From NCBI GenBank assembly GCA_950097015.1, contig CATNEN010000026.1, positions 868,001 to 932,000 of the forward strand: a DNA stretch of 64,000 bases, read 5' to 3'. Below the pieces are notes generated by a model that had not been told where the DNA came from, searched no databases, and saw only the letters and a program-made list of their open reading frames with translations. The position numbers and the translations under genes were made by a program. Source of the stretch: Macrostomum hystrix. Taxonomy: Eukaryota; Animalia; Platyhelminthes. Positions 1 through 64,000 of this stretch are shown here, piece after piece. Every line of letters starts with the position of its first letter. The first letter of the stretch is position 1.

Positions 1-920
1 AATATAAATTGGTAGGTCTTGCCATCTTGGTCATGACAAGACAGTTCAATTGAACAATTTGCAGGATTTGCTATGGTGTGTTTACATATTAAAAGCATGA
101 TAAAAGCGACCAGGTAGACTCTGAACTGGACCCAGTTAAAATAATTGACATAGTAACCATTGAAATAAATAGTTATATTATAATTTTGCTAACTCTACTT
201 GCAAAACCAACTCTTTTTGCTAGACTTAATGGCAAATTGTGCAAACTCCATAGTTTGTAGCATTAATTTTTTTAATTTGAACTGGCACTAAATCTGTTAT
301 TGCACAGTATAATTTTTTACTATTTAGGAGTTTAGGAGTTGGACACAACTAGGATACGCCTATTGTTTTATCTATATATATAAAAGTGAAAACTCTGTCT
401 GTCTGTGTGTGTGCAACCTTTTGTCTTTATAGACGCCGAAACCGCTCAACCAAATCGCACCAAACTTTGCACATACCTAAAACCACCTACGCTGAGTGCA
501 ATAGGCTACTCAAATTCCCGAAAAATCATTTCCTTCCTGCTCAAAAGTGCAAAAAACTGCTCAAAAATCGTCAAAAAATCACTCAATTCGACATATCGTC
601 GCCCCACTTTGTCAGATTTTCTCCAAATTTGATCCACTTACACTTTACATGTTTTCCAACAATGCTATCAATTTTGAACATCTCTACTCAATCCAGAGCA
701 AAGCTGCATCATCTCAAAGTGAGTCACTTTGTTTTCCGAGGACAGCCACCCCAACTCCCCTCCGCCACTCTGCGGGCCAAATTTTATTACAGCCACCCCC
801 TCCCTTCCCCGGGCGCCGAAGCCCCAGACTGTACATTGTATTTCAAGCCGTGAATGTACACAGCCCAAACCCTTAGACTGTCTACTGGCCCCCAAGCAGC
901 ACTGAGACTGAGTGCGGTGA

Positions 921-1622
921 GTGCGGTGGCGTCCCAGTGCGCAGGGCTCTCCGGTCGATATTTCTCTCCAGCCAGCCTGGGATAGAAGAAAGAGAGAGGC
1001 TGGCGTTGACTGGCTGTCAGAGAGGGCAATTCTGTGTCCTAGAAATGATGCCGCCAACGAAATTAACTACCAACTGCTTCAGGAGTTGCCAGGTGCAGTT
1101 TTCACCTACAAGTCAATTGATACAACGTTGACTGATGACACCGCTGTGGAGTATCCTGTTGAGTTTCTGAACTCTCTAGATCCTCCTGGAACTCCATCGC
1201 ACAACTTGCAGCTGAAAGTTGGGGCACCAATTATGCTCCTCCGCAACCTGAATGCGCCAAGGCTGTGTAACGGCACCAGACTGATAGTCAGGCGGCTCTT
1301 CCCACACGTGATTGAGGCCACGATAATGACTGGATCTGGCAGAGGAGAGTCTGTGTTCGTTCCCCGGATTCCAATTATCCCCACGGACCTGCCATTTCAG
1401 TTCAAGCGACTGCAGTTCCCTGTGAGAGTGTGCTTTGCGATGACTATTAACAAGGCTCAGGGACAGTCGCTGAAGGTGGCTGGCATCAACCTGGAGACTC
1501 CTTGCTTCTCGCATGGGCAGCTTTATGTCGCCTGCTCCCGTGTTGGAACTCCAGCTGGCCTATTCATTTTCGCACCAAGGGGAAGAACGAAGAATGTGCT
1601 GTATCCCCAGGCCTTGAGGTGA
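921..1622 (+). pseudogene. C-terminal fragment of a Helitron RepHel PIF1-like SF1B helicase
   Basis: Motifs AILCPRND, PVEFLNSL..PG.P.H.L.LKVGAPIMLLRNL, LCNGTRL, FPVRVCFAMTINKAQGQSL and FSHGQLYVACSRV. The Rep (HUH) domain and the N-terminal helicase motifs are missing. Confidence 0.9.
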
Positions 1623-1774
1623 CTCGCAAGCAATTAATAGAAAAGTAGTCACGAATTGACCTTGACCTGTCTAACTCTGAACTCTGAAACAGTTTAATTT
1701 TGTTTCTTTGACATTGTTATTGTTATGCCATGGCTATTTTCCTTATGTATACGCGTGTACATGCATACTGTAAA

Positions 1775-2629
1775 CAGAGGCAGATTTAGGGGGGGCGGGG
1801 GGGGCAGTCACCCCCCTAAATTTTAATCATGGGAATAAGATGCCCCCACCAGGGGCGCCAGTCGCAGCACTGGCGCCCCTTTTTCAGCCGCTGGCTCCCG
1901 TTTTTCAGCCGCTGGCGCCTTTTCTTGGCTCCTGGCGCCCTTTTTCAGCCGCTGGCACCCCCTCTGTGATTCTCTTACTTACTTACTTACTTTGCAGGGG
2001 GGCCTGGGGCACCTGACGCACAAACACAGGAACGGCATGCCCCCAGGCCGGCGAACTAGGCGAGAGCCGCCCATCGCGCCGCCTCCCCTGAGCAGGCACC
2101 TCACACACACAGCAGCAAGCCAAGCGGGGAAGGGGGCGGCAGCCGGAGTGCCTCTCACCCCAGGCCCGCACACGCACAGAGCAGACCAAGCCGGGGCGGA
2201 AGGCTGATAGAAATCAGTCCTCAGGGGGGGGCGGGTGATGAGTGTACACTTTATCCAATCGCGCTGACGGAAATCCAGATGAGCGCGCGGCGGTGTACAC
2301 CCGCCCCCCAGCCACCCCCCGCAAGGTCTAACGCCCCAGCGCCAACGCACATAACTCATACACGCAGAACAGGCACACAGAAAGGTAGGAGCGAAGCTAT
2401 TTTTCAAGCTTTGATTGCACGAACTATGGTGCACCTCCGCCGGTCGCTACTGTCCAAACCCCCCCAACAAGTACCGAAATTAATCGTGACCTGAAGGGTG
2501 AATCGAACTAGCGTCCTTTGGAGTGCGAGGCATCGACGTTAGCCGCTGACCCCTCTCGCCCCCCTCTGTGATTCTCATGGCGCTCCCCTGACAGACCGCC
2601 CCAAAACAAAATTCCTGGATCTGCCACTG
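1775..2629. mobile_element. hAT-like MITE nested in the Helitron
   Basis: Imperfect 16-bp TIRs: CAGAGGCAGATTTAGG versus the reverse complement of the right end, CAGTGGCAGATCCAGG. Flanked by a near-duplicated 8-mer, actgtaaa (1767-1774) and actgtata (2630-2637). Confidence 0.7.
1975..2559 (-). mobile_element. 5'-truncated non-LTR retroelement (or SINE) insertion inside the MITE
   Basis: Flanked by a 17-bp direct repeat ccccctctgtgattctc (1958-1974, 2560-2576), with a (TAAG)n tail on the minus strand. The uninterrupted empty site is visible in Helitron copy 2 at about 3534-3560. Confidence 0.65.
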
Positions 2630-2868
2630 ACTGTATAGAGGAGTGGCTAAGAGACATGTTTCTAAAGAAGTAATCAAGAGGGGGCTGTTTGGACAAACTT
2701 TTCACTTATTTTTTACTTAAAACGCCCTTAAACAAACTCTTCACTTTTCATTAATGCAGTAAATAAATAAATGGTGACCTTCACTATAAAGTTAATACAG
2801 AGACGTGAATTGCTTACTGCTTTGCTTTAAATTTCTGCCCCAAAAACAATGGGCAAAAAAAGCTAGTA

Positions 2869-3840
2869 TCTATATATATAAAAGTGAAAACTCTGTCTGT
2901 CTGTGTGTGTGCAACCTTTTGTCTTTATAGACGCCGAAACCGCTCAACCAAATCGCACCAAACTTTGCACATACCTAAAACCACCTACGCTGAGTGCAAT
3001 AGGCTACTCAAATTCCCGAAAAATCATATAACATATAACATATAACATAAATCCCGAAAAACATATAAACGCAACATATATAAGCACATTTTAGGCAGCT
3101 TGACGTCCGAAATTAGTTTTTTGTCTTGAAGAAAAATAAGCACAGAAACACTAAAGCACTAATAAATATATTTCAGACACTTAAACATTACAATGCATTA
3201 GAATAATCACAAAAAATAATATCAAATACATTATAACAATGTTACCAGATAAAATCACTGGTAACAAAAAATCTAATATATACTATGATATTTTTACTAA
3301 TAAGCGCACATACTACTGTCGTTTCAATTGAGAACGCAGGTCAACAGAAAAACACAGGTTAACACAGGTCCCCTGTCATTCGGACTACTTCTAACTTTCA
3401 GATGCCACCTAAGAAAAGTTTTTTAAGTCGCTTGACTAAAGCAGCTGGACAAGCATTTTCGGCCGCTGGCGCCTTTTTTTCAGCCGCTGGCTCCCGTTTT
3501 TCAGCCGCTGGCGCCCTTTTTCGGCCGCTGGCACCCCCTCTGTGATTCTCATGGCGCTCCCCTGACAGACTGCCCCAAAACAAAATTCCTGGATCTGCCA
3601 CTGACTGTATAGAGGAGTGGCTAAGAGACATGTTTCTAAAGAAGTAATCAAGAGGGGGCTGTTTGGACAAACTTTTCACTTATTTTTTACTTAAAACGCC
3701 CTTAAACAAACTCTTCACTTTTCATTAATGCAGTAAATAAATAAATGGTGACCTTCACTATAAAGTTAATACAGAGACGTGAATTGCTTACTGCTTTGCT
3801 TTAAATTTCTGCCCCAAAAACAACGGGCAAAAAAGGCTAG
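2869..3840 (+). mobile_element. Helitron, non-autonomous (copy 2, in tandem with copy 1)
   Basis: The first 159 bp match 371-529 and the last ~307 bp match 2560-2866. TC start, CTAG end at 3837-3840 followed by T, and a different internal segment. Confidence 0.88.
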
Positions 3841-5165
3841 TATATATTATATAGAAAATTTAAGCTTTCTTCAATTGTAGAATGTGTGAATTGTGTATAA
3901 GATGCAATCATGCAAATTTGGAGCCTCAAACTGGAACTGTGCAAGAACAGATTTGGCACCAATTAAAATAATAATAATTTAATGCCACAAATGAAGAGTT
4001 TGCAAAGTTTCTTTAATCCCTAGCTTGGCCCAGCCTATTGGCTATTAATTCTGTACATTTATTATTTAATCGGCCTAGGCTGTTAAATGATTTAATGGCC
4101 TAGGCCGATTAAACATATAGTCTATGGTCACAGTTGCTGTAGGCCTAAACAGTTTTAGGTTTGCAATCTCGTGAGCCAGGCCAAGCTTTAGGATTAAATA
4201 CTATAATATAGTATAATATGCTATACTTCTTTTTCTTATTTTAGTTTATTAACATTTTTTAAACAGTAAAATGTTTTCTTAGTAATATTATTATTTGACA
4301 AAGATTAAAGTCTTTCAACTTCAAAAATGAAATATAGTGAGTGGCAATCCTTAAGTTTCTCACATTTGATTGTTTTTACAAACACAAATAGCAAGGACTT
4401 TCTTAGCCACCATGAGTAAATATTTGAACTTGGGTAAGTTTTTTAACAAGGTCTATGGCCAAAACTAAAGAGAAACAAAAGGGCAGGTAGGAATGATAGT
4501 TTTGTTGGTCATGTATGGTTATATATATATATATAATTTTGAGTATATAACCCTACATAGAGATGGTCCAAAACTTTGATTAAGTGGTTGCAAAGCTATC
4601 TATGCCTGAATCAATTTTAGTTTGAATATATAAACAATTGGTATAAAATCCAACTCTGTTAGAGTGCAAAGCTTAAAATACATACATTTTATAACACTAC
4701 AACAGAAACTAGTGACAACTATATGATGTGAACAAGATGTGCATATTTGTATTCAATAGATCTATTAGATAGTTGAATTGATGTTTCAGTAGGTTCTTTG
4801 TTATTAAAGTTGCTTGCTTTGTGAGATTTACCTAAACAGAACTCAGTGGTAATACATGAGGTTTCCTGGATGTGGATGGGGCATGCTATAAAAATGACAC
4901 TTTTTAATTCAGTTCTATGCTTTTTGTAATATGTTTAACTTAAATAAGCAGAAATTTCTTGGAAAATCACACAAGAAAAAATGTAATCACAGAAAAACAA
5001 GTTACCGTGTTACTGTGAGTAGCCAGTTTCAGAAAGTGTAAGTTTTTATTTTGCCTAGTTTCATGCTTTAAATGGTCTCTCTATAGGCTAATAAAGATAT
5101 TATTCGGCTTCGGCTTAATATAAAAGATTAAATGATGGCACATTGTACATGAAATCTATTTGCAG

Positions 5166-6737
5166 CTTGCTGAACTAATGCGGCCATCCCTGCCAGAACT
5201 GCTGCATCAATGCGCTGATGGTCGCTACTGTCAATCAGCCAGCTTCCTGCGCTGCTCGCAGCGTCACCCGGCCCTGCTAGAAGCGCCTTTGCATCTGCTC
5301 ACAGCCGGCCGAATTGAATCTCTGACTGACGCTGTTGCTAAGCAACTCACATCAGACGATTGCGTCAGCGTTGGCAAAGATCCGAATGGAGCCACCGACC
5401 TAGTCGAACTACTGGTCTATATTCACCTGTTCTCACCGCGATCCTCAGCTCCTAGCACATCCGAGCTCGATCGGCTGGACTCTGAACTGCTTCGACTGCG
5501 TGCCGTCACCGACGCCGCTGTCAAAGCCGGCGCCGCTGTGGACTCTGTGACGGCTTTGCGCTACGCCATCAGAGAGTCTCTGCTTTATCTGGGCCTCAAC
5601 GGTCGACCCATGTGCAAACTCCAATGGCGATCCGATGCTCCGGCGGGCTCGCCTGACGACGAATCGGCGGCGGCGTCGCTAATAGCGGAACAGGAAGCCC
5701 GATTCCGACAGCTGCGCCGCGCCGCCAATGCGCCGGCAGCTGATCTGCAGCCGCATCAGGCGCGCTTCTGGGGCGACAGTGCCGACGAAGCCGATATCGA
5801 CAAAGAGAGCGCCGTGGAGCAGGAGTTCGATGGCGCGTCAGCTCCCGCGCCAATGTCGGCCAAGAAGATCATTCGCCTAGCTCGCCGACTCGGCAGACGC
5901 TCACCGCCAGCTGACGCGGCCGATCTAGCCGACTTTTGTCGCAGCTCGCTGCTGTTATTGTCGGCGCCTAGTCGGCAGCTTCGCTCCAGCCTAGCCGACG
6001 GCGAAATTAGCGCCGGTTGGCGACGCGTCTTGGATCGGAGCATCACCAGAGCCCTGCCTTTAATCCTGTCCGCTTCGAGTGCAGATTTGGCCCTTGAAGC
6101 CGAGCTGGCCTGCCTAGAGCTCTGGCGTCGCCTGCTAGATCGTCGGCGATGCCCGACGGACGGCTGGTTCGGCGTGCCGGCGCTTCAGTGCGCCCTACAG
6201 TGCCTGCTGTGCCTGCCTCCCTGGAGTTCGCAGACTTCAACAGCCGATTGGCAGGCCGTTAATCGCCTACCATTGATCTCGGCTGCGTCAAGATTTGTTG
6301 TGAAAGCTATCTCCAGATTTCGCGACTATTTGTACGCCTCACCGGCAGCCCCGCTAGCTGTGCTCAGCCGACTCATTGTGGCTTTTGTTGACCTGGTCGA
6401 CTGCGCGCCGACGCCTCCAGCCGAGGATCTGCGCAGATGCCTATCCGAGCTGAGTAAGGCTGCCCAAGCATTCTGCAGCGGTGAGCACAGAAAATTGTTG
6501 GCCAAAACTGCATGGCCCCTGCTGGCCGCCTATGCCAATAGACTCCACTTGGCTTCGGCCATAGACACTCGCTGGCGTCAGGAGCTGGACTCTGCCGTGG
6601 CCGCGCCATTCCTAGCCGTGACAGATCGGCACGCCCACGCACACCTGCGAGTCGGCTTGAAGCCAGGACCCAGGGAGATCCTGCGGAATTTGCATGCTAC
6701 CTACTTGAAGTACTATAAGTTTCACGGCGACGTTTAA
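5166..6737 (+). CDS. URB2: Terminal exon of a URB2/Npa2-like nucleolar pre-ribosomal protein (upstream exons not resolved)
   Basis: GC-rich 1.57-kb open frame after acceptor tttgcag (5165). The C-terminus HLRVGLKPGPREILRNLHATYLKYYKFHGDV resembles the conserved Urb2 end (L.PG.R.I...L...YLKY.K). Confidence 0.7.
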   Translation, partial: LAELMRPSLPELLHQCADGRYCQSASFLRCSQRHPALLEAPLHLLTAGRIESLTDAVAKQLTSDDCVSVGKDPNGATDLVELLVYIHLFSPRSSAPSTSELDRLDSELLRLRAVTDAAVKAGAAVDSVTALRYAIRESLLYLGLNGRPMCKLQWRSDAPAGSPDDESAAASLIAEQEARFRQLRRAANAPAADLQPHQARFWGDSADEADIDKESAVEQEFDGASAPAPMSAKKIIRLARRLGRRSPPADAADLADFCRSSLLLLSAPSRQLRSSLADGEISAGWRRVLDRSITRALPLILSASSADLALEAELACLELWRRLLDRRRCPTDGWFGVPALQCALQCLLCLPPWSSQTSTADWQAVNRLPLISAASRFVVKAISRFRDYLYASPAAPLAVLSRLIVAFVDLVDCAPTPPAEDLRRCLSELSKAAQAFCSGEHRKLLAKTAWPLLAAYANRLHLASAIDTRWRQELDSAVAAPFLAVTDRHAHAHLRVGLKPGPREILRNLHATYLKYYKFHGDV

Positions 6738-6744
6738 ATCCTTT

Positions 6745-7140
6745 TATCTCCTATTCCCCACCTTCCACATCCTGTTCCCCACCTTCCATATCCTATTCCG
6801 CACCTTTCATCTCCTATTCCCCACCTTCCATATCCTGTTCCCCACCTTTCATCTCCTATTCCCCACCTTTCATCTCCTATTCCCCAACTTTCATCTCGTA
6901 TTCCCCAACTTTTTCATCTCCTATTCCCCACCTTTCATCTCCTATTCCCCACCTTTCATCTCCTATTCCCCACCTTTCATCTCCTATTCCCCAACTTTCA
7001 TCTCCTATTCCCCAATTTTCATCTCCTATTCCCCAACTTTCATCTCCTATTTCCCACCTTTCATATCCTGTTCCCCACCTTTCATCTCCTATTCCCCACC
7101 TTCCATATTCTATTGTCCACCTTCCATATCCTTTTCCCTG
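6745..7140. repeat. Minisatellite, ~21-bp unit ctcctattccccacctttcat
   Basis: Tandem degenerate copies beginning just after the URB2-like stop codon. Confidence 0.9.
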
Positions 7141-7518
7141 TCTCCCATATTCTCTCAACTTAATACTAGGATATACTAATCGTCTACTCATAGTACTATG
7201 AAGTTAAAGCCGCTGTCAAGTTTTTGAAACTTGTTATTATTGACTGGACAATAATAATATACATCAAATTGATATAGTAATGTAAGCATTTTCCCGCTAA
7301 GCATTTTTTGCTGTTAATGAGGCTAAAATACAATATTTTATAAAATTGTGAAAATCTTGGTTTAAATTTTGGCTTGACTTTTTAACATTTGAAAAATACG
7401 CTAGTGAAATACTGCTTTAATTTGATTTTTTCAGTCTTCTTAATTGACTCGATTTTGAATTGCTAACCTTTTCTTATTTGCTTTCAGTGCAATTATATTA
7501 AAACTCTTGACATATAAC

Positions 7519-10500
7519 ATGCTGACCGAGGTGTCCAAGAATAAGTGCTTTGGCGGCTGGCAGATGGTCTATAGCCATGAAAGGTGAGTCTTTAAATGTC
7601 TGCTTTTCATCAGACATCCTCACACTAAGATATCCTATTAAAGGCAGTGCTAAGCTAGAAAATAGCTAAAAAATAGCTAAGCTAAAAATAGCAACTGACG
7701 TCAACGATTTGCCTTTACCGGAAAGCAAATTCTCAATGAGGCTAGTCACGTGAGTAGAATCACGTGATAGCGAAGGCCGAGCAGGCCCACGCACTAGAAA
7801 GTACGGGGCAGAGAATGTACAATCAAAGTACGCACGTAGCCCGGGTGCGGTCGAGGCAGAGAGGAAACAGATCGCGGCGGGCAGGCTAGTCACCTCAGGT
7901 TCCATCAAGATTCCATAAATCCCAAGTAAAAAATCTCTATTCTCCCCATTCTTAAAGACCCTGTAGATCTGTACATAAAAATCCCATAACTCCCCGCACT
8001 AAAATTGTTTATTAATCCCAAGTAAAACTTCCTGATAATCCCCACACTGAAAGATCCCATAAATCCCAAGTGAAACTTCCCGATAATCCCCACACTGAAA
8101 GATCCCAGTAAAATTTCCTGATAATCCCAACACTAAAAGATCCCATAAATCCCAAGTAAAATTTCCCGATAATCCCCACACTGAAAGATCCCATAAATCC
8201 CAAGTAAAATTTCCCGATAATCCCCACACTGAAAGATCCCATAAATCCCAAGTAAAATTTCCTGATAATCCCCACACTAAAAGATCCCATAAATCCCAAG
8301 TAAAATTTCCTGATAATCCCAACACTAAAAGATCCCATAAATCCCAAGTAAAATTTCCTGATAATCCCAACACTAAAAGATCCCATAAATCCCAAGTAAA
8401 ATTTCCTGATAATCCCAACACTAAAAGATCCCATAAATCCCAAGTAAAATTTCCTGATAATCCCAACACTAAAAGATCCCATAAATCCCAAGTAAAATTT
8501 CCCGATAATCCCCACACTGAAAGATCCCATAAATCCCAAGTAAAATTTCCCGATAATCCCCACACTGAAAGATCCCATAAATCCCAAGTAAAATTTCCTG
8601 ATAATCCCCACACTGAAAGATCCCATAAATCCCAAGTAAAATTTCCTGATAATCCCAACACTAAAAGATCCCATAAATCCCAAGTAAAATTTCCTGATAA
8701 TCCCAACACTAAAAGATCCCATAAATCCCAAGTGAAACTTCCTGATAATCCTCACACTAAAAGATCCCATAAATCCCAAGTAAAATTTCCTGATAATCCC
8801 AACACTAAAAGATCCCATAAATCCCAAGTGAAACTTCCCGATAATCCCCATACTAAAACATCCCATAAATCCCTAATAAAATTTCCTGATAATCCCCACA
8901 CTGATAGATCCCATTTATCCGCCCGCATCCAGCGCCGAGCTGGGCTGCAAGATGCGCTTCGCTGTCTACCTGCCGCCCCAGTGCGAGTCGGGTTCCAGGC
9001 CCGCCCTGTTCTTCCTATCCGGCTTGACCTGCACGGAGCAGAACTTCATTACAAAGGCCGGCGCTCAGCAATACGCTGCCAAGCACGGCCTGGTTGTGGT
9101 GGCGCCGGACACCAGCCCGCGCGGCGTCGGGGTGCCCGGAGAGGACGACAGCTACGACTTGGGCACCGGTGCTGGCTTCTACATCGATGCCACTAAGGAG
9201 CCTTGGGCCAAGAACTACCGCATGCACTCTTACATCACCAGGTGAGACACATTCCCAGCTTCCCTACTGTATTATCATCTTCCCATCTGCATTCCAAACT
9301 TCCATAACATTCCCAACTTCCAAAACACATTCTCACCTTCCATAACACATTCCCGCCTTCCATAACACATTCCCGCCTTCCATAACACATTCCCGCCTTC
9401 CATAACACATTCCCGCCTTCCATAACACGTTTCCGCCTTCCATAACACATTCCCGCCTTCCATAACACATTCTTACCTTCCATAACACATTCTCACCTTC
9501 CATAACACATTCCCGCCTTCCATAACACATTCTCACCTTCCATAACACGTTCCCGCCTTCCATAACACATTCCCGCCTTCCATAACACATTCTTACCTTC
9601 CATAACACATTCTCACCTTCGATAAAACATTCCCACCTTCCAAAACACATTCTCACCTTCCATAACACATTCCCGCCTTCCATAACACATTCCCGCCTTC
9701 CATAACACATTCTCACCTTCGATAAAACATTCCCACCTTCCAAAACACATTCCCAACTTCCATATCACATCCCCAGCTTCCATATCACATTCCCAGCTTC
9801 CATAACACATTCCCAACTTCCATTACACATTCCCAGCTTCCATATCACATTTCCAGCTTTCATGTCACATTCCCAGCTTCCATAAAACATTCCCAAACTT
9901 CCATAACACATTATCACCTTGCATAAAACATTCCCACCTTCCATAACACATTCCCAACTTCAATAACACATTCTCACCTTCCATAACAGATTCCCGCCTT
10001 CCATAACACATTCCCGCCTTCCATAACACATTCTCACCTTCCATAACACATTCCCGCCTTCCATAACACATTCTCACCTTCCCATCTGCGTTTCAACATT
10101 CCCATCTGTATTCCAGCTGTCCATACTGAATTTCCACATTCCCAACCGCATCCCACTGCACAGCGGATCCTTCACCTAAATTCCAGGGAGCTGCTGCAGC
10201 TGGTGCTGAAGAATCTGCCAGTCCGGGCGGACGCAGTTGGCATCACGGGTCACAGCATGGGCGGCCACGGAGCTCTGATCTGCGCGTTGCGCAATCCCGG
10301 CCTCTTCAAATCCGTGTCGGCCTTCTCGCCAATCTGCAATCCGTCCGACTGCCCGTGGGGCTTGAAGGCGTTCGGCGCCTACTTTGGCGGCGAGTCAGCC
10401 AGCGCCGACTGGGCGGCTCACGACGCCAGCAAACTGGCAGCCGACTACGCTGGGCCAGAGCTGCAGCTGCTCATCGACCAGGGCGAGGCCGACGAGTTTC

Positions 10501-10664
10501 TTGGCAAAGGCCAGCTGTTGCCGGAGCGTCTGGTTGAAGCATGCGCCAAGAATAGCCACCTGAAGGTGAATCTGCGAATGCAGAAGGACTACGATCACTC
10601 TTATTATTTCATTGCCAGCTTCATTGGCGACCACTTCGAGCATCACGCCAAGCTGCTGCTGTGA
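7519..10664 (+). CDS. ESD: S-formylglutathione hydrolase / esterase D; exons 7519-7583, 8933-9241, 10187-10664 (283 aa)
   Basis: Exons join in phase through GT-AG introns. NKCFGG N-terminus, [18 protein letters not shown], catalytic [28 protein letters not shown]; AATAAA at 10944. Confidence 0.95.
7905..8915. repeat. Minisatellite, 48-bp unit, in ESD intron 1
   Basis: Tandem gaaagatcccataaatcccaagtaaaatttcctgataatccccacact; accounts for the periodic 16-aa ORFs. Confidence 0.95.
9290..10080. repeat. Minisatellite, 20-bp unit, in ESD intron 2
   Basis: Tandem ccttccataacacattcccg and variants. Confidence 0.95.
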
Positions 10665-10677
10665 TCTGACGGCTTCA

Positions 10678-10885
10678 CTGACTCTCCGATCATTAGTGCC
10701 TGACTCTCCGATCATTAGTGTCTGACTCTCCGATCATTAGTGTCTGACTCTCCGATCATTAGTGCCTGACTCTCCGATCATTAGTGCCTGACTCTCCGAT
10801 CATTAGTGTCTGACTCTCCGATCATTAGTGTCTGACTCTCCGATCATTAGTGTCTGACTCTTAGATCGTTAGTGTCTGACTCTCC
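10678..10885. repeat. 22-bp tandem repeat in the ESD 3' UTR
   Basis: About 9 copies of gactctccgatcattagtgtct between the stop codon and the AATAAA. Confidence 0.9.
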
Positions 10886-11244
10886 TATTTCGAAGTCACC
10901 TGACGTTCTCATTCAATGTTAGCCTGTATGGTTTCACTACATTAATAAAATTTTCTTAGTTTTTTTTCTTTTTTAACGCAGCCCATTGCACATTTTCGTC
11001 AGCCTACCGTTTTGATAATAAAAACTCATAGTACGAGTGTAATCATTATATAAAATCCGGTGTTAGTTTATTAGCCTTTAAGTCAGTTTCCAGTGTTATC
11101 GCTTATCTTTTGATCTTTTTTTGACACCAAATATAATCGTGTGAGGACGCCTAAAACATTTATTCTGCCATCTAAGACTTTTCGTATTTAAAAAGTAAAA
11201 AATTTTATTTCTCGAGGGGGGACAGTGGAGAGTTTGAGCAAGGG

Positions 11245-11430
11245 AGAATGATAAAACAGGGAGAGATGATAAGGGAGAGTGATAAGGGAGAGTTATAAAC
11301 GGAGAGATGATAAGGGAGAGTTATAAAACAGGGAGAGATGATAAGGGAGAGTGATAAAACAGGGAGAGATGATAAGGGAGAGTTATAAACAGGGAGAGAT
11401 GATAAGGGAGAGTGATAAATAGGGAGAGAT
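11245..11430. repeat. Purine-rich tandem repeat (gggagagatgataag-type)
   Basis: Degenerate tandem copies. Confidence 0.8.
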
Positions 11431-11467
11431 GTGACCGGGTTTAGATGAGAAGGTGAAGATATGCGTT

Positions 11468-11715
11468 AGTAATAATAATTGCAGGAGGGCTGCGGGCAAT
11501 GGCACATCATTTGGTGACACTAGACCCGCAGCCAGTGAGGAGGCAATTCTGCCCATTCCGCTGACTCCTGAGCACACAAGCATATGCTCACACAGGTGTG
11601 TACATCCGCCCTGACTTTCTCATCGTCAGGCAGTGTACACTCTCACTGTGCCCTGGAGGTTGTCCCTCAAGGGCGTATATTGCACGACAAGCCCCCAAGC
11701 CTTCTCTCCGCGGCT
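11468..11715 (-). mobile_element. 5'-truncated copy of tRNA-derived SINE family B
   Basis: Homologous to 45120-45445 (+) and 52660-52990 (-); (ATT)n tail on the minus strand. Confidence 0.75.
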
Positions 11716-12599
11716 TACTATTTTCGGCTTTGACAGCTCAAAGATAAGCTTTCACAACTGAGGTTTGTTCAGGCATTAGGGCTGTACAGTACAACTTGTT
11801 TCAGGGTCTGGGATGAGTTTTCTACCTGAGTAGGTCTCCAGCTATCGATTAGCATATGCACACGGCATCTTGACTAGAATGAATTCGATAGTCCGCAGGC
11901 TTACAGGTAGGGAAAATGTACTTTTATACAATAGATCTCCGTGTAGACACGGGGGGATTGCTTTTCCTGCTAGTTTAGAATCTGGTCGACACTTCAACAA
12001 TGAAGTCATTTCCGTGTCTGCAATTCTCTCAATGGATTGTGCTGGTTCAATTTTCAATTCACTTCCATGCTATAACAGCCATAGTTAGGCTTACTAAACA
12101 TGAACATAGAGTTCATTTTTCACCTCTCATTTCCGATTCTGGATTTAGCTCGTAGAAGTCTTTTTTTGTTACAGATGCGAAAACCGGTTCTTTGCTTTGG
12201 ACTTCTGACTGAGAAGAGGTCCTGAGTTCGATCACTAAACTGAAAAAACTTTCAAAAAAATCAAAAGTTTACAATAATCTCCCAGGATAAAGCTATGTGT
12301 AGAATACGCTCATAATGATAAATTTATTAATTCCTGTCTTACGAACTACACAGCAAAAGTTTGTTCTGCAGTGTGCTTTGTGCGTTATGAGTAAAGTATG
12401 AGTAAAGTACATTTGAGCCAGCTCAGCTTATACGAGTTGATGGGGACGAGCAATATATATGACGGGGATTATTTATAGATTGGTTCGAACAATATTTATG
12501 CTTTAATAGAGTTTGTTAAGGCAAAGCAGGTGTTTCACTTCTCGCAAAAACGAAACATTTTTTCCAAAACTAAAAACAACTCTAACACAGACTTCAGTA

Positions 12600-13345
12600 T
12601 CCCACCCAATAAAATCCTTATCTTACCTGATAGGATCCTTATCCCACCTGATAGAATCCTTATCCCACCTGATAGAATCCTTATCCCACCTGATAGAATC
12701 CTTATCTTACCTGATAGGATCCTTATCCCACCTGATAGAATCCTTATCCCACCTGATAGAATCCTTATCTTACCTGATAGAATCCTTATCTTACCTGATA
12801 GGATCCTTATCCCACCTGATAGAATCCTTATCCCACCTGATAGAATCCTTATCCCACCTGATAGAATCCTTATCCCACCTGATAGAATCCTTATCCCACC
12901 TGATAGAATCCTTATCTTACCTGATAGAATCCTTATCTTACCTGATAGGATCCTTATCCCACCTGATAGAATCCTTATCCCACCTGACAGAATCCTTATC
13001 CCACCTGACAGAATCCTTATCCCACCTGATAGAATCCTTATCCCACCCAATAGAATCCTTATCTTACCTGATAGAATCCTTATCCCACCTGATAGAATCC
13101 TTATCCCACCTGACAGAATCCTTATCCCACCTGACAGAATCCTTATCCCACCTGATAGAATCCTTATCCCACCTGACAGAACCCTTATCCCACCTGACAG
13201 AATCCTTATCCCACCTGACAAAATCCTTATCCCACCCAAAAGAATCCTTATCTTACCTGATAGAATCCTTATCCCACCTGATAGAATCCTTATCCCACCT
13301 GACAGAATCCTTATCCCACCTGACAGAATCCTTATCCCACTTAAT
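12600..13345. repeat. Minisatellite, 21-bp unit cctgatagaatccttatccca
   Basis: About 35 tandem copies. Confidence 0.95.
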
Positions 13346-13999
13346 AGATCATCCTTAATCACACAAAATTGAACCTTATCCCCACCCACTTTTTTTATTC
13401 GCTATTAATTTTAAGTCTTATCAAAATTAGGATCAGTGTAGGAAATTGTTGAACATCACAGGCACGTAGGCATATGGGATGGAGGAAATATATGAAAATA
13501 TAATAAAAACTAATTTTCTGTAAAGTTAAATACGTTTATATTCATTGAGTTTGCATAACTCGAGTAAAAAAAAACAGATTTTAGCTTTTATGCCACTTTT
13601 ATCAGTAAATGAAGAAAAAATATAGTTTTTGTGCAAGAATGGCGATGGAATTTTTTCGCTTTTTAACTATAGCTATCAAATAGGAAAATATACTGCTCTA
13701 TTTATGGTTAAACTCTGATAATAGCTCCTAATACCGCAGTTATAAAATAATTTTCTTGATTTTTTAAACTGACGAATCGTCGCGCATCAAGGTCAAGGCC
13801 GCCAAGGCCTGCTGTGATTGGCTGAGCCGCTGCCGACGCTGTGTACACTGCCTGGAGCCGTGTGAACACCGTTGCGTTGGCCCAGGCCTCTGTGATAGAT
13901 GACCCACTCGGTTTTGGCGCTACCATTCGAACCAGCGCCGACGGCTGCGACGATTCGAGAGCTAAAAAGATGTGGTTTAGCGCGTGTACTTTTATCAAT

Positions 14000-16900
14000 T
14001 TTTAGGTAAATTATCCTATCAGAGAGCTCGGCGTGAAACTATCGAACCTGTCAGTGGCGTCGGAGCCTTGCACAATGAGCAGTCCAGAGCAGGTCGCGAT
14101 GCCCGAATCATTCTCCGCTGTTACGCTGTAGCGACCAGCCTCCGCAGTGGAGACGCGGTGAATCAACAGTCGATGGACCTGGCCGCGCCGGCCCAGCTCG
14201 AATCGTCTGTCGCCGGCTCTGATTGGCTCGCCACGGAAGCTCCAGGTAATCTGTGTGGTATTTTTATTTCATTGGTTGTGTAATTATGGCCTAAGCTCTG
14301 GTTTATCTTATTCGCATACTGAGTTAATCTGATGGCAAGAAAAGTTCGAAAGTGCTTAATTTAGCCTAAATTTAGACCTTGAATCAGGCGAGCCCTGCGT
14401 GGCCTAAAAACTAAATTACTGTGAGCCTAACAATCGGGGCCAATTGATTTTGAATTGAACTCGTTGACCAGTTATTATTTTAGACAATGGCAGTGACCTT
14501 CAATAAGAAATACTCTCATCAATACTCCTAGTACCATCGATCTTAAATCACCCTTCCTCCTCGTGAGCAACAGAAACATGCAAGTCGACCTTGAATCATG
14601 CAAGCCCCGCGTGGCCTTGATCTTGACCTTGAATCACGCAAGCCCTGCGTGGCCTTGATCTTTACCTTGAATCAACGCAAAAAATACTCCTTCCACTTTC
14701 CAGTTGACCTTGGCTTTGAACCATGTGATCTATAAAGCATATAAAGTGCAAATGTCACCAACCTCAGGCTCAGGCCAGGCGCTGATCTCACATTCCAGTG
14801 CCACTCGATTGCCAGGTCGACAGAATTCGTCGCGAAACAGGCGAAGAAACTCCGGCGGCGACTGTCGCCTATTTTTTAGTCTGCGGCTTTCCTCATCGTC
14901 GTTGCCATTTGCGAAGGCGTAGCTCAGTCCGTTGTCGCCATCGATGCTGGCTCGACGGACTCCGGAGACAACCACCGGCTGCGACTGCTGCGGCTGCTTC
15001 GGCTGGCTACTACCGCTGGCCTCAGTAACGCTTACAGCGCAATGGCACTCGGTGGAACCGATGGAATTCCAGGCTTCGACCCGGTATTGTCCGGCGTGTT
15101 CGAGGGTCACAAACTGCATCACCAGCTTGTGCTCATCGCCAGACTCCGAGAGCTGTGAGTCGTCGTGTGAGTACAAAATTATCTATCTGTAAGTGTGTGA
15201 GTACTAATTGGGGTGGGTGCTGATGGGGTTGGTGCTAGTGGGTTGGGTGCTGATGGGGTGGGTGCTGATAGGGTGGGTGCTGATTGGGTGGGCGCTGATG
15301 GGGTGGGCGCTGATGGGGTGGGCGCTGATGGGGTGGTGGGCGCTGATGTGGTGGTGGGCGCTGATGGGGTGGGCGCTGATGGGGTGGGCGCTGATGGGGT
15401 GGGCGCTGATGGGGTGGTGGGCGCTGATGTGGTGGTGGGCGCTGATGGGGTGGGCGCTGATGGGGTGGGCGCTGATGGGGTGGGCGCTGATGGGGTGGTG
15501 GGCGCTGATAGGGTGGTGGGCGCTGATTGGGTGGTGGGCGCTGATGGGGTGGGCGCTGATGGGTTGGGTGCTGATGGGGTGGGTGCTAGTGGGTTGGGTG
15601 CTGATGGGGTGGGTGCTGATAGGGTGGGTGCTGATTGGGTGGGCGCTGATGGGGTGGGCGCTGATGGGGTGGGCGCTGATGGGGTGGTGGGCGCTGATGT
15701 GGTGGTGGGCGCTGATGGGGTGGGCGCTGATGGGGTGGGCGCTGATGGGGTGGGCGCTGATGGGGTGGTGGGCGCTGATAGGGTGGTGGGCGCTGATTGG
15801 GTGGTGGGCGCTGATGGGGTGGGCGCTGATGGGTTGGGTGCTGATGGGGTGGGTGCTAGTGGGTTGGGTGCTGATGGGGTGGGCGCTGATGGGGTGGGTA
15901 TTGATCGATCGATCGATAGAAGATAATCACAGGTGGGAATGCTATAAACAGTCTTCTAGGTTTCAATTAAAGTTACCAAAAAAAGCCGCAGACACTTCTA
16001 CTAAAGTCCACATACAGCTCGCAAAAACTGGAACCACTTAGCGGGCATGATGTTCTATTTGTTAGAGAGTTAAACATTTACTTTTTCCCATTTTTTACCT
16101 CGTAAGATATCTGAAATTTTTCCGATTTTGATTTCTAGATTGCTTGATGTTCGGAAACTATGTTAGTTTTTTTTCAATAGGTACTGCGGCTGTTGCTTAC
16201 CAAAACAAAGTCGCTGCTATGGAGACGCGCAGCGTCTTTGTGCCAGGCCACCTGCGGCCTGGGATAGCCGTGCACGGTGCAAATGAAGGTCACCTTATCG
16301 CCAACCTGCACGTCCAGCTGCTCGCTGAAGTTGCCGGAGAACCTCGGCGCGAAGGGCACCGGGGAGACGCCGGGAGGCGAAGCTCGCCTTGGAACCGGGT
16401 CTGCAATGAGGAGGCGGAATTCGGGAGTCAATGGGTGAATTCTGGAGAAAATGGGTGAATTCTGGAGTCAATGGGTGAATTTTGGAGAAAATGGGTGAAT
16501 TCTGGAGAAAATGGGTGAATTCTGGAGAAAATGGGTGAATTCTGAAGAAAAATTGGTGAATTCTGGAGAAAATGGGTGAATTCTATAATTGAGTAAATAT
16601 ACTCGTAGAATTAAAAATATAGCTGAGTAAACTGTAGTCCTTTGATCCCTAGAGTTTCCTAATTGACCCACCCGGCTTAGCAACCGCAATGTTATTATTC
16701 TCAGAAGCCTAGCAGTGCATTGTTTTTTTGCTAATTTGTTTTTTTCCAACGCGGAGTGGGGTGGATCGTTAGCGGTCGGGTTGAAAGCACTGCTCAGAGG
16801 CTGGACTGCTCAGGCGAGAGACCAGAATCATGTTAAATAATTAATGGCTAAATCCGCGCACACAGGTTTGGTGTGTTGCCGGGCCGGTCTGGGCCGCAGC

Positions 16901-19217
16901 CTGTAACTTCAGCTGCTAGCTGCGAAGTGGGCATTGCGACTGGCTTTGGGTCGAGGGTGGGCCGTAATTAACGAGGGAAGCCTTGCCATGGCAGCTTGGC
17001 CCTCCAGGTGAGGGCAGTAACTGAGGTTAGACAGGGTGAATGAGTGTGGTTTAATGAGTGTGGAAAATTGTGTGAATGAGTCTGGGAGAGTGGGTGAATG
17101 AGTATGGGAGTGTGCAGGTTAATGTGTGTGGAAAATTGTGTGAATGAGTATGGGAGAGTGGGTGAATGAGTGAGGGAGAGTGGGTGAATGAGTGTGGGAG
17201 AGTGGGTGAATGAGTCTGGGAGAGTGGGTTAATGATTGTGGGTGAAAAAGAGAGGAAGAGTGGGTGAAAAAGAGAGGAGTTAAAGAGTGTGGTCTGGGAG
17301 TTTTTAGGTGGGCTGAGCTCAAATCCCATGAACAGCTTTGGCTTACACACTTACTCAGCAAGAGAACACTTGGGTAGGAGTTCCGGCTGATCTATTGTGT
17401 ATTATTTGCCCCAGCACAAAATCAGATAATTCACAGGTTAGGGATGCATTTTCTGGCGATATATGAATGCCTAGAAGCATTTTTCCTCGCTACGAGACTC
17501 GTCTTCGGAAGCGGAAGAATTTTACCCACCTGCGTCAATGGAGACTCGGCAAAGTTAGGGTCCAAGGGACAGAACGATTGGGAAAACTGAAATCGATTAT
17601 TCACTGCTCAAACGGTCGCTTGCGCCTGCCTAACTACCGGCAAATCAATACTATCCATTGCCATTGCTTGATCTCATAAAAATAATCATTGTTTGTTGAA
17701 TCGATAAGTGCATAGGATTGGGGTTGGGGAAGATTTTAGCAGTCATTTGACTAACTTGTTGAACTGGATCGGCATAGTTAGATAGAACTGTAGCTATAGG
17801 CTGACAAGCAGTAAAATAAGACAGAGAAACAGAGAAGGGACAATAGGAGACATTTGGGATAGATACTTTTTAGGAACAGTTGAAACATGTGCCACTAAAA
17901 TATTCAGATATAAACATATTGAAAAACTTGTAGATAAATGTAGGTAAAACTGACTAATTCAGAATGATTAATTTGACAGGTGAAACTGACAGAGACAGGT
18001 AAAGCAGGTATGTAGAGACAGGTGAAACTAGCAGAAAAATGCAGGTGAAAGAGGTGAATAAAATAGGTGAAACAGGCAGATAGTGACAGGTGAAACAGGC
18101 AGATTTTGACGGGTTAAATAGGCAGATAGTGACAGGTGAAACAGGCATATAGTGACAGGTGAAACAGGCAGATAGTGACAGGTGAAACAGGCAGATTTTG
18201 ACGGGTGAAATAGGCATACAGTGACAGGTGAAACAGGCAGATTGTGACAGGTGAAACAGGCCGATTATGACAGGTGAAACAGGCAGATTGTGACAGGTGA
18301 AACAGGCAGATTGTGACAGGTGAAACAGGCAGATTGTGACAGGTGAAACAGGCCGATTATGACAGGTGAAACAGGCAGATTGTGACAGGTGAAACAGGCA
18401 GATTGTGACAGGTGAAACAGGCAGATTGTGACAGGTGAAACAGGCAAATAGTGACAGGTGAAACAGGCAAATAGTGACAGGTGAAACAGACAGATAGTGA
18501 CAGGTAAAACAGGCAGATTGTGACAGGTAAAACAGGCAGATTGTGACAGGTGAAACAGACATACAGTGACAGGTGAAACAGGTTTAAGGTGACAGGTAAA
18601 ACAGGCAGATTGTGACAGGTGAAACATGCAGATTGTGACAGGTAAAACAGGCATACAGTTACAGGTGAAACAGACATACAGTGACAGGTGAAACAGGTTT
18701 AAGGTGACAGGTAAAACAGGCAGACAGTGACAGGTGAAACAGGCATACAGTGACATGTGAAACAGGTTTAAGGTGACAGGTAAAACAGGCATACAGTGAC
18801 AGGTCAAACAGACATACAGTGACAGGTGAAACAGGTTTAAGGTGACAGGTAAAACAGGCATACAGTGACATGTGAAACAGGCATACAGTGACAGGTGAAA
18901 CAGGCACAAAGAACTCACATTCGCTAGCTACGCGCACGTGGCAGTTCGATTCGACTCGACCCTCGCAGTTCTCTGCCACCACTGAATAGACGCCGGCGTC
19001 GGCGCGTTGAACATTTGGCAGGTCCAGCCAGAATTCACCCCGCTCCGGATCCTCGCCGGTGCCTAATTTCATTCGCCGACTGTCCAGAGGCAGGCCGTTG
19101 AACATCCAGGTGACGCTGGGAGGCGGTCGGCCAGTAATGCGACAGCTGAGCCTCAGTCGGGCGCCCTCCGTCACGAGCTCCTCGTCCATCGGCGGTTTTG
19201 TAAATGTGGATTCTAAG
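14000..19217 (-). CDS. Ig I-set repeat protein (obscurin/UNC-89/titin/palladin-like); exons 19217-18919, 16400-16201, 15152-14763, 14250-~14000; both ends unresolved
   Basis: Three Ig I-set domains across phase-compatible exons: LSCRITGRPPPSVTW...DAGVYSVVAEN; FICTVHGYPRPQVAWHK...HAGQYRVEAWN; PPEFLRLFRD..LECEISAWPEPEITW...EAGRYSVTAEN. Confidence 0.8.
15205..15900. repeat. G-rich minisatellite, 15/18-bp unit gggtgggcgctgatg
   Basis: Tandem copies in an intron of the Ig gene. Confidence 0.95.
16430..16580. repeat. 20-bp tandem repeat aatgggtgaattctggagaa
   Basis: About 7 copies next to a splice acceptor. Confidence 0.85.
17035..17280. repeat. Degenerate G-rich tandem repeat (gagtgggtgaatgagtgtggga)
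   Basis: Tandem copies. Confidence 0.8.
17975..18905. repeat. Minisatellite, 23-bp unit gacaggtgaaacaggcagattgt
   Basis: Tandem copies running up to the donor of the first Ig exon. Confidence 0.93.
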
Positions 19218-19887
19218 ATTTTTGTTCTGCGTTGTTTGCTGCCCCCAATGAGAAGGCGCTTGTACTTATTTTATCCTGTCTGCTGTTTGAGTACATGACT
19301 TGGACCTTCTTTGGGTGTGGACTTACTCTCGCAGCCAATCCGCACATGGGATTTGGGAGAAATGAATGAAATGAGTGGGGATCTCTGCTCTCTCTCTTCA
19401 TTGCTCTCTTCCCCTCTTCCTATCTATTACCCTGTCATTAGTGCACCCATGGAACCCTGCCATTGTGCTTGTGCCCCGACTCTGACAGCTGAAAGTAAAT
19501 TATTTTATTCACGTTAGCTTTCTCTCCCCTCTCTCTCCTTGCCGATGTAACTGGGATTTTTGTTGTGAATAACAATCACAAAAATAACATAGCAAGTCAG
19601 TTATATTTTGCCTATATTTCTACTGTTAGTAGGCGCGAAGAGTTTAAGAAGTAAAACCAGTTTTTTTCTCTAAAAATATATAAATTTTAATATCCACTGG
19701 GAGGCTAAGGTTTTGGAGATTCTTTTAAATTCTGATCCAATGGTCGGTGGTTCGAGTCTTCATTCAAGGGATAAAATTTGTGTCTTTGAGTGAGACAAAT
19801 GAGCAATAAATTAGTTATAAAAATATATTTCATCTTATACATTGATTCGTACTATTAGTAGTTAAACTATTTACTTGATCTTCGATT

Positions 19888-20156
19888 GCGTCGGACTCAC
19901 GACTTGAAGGTCGGGGGTTCGATTCCCGACTGCACTGGAACAATTTGTGTCCTTTAGCAAGACACTTCCCTCAGCATTACTTCAGTTCACCCAGTTGTTA
20001 AATGGGTACCAGCATTAGCTGGGGTGGGTGTGGCGTCTCCCCAGTCCATGGACTGAACAGCTGTACGCAGCCTTCAGATGCGCCGCGCATTAGCTGCGGC
20101 TGTGCTGTCGGCTGCACATCTGACCCAATTGGGGCAGGTGTAAGCAATTATTATTA
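19888..20156 (+). mobile_element. tRNA-derived CORE-type SINE (family A), slightly 5'-truncated
   Basis: tRNA-like head with B box GGTTCGATTCC, MIR/CORE-like block tgtgtcctttagcaagacactt...cagttcacccagttgttaaatggg, (ATT)n tail, and a 13-bp TSD ttgatcttcgatt/ttgatcttcaatt. Confidence 0.8.
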
Positions 20157-20349
20157 TTGATCTTCAATTATTCATTTGCGAAAAATGGCATTCCTCTCAA
20201 ATAGTGCTGGCAAAACTATGGCCATGAGCGATTCAATGACAAATACCGTAGAAATGAAAAAACTAATCACGAGTGTCAGTCTAAGTGACTGAGTGGCGTG
20301 AGCGATTAACTTTGGAACAAATCATAACGCAGGAGGAATGACTGATTTT

Positions 20350-20690
20350 TAATGACCAAATAATGAATGACCAATTCCAAATGTCCAAAGGATAAATTAC
20401 TGTTAGTAATTACTATAGGATGAATGAGCGATTGTTAATGACCAAAGGGTGATTGACCAATTGTTAATGACCAAAGGGTGATTGACCAATTGTTAATGAC
20501 CAAAGGGTGATTGACCAATTGTTAATGACCAAATAATTAATGTCCAAATAGTGAATGACCAATTCCAAATGTCCAAAGGATAAATTACTGTTAGTAATTA
20601 CTATAGGATGAATGACCAATTTTTAATGACCAAAGAATGAATGACCGATTGTTAATGACCAAATGGTGATTGACCAATTGTTAATAACCA
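20350..20690. repeat. 29-bp tandem repeat with a duplicated flanking block
   Basis: ttaatgaccaaagggtgattgaccaattg tandem units; the block aatgaccaattccaaatgtccaaaggataaattactgttagtaattactataggatgaatga occurs twice. Confidence 0.8.
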
Positions 20691-21594
20691 GAGATAAATG
20701 GCCGTTTGAAATAAAAACAAAATGACATTTTGATTGACAAGATGAAAACCTTTGCTTATAGAGAAGTTATTTTTCGTTTTATAATTGCTAAAACATGCCA
20801 AACTTATAATTTTTGTATCTTTTATAGTTCTCCAGTATAACCAAGAATATAATAAAAGGGAAATTATTGTCAAGTCTCATACCATATGATTTCTGACTTG
20901 TTTATAGGCGAAAACTTTCTCGACGATGATGACGTAAGACACGAAATACAAGCGTATTTTGCAGTTTTTCCTATTTCTATAGCAGTGCCTCATTGGTAGG
21001 AGGTTGGGCAAAAGCATTGGGAAGATTGAACAGCTAGTGCTTTTGACCTGAGGGCTTGACCTAAAATGACCTTCGGGTCAAAAATCGTTTCTTTGGTCGC
21101 TAGTGGTTTCGCAAGGCTTTGCAATGACAATTCTAATGGAGATGTTTATATACTTTATTGACGGATGTGTGTTTATTTACATTTGTTGCAGTTAAACAAA
21201 ATATTATTGGTTTAAAATAATGAAGAATGCATCATGTACAATAGACACGATAAAGAATGAGAAAAAAGCGATAATGAAACAATTCTAAACTAAATTGAGC
21301 AGTGGCTTCAAATATAAGAGCTAATTAACATTTATGCTAATTTACAGCCAACAGAAACATAGGGTGCGAAAACAAATTAATTGACAAGCGGAGGCACAAT
21401 GCTGATTAGTCAGTTTCGGAGGCCGTGGCAGCGAGAGAACGAATGTTTTCTAATTTCTCCTAGTCTTTCTTCATCGAGAAAAAATGCAAGGCAGTCGTCA
21501 GTAAACTTGCGCTAGACTTGTTAGGCACTAAAAAAGTACATTTAGTTAGCTTTTCCTTGACTTTTGATACGGCGAAGCGACCAACTAGGAGACA

Positions 21595-22385
21595 AGGCAA
21601 CTTTCTAAGACTAGAGGCAACCTTCTTTGACTGGAGGCAACCCTCTCTGATTGGAGGCAACTTTCTAGGGTTGGAGGCAACTTTCTAGGGTCGGAGGCAA
21701 CTTTCTAGGGTCGGAGGCAACTTTCTAGGGTCGGTGGCAACCTTATCTGGTCGGAGGCAACTTTCTAGGGTCGGTGGCAACTTTATCTGGTCGGAGGCAA
21801 CTTTCTAGGGTCGGAGGCAACCTTATCTGGTCGGAGGCAACTTTCTAGGGTCGGTGGCAACTTTATCTGGTCGGAGGCAACTTTCTAGGGTCGGAGGCAA
21901 CCTTATCTGGTCGGAGGCAACTTTCTAGGGTCGGTGGCAACTTTATCTGGTCGGAGGCAACTTTCTAGGGTCGGAGGCAACCTTATTTGGTCGGAGGCAA
22001 CTTTCTAGGGTCGGTGGCAACTTTATCTGGTCGGAGGCAACTTTCTAGGGTCGGAGGCAACTTTCTAGGGTCGGTGGCAACCTTATCTGGTCGGAGGCAA
22101 CTTTCTAGGGTCGGAGGCAACTTTCTAGGGTCGGTGGCAACTTTATCTGGTCAGAGGCAACTTTCTAGGGTCGGTGGCAACTTTATCTGGTCGGAGTCAA
22201 CTTTCTAGGGTCGGGGGCAACTTTCTAGGGTCGGAGGCAACTTTCTAGGGTCGGAGGCAACCTGAGCTGGTCGGAGGCAACCTGAGCTGGTCGGAAGCAA
22301 CTCTATAGGGTTCGTGGCAACCTTATCGAGTCGGAGGCAACCTCCTAGCTTCGAAGGCAACTTTCAAGGGTCGGAGGCAAGCTTA
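21595..22385. repeat. Minisatellite, 20-bp unit ggaggcaactttctagggtc
   Basis: Tandem copies starting about 70 bp past the stop of the PDZ-DH-PH gene. Confidence 0.93.
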
Positions 22386-22453
22386 GAGAGATAAGACATC
22401 CTTTTCAGACTTGAAGACAGCCTTTCAACTTCCTAGGCAGCATTATCGGACAG

Positions 22454-22816
22454 TCAATAGCAGTCAGTCGGGCCCAGCTGCCAGCCGCTGATCTCGCCGA
22501 GCCTTCTGGTGATGCAGCCGCGCCACAGCATCTTGGCCTCGGAGCTGGGCGCCTCCAGCAGTAGCGTGCGGCCTCCGGCGAAGGACAAGCAGAGCAGCTT
22601 GGCATTATGAGCAAAGTCAAATTGAGCCGAGCAGCACTCAACCAGACGAAGCGGCTGCCCGAGAATCGCCGAGGCGGCCGCTGACATTGCTTGGAGGTCT
22701 TGGCCGCGACGCGGCGCTAGGATCAGCAGATCCGGCAGCAGCATGGCGTGCGCGGCGATGGAAGCCGGCAGCTGGCGAGAGTCGCGGCAGTGCCAGATGA
22801 GATCGCCTGAGAGAAT

Positions 22817-22868
<52 letters not shown>

Positions 22869-25800
22869 GCGCTGTTACTGTGCTGACTGTAACAGCAGAA
22901 AAGAGATTAAATAATAATAATAATAATTTGACGATAGAATCGGAGCTACGGATTTCTTGAACTCACCAGTAGGACTGTGCCCCGCAATGGCTGCACCATT
23001 GATGCTGCCGCTGCTGCTGACGCTGTTCCACCGTCGGATCAGCCGACGACACTCCAGACGATGAAGCCACCAAACTCCTGGCTGTTGGCGACATTGTGGC
23101 GTCGGCCTCTTCAACAGCGGCGGCATCTTTAAAGTCGCGCTCATTTTTGCCAGCAGGTCGATTGTAGTCTTTGTAGTCTTCCGCGTCGTCATCTTCGTCA
23201 TAGTCTTCGTTGTCGTCGTCGTAAAATTCTTCGGCAGTTAGCGCCGTCTGCTGCTGCTGCTGCTGCTGCTCAAGAGACACAGCGCAATGCTCTAGACTCT
23301 GCGCTACATCTTCCGCGAACATGTGGTCATAGTGCGACATCGGCGTCGCTTCCAGAAGGTCGTGAAAAATTTCCGCCAACCGGCGCAGATGCCTCAGCGG
23401 CTCCGTCAGGCAGCGGCGAAGCGGCTGCAGTGGCGCCGGGGCGGTCCGGCGGGCCAGGCGCAGCGCCGCCCGCGCCTCCGGACACGCGGCCAGGAGGGCT
23501 CGAAGCAGGCGCAGTGCCGTGGCGCTCAGATTCTCGGCGTAGTCGCGGTAGTCGTCGCACAGCTGGAACAGCCGGCCCCGGTAGATCTGGCCGGCGTTGT
23601 CAACGAAGCCGTGCAGGCTCTGCGAGTGCCGGATGAGGCTGAGAGAGGCGCAGCTCGACTCCAGCAGGTCCTCCAGGTTGAAGAACAGCGCCCGCTGCTC
23701 GTCGGCGGTCAGGAATTCGCTCAGTCGGCTGGCGTAGAACTGACGACAGGCGGCTACAGTCAGGGCGAAGGCCTCCTCGCTGGCTGCCAGACGGGACACG
23801 GCAGCCTGGCGGGCCGCCTCCAGCGCGGCTTCGCTCTTCGCCTCCTCGGCTTTGAAAGCTTCGGCGGCGACTTGAGCAACGCGAGACGAGCAAGATGGCA
23901 CTGGCGGATAAAAATGCCTCGGCGGCGGTGGCGGCGGTTGCTGCGGCTGCGGCGAAACCTGCGGCTGGTTTAACCGTCGGGACAACGAGAACGTGCTGAA
24001 TGGTTGCTGAAGCGGCTCCTGCTGCTGCTGTTGTTGCCAAGGACTCGCTAAGGCCTGACCGTTCGCTCTATCTATATCAGCCAGCCACCGTTGAACCTTA
24101 ATCACTAGTCGGCCATGGCTTTGCCTGTCCGGTCAGTGCGAGATGTTAAAAGTACATAGAAACGGAAATAAAACGAGCAGCTAAGATACTGTGAGACTGT
24201 TGTCGGAAAGTTTGAGTCACTGGGTTTGACAGACAGAACCGCGTTTTCATTGCTAATTTTCCATATAAGGTGAGTCATCGTCGAGTCCAATGGTAATAAT
24301 GCATTCATTTATCCTATTGTTGCTCACTCATTGAGTTGTAATTCTTTGTGTCACCTTAGACAGACTGCTCAGAAATCTACTCAAACTGGGGAGGGAGCTG
24401 CTCACAGACCTGAGTCAGCTAGCTAACTGCTTATCTGGTTTCCTAACACACACATTGCACACAGGGTGCAGTGCCACATGCAGTCCTTTGGGCAAACAGG
24501 CACCGGCTAGCCACCCCCTGGAGACAAGGCCCGCCCGCCACATTGGGCACTTTAGTAGACATTTTATGCACCTTTTCTACCAATTTTATACGCCATTTTT
24601 TACGAACAAATAAGTCTTGCCTGTCTCCTCTCTGCTCTGCTCTGGTTAGGCAGGACAGTTGCTGGGAGCCCGGAGCAGCTGCAAGTGCTCATGCGGCCAA
24701 CAACCCCAACAGAACGTGGAGAAAAAAGCTAAAGAAAAAATATAACAAGCACGGGACCAGGTATGCATGCGGAAGGCCCGCTTCTCTTCAGGTCTCCGAC
24801 AGGTCAGGGGTCGACGGCCTTAGCTGTTTCGCGACACTTCAAAAAAAGAGGGAGAGCTGGGAAGAGATCAGACAGGGGAAAGATGAGACGCGAGAGAGAT
24901 GAGACAGGAGAGAGATAAGACAGAGGAGAGATGAGACACGAGAGAGATGAGACACGAGAGAGATGCGACACGAGAGAGATGAGACACGAGAGAGATGAGA
25001 CACGAGAGAGATGAGACACGAGAGAGATAAGACAGGAGAGAGATGAGACGGGAGAGATGAGACATGAGAGAGATGAGACACGAGAGAGATGAGACACGAG
25101 AGAGATGAGACACGAGAGAGATAAGACAGAGGAGAGATGAGACACGAGTGAGATGAGACCTTGAGCTACAAGGAGGTTGCCGGCCCCCAGTCGTTCTTGT
25201 CATTCTTATACTCGCAGCCTACAAGACTAAATGCGCCAGTTTTGCAACTGTATTTTTAGTGAATGCTTCTTTCTGTCTCTCCCAGACCTGGCAAAGCCAC
25301 ACCCCATCTTCTCGCTCTTTTTCAGTCAGAAAAGATAAGTCTTCTTGGCTAGGACTGAATTAATATGAACTGCACCGCAGAAGGCATTCTCATTTGTATA
25401 AAATCTTTATGATTTTATTTCTTTTCTCTATTTTTCTTTTTTCGTTCTAGGTTTTCCGTGCAGGGTCAACTGGGGCCAGGTCGGTTTAACAAAAAAATAA
25501 ATTTGACCTAAGGAAGCCTTTTGTATAGCATTCACTGTGAGACGAAATTGCAGAGAAGTTAGAAGACAAAAGGCTTGATAAATTTTCGTAGAGAAAAGAC
25601 ATTCTTCTGAAGGACTTGTTACTTTTTTTTCCCAAACTCAAATCCTCCAGGAAGTTTCAAATTTCAAACCCGCTTCCCTCTAACCTCAAAATCCACTTCT
25701 CCCATGATCTCAAATCCGCTCCCTTCTGATCTCAAATCCGCTCCCTTCTGATCTCAAATCCGCTCCCTTCTGGTCTCAAATCCGCTCCCTTCTGATCTCA

Positions 25801-28800
25801 AATCCGCTCCCTTCTGATCTCAAATCCGCTCCCTTCTGATCTCAAATCCGCTCCCTTCTGATCTCAAATCCGCTCCCTTCTGATCTCAAATCCGCTCCCT
25901 TCTGATCTCAAATCCGCTCCCTTCTGATCTCAAATCCGCTCCCTTCTGATCTCAAATCCTCTACTACCCAATCTCAAATCCGCTCCCTTCCGATCTCAAA
26001 TCCTCTACTACCCAATCTCAAATCCGCTCCCTTTTAATCTCGAATCCGCTCCCTTCCGATCTCAAATCCTCTACTACCTAATCTCAAATCCGCTCCCTTC
26101 CGATCTCAAATCGCTTTTCGCTAAAAGTCGCATATCTACATCATCTTTTTTTCCAATGCTTTAATCATAATGCATTGCTATCATTACAATCTACTCAAGC
26201 GGCATGCCTACTAATTACCTTTTCGTTCACCAAACACATACGCATAATGAGCGGTGTTTCCTCACTCACTATTAATCATTCATTCTGTTTGGTTGAGTTG
26301 AGTTTCTTTGAAAGCGAGTTAACGGAAACAACTGTTTTGTTACAACTAAGTCGGGGAGTCTTTGTTCTCCCGCCTCCCTGGGTTGTCGCATTGTGTCGAC
26401 AATAAAAAACCATGCAAATTACGTTTTTTATCCCACTGCACACAGAGGGAGGAAAATTATCCTCAACTTCGATGTATCTGACAAAAGAAGTGTAAGGCTC
26501 GCATGCATAGCCGTGAATTTGAGCATTGTGTCACTCATGACTCCCAATCTCCTAGTTTTTTATCCCATTAAGCCCAGTGGGATAAAAAATCCGTAAGCTC
26601 TTGAGTGGAAATAGGGATGGGCTTCGGGGTTTCGCAAGGAATTCGCTTGCACCAATTGGTCCTTGGTGATTGTCCCAATTATCGATTTCCCAAATTATCC
26701 CAATTTTAAATTTCCGAAATATTAAAAAACTCTAGATTTGAAAAACATAATTAATATCCTCGATTTTCCTATTGTATCTCTCTCCTTCTCTCTCACTATC
26801 AATCTCTAGAGAGATTTAGATAAAATAATTTTTCTATTGGGAGAATGACAGGGATGGAGAGATATTGATAGTGAGAGGTATTGATAGTGAGATTGATAGT
26901 GAGATTGATAGTGAGAGAGATTGATAGTGAGAGATATTGATAGTGAGAGATATTGATAGTGAGATTGATGGTGAGAGATATTGATAGTGAGATTGATAGC
27001 GAGAGATATTGATAGTGAGATTGATAGTGAGAGATTGATTGTGAGAGATATTGATAGTGAGATTGATAGTGAGAGATATTGAAAGTGAGATTGATAGTGA
27101 GAGAGAAAGATAGATATTGATAGTGAGAGAGATTGATAGTGAGAGAGCCTTTGATAGTGAGAGAGATTGATAGTGAGAGAGAAAGATAGATATTGATAGT
27201 GAGATTGATAGTGAGAGAGAAAGATAGATATTGATAGTGAGAGAGATTGATAGTGACAGAGCGTTTGATAGTGAGAGAGATTGATAGTGAGAGATTAATA
27301 GTGAGAGATATTGATAGTGAGATTGATAGTGAGAGATATTGAAAGTGAGATTGATAGTCAGAGAGAAAGATAGATATTGATAGTGAGATTGATAGTAAGA
27401 GAGAAAGATAGATATTGATAGTGAGAGAGATTGATAGTGAGAGAGCCTTTGATAGTGAGAGAGATTGATAGTGAGAGAGAAAGATAGATATTGATAGTGA
27501 GATTGATAGTAAGAGAGAAAGATAGATATTGATAGTGAGAGAGATTGATAGTGAGAGAGCCTTTGATAGTGAGAGAGATTGATAGTGAGAGAGAGATTGA
27601 TAGTGGGAGAGAGATTGATAGTGAGAGAGATTGATAGTGAGTGATTGATAGTGGGAGAGAGATTGATAGTGAGAGTGATTGATAGTGGCAGAGAGATTGA
27701 TAGTGAGAGTGATTGATAGTGAGAGAGATTGATAGTGAGAGAGAGATTGATAGTGGGAGAGAGATTGATAGTGAGAGAGATTGATAGTGGGAGAGAGATT
27801 GATAGTGAGAGAGAAAGATAGATATTGATAGTGAGAGAGATTGATAGTGAGAGAGATTGAAAGTGAGAGAGATTGATAGTGAGAGAGGAGACAAGCATAA
27901 TTTATTTGATTCTTCCAACAATAAACTTCTTCATTTTCCTCATGTTTCCGAAATCCCAAATGAAAGCACATCCAAATTTGGTAGAAAAAAACAAACAGGC
28001 CACCCTGAACAGCCCAACGAACTGCCCCTTCCCCGGATCCCCAAAAAACAAAGAAATCCCAAAAAAATGTTTGTCATAACTTCAGGGCGGACGAACAAAG
28101 CAACACGACCATGGACCCGGTGCAGACATTGCCCACTGTCTGGACTAGATTGGAGTCGTTTAATATGAAAGAATACTGCCTGGCTGTCTGTCTGTCGGCT
28201 CTCTGTTTTTTTTAACAAAGACCTGAATTGCTAGCCGTGACTGCACAGGCACGTTAATAAATCTAACCAGACCAGCTGAAAAGTCTGATCAGGAGATATT
28301 GGGACTGGAGGTCCCATATGGATGATACAGCTGCCGTTTTCCTAAAATTGTCTCCACTATCTATCTCTCTCTCACTATCAATCTCTCTCTCACTATCAAT
28401 CTCTCTCACTATCAAGTATCAATCTCTCTCACTGTCAAAGTCTCTCTCACTATCAATCTCTCTCTCAATATCAATCTCTCTCACTATCAAGTATCAATCT
28501 CTCTCACTATCAAGTATCAATCTCTCTCACTGTCAAAGTCTCTCTCACTATCAATCTCTCTCTCACTATCAATCTCTCTCACTATCAATCTCTCTCTCAC
28601 TATCAATCTCTCTCACTATCAATCTCTCTCTCACTATCAATCTCTCTCACTATTAAGTATCAATCTCTCTCACTATCAAGTATCAATCTCTCTCACTATC
28701 AAGTATCAATCTCTCTCACTATCAAGTATCAATCTCTCTCACTGTCAAAGTCTCTCTCACTATCAATCTCTCTCTCACTATCAATCTCTCTCACTATCAA

Positions 28801-31800
28801 TCTCTCTCTCACTATCAATCTCTCTCTCACTATCAATCTCTCTCACTATCAATCTCTCTCACTATCAATCACTCTCACTATCAAGTATCAATCTCTCTCA
28901 CTATCAAGTATCAATCTCTCTCACTGTCAAAGTCTCTCTCACTATCAATCTCTCTCACTATCAATCTCTCTCTCACTATCAATCTCTCTCACTATCAATC
29001 TCTCTCACTATCAATCACTCTCACTATCAAGTATCAATCTCTCTCACTATCAAGTATCAATCTCTCTCACTGTCAAAGTCTCTCTCACTATCAATCTTTC
29101 TCTCACTATCAATCTCTCTCACTATCAATCTCTCTAACTATCAATCTCTCTCACTATCAATCTCTCTCACTATCAATGCCTCTCTCACTATCAATGTCTC
29201 TATCAATCTCTCTAACTGTCAATCTCTCTCTCACTATCAATGTCTTTCTCACTATCAATGTCTCTCTCACTATCAATCTCTCTCACTATCAATCTCTCTC
29301 ACTATCAATCTCTCTCTCAATCTCTCAATCTCACTATCAATCTCTCTCACTATCAATCTCTCTCACTATCAATCTCTCTCACTATCAATGTATCTCTCAC
29401 TATCAATGTATCTCTCACTATCAATCTCTCCCTCTCTCAAAACTGTTTAAGGTAGGGCAACTATCTGATAGGAAAACATCAATGCATTTGTATATGAATC
29501 CACAATTGTACTACGGGTGTGTCATAAGTAATGTCACTGTGGTTGTTGTGCGGGAACCCAAAGCAATAATCATCCAAATATATTATATTCTGAAAGTACA
29601 TTTATTGAGAAGTTGCCACCACACCTGAGCAGCAATTTTAATGTCTATGGCCAAAACTGTCGCAAGAATTTGTTAATCAGATTTAGCAAGTGCAACACGA
29701 TGAAATCTTCTTTTTGCAACGAGCAAAACTCAACATGAATCACGACAAGACGCACATCCAGTTCTACGCTTTCATTCGCTTCAAGCTTGGAAAATCTGCA
29801 CTTGAAGTAGAGGAGGATCTCCGGAACACACTGCCAGACAACTGCCCAACTCGCAGGACAATTTACAGGTGGTTTCAGAACTTTACTGATCCTGGGTTCG
29901 AATTGGGAGATGCCGCCAGATCTGGACGACCATGTTCAACCAGGACAATAGAGAACATCGAAGTCATCAGCGACCTGGTCAAGGAAGACCCGCGGCAGTG
30001 TCAGGGAGCTAGCGGACTGCTTGGAGATTGATTTCAAGACAGTCCATCGCATCTTGACAGAGGATCTCCATCTCCGAAACGTCTGCTCGGTCTGGGTACC
30101 CCATGACCTCACTGCGGACCAACGTCAGGCCCGGACCAACTGCCTGGCTGTTGAGGATGAGACCTGGCTCCACCTGGATGGCAAAAGCAGTAAGGCAGAC
30201 AATCGCTGCTGGCTGGGAGCTGGGGACTCCAGGCTGACTGTGACCAGGAGGTCCATCTCAGACAAGAAGACCATGCTGCTGGTGGCATTCACGCCAAACA
30301 AACGAGTCTCCATCTGTACAACTCCGCCAAACACCAAGGTCGATGGCCAGTACTTCATCGACTTTGTCCGACACACTGGGAACCTCTGGCGCACGCTCCG
30401 GTCAAACCCGATTCACCTGAACGAAGTTCTGTGGCAGATGGACAACGCACGGACCCACACCTGTCAGGCTGTTTCGGATTTTCTGGCTGGACAGCGAGTA
30501 AATCTGCTCTGGCAGAGTCCCTACAGCCCAGACTTCAACTTGTGCGACAGGTTTCTCTTTAAATGGCTGAAGGCAGACTTTTCCCAGAGAAGTTTCGCAA
30601 ACCATGATGAGGTCAAAGAAGCCGCGTTGCACTGGTTCCGACAGCTGGAGGAAAAACACCTGCAGGCTGAGGTAGAGAAGCTGTACGAGCACTGCCAGAG
30701 GGTGATTGATATTGGGGGACACTATGTTGTTGATTGATACAGTTTCGTTCATCTGCGATTGTTAGTTGGTCTGTTTTACCCTCAGTGACATTACTTATGA
30801 CACACCCGAAGTACAAACGCAGACCCTTCTGGGTTCTGAATCTTAGAGTTTTTAACTTTCGAAATTAATCAGATGACGAAGAATGTCCTATTCAGTAATA
30901 GAGTATATTTACTCCCGCTGTTTTCTGATTCAATTCAATTGTTAGTATTTGAACTCAAGGCTCACCTGATGGCCTGCACAACCCTATCGCAGCAGCAGCT
31001 GAGTACGGAGTCGCCGTTGACTGACACGACGATGTCGCCGCTGCGTATGCCGGCCAGGCCTGCTGCTGAACCGGCGTCAACTTTGCCAACACGGGTGGGC
31101 TGGGATCCAACCAGAGTGAAACCGTAGCCGCCATGGCAACTGCGAGACAGAGTGAACTGCGGGACAGGGGATTGGTTTGGCGACAGTCTGTGAGACGGTG
31201 GACCTGGAGAGTCAGGTGAGAACCCGATCTCTTCAGGTGAGAACCTGATCTCTTCAGGTCACAGTCTGATCTCTTCAGGTCACAGTCTGATCTCTTCAGG
31301 TCACAGTCTGATTGATCTCTTCAGGTCACAGTCTGATCTCTTCAGATCACAGTCGATCTCTTCAGGTAAGAACCTGATCTCTTCAGGTAAGAACCTGATC
31401 TCTTCAGGTAAGAACCTGATCTCTTCAGGTAAGAACCCGATCTCTTCAGGTGAGAACCCGATCTCTTCAGGTGAGAACCTGATCTCTTCAGGTCACAGTC
31501 TGATCTCTTCAGGTCACAGTCTGATCTCTTCAGGTCACAGTCTGATCTCTTCAGGTCACAGTCTGATCTCTTCAGATCACAGTCGATCTCTTCAGGTAAG
31601 AACCTGATCTCTTCAGGTAAGAACCTGATCTCTTCAGGTAAGAACCTGATCTCTTCAGGTAAGAACCTGATCTCTTCAGGTGAGAACCCGATCTCTTCAG
31701 GAAAGAATGCAGTCACCCAGCCCAAGAATTTTTCTCACCGTTCTCTGCTCAGTCCGTCCGCTTGGCTTGTCTCCAAGATCGTCTCCAAGGTTGACGACGC

Positions 31801-34800
31801 CGCACGGCGCGGCCAGAGCTGTCACGCTGGTCCCCGGAGCTGCCGCAGCCCCGGCCTCCTGGGTGCACCTCCTGTCGTGATCTGGAGCGCTGAGAACGAA
31901 GCGCCAGCCCTCATCCAACCCGTAGGGATCTTCTCCGTTTTCATCGTCGCCATCAGCCCGACTATTGTGCCGGCGTCTGAGGAACGCGCAGCCGGTGGGA
32001 GCCCTGAAAATTTTGATTATGCTCACAATTGAACACAATTGAATCACAACGGAACACTCCATCTCAGATCCTCAAATTGAAATCCCCATCGGAACACCAT
32101 CTCAGATCCTTAAATCGAAATCCCCATCGGAACACAGCACCTCAGATCCTTAAATCGAAATCCCCATCGGAACACAGCACCTCAGATCCTCAAATCGAAA
32201 TCCCCATCGGAACACAGCATCTCAGATCCTCAAATCGAAATCCGCATCGGTACACAGCATCTCAGATCCTGAAATCGAAATCCGCATCGGTACACAGCAT
32301 CTCAGATCCTCAAATCGAAATCCCCATCGGAACACAGCATCTCAGATCCTCAAATCGAAATCCCCATCGGAAGACTCCATCTCAGATCCTCAAATCGAAA
32401 TCCCATCGGAACACAGCATCTCAGATCCTCAAATCGAAATCCCCATCGGAACACAGCATCTCAGATCCTCAAATCGAAATCCCCATCGGAACACAGCATC
32501 TCAGATCCTCAAATCGAAATCCCATCGGAACACAGCATCTCAGATCCTCAAATCGAAATCCCCATCGGTACACAGCACCTCAGATCCTCAAATCGAAATC
32601 CCCATCGGAACACAGCATCTCAGATCCTCAAATCGAAATTCCCATCGGAACACAGCATCTCAGATCCTCAAATCGAAATCCCATCGGAACACAGCATCTC
32701 AGATCCTCAAATCGAAATCCCCATCGGTACACAGCACCTCAGATCCTCAAATCGAAATCCCCATCGGAACACAGCATCTCAGATCCTCAAATCGAAATCC
32801 CCATCGGAACACAGCACCTCAGATCCTCAAATCGAAATCCCCATCGGAACACAGCATCTCAGATCCTCAAATCGAAATCCCCATCGGAACACAGCATCTC
32901 AGATCCTCAAATTGAAATCCCCATCGGAACACAGCATCTCAGATCCTCAAATCGAAATCCCCATCGGAACACAGCATCTCAGATCCTCAAATTGAAATCC
33001 CCATCGGAACACAGCATCTCAGATCCTCAAATTGAAATCCCCATCGGAACACAGCATCTCAGATCCTCAAATTGAAATCCCCATCGGAACACAGCATCTC
33101 AGATCCTCAAATCGAAATCCCCATCGGAACACAGCATCTCAGATCCTCAAATCGAAATCCCCATCGGAACACAGCATCTCAGATCCTCAAATCGAAATCC
33201 CCATCGGAACACAGCACCTCAGATCCTCAAATCGAAATCCCCATCGGAACACAGCACCTCAGATCCTTAAATCGAAATCCCCATCGGAACACAGCATCTC
33301 AGATCCTCAAATCGAAATCCGCATCGGTACACAGCATCTCAGATCCTCAAATCGAAATCCCTATCGGAACACAGCATCTCAGATCCTCAAATCGAAATCC
33401 CCATCGGAATACAGCATCTCAGATCCTCAAATACAGCATTCTGAACTAACACAAGCTTCCCTGGCGGATTTATGAACTTTGGGTCTAATTTAGGCCAAAG
33501 AAACCAACTAAACCTCGCTTCGTTATTCACAACAGCAAACAGTGAACTGCGAAGTATTTTAGTTAAACCGCGCCATGTCCTCACACACTTGTGCTATCCA
33601 AAATCTGAGCCGGCCCGACCTGAAGACGACACCCGAACAGACAGCAATTTGTGCCTGCATTCGGTACTCTCTAACTTCTTAACTGAACTGGATTTGCACG
33701 GTGACAAAAACTGCACAACTAGTTTCCATGAAACTGTTTTGCTGGCGCGTGGGAAATTGCTGCGAAAAAAGGAAGAGAAAGGAAATAAGAAATCAAGCAA
33801 AATTACTGTCGACGGACTAGCAGTCGGTGGGTAGAGGGAACAGTAGTATCGTTTACTGCTACCGATTCCTATAGTTAGCGGGTGAGAAAATTTATAAATT
33901 GTCTATAATATGTTAAACACTGAAGTACGAGTAATTGGGAAGGGCCGAAGCTCTTTTGCAATTGAAAGCTGCGTCGAGCAATTGCTGCTTGGTCTCACTT
34001 GCTTGTACCATATAGAATTTCTATATTCTCTACGATTCTTCTTTTCTGTCATGCATTGTTCTTTTTATCCTCTCCTCTTCCCTTCTTTCCTTTCTCTCCT
34101 CTCCTATCGTTTCCTCTCCTGTCCTCCTCTCTCCTCTCCTGTCCTCTCCTCTCCTCTCCTCTCCTGTCCTCTCCTCTCCTCTCCTCTCCTGTCCTCTCCT
34201 CTCCTGTCCTCTCCTGTCCTCTCCTCTCCTCTCCTCTCCTCTCCTCTCCTGTCCTCTCCTCTCCTCTCCTCTCCTGTCCTCTCCTGTCCTGTCCTCTCCT
34301 CTCCTCTCCTGTCCTCTCCTCTTCTGTCCTCTCCTCTCCTCTCCTCTTCTGTCCTCTCCTCTCCTCTCCTCTCCTCTCCTCTCCTGTCCTCTCCTGTCCT
34401 GTCCTCTCCTCTCCTCTCCTGTCCTCTCCTCTTCTGTCCTCTCCTCTCCTCTCCTCTCCTGTCCTCTCCTGTCCTCTCCTCTCCTCTCCTGTCCTCTCCT
34501 CTCCTCTCCTGTCCTCTCCTCTCCTCTCCTCTCCTGTCCTCTCCTGTCCTGTCCTCTCCTCTCCTCTCCTGTCCTCTCCTCTTCTGTCCTCTCCTCTCCT
34601 CTCCTCTCCTGTCCTCTCCTGTCCTCTCCTGTCCTCTCCTGTCCTCTCCTCTCCTCTCCTGTCCTCTCCTCTCCTGTCCTCTCCTCTCCTCTCCTGTCCT
34701 CTCCTCTCCTGTCCTCTCCTCTCCTGTCCTCTCCTCTCCGCTCTTCTCCTCTCCTCTCCTCTCCTCTCCTCTCCTCTCCTCTCCTCTCCTCTCCTCTCCT

Positions 34801-35411
34801 CTCCTCTCCTGTCCTCTCCTCTCCTCTCCTGTTCTCTCCTCTTCTGTCCTCTCCTCTCCTCTCCTCTTCTGTCCTCTCCTCTCCTCTCCTCTTGTGTCCT
34901 CTCCTCTCCTCTCCTGTTCTCTCCTCTTCTGTCCTCTCCTCTCCTCTCCTCTTCTGTCCTCTCCTCTCCTCTCCTCTTGTGTCCTCTCCTCTCCTCTCCT
35001 CTTGTGTCCTCTCCTCTCCTCTCCTGTTCTCTCCTCTTCTGTCCTCTCTTCTCCTCTCCTCTCCTGTCCTCTCCTCTCCTGTCCTCTCCTCTGCCCTGAA
35101 ATGCCATTACCAAGCAGAGAGGCCACTCACGCATCAGCAGGCAGTCCGCCGGCTCGCCGCATCCGCTGCTGCAGCTGGCTCTGTCCATGCCGCTGCTGCT
35201 GCTGAACAAACTCTTCGTCTCTCATGCCTGTGAATGCTAGGTCACCGCCGCCGCCGCCGCCTCCGCCGCGGGCGCGGTCGCCGCTTCCGCTGCTGTAGTC
35301 GGAGCCAGATTCTGTCGAAGCTTCTTTCCGGAAGCAACTCAACGGTCTCAACAGTTTGCTGAGACCCGCCCGCCTGCGCTGCTGCTGCTGTTGCTGAACT
35401 GACGTTTGCAT
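22454..35411 (-). CDS. PDZ-DH(RhoGEF)-PH protein; exons 35411(ATG; acceptor at 35487)-35131, 32003-31739, 31156-30966, 24124-22967, 22886-22454
   Basis: All four introns are GT-AG and phase-consistent (2,0,2,2). The PDZ FTLSRSCHGGYGFTLVGSQPTRVGKVDAGSAAGLAGIRSGDIVVSVNG...VVQAIR|QSHGRLVIKVQR is completed across the intron. DH with SEEAFALTV..C..FY and EPLRHLRRL..IFHDLLEATPMSHYDH; PH ending RTLLLEAPSSEAKMLWRGCI; polyQ from (CAG)~16. Confidence 0.82.
24860..25160. repeat. 16-bp tandem repeat gagagatgagacacga
   Basis: Tandem copies. Confidence 0.9.
25690..26115. repeat. 22-bp tandem repeat ctcaaatccgctcccttctgat
   Basis: Tandem copies. Confidence 0.92.
26865..27890 (+). repeat. Minisatellite gattgatagtgagaga (left arm of an inverted pair)
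   Basis: 14-18-bp units; reverse complement of the array at 28355-29430. Confidence 0.93.
28355..29430 (-). repeat. Minisatellite tctctcactatcaatc (right arm of an inverted pair)
   Basis: Reverse complement of the array at 26865-27890. Confidence 0.93.
29511..30811 (+). mobile_element. mariner (DD34D) DNA transposon, 1301 bp
   Basis: 29-bp TIRs ctacgggtgtgtcataagtaatgtcactg (1 mismatch) with TA on both sides; encodes a mariner transposase. Confidence 0.93.
29735..30737 (+). pseudogene. mariner transposase, frameshifted near 30000-30030 with an apparent short internal deletion
   Basis: HTH TIYRWF..F, RSGRP, WVPHDL, DETW, DNARTH and YSPDFNLCD with 34-residue D-D spacing; split across two ORFs (29690-30031, 30021-30737). 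Confidence 0.9.
31215..31700. repeat. 21-bp minisatellite gatctcttcaggtaagaacct / gatctcttcaggtcacagtct
   Basis: Fills most of the intron between the exons at 31739 and 31156. Confidence 0.92.
32050..33435. repeat. 40-bp minisatellite cagcatctcagatcctcaaatcgaaatccccatcggaaca
   Basis: About 34 tandem copies. Confidence 0.95.
34070..35095. repeat. (CTCCT)n microsatellite with CTGTC variants
   Basis: Pure pyrimidine-rich tract of about 1 kb. Confidence 0.97.
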
Positions 35412-36029
35412 GAGTTTTCCAATGCTTGTAGCACTTGCTGCAATTGCTAGACTTTGTGTGGCTGGCAACTCGAGATCAGTCTGTATCTAAATAGACTAGG
35501 CCAGCCTTCTAAGCCACTGTCCCAGCTAGAAGACTGCAGATTGTAATTTCATTGGCTATATTCCTCTGCCTCCCAACTCCTTGTCTAAAATGGCAAGTCT
35601 GTAGTCTACGCCAGCCAATAGGAATCCATCGCTGACAGTAAAATGTGTCTATTTTTAGGTACAAACGTCATTTGATTTTGAATCTACCATTTAGCGTTGC
35701 AGAAAATGTCATACAATGAATACTCTACTCAATCCTTAACGCTATAAATACTATAAGGACAATTTTTATCGGACCCAAGCCCCGCTACTGATTCTGCTTG
35801 AATGAGTCATTGAAAATATTTAATTCTAATCTAGAATAGGCTTTCCTCTGTGACTATAGGTGTGTCCCGTGGGTTCTTATCAATGTGCACTGGAATCGCT
35901 GCTGCTGCAGTATCGGATGTGGGTACAGTGTGCGAGCCAATTCTATGAAGCAGACAGATTTTATTGTCTGTAAATAGTGCTGATATTTGCTATCATGCTG
36001 CAGGTGCCACCGACTGTGAGAAGAGGCTG

Positions 36030-36575
36030 GAAATGAGATAGATGAGGCTGGAAATGAGATAAATGAGGCTAGAAATGAGATAGATGAGGCTAGAAATGAG
36101 ATAGATGAGGCCATAAATGAGATGGATGAGGCTAGAAATGAGATGGATGAGGCTAGAAATGAGATAGATGAGGCTAGAAATGAGATGGATGAGGCTAGAA
36201 ATAAGATGGATGAGGCTAGAAATGAGATGGATGAGGCTAGAAATGAGATGGATGAGGCTAGAAATGAGATAAATGAGGCTAGAAATGAGATGGATGAGGC
36301 TAGAAATGAGATGGATGAGGCTAGAAATGAGATGGATGAGGCTAGAAATGAGATGGATGAGGCTAGAAATGAGATGGATGAGGCTAGAAATGAGATGGAT
36401 GAGGCTAGAAATGAGATGGATGAGGCTAGAAATGAGATAGATGAGGCTAGAAATGAGATGGATGAGGCTAGAAATGAGATGGATGAGGCTAGAAATGAGA
36501 TAGATGAGGCAAGAAATGAGATGGATGAGGCTAGAAATGAGATAGATGATGCAAGAAATGAGATGGATGATGCTA
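36030..36575 (+). repeat. 21-bp minisatellite gatgaggctagaaatgagatg (left arm of an inverted pair)
   Basis: Reverse complement of 37030-37710. Confidence 0.95.
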
Positions 36576-37029
36576 GCAATTAATAAGTAATCGAGATAAA
36601 AGCAACAGTAAATTCAGTTGAAGTTAAACCGAATCTCAAATGTTTATTGTTGAAAAACATTCTCTGGTTAGATCAAAGGTTAGTTTGCAAAATTAGTTTC
36701 GGCTTATAACTCTCTGCTTTCAGTTTTAAAACAGGTTTCAGCACGGTGCTATAACTGCTTCTGTAGCGGTGTTTTCCGAAATTTTCCATTGTAAAGGGGC
36801 CAGCAATTAATCAAAGCCTGGCTTGGCTAGACAACTCCACACAGCTTGACCCCCCTATCTAAGATGTCAAAAGTTTCTGCATTTTATTCATTCGTTTTGA
36901 CTCGAAAACGTTAACAGAGGGACTGTGTGTGGGTGTGTAGGCCAAGCTCGGTGTATTCTGTGCAACTGTACTGAATTGACTTCACTTGTGCTTCTGTCTT
37001 ATTTTAATTCATATATCATTCAATCTCTA

Positions 37030-37710
37030 CCTCATCTATTTCATATCTAGCCTCACCTATCTCATTTCTAGCCTCATCTCTTTCATTTCTAGCCTCACCT
37101 ATCTCATTTCTAGCCTCATCTCTTTCATTTCTAGCCTCACCTATCTCATTTCTAGCCTCATCTATCTCATTTCTAGCCTCATCCATCTCATTTCTAGCCT
37201 TATCTATCTCATTTCTAGCATCATTTATCTCATTTCTAGCTTCATTTATCTCATTTCTAGCCTCATCCATCTCATTTCTAGCCTCATCTATCTCATTTCT
37301 AGCCTTATCTATCTCATTTCTAGCATCATTTATCTCATTTCTAGCCTCATCCATCTCATTTCTAGCCTCACCTATCTCATTTCCAGCCTCACCCATCTCA
37401 TTTCTAGCCTCATCCATCTCATTTCTAGCCTCATCCATCTCATTTCTAGCCTCATCCATCTCATTTCTAGCCTCATCTATCTCATTTCTAGCCTCATCCA
37501 TCTCATTTCTAGCCTCATCCATCTCATTTCTAGCCTCATCTCATCTCATTTCCAGCCTCACCCATCTCATTTCTAGCCTCATCCATCTCATTTCTAGCCT
37601 CATCCATCTCATTTCTAGCCTCATCCATCTCATTTCTAGCCTCATCCATCTCATTTCTAGCCTCATCTCATCTCATTTCTAGCCTCATCCATCTCATTTC
37701 TAGCCTCTAA
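37030..37710 (-). repeat. 21-bp minisatellite catctcatttctagcctcatc (right arm of an inverted pair)
   Basis: Reverse complement of 36030-36575. Confidence 0.95.
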
Positions 37711-38349
37711 CTGAACGGGAAAAACTGAACACTCGCAAGGTCGCGCCAATTACTAATTATTATCTGCTTCTATTGGCTTTTGAGTACGCAATTTAGGCAA
37801 AAAATTAATTGCAATTGTGCTCATCTGCGTCATTGACTCACGCTTGAAAATTGAAGGTCTTTGTCCCATCTGTTTTTCTATATGAGAACTAGGGACCACT
37901 GTATAATAGTACCGAAAAAACAGGTGCTACAATACAGAGGTCCATGATATCAACAAGCGCCTCTCCAGCCTAAGTATTATTCCATTTCCCGTGGCTCTTT
38001 GTTCCCGTCAGTATTTTGCGAGTGGGGGGAATGAATACATATTTTTGGATAGCAATCTAAGCATGACGCCCCTTGCACAACCTACACGTGTTTATTTCAA
38101 GTATAGTTAGTTGTACAGACGCAAATATTGAATGGAATTCAGTAATCAAGATTATGCACAGTCTGGCGTATTACATCTAAAAGTTGATCGAGCCTCTCTT
38201 TGTTCCTGTATTATTTTTATGGTTGAAATCAAATCCAAGGCTAGTCAGATCACAAGGGAATAAAATTATCTACATGGAGTTCTTTTCGTCAGTTTACGCA
38301 TTTCATACAGCAACAGTATCTATATGAAATCAGGAATATGCTCAGAAGG

Positions 38350-39280
38350 AACATTTCTAATCCATATACATTTCTCATCCATCTACATTTCTCATCCATC
38401 TACAATTCTCATCCATCTACATTTCTCATCCATCTACAATTCTCATCCATATACAATTCTCATCCATCTACAATTCTCATACATCTACATTTCTCATCCA
38501 TCTACATTTCTCATCCATCTACATTTCTCATCCATCTACATTTCTCATCCATCTACATTTCTCATCCATCTACATTTCTCATCCATCTACATTTCTCATC
38601 CATCTACATTTCTCATCCATCTACATTTCTCATCCATCTACATTTCTCATCCATCTACATTTCTCATCCATCTAAATTTCTCTTCGATCTACATTTCTCA
38701 TCCATCTACAATTCTCATCCATCTACATTTCTCTTCGATCTACATTTCTCATCCATCTACATTTCTCATCCATCTACAATTCTCATCCATCTACATTTCT
38801 CTTCGATCTACATTTCTCATCCATCTACATTTCTCATCCATCTACAATTCTCATCCATCTACATTTCTCATCCATCTACATTTCTCATCCATCTACATTT
38901 CTCATCCATCTAAATTCTCATCCATCTAAATTTCTCATCCATCTACATTTCTTATCCATCTACATTTCTCATCCATCTACATTTCTCATCCATCTACAAT
39001 TCTCATCCATCTACATTTCTCATCCATCTACAATTCTCATCCATCTACAATTCTTATCCATCTACAATTCTCATCCATCTATAACTCTCATCCATCTAGA
39101 ATTCTCATCCATCTACATTTCTCATCCATCTACATTTCTCATCCATCTACAATTCTCATCCATCTACATTTCTCATCCATCTACAATTCTCATCCATCTA
39201 CAATTCTCATCCATCTACAATTCTCATCCATCTACATTTCTCATCCATCTACATTTCTCATCCATCTACATTTCTCAATT
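38350..39280. repeat. 17-bp minisatellite catctacatttctcatc
   Basis: Tandem copies; the unit resembles the neighbouring 21-bp array. Confidence 0.95.
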
Positions 39281-40069
39281 ATTTCACAATTAACAATTTG
39301 AATTAGGAACAATTACAGTTTAACTCGCAAGCTCTAGCTTGTTTAGAGATTATACATCGCAGACGAAAGCGATTATCAAGCGATCAATGGATTAGCTTTG
39401 ACAACCGATTTTGACTTTGATAACCCATCAAAGCATTCAGGGCACGACCTTGAATAGCTACAGGGATTGTCTCTCGATAGTTTTGAAAGAATCGCATTAC
39501 AAACTGGAAACAAAGAACAATGAAACCAATGTCAGCCTAAAACAGCCGCTAAGCCATTGTGAATAGCTTAGATTTTTTGATTACGTAATCACGCTAGCAG
39601 CCTCCTGTTCGGGTAGGGAAGACCTCGAGGGATTCCCCTGACGAAAAAAATGCTCGTATATATTATTTCCAAGCGAAGTCTTCAAGGCCGAGTCGAGGGC
39701 GGCAATGACTTCGAGTTTTTCTGCCCCCCTTATAGATTGCCTGCATAAACAGTGACTGCGTGGATGTGGGAGAAGGCATTGTAGCATTAATTCTGTAAAT
39801 CCGCAAGCAGATTCTGAACAGCAAAAGGCAGACAAACAGAGGTATACTATTCCTTAGGCAACAAAATTTTGGCCAAGTGAAAAAGAGTTTTTGCCAGTTA
39901 AGATGGAAATGTTAGAAAACGGCGAGGACGAAGAATGTCGAGTTATGCAAAAAACAGGCAATCATGCTAGCATGATTATATAGCCTTCCTGCCTGGATAG
40001 AAACACTGGTTGCAAATGGGAGCTGTGGGATACGAACGAACATACTCGTAGCAAAAATTAGAGCATAGG

Positions 40070-41115
40070 CAGAGGAGAGGAGAGGAGAGGAGAGGACAGG
40101 AGAGGAGAGGAGAGGAGAGGAGAGGAGAGGAGAGGAGAGGAGAGGAGAGGAGAGGAGAGGAGAGGAGAGGAGAGGAGAGGAGAGGAGAGGAGAGGAGAGG
40201 AGAGGAGAGGAGAGGAGAGGAGAGGAGAGGAGAGGAGAGGAGAGGAGAGGAGAGGAGAGGGGAGGAGAGGAGAGGAGAGTAGAGGAGAGGAGAGGAGAGT
40301 AGAGGACAGGAGAGGAGAGTAGAGGAGAGGAGAGGAGAGTAGAGGACAGGAGAGGAGAGGAGAGGAGAGGAGAGGAGAGGAGAGTAGAGGACAGGAGAGG
40401 AGAGTAGAGGACAGGAGAGGAGAGGAGAGGAGAGGAGAGGAGAGGAGAGGAGAGGAGAGGAGAGGAGAGGAGAGGAGAGGACAGGAGAGGAGAGTAGAGG
40501 ACAGGAGAGGAGAGGAGAGTAGAGGACAGGAGAGGAGAGGAGAGGAGAGGAGAGGGGAGGAGAGGAGAGGAGAGGAGAGGAGAGGACAGGAGAGGAGAGG
40601 AGAGGAGAGGAGAGGGGAGGAGAGGAGAGGAGAGGAGAGGAGAGGAGAGGAGAGTAGAGGACAGGAGAGGAGAGTAGAGGACAGGAGAGGAGAGGAGAGT
40701 AGAGGACAGGAGAGGAGAGGAGAGGAGAGGAGAGGGGAGGAGAGGAGAGGAGAGGAGAGGAGAGGAGAGGAGAGTAGAGGACAGGAGAGGAGAGGAGAGG
40801 AGAGGACAGGAGAGGACAGTAGAGGAGAGGACAGGAGAGGAGAGGGGAGGAGAGGAGAGGAGAGGAGAGGAGAGGAGAGGAGAGGAGAGGAGAGGAGAGG
40901 AGAGGAGAGGAGAGGAGAGGAGAGGGGAGGAGAGGAGAGGAGAGGAGAGGAGAGGAGAGGAGAGTAGAGGACAGGAGAGGAGAGGAGAGGAGAGGACAGG
41001 AGAGGACAGTAGAGGAGAGGACAGGAGAGGAGAGGGGAGGAGAGGAGAGGAGAGGAGAGGAGAGGAGAGGAGAGGAGAGGAGAGGAGAGGAGAGGAGAGG
41101 AGAGGAGAGGAGAGT
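40070..41115. repeat. (AGAGG)n microsatellite
   Basis: Purine tract, reverse complement in type to 34070-35095. Confidence 0.97.
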
Positions 41116-41904
41116 GACTAGGGATAGTGACTAGAGAGATATAAGACACGAGAGTTAATTAAAACGTTATCGCATTGCGCAACAGTTTCGAGTCAACCGG
41201 GAGGAGACACACACCAGGCTGGGAACCGAACTCGATGATTGACACATCTAGTCAATACTTAAAGACTCGGTTAGTAACTCAAAACTCAGCACACACAATG
41301 CATCGTGAGTGGGCATGATATATCAGGGATTAACAGCTTAGATCAGGCACAATGTGCATGCTTAGGCACGTTGCTTGGCCTGTTGCACAACATTTGTTCA
41401 TTCCTTTAAAAATCGGTTCTCGCAAGTGATTGCGTGTGTTTGAGTAGCTGACTGTATAGACTTGGCAACTCAGGCGAACCAAATTCAGAAGATAACTGGA
41501 AATTTCAATTCGAGAACAAAGTTTTCTTATGTTAAGCTTGTTATATAGAGACAGAAAAAAATTGCTACTAAATCAAGTAAGAATTTCATGAGTTGAGCAG
41601 GAATTGAGTTGAGTAATCACCGGGAGCTCTTATCGGTGTGCGAGCGACTTCTGCGGCCTGATAGAATTTGAGCCTGTAGATCTAAGCCTTATCTATGCCT
41701 TAAATACGAGACTAATACGTAGATAAAAACTGCACAATTTGCCACGGTGTCTCGCGTAATCCACCTGGACTAAATTGTTCTCAAGACTTTCCAGGAAACT
41801 ACTGATAGTAGAGTCTTGCGGATGTGTACAATGAACTTGTCAAAGTTAGGAGATAACGTAGAGAGAATCCATTGCGCTTCGCTAAAATTACCCAGGTTCA
41901 CACA

Positions 41905-42560
41905 GTCTTACATTCGTTGGGATTCACCTACATTCGTTGGGATTCACCTACATTCGTTGGGATTCACCTACATTCGTTGGGATTCACCTACATTCGTTGG
42001 GATTCACCTACATTCGTTGGGATTCACCTACATTCGTTGGGATTCACCTAAATTCGTTGGGATTCACCTAAATTCGTTGGGATTCACCTAAATTCGCTGG
42101 GAGTCACCTACAATCGTTGGGATTCACCTAAATTCGTTGGGATTCACCTACATTCGTTGGGATTCACCTATATTCGTTGGGATTCACCTACATTCGTTGG
42201 GATTCACCTATATTCGTTGGGATTCACCTACATTCGTTGGGATTCACCTACATTCGTTGGGATTCACCTACAATCGTTGGGATTCACCTATATTCGTTGG
42301 GATTCACCTACATTCGTTGGGATTCACCTACATTCGTTGGGATTCACCTACAATCATTGGGATTCACCTACATTCGCTGGGAGTCACCTACAATCGTTGG
42401 GATTCACCTACTTTCGATGGGATTCACCTACATTCGTTGGGATTCACCTAAATTCGTTGGGATTCACCTACTTTCGATGGGATTCATCTACAATCGTTGG
42501 GATTCACCTATATTCGTTGGGATTCACCTAAATTCGTTGGGATTCACCTACTTTCGATGG
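41905..42560. repeat. 20-bp minisatellite cattcgttgggattcaccta
   Basis: Tandem copies with no spacers. Confidence 0.95.
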
Positions 42561-43072
42561 GATTTCTTAACATTTATTTCGATTAATCTGGATTCTAGCT
42601 CATGTGAGCATGTCTGCTGGTAATACTAACATCTTAGCCTTATCCAAATTACTTAAAAGTACAGTCCTTTCAATTATTTACAGGGCTTTTTGCGCAGGAA
42701 CTTAAGCAAAGGAAACGCATCATTTTACCATGTTGCTGATTATAATTAATTTTATCCAGTCTCAACTAATCTTCTCTAATATTGAGAGCTAGAAAGGAGA
42801 AAACGAATGCAAAGGAAATAAAATGCGCGGTATCAACAAAGTGGAAGTGAGTGAACGCTTGCCAGTCAGTTAAAAACTAGCGACAAGGAGTTGCCATAGC
42901 AACCGGAGCAGAAAAAGGCATAAATTAACGGACTCTTGTGCTGCTGCTTTGACTTGGCAATACAGTGCATAAGTTCGCAGAAATTTCTTACTTTCAGTTG
43001 GTAAAGCCAAGGCAACTGAAACAATTGATTGATTAATCAGTTCTGAAGGCTTCTAAACACCGCAGCATCTTC

Positions 43073-46000
43073 ATGTCCCTGTGGCAGCCGTGGCCGCGCT
43101 CTTCGAAGCCCGGCTGCTGCCTGCTGGATTTGGCCAGGCTGGGCCGTTCGAGCCGCAGATTTCCCATTGCGCCTGACGGTGAGTGGCGGAATTTCTAGGC
43201 TTTCTTCAGCCTATTTACGAGCGTCTGGTTTTTTCTTGAAACTGATAAGCTTGCCAATATACATTCAGCTGACTAGCGAGTATACATTCAGCTGACTAGC
43301 GAGTGTACATTCAGCTGACTAGCGAGTGTACATTCAGCTGACTAGCGAGTGTACATTCAGCTGACTAGCGAGTGTACATTCAGCTGACTAGCGAGTGTAC
43401 ATTCAGCTGACTAGCGAGTGTACATTCAGCTGACTAGCGAGTGTACATTCAGCTGACTAGCGAGTGTACATTCAGCTGACTAGCGAGTGTACATTCAGCT
43501 GACTAGCGAGTGTACATTCAGCTGACTAGCGAGTGTACATTCAGCTGACTAGCGAGTGTACATTCAGCTGACTAGCGAGTGTACATTCAGCTGACTAGCG
43601 AGTGTACATTTAGCTGACTAGCGAGTGTACATTCAGCTGACTATAGCGAGTGTTCATTCAGCTAACTAGCGAGTATACATTCAGCTGACTAGCGAGTGTA
43701 CATTCAGCTGACTAGCGAGTGTACATTCAGCTGACTAGCGAGTGTACATTCAGCTGACTAGCGAGTGTACATTCAGCTGACTAGCGAGTGTACATTCAGC
43801 TGACTAGCGAGTGTACATTCAGCTGACTAGCGAGTGTACATTCAGCTGACTAGCGAGTGTACATTTAGCTGACTAGCGAGTGTACATTCAGCTGACTATA
43901 GCGAGTGTTCATTCAGCTAACTAGCGAGTATACATTCAGCTGACTAGCGAGTGTACATTCAGCTGACTAGCGAGTGTACATTCAGCTGACTAGCGAGTGT
44001 ACATTCAGCTGACTAGCGAGTGTACATTCAGCTGACTAGCGAGTGTACATTCAGCTGACTAGCGAGTGTACATTCAGCTGACTAGCGAGTGTACATTTAG
44101 CTGACTAGCGAGTGTACATTCAGCTGACTATAGCGAGTGTTCATTCAGCTAACTAGCGAGTGTACATTCAGCTGACTAGCGAGTGTACATTCAGCTGACT
44201 AGCGAGTGTACATTCAGCTGACTAGCGAGTTTACATTCAGCTGACTAGGTGATTGGTTGAATGTTTTCGGAGGTAAAGATGTGGATCCTTGGGTTTTCTA
44301 CTGCTAATGATGAGTGTACACTTGATCAACAAAATTTTAAGACAATTGTCTCGTGTATAAGGAACTGACGCTTTTCCTGTTGTCCAATCAGGTCACATTC
44401 CTAACTCGATCATTCGGGCTCTGTACGAGCCGGCGGATCTGACGGCAACAGCCGAGGAGAAGCCAGAGGTCAGTCGTATTTTCGACCTCATCTGTTTCCC
44501 AGCATCTATGCAGTTGGGTATATTCTCTTCAATCAATAGGACTCCACCATGGCTGCCCTGCGTCGCCGTCTGATGGGGCGAGACGCCGCCGCCGCCGCTG
44601 CCGCTTCCGGCGTTGTCGATAACGACGACTCCTTCGACGAGGAGCTGATCAGCCGATGGAGCAGCTGGGCAGACGAAGATGACGACAAAGTTAAAGCTGA
44701 TCACGATGACGAGGATGTAGTAGAAGAACTTGAGTGCACTAGTAATCGGGCCGTTATCGATATAAAAAACAATAAGGCTCTTTCTCCGGATGTCTGCCGC
44801 GGTACAGCCGCTATGGAGACAGTTTCTAAGAAAGAGTGCCCAACGGCTAGAAACGAGTCAAATGTGTTGTTCAATATTCGGGACACAGCTGCGGGCTCAG
44901 CGGTTATCAATGAAATTACTGCCACGAATCGAAGCTTGCTTCCAGTGAGTACTGAAACATTCTGTACTTTTATAGTTTCTAATCGCTCATAGCTCAGTGG
45001 TTCAAGCGTCGGACTCACGACTTGAAGGTCGGAGTCCACTGGAAAAATTTGTGTCCTTTAGCGAGACGCTTCAATGTACCCAGCTGGCGAATTCGTACCA
45101 GCATCAGCTGAAGTCAGGGGTTGAGTGGCAGAGCTGTCTAACGCCTTTGCCTCTCGCACCAAGGTCCCTGAGCTCGATTCCGCGGCCAGGCCACATTTAT
45201 TTGGGGCAAGCGGCAAGAAGGCTTGGCATCTTTTCGTGAAATTTACGCCCTTGAGGGCCAACCTCCAAGGTGAAGTGAAGTGTACACTGCCTGACGATGC
45301 GAAATTGAGGGCAGATGTACAAACTTCTGTGTGCGTGTGCCTGGGTACGGTATCTGTGTGCGTGTGCTCAGGAGTCATTGAAATGGGCAGGATTGCCTCC
45401 TCGCTGGCTGCGTGTCTAGTGTCACCAAATGATGTGCCATTGCCCGATGGCAGTGTTCCGATGCGACACACAGTAGCTGCGGCTGTGCTGTCGGCTGCAC
45501 AACTGGCCCAACTGGGGCAGGTGTAATCAATTATTCATTTTTTCATTTTTACTAATTAACTTTTGCTTTCAGGAACCCAAATATTGTGAACCGACTATGG
45601 AAATAGGTCTTGCTGAACTTGTGAACTCGCCAATCAAAATGACCGCTGCTGCTGCTGCTGCTGCTAGTGCCGATGCTACAACGGCTGCAGCCGCCGGGTC
45701 AGCCACGAAGGCGAACTCACTATCGACACCCGGAGCCGACAGCGATGAGAGCGCCTGGCACGGTGGCGTGGTGGGCGTTGAGGTCCGCTTCGGAGCTGGC
45801 ACCGCTGAGGCTCACGACCTCCAGCTGCCCGACCATTGCATCGACTCCTTGACGGCGTCGTTCGACAAGGACAAGCGATTCCAGAGTGAAGCCAGCGACG
45901 CGGCGGTTGAAAATGTGCCGGTTGCTAACGACGCTATAAAAGGCCGACAGAATATAGTAGGTCATATCCTGCGAGAGGGTCGGGAGTTCAGATCTCACCT

Positions 46001-48226
46001 TAAGGGGAAAATGTGTCATTAAGCGTGACTTTTAATTTACAATGACATCAGTTCATTAAACAGTAAAGTGAAAACCAGCATTGGCCTGGGGTACAACCCA
46101 AAATCGAAGCTAGAGTCTAACTAGAATCGAAGCTAAAGTCTATACCGAATCGAAGCTAGAGTCCAACTAGAATCGAAGCTAGAGTCCAACTAGAATCGAA
46201 GCTAGAGTCCAACTAGAATCGAAGCTAGAGTCCAACCAGAATCGAAGCTAGAGTCCAACCAGAATCGAAGCTAGAGTCCAACTAGAATCGAAGCTAGAGT
46301 CCAACCAGAATCGAAGCTAGAGTCCAACCAGAATCGAAGCTAGAGTCCAACTAGAATCGAAGCTAGAGTCCAACCAGAATCGAAGCTAGAGTCCAACCAG
46401 AATCGAAGCTAGAGTCTGAATTTGAATTTGACTTCTTTCTCAAAATTATAGCAAAGCTTGCCAATTGATTCTGGTGACTATGAGAAGACTCCTGTTGATT
46501 CATTGGGAAATTTATCCCCATCAATTGGCGGCTCGCCTCGCAAAGGGACTTCTCGCCTCAGTCAGACGCCCGCGAGAACAGCTGGTTGTTTGGCAGCTCC
46601 AATCGCGAGCATGTACGAGTAAGTGAATAAAATCTGTTCAATTTTCTTCCTACACTACTCGAAGTAAAAATGCGAGAAAATATCTAAATTCAGTTTGCTT
46701 GGCGATCCGCGACTGAAGAAGCTGCTACTGAGCTTGCCCAGAATTCGGCCAGTTGATTTAGAGGCCATCGCGACTCGCTTCCAGGCTGCCCGGGATCGCC
46801 ACGCCACGTCCAGTAGACTCAGGTGCGATGGGAGTTTTGGAATTTTTCTAATTAATGAGTAGGCGTTAATGAGTATTTATAATCTGTGCACGCTCGAACG
46901 CCTCAGATCCGTGACCTTGAAAATCCGAAGAATCCCTAAACCTTCGCTACCTGACCTTGAGAACACGTAGGATCTATGACCTCAGCTCCGTGACCTTGAA
47001 AACCCGGAGGATCCAGAGCCTCAGCTCCGTGACCTTGAGAACACGTAGGATCTATGACCTCAGCTCCGTGACCTTGAAAACCCGGAGGATTCAGGACCTC
47101 AGCTCCGTGACCTTGAAAACCTGGAGGATCCAGGACCTCAGCTCCGTGACCTTGAGAACCCGGAGGATCCAGGACCTCAGCTCCGAGACCTTGAAAACCC
47201 GAAGAATCCCTAAACCTTTGCTACCTGACCTTGAGAACACGTAGGATCTATGACCTCAGCTCCGTGACCTTGAAAACCCGGAGGATCCAGGACCTCAGCT
47301 CCGTGACCTTGAGAACCCGGAGGATCCAGGACCTCAGCTCCGAGACCTTGAAAACCCGAAGAATCCCTAAACCTTCGCTACCTGACCTTGAGAACACCTA
47401 GGATCTATGACCTCGGCTCCGTGACCTTGAGAACACGCAGGATCCAGGACCTCAGCTCCGGGACCTTGAGAACACGTAGGATCCAGGACCTCAGCTCCGG
47501 GACCTTGAGAACACGTAGGATCCAGGACCTCAGCTCCGGGACCTTGAGAACACGTAGGATCCAGGACCTCAGCTCCGGGACCTTGAGAACACGCAGGATC
47601 CAGGACCTCAGCTCCGGGACCTTGAGAACACGTAGGATCCAGGACCTCAGCTCCGGGACCTTGAGAACACGTAGGATCCAGGACCTCAGCTCTGTGACCT
47701 TGAGAATTCGTAGGATCTATGACCTCAGCTCCGTGACCTTGAGAATTCGTAGGATCTATGACCTCAGCTCCGCGACCTTGAGAACCCGGAGGATCCAGGA
47801 CCTCAGCTCTGTGACCCAAAAAATCCCACTTTTCATCTCCCTCCCCGCAGTCGCATGTCGTGGCTGGCTTTCTCGCCGTCCACTTCGATTCGTCGTCAGT
47901 CAACATTTGTACCTCCCAGTCGGGTCTCCGTTGGTGTCGGCATTTTTGAGCAGTCCACGGAGCAGCAGACAGCTGCAGTGACCCGGGTGCACCCGACACT
48001 GCTGACTTCTGCGACGTTGCATCCGGACAGGTTGGGCAGCAGCGAAAGACAACGCCGACTGTCTGGCTGGCCGGGTCATTGTCCCATGGCACGGCTGGCG
48101 CGTCGCGGTCTGAACCAGACTGTCGGCCTGTCGCCGAGGCCGTTCTTGGAGCGAGAGGCGATGCTCAAGCAGGCGGACCAGCCACTGTACCTGCCGCGAA
48201 TGCGATGCTCGTCCATGATTGTTTGA
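43073..48226 (+). CDS. Uncharacterised ~550-aa protein; exons 43073-43178, 44392-44468, 44540-44944, 45573-45956, 46452-46618, 46694-46822, 47851-48226
   Basis: Seven GC-rich segments join in one open frame through GT-AG introns with consistent phases (1,0,0,0,2,2). Mostly low-complexity and acidic; I recognise no domain. Confidence 0.68.
43260..44245. repeat. 23-bp minisatellite cagctgactagcgagtgtacatt
   Basis: About 43 highly homogeneous copies in intron 1 of the uncharacterised gene. Confidence 0.96.
44985..45535 (+). mobile_element. Composite SINE: family A head and core + family B SINE + family A 3' tail
   Basis: TAGCTCAGTGG A box and gcgtcggactcacgacttgaaggtcgg shared with 19888; a second tRNA-like head (tggcagagctg...gctcgattcc) at ~45120 shared with 52990; tail tagctgcggctgtgctgtcggctgcac...ggggcaggtgtaa shared with 20092-20145. 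Confidence 0.78.
46105..46420. repeat. 23-bp tandem repeat tagaatcgaagctagagtccaac
   Basis: Tandem copies in an intron. Confidence 0.92.
46900..47820. repeat. 39-bp minisatellite gaccttgagaacacgtaggatccaggacctcagctccgg
   Basis: Tandem copies in the last intron of the uncharacterised gene. Confidence 0.93.
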
Positions 48227-48239
48227 GCTCAAAATGGCA

Positions 48240-49245
48240 AGATATTGCTGAGAGAGTGGCTAGATATTGCTGCGAGAGTGGCTAGATATTGCTGAGGAGT
48301 GGCTAGATATTGCTGAGAGAGTGGCTGGATATTGCTGAGAGAGTGGCTAGATATTGCTGAGAGAGTGGCTAGATATTGTTGAGAGAGTGGCTAGATATTG
48401 CTGAGAGAGTGGCTAGATATTGCTGAGAGAGTGGCTAGATATTGCTGAGAGAGTGGCTAGATATTGCTGGGAGAGTGGCTAGATATTGTTGAGAGAGTGG
48501 CTAGATATTGCTGAGAGAGTGGCTGGATATTGTTGAGAGAGTGGCTAGATATTGCTGAGAGAGTGGCTAGATATTGCTGAGAGAGTGGCTAGATATTGTT
48601 GAGAGAGTGGCTGGATATTGTTGAGAGAGTGGCTGGATATTGCTGAGAGAGTGGCTAGATATTGCTGAGAGAGTGGCTAGATATTGCTGAGAGAGTGGCT
48701 AGATATTGTTGAGAGAGTGGCTAGATATTGCTGAGAGAGTGGCTAGATATTGCTGAGAGAGTGGCTAGATATTGCTGAGAGAGTGGCTAGATATTGCTGG
48801 GAGAGTGGCTAGATATTGTTGAGAGAGTGGCTAGATATTGCTGAGAGAGTGGCTAGATATTGTTGAGAGAGTGGCTAGATATTGTTGAGAGAGTGGCTAG
48901 ATATTGCTGAGAGAGTGGCTAGATATTGCTGAGAGAGTGGCTAGATATTGCTGAGAGAGTGGCTAGATATTGCTGGGAGAGTGGCTAGATATTGTTGAGA
49001 GAGTGGCTAGATATTGCTGAGAGAGTGGCTAGATATTGTTGAGAGAGTGGCTAGATATTGTTGAGAGAGTGGCTAGATATTGCTGAGAGAGTGGCTAGAT
49101 ATTGCTGAGAGAGTGGGTAGATATTGCTGAGAGAGTGGCTAGATATAACTGAGAGAGTGGCTAGATATTGCTGAGAGAGTGGCTAGATATTGCTGAGAGA
49201 GTGGCTAGATATTGCTGAGAGAGTGGCTAGATATAAATGAGAGAC
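48240..49245. repeat. 22-bp minisatellite gagagtggctagatattgctga
   Basis: Begins about 14 bp after the stop at 48226. Confidence 0.95.
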
Positions 49246-49699
49246 AGGCTTTTTAGTTTACTTCAGATAAATTTGTTGCTTGTATACAAGCAATATTGGT
49301 AACTATTTGCACACAAGCCACATACTTTTCGAACACCGAAATCAATGTTCCTTATGTTTCTAAAATAATATTTTTTACAAACAAAATCCACTGTTTATGG
49401 TCATAAACGTTTCCCCCATATCGCATGCTCAGGTGAAATGATTTATTTAGGCCTATCTTTGCGTGGACGCTTTAAAAAAGAAGGCTACAAAATTATTTTT
49501 TCTAATTCGTTTAATTCAAATTTAGTTATCCCACACCTCTGTCAATAGAATTGTAACAACGAAAAATATCAGTACTTAACTTTGAATTAGTTATTGCTTT
49601 GCACTACTGAGCTCCTACAAGTAACAACTGGTCTTTCCAAGGACCGCTGGGGGACAAAAAAGACTCGACTGTGCGTAAAACTGTTGGCAGATAAATAAA

Positions 49700-51450
49700 A
49701 CTAGTGACAGACAGTAGGATAGAGTGAAAGACAGTAGGATAGAGTGACAGACAGTAGGATAAAGTGACAGACAGTAAAATAGAGTGACAGACAGTAGGAT
49801 AGAGTGACAGACAGTAGGATAGAGTGACAGACAGTAGGATAGAGTCACAGACAGTAGGATAGAGTGACAGACAGTATGATAGAGTCACAGACAGTAGGAT
49901 AGAGTCACAGACGGTAGGACAGAGTCACAGACAGTAGGATAGATTGACAGACAGTAGGATAGAGTCACAGACAGTAGGATAGAGTGACAGACAGTAGGAT
50001 AGAGTCACAGACAGTAGGATAGAGTGACAGACAGTATGATAGAGTGATAGACAGTAGGATAGAGTGACAGACAGTAGGATAGAGTGACAGACAGTAGGAT
50101 AGAGTGACAGACAGTAGGATAGAGTCACAGACAGTAGGATAGAGTGACAGACAGTATGATAGAGTGACAGACAGTAGGACAGAGTGACAGACTGTAGGAT
50201 AGAGTGACAGACCGTAGGATAGAGTGACAGACGGTAGGATAGAGTGACAGACGGTAGGACAGAGTGACAGACTGTAAGATAGAGTGACAGACGGTAGGAT
50301 AGAGAGACAGACAGTAGGATAGAGTGACAGACTGTAGGATAGAGTGACAGACGGTAGGACAGAGTGACAGAACGTAGGATAGAGTGACAGACTGTAGGAC
50401 AGAGTGACAGAACGTAGGATAGAGTGACAGACTGTAGGATAGAGTGACAGACTGTAGGATAGAGTGACAGACGGTAGGACAGAGTGACAGAACGTAGGAT
50501 AGAGTGACAGACGGTAGGATAGAGTGACAGACAGTAGGATAGAGTGACAGACAGTAGGATAGAGTGACAGACGGTAGGATAGAGTTTCCGACAGTAGGAT
50601 AGAGTGACAGACAGTAGGATAGAGTCACAGACAGTAGGATAGAGTCACAGACAGTAGGATAGAGTCACAGACAGTAGGATAGAGTGACAGACAGTAGGAT
50701 AGAGTCACAGACAGTAGGATAGAGTGACAGACAATAGGATAGAGTGACAGACAATAGGATAGAGTCACAGACAGTAGGATAGAGTGACAGACAGTAGGAT
50801 AGAGTGACAGACAGTAGGATAGAGTGACAGACAGTAGGATAGAGTGACAGACAGTAGGATAGAGTCACAGACAGAAGGATAGAGTCACAGACAGTAGGAT
50901 AGAGTCACAGACAGTAGGATAGAGTGACAGACAGTAGGATAGAGTGACAGACAGTAGGATAGAGTGACAGACAGTAGGATAGAGTGACAGACAGTAGGAT
51001 AGAGTCACAGACAGTAGGATAGAGTGACAGACAGTAGGATAGAGTGACAGACAGTAGGATAGAGTGACAGACAGTAGGATAGAGTGACAGACAGTAGGAT
51101 AGAGTCACAGACAGTAGGATAGAGTGACAGACAGTAGGATAGAGTGACAGACAGTAGGATAGAGTCACAGACAGTAGGATAGAGTGACAGACAGTATGAT
51201 AGAGTGATAGACAGTAGGATAGAGTCACAGACAGCAGGATAGAGTGACAGACAGTAGGATAGAGTGACAGACAGTAGGATAGAGTGACAGACAGTAGGAT
51301 AGAGTCACAGACAGTAGGATAGAGTGACAGACAGTATGATAGAGTGATAGACAGTAGGATAGAGTCACAGACAGCAGGATAGAGTGACAGACAGCAGGAT
51401 AGAGTGACAGACAGCAGGATAGAGTGACAGACAGCAGGATAGAGTCACAA
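49700..51450. repeat. 20-bp minisatellite gacagacagtaggatagagt
   Basis: About 85 tandem copies. Confidence 0.96.
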
Positions 51451-52360
51451 ACTATTGAACGTTAAAGGATTTAAAAAGAGGCAACTCAATTTGCGGGCGC
51501 TCCAAATGCGTTACTCGTTATTACACCTAAATGATATGCTGTGTCACTCGCTAAGATTCGGCATCGAATGAATGAGCATGACGGGCAGCAGACAGTCGAA
51601 TCTGTTGCAATTAAAATTGCAAATTTATCGTTTGTGAAAATCGTGACAAATAACGAGATTTACTTTAAACAGAAAATTGTCTTTCTGATTATTCAAAGCC
51701 GACAACGTCGCCAAGAAGTGTTGACTAGCAGTCATGGATGGCACTACGTCTATTTTCGTCAGCAAACCGGCTCCCGACTCGCCTCACTTACTAAAGGAAC
51801 TTTCTTCATCCGATGACTGCGGTCCGTCGATTCTCCGCGTATCTAAAAATAGCTTTTGCCAATTATGTTCTTCAGCCAATAGCAGCGATGCAGGGTGGTT
51901 TCCCGATTCTGCCGAGTGTCTAAAAATAGCACAAACATAAACTTCTGACCATAGATACTAAAATAACCATAGTTTTTATATCTAGAGGCTAGAGTCACTC
52001 TAGCCTGTGACTCAAACCATATAAAAATAACCACGCCTTCTGCCTAAAGCCGGACATACAAAGGTATTCCCCGATTCTTTGAATGTCTAGAAGTAGGATG
52101 TCATTAACAATGAGATCAACGTTAATGAGTTTTTGATTATTTTAACTCTCAGACAATTACGATACTATTTATTTACCAGAGAAGAAACAATGCTAGGTCT
52201 TTGTCTATCTGTCTCCTCAAACGATTTTAGCTTATTTTTCATTTTATTTCATTTTCGCTGGTCAGACTAACTGGCCGTTTTGAGCCACAAAGTGTGGGAT
52301 AGCAGCAGTCATGTAGGTAGAGATTTTCAACGTATTAAGAAGTCCCCTGCACTGAAGTTC

Positions 52361-55300
52361 TCAGCGTCCGTAGCAGCTGATTGGGTGTAGAATACACCGA
52401 TAATCCATGCGCCTCTTTAGCCTCCGATCAAAGCCCACCAGCTGTAGCTCATGCTGCCCCCGTTGCTGCAGATTATCGTTGAATGCGGCGGAGTTCAGCG
52501 CTGTGTCCTCGGTGGCTGCGGCCTCCTGCACTGCTCGCTGAAGGTTGAATAAAATGTCAGAACAATGAGATGTGATGCTGTTGCTGGCCAACCTTTTAGC
52601 CCATACTTGTAGCCTGCTAGTCTAGTTTTAGAGCTTTGTACTTTTAAAAAATTATAACAAATATAATAATAATAAGTACAGTAGTGACACTGGACCCGCA
52701 GCCAGCGAGGAGGCAATTCTGCCCCTTTCGCTGACTCCTGAGCACACACGCACACAGATACTGTACGCAGGCATACGCTCACACAGGTGTGTACATCTGC
52801 CCTAACTTTCTCATACTCAGACAGTGTACACACCCACTGTGCCTTGGAGGTTGGCCCTCAAGGGCGTAAATTTCACGACAAGCCGCCAAGCCTTCTCTCC
52901 GCGGCTGCGCCCCAAATAAATGTGGCCTCGCCGCGGAATCGAGCTCAGGGACCTTGGTGCAGGAGTCAAAGGCGACCTCTTTTGACTGTTTGACTGAATT
53001 CTAACCATGTATAGCATAGCACAAAAGTATAACAAACTTTTGAACAGTAGGGTTCTCAGTGATTGTCTGTGCTTAGAGTCTGATCAATACTTGTCTGAGC
53101 TAATAATCTTCTTTATGCAAAGTTAAAGTTGAGTAAGCAAAAAAGGATTTCCTCTGAGAAAATGATTTCTGCTCAGTAAGAAGGATGAGCGAAGATTCTG
53201 CTCACACAGTAAGATGTAGTGATATTAGGTAGAGTGACAGACAGTGGGATAGAGTGACAGACGGTAGGACAGACGGTAGGACAGACGGTAGGACAGACGG
53301 TAGGACAGAGTGACAGACTGTAGGATAGAGTGACAGACGGTAGGACAGACTGACAGACTGTAGGATAGAGTGACAGACCGTAGGATAGAGTGACAGACGG
53401 TAGGATAGAGTGACAGACGGTAGGACAGAGTGACAGACTGTAGGATAGAGAGACAGACAGTAGGATAGAGTGACAGACGGTAGGACAGAGTGACAGAACG
53501 TAGGATAGAGTGACAGACGGTAGGACAGAGTGACAGAACGTAGGATAGAGTGACAGACTGTAGGATAGAGTGACAGACGGTAGGACAGAGTGACAGACGG
53601 TAGGGCAGAGTGACAAACCATAGGATAGAGTGACAGACCATAGGATAGAGTGACAGACCGTAGGATAGAGTGACAGACGGTAGGACAGAGTGACAGAACA
53701 TAGGATAGAGTGACAGAAAGTAGAATAGAGTGACGGACAGTAGGGTAGAGCAACAGTAGGAGTGAGTTGTCGCCGTAAGAATTTCGCGTGGGTGTGCAGG
53801 GCGGTAATTTTCGAGCAGGTGTGGAGACTCATGAGGCACCAAATAGCAGCCATAAACGGCTAGAGAACATAATAACTGATGGCAGGTGTGATTTGACGTG
53901 GAATTAATGAACGGACAGTTCCAGTGCTAAGGTGATTATCCCGCATCGTCAGTTCGCAGGTCGCAGCTAGCTAAAAACCACTTGGCCCCTTTCGTAGGTC
54001 CTCACAATTTCCCCCGACTAACCATTTAGGAGAAATGGCACTTTACCAAATTCCTAGCTCACACGCTGGGACACTTGACAAGCTCGTTTTATTGCCCGCT
54101 CTCACACACTTCTGCGTTGCATCTGTCTAGGCGTAATTAAAACTTGAGACTGGCTTCAAGCAATTAATGTGCCACCGAGTGCGCATTACTGACTTGGAGT
54201 GACAGGGAGAGACTGGAGAGTGACAGAGAGAGACTGGAGAGTGACTGGAGAGTGACGGAGTGGGAGAATGGAGAGTGACAGAGTGGGAGAATGGAGAGTG
54301 ACAGAGTGGGTGAATGGAGAGTGACAGAGTAGGAGAATAGAGAGTGACAGAGTAAGAGGATGGAGAGTGACAGAGTGGGAGAATGGAGAGTGACAGAGTA
54401 AGAGGATGGAGAGTGACAGAGTAGGAGAATGGAGAGTGACAGAGTAGGAGAATGGAGAGTGACAGAGTGGGAGAATGGAGAGTGACAGAGTAAGAGGATG
54501 GAGAGTGAAAGAGTGGGAGAATGGAGAGTGACAGAGTAAGAGGATGGAGAGTGACAGAGTAGGAGAATAGAGAGTGACAGAGTAGGAGAATGGAGAGTGA
54601 CAGAGTGGGAGAATGGAGAGTGACAGAGTGGGAGAATGGAGAGTGACAGAGTAGGAGAATAGAGAGTGACAGAGTAAGAGGATGGAGAGTGACAGAGTGG
54701 GAGAATGGAGAGTGACAGAGTAAGAGGATGGAGAGTGACAGAGTAGGAGAATAGAGAGTGACAGAGTAGGAGAATGGAGAGTGACAGAGTGGGAGAATGG
54801 AGAGTGACAGAGTAAGAGGATGGAGAGTGACAGAGTGGGAGAATGGAGAGTGACAGAGTAAGAGGATGGAGAGTGACAGAGTAGGAGAATAGAGAGTGAC
54901 AGAGTAGGAGAATGGAGAGTGACAGAGTGGGAGAATGGAGAGTGACAGAGTGGGAGAATGGAGAGTGACAGAGTAGGAGAATGGAGAGTGACAGAGTGGG
55001 AGAATGGAGAGTGACAGAGTGGGAGAATGGAGAGTGACAGAGTGGGAGAATAGAGAGTGACAGAGTAGGAGAATGGAGAGTGACAGAGTGGGAGAATGGA
55101 GAGTGACAGAGTGGGAGAATGGAAATTGACAGAGTGGTAGAATGGAGAGTGACAGAGTAGGAGAATGGAGAGTGACAGAGTGAGAGAATGGAGAGTGACA
55201 GAGTGAGAGAATGGAGAGTGACAGAGTGGGAGAATGGAGATTGACAGAGTGGGAGAATGGAGAGTGACAGAGTAGGAGAATGGAGAGTGGCAGAGTGAGA

Positions 55301-57582
55301 GAATGGAGAGTGACAGAGTGGGAGAATGGAGAGTGACAGAGTGGGAGAATGGAGAGTGACAGAGTAGGAGAATGGAGAGTGACAGAGTGGGAGAATGGAG
55401 AGTGACAGAGTGGGAGAATGGAGAGTGACAGAGTGGGAGAATAGAGAGTGACAGAGTAGGAGAATGGAGAGTGACAGAGTGGGAGAATGGAGAGTGACAG
55501 AGTGGGAGAATGGAAATTGACAGAGTGGGAGAATGGAGAGTGACAGAGTAGGAGAATGGAGAGTGACAGAGTGAGAGAATGGAGAGTGACAGAGTGAGAG
55601 AATGGAGAGTGACAGAGTGGGAGAATGGAGAGTGACAGAGTGGGAGAATGGAGAATGACAGAGTGGGAGAATGGAGAGTGACAGAGTGTGAGAATGGAGA
55701 GTGACAGAGTGGGAGAATGGAGAGTGACAGAGTGGGAGAATGGAGAGTGACAGAGTGGGAGAATGGAGAGTGACAGAGTGGGAGAATGGAGAGTGACAGA
55801 GTGAGAGAATGGAGAGTGACAGAGTGTGAGAATGGAGAGTGACAGAGTGGGAGAATGGAGAATGACAGAGTGGGAGAATGGAGAGTGACAGAGTGGGAGA
55901 ATGGAGAGTGACAGAGTGGGAGAATGGAGAGTGACAGAGTGGGAGAATGGAGAGTGTGTCAGAGACCCCAGTAGATGTGAAGTGAGAGAATCTTGGAGGC
56001 AGGATTAGCTATCTTTATTTAAAGATTTCTTATCCGCACTTCGAGAAATAAAGTGGAAGGCAGCCATAGCAGATTAGAATAAGCTCGGGAGCGGCCTGAA
56101 AAGGTTTGAATAGAGCCTCCGATTCCCAAATCACCTATAAATAACTTTTTCTCTTCCGCGGCTCGAAGCAGATGAGGTTAGCAACGGCAGTGGTAGTCAA
56201 AGGACCTTATCCCAAGCCGACTTCTAGTCTTCCGATTGCAGATTTTTATCCCAAACTGAGCGTCCCAAATAATGAGGAATTATACCGAGCAGAAGAATAA
56301 AAAGAGTCCGCCATCCACATTGGAAGATATTCTCCAGCGGCGAGCCGCCAAGCACCGAGTTGTGTTTTCGTACCGAAATTTCACAGCCAAATACTTCTAA
56401 AACAAACTAACTGATCATTACAGACTGGGCCTAGAAATTTCACAGCCGGATACTTCTGGAACAGACTAACTGATCATTACAGACTGGGCCTAGAAATTTC
56501 ACAACCAAATACTTCTGGAACAAACTAACTGATCATTACAGACTGGGCCTAGAAATTTCACAGCCGGATACTTCTGGAACAGACTAACTGATCATTACAG
56601 ACTGGGCCTAGAAATTTCACAGCCAAATACTTCTGGAACAGACTAACTGATCATTACAGACTGGGCCTAGAAATTTCACAGCCAAATACTTCTGGAACAG
56701 ACTAACTGATCATTACAGACTGGGCCTAGAAATTTCACAGCCGGATACTTCTGGAACAAACTAACTGATCATTACAGACTGGGCCTAGAAATTTCACAGC
56801 CGGATACTTCTGGAACAAACTAACTGATCATTACAGACTGGGCCTAGAAATTTCACAGCCAAATACTTCTGGAACAAACTAACTGATCATTACAGACTGG
56901 GCCTAGAAATTTCACAGCCTGATACTTCTGGAACAGACTAACTGATCATTACAGACTGGGCCTAGATATAGATTTGATCTTTTGAGCAGGGCAACTCAAA
57001 ATGACCATGATCATGACCAAACTCTCATGACTGGTGCTCCACTATGACCAAACTCTCATGACTGGTGCTCCACTATGACCAAACTCTCATGACTGGTGCT
57101 CCACTATGACCAAACTCTCATGACTGGTGCTCCACTATGACCAAACTCTCATGACTGGTGCTCCACTATGACCAAACTCTCATGACTGGTGCTCCACTAT
57201 GACCAAACTCTCATGACTGGTGCTCCACTATGACCAAACTCTCATGACCGTTGCTCTACTATGACCAAACTCTCATGACCGTTGCTCTACTATCAGCAAA
57301 TTCTACACCTGTACACATGTTCAGTCCATGGACTGGAGGGTTTCTATCCATGGGTAATAATTGTACTTGTTACACAGCCGGTTGAAATAAAGCCAGGCGA
57401 AATGAGTGTTTTAATGACACAAATCATTTTTTTATCGTCTCGAAAATAACTACGAGCTTCGCTACATGTTACAATCTCACCCAGTAAGACCGTCGGACTG
57501 CACTCTCCATTGGCCTGGCTTCGCATAGCAACTGTGCCGCGGCTAGCAGGAAGAAAATACTCAACAGGCAGTTGAGTCTCAT
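52361..57582 (-). CDS. Allatostatin-C-like neuropeptide precursor (92 aa); exons 57582-57481 and 52537-52361
   Basis: Exon 1 is MRLNCLLSIFFLLAAAQLLCEA-RPMESAVRRSYW (hydrophobic signal peptide) with donor GTGAGA. Exon 2 follows ttcaaccttcag in the same phase 0 and ends KRR-MDYRCILHPISCY-GR-stop, giving C-X6-C, a PISC motif and a Gly-Arg amidation signal. Confidence 0.82.
52660..52990 (-). mobile_element. tRNA-derived SINE family B
   Basis: On the minus strand reads ...caccaaggtccctgagctcgattccgcggcgaggccacatttatttggggc..., homologous to 45150-45430; (TTA)n-like tail. Confidence 0.78.
53230..53750. repeat. 20-bp minisatellite, same family as 49700-51450
   Basis: gacagacggtaggatagagt variants in the same orientation. 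Confidence 0.94.
54195..55955. repeat. 23-bp minisatellite gagagtgacagagtgggagaatg
   Basis: About 75 tandem copies in the neuropeptide intron. Confidence 0.96.
56380..56970. repeat. 59-bp tandem repeat, ~10 copies
   Basis: agaaatttcacagccggatacttctggaacagactaactgatcattacagactgggcct. Confidence 0.95.
57010..57295. repeat. 31-bp tandem repeat tatgaccaaactctcatgactggtgctccac
   Basis: About 9 copies. Confidence 0.94.
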
Positions 57583-57734
57583 GTTCTGGCGGTGAGTAAA
57601 AATTAAAAATCGTTTTACCTTTCCAATAGACTCATCGTTTCAAATATTACAAACTCCAAATAACATCCCTGGAGATAACTTAACGCCAAGAAATGGAAAA
57701 TAATATCGATAAGACAAGAGAAAGAACGGCATGC

Positions 57735-58650
57735 TTTGTCTATGGACTGGTATGAGATGGAAGTGTCTATGGACTGGTATGAGATGGAATTGTCTGTGGG
57801 CTGGAGTGAGATGGAAGTGTCTATGGACTGGTATGAGATGGAAGTGTCTATGGACTGGTATGAGATGGAAGTGTCTATGGACTGGTATGAGATGGAAGTG
57901 TCTATGGGCTAGAGTGAGATGAAAGTGTCTATGGACTGGTATGAGATGGAAGTGTCTATGGGCTAGAGTGAGATGGAAGTGTCTATGGGCTGGAGTGAGA
58001 TGGAATTGTCTGTGGGCTGGAGTGAGATGGAAGTGTCTATGGGCTGGAGTGAGATGGAAGTGTCTGTGGGCTAGAGTGAGATGGAAGTGTCTATGGGCTG
58101 GAGTGAGATGGAATTGTCTGTGGGCTGGAGTGAGATGGAAGTGTCTATGGGCTGGAGTGAGATGGAATTGTCTGTGGGCTGGAGTGAGATGGAAGTGTCT
58201 ATGGGCTGGAGTGAGATGGAAGTGTCTATGGACTGGTATGAGATGGAAGTGTCTATGGGCTAGAGTGAGATGAAAGTGTCTATGGACTGGTATGAGATGG
58301 AAGTGTCTATGGGCTAGAGTGAGATGGAAGTGTCTATGGGCTGGAGTGAGATGGAAGTGTCTATGTGCTAGAGTGAGATGAAAGTGTCTATGTGCTGGAG
58401 TGAGATGGAAGTGTCTATGGGCTGGAGTGAGATGAAAGTGTCTATGGGCTAGAGTGAGATGGAAGTGTCTATGGGCTAGAGTGAGATGGAAGTGTCTATG
58501 GGCTAGAGTGAGATGGAAGTGTCTGTGGGCTGGAGTGAGATGGAAGTGTCTATGGGCTGGAGTGAGATGGAAGTGTCTATGGGCTAGAGTGAGATGGAAG
58601 TGTCTATGGGCTAGAGTGAGATGGAAGAGTCTGAGATGGATTATGAGATC
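57735..58650. repeat. 27-bp minisatellite gagatggaagtgtctatgggctggagt
   Basis: Tandem copies. Confidence 0.94.
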
Positions 58651-59114
58651 GATGAGTGAGATGAGATGGATTTAAAATTGACATTAAAATAATTAGTCAT
58701 GTAACACGCTCGTATTATCACCTGAAGCCTTCGCGCTGATCCTTTTTTTCTAGATGTTCTCTTAGTCTGGTTGCTGCTGAAAATCTTTCGTCTACGTCTA
58801 TGAATCTGAAATCGAAAACTGGACTGTATTTAGAGGCTTAACTGTGGTAGTTTTTATCTCATAGGGTTTTGTTGCCAGCCAATTGGAGAGGCCGGCTTAT
58901 AGGATGAGCTGCTGTCTGTGTTTTTTAGCAAATGACAGCGAGACTGCCAAGCGGTTTGGGCGCATATTTGCAAAGCACCCGAGATTGGTTGGTGCTCGTC
59001 AACTCACCCTCGGGCAGGTGCGTCGCTAGCATCACATGCATCACTAGCTGAATGCAAGGTAGCAATGGTAATTGTGAAGGTGAACTAAGTACTGAGTTGG
59101 GTGTCTGGATTTTA

Positions 59115-59600
59115 GGGAGGTGGGTGTCAAGGAGAGAGATGGTGTTGAGTTGGAGTGAGGTGGGTGTTAAGTTGGATTGAGATGGATGTCGAGTTGGAAT
59201 GAGGTGGGTGTCAAGTTGGAGTGAGGTGGGTATTAAGTTTGAGTGAGGTGGATGTCAAGTTGGAGTGGGGTCGGTGTCAAGTTGGAGTGAGGTGGGTGTT
59301 AAGTTTGAATGAGGTGGATGTCAAGTTGGAGTGGGGTGGGTATCAAGTTGGAGTGAGGTGGGTGGTAAGTTGAAGTAAGGTGGATGTCAAGTTGGAGTGA
59401 GGTGTGTGTCAAGTTGGAGTGAGGTGGGTATTAAGTTAGAGTAAGGTGGGTGATAAGTTTGAGTGAGGTGGATGTCAAGTTGGAGTGAGGTGGGTATTAA
59501 GTTAGAGTGAGGTGGGTGTTAAGTTTGAATGAGGTGGATGTCAAGTTGGAGTGAGGTGGGTATCAAGTTGGAGTGAGGTGTGTGTCAAATTGAAATCAGG
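59115..59600. repeat. 22-bp degenerate minisatellite caagttggagtgaggtgggtgt
   Basis: Tandem copies. Confidence 0.9.
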
Positions 59601-60779
59601 TCAGTGCAAAGGCTAGAGGGACATGGGTTTCATTGGTGGGATTTCTTATTTTTAGAATTAAGAGTTTTGTGCCCGTGTTTCAGTTGTTGAGTTTGCTTTT
59701 AGCATTTGAGCTCGTAAAATGTGGGCAGCTCAAACGTGAACATTTGTCAGTATGCTCACTGTTGCTTCGAAGCAAAGCTAACGATAAGACTGGATGTTTA
59801 CAATTCTATTCTTATCGTCTCTCAATCACTTTCAATGCAGAAAGCTAAAAATGGATATGCTGTAACGTATACTTGTCTGTCATAATTTGCATGTGTTGGA
59901 TGACTCGATGCGCTAAGGCTTCAATTTCCTAGCCGAACAGCCTCATGTTCTATTTTCACAAGTTTGAAACTATTTTTTTTGTTGGAGGATAAAAAAACTC
60001 CACCTGATGCTCGTAGCATGACCTTGAACTACCTTTCGTCTAAGGCCGCCGACTCATTACTCAGGACAGCCTGGCACAAATTGACGGTGTGGGTGTGCGC
60101 CTGCTGCCACTGGCAATCAAGTGTCAGCAGCCTCGCTCGGTTGTGCTCATCTGCTTGGACAACGCCCGCGGAGATGCCTTTAGTCGCTTGCCGTTATTTC
60201 CTTCTATTCCTTCTCCTATCTCATTACGACGAGCCAACTCACATAATTATAGTGGACATTGTCGCACTGCGGGCCCGGATAGCGTGGGCTATGACCGCCT
60301 GTTATTAGCGCCTAGCAGTCAGCAATACTGCTGTGGGTGGCCGGGGCGTGAGCAGCTAAATAGAAAAGAAATGGATACGGGTGGAGGGGTATATCGCCAC
60401 ACCTGCGTGGGAGGCTGCGCTCGCTGAGCAGATCTACTCGGTTAATAAATCAAATATGAAACGCGAAGCGAATTTGTAAGAGGAAGCGCAATTCGTGATA
60501 AGACTCGGCACGCTAAAAGCAATGTCCATCGGCTTTGCCTTTTGCCCTTCTCCGCGGACACCACCTCAATAATCACAGCTGGAGCATCATAGGTCAGGTG
60601 CAGCTTTACTAATGGAATCGCTTGCTCAGGAAATCTGCTTTATAATTTATAATTAGAGTTTCGCTTACAGCAAGCGGGTGGGAACACAGGTTTATAAGAT
60701 TTTTATTGCGCTGATTTTCATAACAATTTATAGCTATAGGTTTGTGCTCGGAGGGTTGGGAGCGAATAACCTACTTTAG

Positions 60780-62150
60780 ATCGATTGACTGACTATTGTT
60801 TGACTGATGATTTATTGGCTGATGATCGATTGACTGACTATTGTTTGACTGATGATTTATTGGCTGATGATTGATTGGCTGACTATTGATTGACTGATGA
60901 TTTATTGGCTGATGATTTATTGGCTGACTATTGATTGACTGATGATTTATTGGCTGATGATTGATTGACTGACTATTGATTGACTGATGATTTATTGGCT
61001 GATGATTGATTGACTGACTATTGATTGACTGATGATTTATTGGCTGATGATTGATTGACTGACTATTGATTGACTGATGATTTATTGGCTGATGATTGAT
61101 TGACTGACTATTGTTTGACTGATGATTTATTGGCTGATGATTGATTGACTGACTATTGATTGACTGATGATTTATTGGCTGATGATTGATTGGCTGACTA
61201 TTGATTGACTGATGATTTATTGGCTGATGATTTATTGGCTGACCATTGATTGACTGATGATTTATTGGCTGATGATTGATTGACTGACTATTGATTGACT
61301 GATGATTTATTGGCTGATGATTGATTGACTGACTATTGATTGACTGATGATTTATTGGCTGATGATTGATTGACTGACTATTGATTGACTGATGATTTAT
61401 TGGCTGATGATTGATTGACTAACTATTGTTTGACTGATGATTTATTGGCTGATGATTGATTGACTGACTATTGATTGACTGATGATTTATTGGCTGATGA
61501 TTGATTGACTGACTATTGATTGACTGATGATTTATTGGCTGATGATTGATTGACTGACTATTGATTGGCTGATGATCGATTGACTGATGATCGATTAGCG
61601 AAATATCGATTGATTGACTAACTATTGATTGACTGATGATCGATTGACTGATGATCGATTGACTGATGATCGATTGACTGATGTTCGATTGACTGATGAT
61701 TTATTGGCTGATGATTGATTGACTGACTATCGATTGACTGATGATCGATTGGCTGAAGATCGATTGGCTGATGATCGATTGGCTGATGATCGATTGGCTG
61801 ATGATTGATTGACTGATGTTCGATTGACTGATGATTTATTGGCTGATGATTAATTGACTGACTATTGATTGACTGATGATTTATTGGCTGACTATTGATT
61901 GGCTGATGATCGATTGACTGATGATCGATTAGCGAAATATTGATTGATTGACTAACTATTGATTGACTGATGATCGATTGACTGATGTTCAATTGACTGA
62001 TGTTGGATTGACTGATGATCGATTGGCTGATGTTCGATTGACTGATGTTCGATTGACTGATGATCGATTGGCTGAAGATCGATTGACTGATGATCGATTG
62101 GCTGAAAATCGATTAACTGACTATTGGTTGACTGATGATCAATTAACCGA
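60780..62150. repeat. gattgactgat-based minisatellite with higher-order units
   Basis: 12-13-bp subunits, grouped into a ~50-bp higher-order unit in the left half. Confidence 0.93.
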
Positions 62151-62235
62151 GATTTCACATTCCTTGATGACAAATTAACATGACTATTTGATAACGCCCG
62201 ATTATATCGATGATTTAGTTAGAAACAATGATAGA

Positions 62236-62341
62236 TTGTATGGTATGTGGCTGAGTGGAATAATGGCCGAATCACGAGTGCGCTATGCGCTATTCGCACT
62301 CGTGATTCGGCCATTATTCCACTCAGCCACATACCATACAA
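62236..62341. other. Perfect 47-bp inverted repeat with a 12-nt loop
   Basis: ttgtatggtatgtggctgagtggaataatggccgaatcacgagtgcg is followed by ctatgcgctatt and then its exact reverse complement. Confidence 0.92.
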
Positions 62342-63129
62342 GTGCATTGTATGTACACTTTCACTCAGCGCGCAGTCATTATTCCACACTTTTGCGGCCA
62401 TTTTTCCACACTTTTCAAGTGCCATTAATCCAGACTTTGCTCTTGACCATAGACTAAACGTTGCTATTATTATTTCGGTCTGCAGAGGACGGACGGTTTT
62501 TGCCATAGACTACTAGCCGTGAGGCCCCGATTCAGTTGGATTCAATTTCTTGCTCGTAGGTTCTACTAGCTCGAAAAATGCAATAATATAAATTATATCG
62601 TTTCAGTTATATTTTCATCTATGGTTTATTAGTTAAAATCAAGGACAACTTAATAACTCCTTGTCTTAAGTTATTAAGTTGTCCTTGGTTAAAATATACT
62701 GATGGACTCTTTTGTCTATGGAAAGTTCCAAAAGTGTGGAATAATGGCCTAAATGAAATTTCATTGCGTCTGAGGGAAAGTATACATACAATTTTTAAGC
62801 AGGGCTATTTTTCAATCACAGGGAGCTAATTTTACGCAAAATTAAACGTGACATCTACTAGGATATCGATGCATATTTATATATTAAACAACTGAGCCTT
62901 GTTGAACTGATTGCCAATGCGGGCGGGTACAAGCGGATTGCGTTTCCAACAACAATTTTATGTTGCATCCACATTCCCTTATTGGGTACCTTTTATATAT
63001 CAGTTCGTCTTTTTTTTTTGTCTGTTATCCAATATCTAGCTTTGATACACGTCATCATGTTTTCTCCATTTTTTACCGTGTCGCTTTCCCAATGAACTTC
63101 TCGCCCACTCTAAATCTCTCCATCTACTG

Positions 63130-64000
63130 TGACTCTCCCTCACCCACTCTCCCTCTCCCACTCTCCCTCTCCCACTCTCCCTCTCCCACTCTCCCTCTCC
63201 CACTCTCCCTCTCCCACTCTCCCTCACCCAGTCTCCCTCTCCTACTCTCCCTCTCCCACTCTCCCTCTCCCACTCCCACTCTCCCTCTCCCACTCTCCCT
63301 CTCCCACTCTCCCTCTCCCACTCTCCCTCTCCCACTCTCCCTCTCCCACTCTCCCTCTCCCACTCTCCCTCTCCCACTCTCCCTCTCCCACTCTCCCTCT
63401 CCCACTCTCCCTCTCCCACTCTCCCTCTCCCACTCTCCCTCTCCCACTCTCCCTCTCCCACTCTCCCTCTCCCACTCTCCCTCACCCAGTCTCCCTCTCC
63501 CACTCTCCCTCTCCCACTCTCCCTCTCCCACTCTCCCTCTCCCACTCTCCCTCTCCCACTCTCCCTCACCCACTCTCCCTCACCCAGTCTCCCTCTCCCA
63601 CTCTCCCTCTCCCACTCTCCCTCTCCCACTCTCCCTCACCCAGTCTCCCTCTCCTACTCTCCCTCTCCCACTCTCCCTCTCCCACTCCCACTCTCCCTCT
63701 CCCACTCTCCCTCTCCCACTCTCCCTCTCTCCCACTCTCCCTCTCCCACTCTCCCTCTCCCACTCTCCCTCTCCCACTCTCCCTCTCCCACTCTCCCTCT
63801 CCCACTCTCCCTCTCCCACTCTCCCTCACCCACTCTCCCTCACCCAGTCTCCCTCTCCCACTCTCCCTCTCCCACTCTCCCTCTCCCACTCTCCCTCACC
63901 CAGTCTCCCTCTCCTACTCTCCCTCTCCCACTCTCCCTCTCCCACTCCCACTCTCCCTCTCCCACTCTCCCTCTCCCACTCTCCCTCTCCCACTCTCCCT
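63130..64000. repeat. 14-bp C/T-rich minisatellite ctcccactctccct, runs off the window end
   Basis: Tandem copies. Confidence 0.96.

What the first reader, a model, noticed from the sequence alone, without database searches (positions are those of the whole stretch)
52361..57582. Hidden allatostatin-C/somatostatin-type neuropeptide gene spanning four minisatellite arrays
Seen: a 102-nt signal-peptide exon (not in the ORF track in this frame) splices in phase across a 4.9-kb, mostly repeat intron to an exon ending ...FDRRLKRR-MDYRCILHPISCY-GR*. Known: AstC peptides have C-X6-C with a PISCF-like end (e.g. CYFNPISCF), are often amidated in lophotrochozoans, and act on somatostatin-receptor-like GPCRs. 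Inference: the mature peptide is (R)MDYRCILHPISCY-amide with one disulfide. Additional RR sites could release a second, acidic peptide starting SYW. Such a short split ORF is easily missed by annotation, so it may be an unrecognised flatworm AstC; I cannot verify whether it has been described.
Basis: partly seen in the sequence, partly recalled or inferred. Interest (0 to 1): 0.78.

Follow-up and report, generated by a model that had tools for sequence, protein, structure and literature searches.

The report
Flatworm allatostatin-C-type neuropeptide gene
This is a real two-exon gene of a Macrostomum flatworm for a small secreted precursor that should release a 13-residue ring peptide of the allatostatin-C (invertebrate somatostatin-like) kind; it is a sound but fairly ordinary addition, because the sister species' copy already carries the automatic name "Allatostatin" in UniProt.

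Summary
On the minus strand, a 102-nt exon (57582-57481) encodes a signal peptide and ends at a GTGAG donor. It joins in phase 0, across a 4,943-nt intron that is 63% minisatellite, to a 177-nt exon (52537-52361) ending KRR-MDYRCILHPISCY-GR-stop.

The gene model is supported by conservation, not by RNA. A 94-aa M. lignano protein has the same layout and an identical last 15 residues, while the rest has diverged. Two paralogues in this genome (contigs C2 and C39) have the same two-exon, phase-0 structure and cores of RCILHPISCYG and SCLFHPVSCYG, differing mainly by synonymous codons.

The allatostatin-C reading is well supported:
- a single C-terminal peptide after a dibasic site;
- a C-x6-C ring with a PISC-aromatic end;
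- the phase-0 intron typical of somatostatin/AstC genes;
- ESM Atlas nearest clusters named Allatostatin C;
- two somatostatin-receptor-like GPCR genes in the genome.

A conserved Gly predicts C-terminal amidation. Published mollusc AstCs lack it, but arthropod AstCCC has it. The proposed second "SYW" peptide rests on an RR site that is not conserved.

Novelty is limited: one M. lignano entry is already auto-named "Allatostatin" in UniProt, though I found no paper describing a flatworm AstC. Other first-stage notes in this scan flag AstC-like genes elsewhere in this genome.

The parts
57481..57582 (-). Exon 1 coding part (34 codons): start ATG, signal peptide, and the conserved end motif V-R-x-[ST]-[YF]-W
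   Evidence: Translation. Hydrophobic core checked. The motif is shared with paralogue B and with M. lignano P0001.
57523..57582 (-). Predicted signal peptide, about residues 1-16 to 1-20 (MRLNCLLSIFFLLAAA/QLLC); the cleavage point is inferred only
   Evidence: Arg at position 2, then a core of about 17 hydrophobic residues and an A-A-A small-residue run. SignalP was not available.
57472..57480 (-). Splice donor GTGAGATTG, phase 0
   Evidence: Paralogue B has GTGAGACTC at the same codon position.
52538..57480 (-). Intron, 4,943 nt, 63% minisatellite
57013..57304 (.). Minisatellite, 31-nt unit x 9.4
56375..56966 (.). Minisatellite, 59-nt unit x 10
54246..55956 (.). Minisatellite, 23-nt unit x 74
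53226..53750 (.). Minisatellite, 20-nt unit x 26.5; same family and orientation as the array at 49703-51449 downstream of the gene
   Evidence: unit identity 0.95 in direct orientation.
52538..52562 (-). Pyrimidine-rich tract and AG acceptor (TTCTGACATTTTATTCAACCTTCAG)
52361..52537 (-). Exon 2 coding part (58 codons plus stop): acidic and Gln-rich spacer, cleavage site, peptide, amidation signal
   Evidence: alignment.
52409..52417 (-). K-R-R prohormone-convertase site
   Evidence: M. lignano has RRRKRR, paralogue B has KRQR and paralogue C has KR.
52370..52408 (-). Mature peptide MDYRCILHPISCY (Cys5-Cys12 ring, C-x6-C)
   Evidence: Identical in M. lignano P0001 and P0002. The core is invariant in paralogue B with 2 synonymous codon changes.
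52364..52369 (-). Gly-Arg: amidation donor plus a basic residue to be trimmed
   Evidence: The Gly is invariant in all four precursors: GR, G-stop, GK, GR.
52243..52248 (-). AATAAA polyadenylation signal candidate
   Evidence: Read; function inferred.

Best explanation
This is a functional two-exon gene for a 92-residue prepropeptide of the allatostatin-C / somatostatin-type family in a Macrostomum flatworm.

Shown:
- The two exons have canonical splice sites and a phase-0 junction.
- The layout is signal peptide, then a fast-evolving acidic/Gln-rich spacer, then KRR, then MDYRCILHPISCY, then Gly-Arg and a stop.
- The peptide is strictly conserved in a second species and in two paralogues.

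Inferred:
- The signal peptide is removed in the ER.
- A prohormone convertase cuts after KRR.
- Carboxypeptidase E removes the terminal Arg.
- Peptidylglycine amidating monooxygenase turns Tyr-Gly into Tyr-amide.
- The two cysteines close an 8-residue ring.
- The 13-residue cyclic amide is secreted by neurons or endocrine cells.
- It acts on a somatostatin/AstC-receptor-like class A GPCR, probably with an inhibitory (Gi/o-type) effect as in other animals. Two candidate receptor genes are in this genome, on contigs C29 and C14.
For: Exons and splice sites.

Orthologue: M. lignano P0001 (PAA75984.1/PAA80541.1, 94 aa) has the same architecture. Its last 15 residues are identical, while the alignment as a whole is only about 58% identical.

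Paralogue B (C2):
- exon 1 is ...DVRDTYW|GTGAGA;
- the phase-0 intron is 2,411 nt;
- exon 2 is RTV...KRQR-YDFRCILHPISCY-G*;
- the core differs from the window gene by 2 synonymous changes only.

Paralogue C (C39): a signal-peptide exon, a 76-nt phase-0 intron, then ...KR-VESSKPTEKQIGEVDTSCLFHPVSCY-GK-VISFDEE*.

Family hallmarks from papers:
- a single peptide at the C-terminus of the precursor, and C-x6-C (PMC8786951);
- the PISCF motif (PMC8514136; crab pQIRYHQCYFNPISCF, PMC8449533);
- mollusc AstCs end in C-Y (PMC8786951; bioRxiv 10.64898/2026.02.18.706622);
- a phase-0 intron in the N-terminal part of SS/AstC genes (PMC7536072).

Database leads:
- ESM Atlas nearest clusters to P0001 are 'Prohormone-1-like' (0.93), 'Allatostatin C' (0.93) and 'Allatostatin C, isoform A' (0.90).
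- With exon 2 alone, 'Allatostatin C' scores 0.82 and Somatostatin PF03002 scores 0.79.
- UniProt auto-names one M. lignano entry 'Allatostatin'.

Receptors: the open frames L026:1420-2655 and L025:1318-2676 have somatostatin receptors as their best solved-structure matches (3.3e-39 and 3.6e-31).
Against:
- No profile library recognises the protein (Pfam).
- Homology to AstC rests on a 9-residue motif plus architecture, which cannot reach statistical significance by sequence alone.
- Ring position 3 is His, not the Asn reported as conserved in protostomes outside cephalopods (bioRxiv 10.64898/2026.02.18.706622).
- The C-terminal amide is absent from the published mollusc AstCs.
- The receptor assignment is only a best hit to solved structures, not a phylogeny. 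It could equally mark the separate protostome SSRP-like receptor (bioRxiv 10.1101/2021.11.05.463867).
- The site of expression is unknown.
Confidence: 0.8

Rival explanations
1. It is a real secreted disulfide-ring amide, but lineage-specific or from another ring-peptide family (CCHamide/excitatory peptide, urotensin/SSRP-like, elevenin) that merely converged on a PISC-aromatic end.
For: No significant sequence match to any AstC precursor: the word searches found only M. lignano, or nothing, and Pfam found nothing. His replaces the conserved Asn. The amide is unusual for AstC proper. Urotensin II and calcitonin clusters also appear in the Atlas lists.
Against: - The published SSRP-like peptides have a 4-residue ring with a W-K motif (bioRxiv 10.1101/2021.11.05.463867), which is absent here.
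- From my own knowledge, CCHamides lie directly after the signal peptide and carry a tail after the second Cys. Here the peptide is at the precursor's end and stops one residue after the ring.
- Ring size, P-I/V-S-C-aromatic end, peptide position, single copy and phase-0 intron all match AstC together.
- The AstC clusters rank first.
Confidence: 0.12
2. It is an AstC-type gene used outside the nervous system, as a paracrine, gland or immune peptide rather than a classical neuropeptide.
For: Insect AstCC is described as probably paracrine and is expressed in haemocytes (PMC4237046). The mollusc AstC-like gene is broadly expressed and responds to an immune challenge (PMC8514136). No expression data exist for this locus.
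Against: Nothing here speaks against it. This is a variant of the main reading (same molecule, different cells), not an alternative to the family assignment.
Confidence: 0.05
3. It is a chance pairing of two short open frames in a repeat-rich region, or a dead gene copy.
For: There is no transcript evidence. The gene sits in a window that is 43% minisatellite. Each exon is short.
Against: - The 15-residue C-terminus is identical in another species although the spacer has diverged.
- The exon-1 end motif and the donor are shared with paralogue B.
- Only synonymous differences occur in the core.
- Frames, splice sites and the poly(A) signal are intact.
Confidence: 0.03

Closest known systems
Arthropod allatostatin C (e.g. 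crab pQIRYHQCYFNPISCF, PMC8449533; 'PISCF' peptides, PMC8514136)
   Same: - A short precursor with one peptide at its C-terminal end after a dibasic site.
- A C-x6-C ring.
- P-I-S-C plus an aromatic last residue.
- A basic residue just before or near the first Cys.
- If paralogue B is cut after KR, it would start with Gln, have 15 residues and place six residues before the ring, like the crab peptide.
   Different: Tyr replaces Phe at the end. Ile-Leu-His replaces Tyr-Phe-Asn in the ring. A conserved Gly predicts a C-terminal amide. There is one intron only; Drosophila and C. elegans AstC genes have a second, phase-2 intron (PMC7536072).
Arthropod allatostatin CCC (SYWKQCAFNAVSCFamide, PMC8449533)
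   Same: C-x6-C ring, x-V/I-S-C-aromatic end, and a C-terminal amide.
   Different: Ala replaces Pro at ring position 4. Orthology to a particular arthropod paralogue cannot be inferred.
Mollusc AstC-like peptides (Aplysia SHYSSMCMFNVVACY, PMC8786951; Octopus AVITACYFQAVSCY, bioRxiv 10.64898/2026.02.18.706622)
   Same: Spiralian lineage. C-x6-C ring, last residue Tyr, one peptide per precursor. The cyclic form is the more potent agonist of AstC receptors.
   Different: The mollusc peptides are not amidated. Molluscs usually have one precursor gene (PMC8514136), whereas this genome has at least three.
Macrostomum lignano A0A1I8HTR2 / PAA75984.1 (94 aa)
   Same: It is the orthologue: same architecture, identical KRRMDYRCILHPISCYGR end, and the same V-R-x-S-[YF]-W motif at the position of the exon junction.
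   Different: The signal peptide and spacer have diverged strongly. It is a database prediction carrying only the automatic name 'Allatostatin' or 'hypothetical protein'. I found no paper on it.
Vertebrate somatostatin/cortistatin
   Same: [quoted passage not shown] The receptor candidates here resemble SSTRs.
   Different: The vertebrate ring has 10 residues with an F-W-K core (PMC8786951, PMC7536072). There is no sequence similarity in the peptide, and vertebrate somatostatin is not amidated.

Membership tests
Allatostatin-C / somatostatin-type neuropeptide precursors | Short secreted precursor (N-terminal signal peptide) | tested here: met
   Exon 1 has Arg2 and a hydrophobic core with a 12-residue KD mean of 2.70. 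Fewer than 1% of background open frames reach 2.5. The two paralogues and M. lignano show the same. SignalP was not run.
Allatostatin-C / somatostatin-type neuropeptide precursors | A single bioactive peptide at the C-terminal end of the precursor, preceded by a basic cleavage site (PMC8786951, PMC7536072) | tested here: met
   KRR-peptide-GR-stop. M. lignano has RRRKRR, paralogue B has KRQR and paralogue C has KR. Paralogue C has a 7-residue tail after GK.
Allatostatin-C / somatostatin-type neuropeptide precursors | Two cysteines separated by six residues (PMC8786951) | tested here: met
   C-ILHPIS-C here, in paralogue B and in M. lignano; C-LFHPVS-C in paralogue C.
Allatostatin-C / somatostatin-type neuropeptide precursors | PISCF-like C-terminal motif, with the aromatic residue directly after the second Cys as the last residue (PMC8514136, PMC8449533) | tested here: met
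   PISCY and PVSCY. Tyr in this position also occurs in Aplysia and Octopus AstC (PMC8786951; bioRxiv 10.64898/2026.02.18.706622).
Allatostatin-C / somatostatin-type neuropeptide precursors | Asn at the third ring position (reported as conserved in protostomes, Gln in cephalopods; bioRxiv 10.64898/2026.02.18.706622) | tested here: not met
   His in all four Macrostomum sequences. Because cephalopods also deviate, I treat this as a frequent feature rather than a strictly defining one.
Allatostatin-C / somatostatin-type neuropeptide precursors | [quoted passage not shown] | tested here: met
   Phase-0 intron after codon 34 (window gene), codon 35 (paralogue B) and codon 32 (paralogue C).
Allatostatin-C / somatostatin-type neuropeptide precursors | Statistically significant sequence or profile similarity to known members | tested here: inconclusive
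   Pfam shows no hit. The word searches found only M. lignano or nothing. ESM Atlas feature search puts AstC clusters first at 0.93/0.93/0.90 for P0001, but only at 0.82 for exon 2 alone. This is a lead, not an E-value.
Allatostatin-C / somatostatin-type neuropeptide precursors | Cognate receptor of the SSTR/AstC-receptor clade present, and activated by the peptide | tested here: inconclusive
   Presence: two intronless GPCR open frames have somatostatin receptors as their best solved-structure hits. L026 hits SSTR1 at 3.3e-39 against galanin R1 at 2.4e-31; L025 hits SSTR2 at 3.6e-31. No phylogeny was possible because I had no reference AstC-R sequences. Activation is not testable with these tools.
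Arthropod AstCCC-like (amidated) subtype | C-terminal amide | not testable with these tools
   A Gly follows the last Tyr in all four precursors, itself followed by R, K or the stop. Amidation is predicted from this and needs mass spectrometry.

The most novel reading that the evidence does not exclude
Macrostomum carries a three-gene family of C-terminally amidated AstC-type ring peptides (C-[IL]-[LF]-H-P-[IV]-S-C-Y-amide) together with SSTR-like receptors. This would be the first AstC/somatostatin-type signalling system documented in Platyhelminthes. It would also suggest that the amidated form, so far known from arthropod AstCCC, is old in protostomes rather than an arthropod novelty.
Probability: 0.45. 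Interest if true: 0.5.

Novelty: new member of a known kind. Interest (0 to 1): 0.4.

Why it matters
Flatworm neuropeptide catalogues are dominated by amidated linear peptides, and a 2022 helminth review still lists somatostatin-type peptides in helminths as 'Unknown' (PMC9042389).

A clear AstC-type gene family in a free-living model genus, with candidate receptors in the same genome, fills a gap in the map of bilaterian peptide systems. It also gives a directly testable ligand-receptor pair: a synthetic cyclic amide against two cloned GPCRs.

The predicted amide bears on whether the amidated AstCCC type or the free-acid AstC type is ancestral.

The finding is incremental. The family is known from arthropods, nematodes, molluscs, annelids, nemerteans and brachiopods, and an automatic pipeline has already put the name on the M. 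lignano orthologue.

Tried and rejected
- **Pfam** scans of both exons, both paralogue exons and the M. lignano protein gave only noise.
- **Word-based protein search** with exon 2 found the M. lignano protein only. With paralogue C it found no candidate.
I therefore obtained no M. lignano locus and no transcript contigs.
- **Exon 1 of paralogue B** was not found by protein search. It was found by scanning for ATG, a hydrophobic core and a phase-0 GT.
- **The GPCR next to paralogue B** (L004 1237-2263) was checked as a possible linked receptor. Its best hits are rhodopsins and its frame is broken, so it was rejected.
- **GPCR L017 (C25) and its two relatives** have galanin receptors as best hits, narrowly ahead of opioid receptors and SSTR2. 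They are more likely AstA/galanin-type and were not used as AstC-receptor candidates.
- **Other matches to the peptide DNA pattern** (L007/L011, L008, L009, L012, L013, L015) lack a precursor context.
- **Literature:** the string CILHPISCY occurs in no held paper. 'Allatostatin C' combined with flatworm or Platyhelminthes gave no description of a flatworm AstC. McVeigh 2009 and Koziol 2016 are not held, so a prior description there cannot be excluded.
- **The large representative-protein search** was not run. A conserved core of about 11 residues cannot reach significance in 1.8 billion proteins, and the claim does not rest on absence of relatives.
All searches were made exon by exon, by reference.


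Full report
**1. What is in the sequence**

All features below are on the minus strand.

- An ATG at 57582 opens 34 codons, MRLNCLLSIFFLLAAAQLLCEARPMESAVRRSYW. They end exactly at a GTGAGATTG donor.
- After the pyrimidine-rich tract TTCTGACATTTTATTCAACCTTCAG, a second open stretch starts at 52537. It reads RAVQEAAATEDTALNSAAFNDNLQQRGQHELQLVGFDRRLKRRMDYRCILHPISCYGR and stops at 52363-52361.
- Both exon edges fall between codons, so the intron is phase 0.
- The intron is 4,943 nt. Four tandem arrays with units of 20, 23, 59 and 31 nt fill 3,120 nt, or 63%.
- An AATAAA lies at 52248-52243, about 115 nt after the stop.
- The exon-1 hydrophobic core has a 12-residue Kyte-Doolittle mean of 2.70. Only 0.9% of 434 other ATG-started open frames in the window reach 2.5.

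The arrays are not special to this gene. The whole window holds 37 arrays covering 43% of its length.

**2. Is the gene real?**

The case therefore rests on conservation, which is strong.

*(a) Orthologue in M. lignano.*
- A word search with exon 2 returned one protein, M. lignano P0001. It is 94 aa, accessions PAA75984.1 and PAA80541.1, labelled 'hypothetical protein BOX15_Mlig009589g1/g2'.
- It reads: signal peptide, ...GRVRQSFW, AVSAD..., RRRKRR, MDYRCILHPISCYGR.
- The last 15 residues are identical to the window gene. The spacer and signal peptide have diverged.
- The residues SFW-AV lie where the window gene has its exon junction (SYW|RAV).

*(b) Paralogue B on contig C2 of this genome*.
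- Exon 1 is MRTAATAVPLCLLLACLLPACSTAMPSSDVRDTYW, followed by GTGAGACTC.
- The phase-0 intron is 2,411 nt.
- Exon 2 is RTVRKF..., then a poly-Gln run, then VVQKRQR-YDFRCILHPISCY-G-stop.
- The exon-1 end motif V-R-x-[ST]-[YF]-W, the GTGAGA donor and the R-[AT]-V start of exon 2 all match the window gene.
- In the core RCILHPISCYG the two genes differ by two synonymous changes only (CGG/CGC and CTA/CTG). Outside the core they can hardly be aligned.

*(c) Paralogue C on contig C39*.
- Exon 1 is MAVKLFASLAVALLLTVVADVSNGLRLQKDAK, followed by GTAAGT.
- The phase-0 intron is 76 nt.
- Exon 2 ends ...RLKR-VESSKPTEKQIGEVDTSCLFHPVSCY-GK-VISFDEE-stop.
- The core keeps C, H, P, S, C, Y and G through different codons, including a switch of Ser codon family.

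*(d) Genome-wide count.* The DNA pattern for C-x3-P-[IV]-S-C-[YF]-G has 10 matches in 220 Mb, against 0 for the reversed control. Three of the ten carry this full precursor layout.

A peptide held constant while its precursor drifts is the signature of a processed bioactive peptide.

**3. What kind of peptide?**

The hallmarks of allatostatin C given in the literature are:
- a precursor with one peptide, placed at its C-terminal end after a basic site;
- two cysteines six residues apart (PMC8786951, PMC7536072);
- a PISCF-type end (PMC8514136; crab pQIRYHQCYFNPISCF, PMC8449533).

Mollusc members end in C-Y: Aplysia SHYSSMCMFNVVACY (PMC8786951) and Octopus AVITACYFQAVSCY (bioRxiv 10.64898/2026.02.18.706622). 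[quoted passage not shown]

All of these are met here: C-ILHPIS-C-Y and C-LFHPVS-C-Y, a terminal position, KRR/KR sites, and a phase-0 intron after codons 32-35.

One feature is not met. Ring position 3 is His rather than the Asn reported as conserved in protostomes. Cephalopods also deviate there, with Gln.

Sequence statistics cannot decide the matter for so short a motif. Pfam gives nothing. The language-model look-alike search gives leads only:
- With the M. lignano protein, the three nearest clusters are arthropod 'Prohormone-1-like' (0.93, 191 shared features), 'Allatostatin C' (0.93) and 'Allatostatin C, isoform A' (0.90). Urotensin II clusters follow.
- With exon 2 alone, the signal is weaker: 'Allatostatin C' at 0.82 and Somatostatin PF03002 at 0.79.

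UniProt's automatic naming calls one M. lignano entry (UniRef100_A0A1I8HTR2, P0002) 'Allatostatin'. It differs from P0001 by two spacer residues.

**4. Processing and action (inferred)**

- Signal peptidase should cut near residue 16-20.
- A convertase should cut after K-R-R.
- Carboxypeptidase E should remove the final Arg.
- The Gly is invariant in all four precursors (GR, G-stop, GK, GR). It should be used to amidate Tyr.
- The two Cys should form the ring.
- The N-terminus could be Met or Arg-Met.

It does occur in arthropod AstCCC, SYWKQCAFNAVSCFamide (PMC8449533).

If paralogue B is cut after KR, it would start with Gln and have 15 residues with six before the ring. That is the format of arthropod pQ-AstC.

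The suggested second peptide 'SYW...' depends on an RR that is RQ in M. lignano and RD in paralogue B, so cleavage there is doubtful. The V-R-x-[ST]-[YF]-W motif itself is conserved and remains unexplained.

**5. Receptors**

I scanned the genome for relatives of a gamma-type rhodopsin GPCR and compared open frames with solved structures. Two intronless genes have somatostatin receptors as their best matches:
- L026 (C29) hits SSTR1 at 3.3e-39, with the best galanin receptor at 2.4e-31.
- L025 (C14) hits SSTR2 at 3.6e-31.

A third group (L017 on C25 and its relatives) is marginally closer to galanin receptors and is more likely AstA-type.

A plausible receptor class is therefore present. Without reference AstC receptors I could not make a tree. 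The separate protostome SSRP-like receptor (bioRxiv 10.1101/2021.11.05.463867) is not excluded for these genes.

**6. Rivals**

- *Chance or a dead gene.* This is very unlikely given section 2.
- *Convergence from another ring-peptide family.* This cannot be excluded formally. However, published SSRP-like peptides have a 4-residue ring with W-K. From my own knowledge, CCHamides sit directly after the signal peptide and carry a tail after the second Cys. Neither fits.
- *Non-neuronal use.* Whether the peptide is neuronal or paracrine is open.

**7. Novelty**

- No held paper contains the peptide string.
- Searches combining allatostatin C with flatworm terms gave no description.
- A helminth review lists somatostatin in helminths as 'Unknown' (PMC9042389).
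- Two key flatworm neuropeptide surveys, McVeigh 2009 and Koziol 2016, are not held.
- The M. lignano orthologue already carries an automatic 'Allatostatin' name.

I therefore rate this a new member of a known kind, with modest interest: a clean AstC-type three-gene family, probably amidated, with candidate receptors, in a phylum where the system has not, to my knowledge, been written up.

Other first-stage notes of this scan flag AstC-like genes elsewhere in this genome. By its length, s1-388066 is probably paralogue B. s1-405194 was not examined.

Noticed in passing
window 1-64000: The whole window is a field of minisatellites. There are 37 TRF arrays, with units of 14-59 nt and mostly 20-90 copies, covering 43% of the 64 kb. 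The neuropeptide gene is one of the few unique islands.
   Followed up: partly
window 26857-27887 vs 28351-29434; 36023-36580 vs 37026-37707; 34068-35092 vs 40071-41114: Three pairs of neighbouring arrays have units that are reverse complements of each other (identity 1.0, 0.95 and 1.0). They form inverted array pairs whose origin is unexplained.
   Followed up: partly
window 49703-51449 and 53226-53750: The same 20-nt minisatellite family, in the same orientation, lies on both sides of exon 2. The 23-nt array at 54246-55956 shares its GAGTGACAGA core.
   Followed up: partly
window 57481-57498 (exon-1 end); L004 7274-7291; P0001 residues 28-33: The motif V-R-x-[ST]-[YF]-W at the end of exon 1 is conserved between the window gene, paralogue B and M. 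lignano. The dibasic site inside it is not conserved, and paralogue C lacks the motif. Its function is unknown; it could be a sorting or processing signal.
   Followed up: partly
L002 1372-1593 and L004 7187-7291 (G000:C2:2397786-2400523): Paralogue B is an AstC-type gene whose spacer holds an uninterrupted run of 20 Gln codons. Its predicted product is (pQR)YDFRCILHPISCY-amide.
   Followed up: yes
L014 1146-1557 (G000:C39:6654957-6655368): Paralogue C is an AstC-type gene with a 76-nt intron. It has a long N-terminal extension before the ring (26-residue predicted peptide) and a 7-residue acidic tail after Gly-Lys.
   Followed up: yes
L026 1420-2655 (G000:C29) and L025 1318-2676 (G000:C14): Two intronless class A GPCR genes whose best solved-structure matches are somatostatin receptors. 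They are candidate receptors for the AstC-type peptides.
   Followed up: partly
L017 1084-2430 (G000:C25:433609-434955), L022, L023/L024: A small family of GPCRs with TM7 motif LAYMNSC[VM]NPI[IV]YAF. Galanin receptors are their best hits, narrowly ahead of opioid receptors and SSTR2, so they are probably AstA/galanin-type. The C38 copy has stop codons in its first part.
   Followed up: partly
L004 1237-2263 (G000:C2, about 5 kb upstream of paralogue B): A rhodopsin/opsin-like GPCR reading frame is split over two frames, by either a frameshift or a short intron. It sits next to the neuropeptide paralogue, and the adjacency is probably coincidental.
   Followed up: partly
L007 and L011 (G000:C2:3383981 and C32:1765607): Two identical copies of an open frame containing ACPNGPVSCYGK, with no precursor context. 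This is probably a dispersed repeat and not a peptide gene.
   Followed up: no
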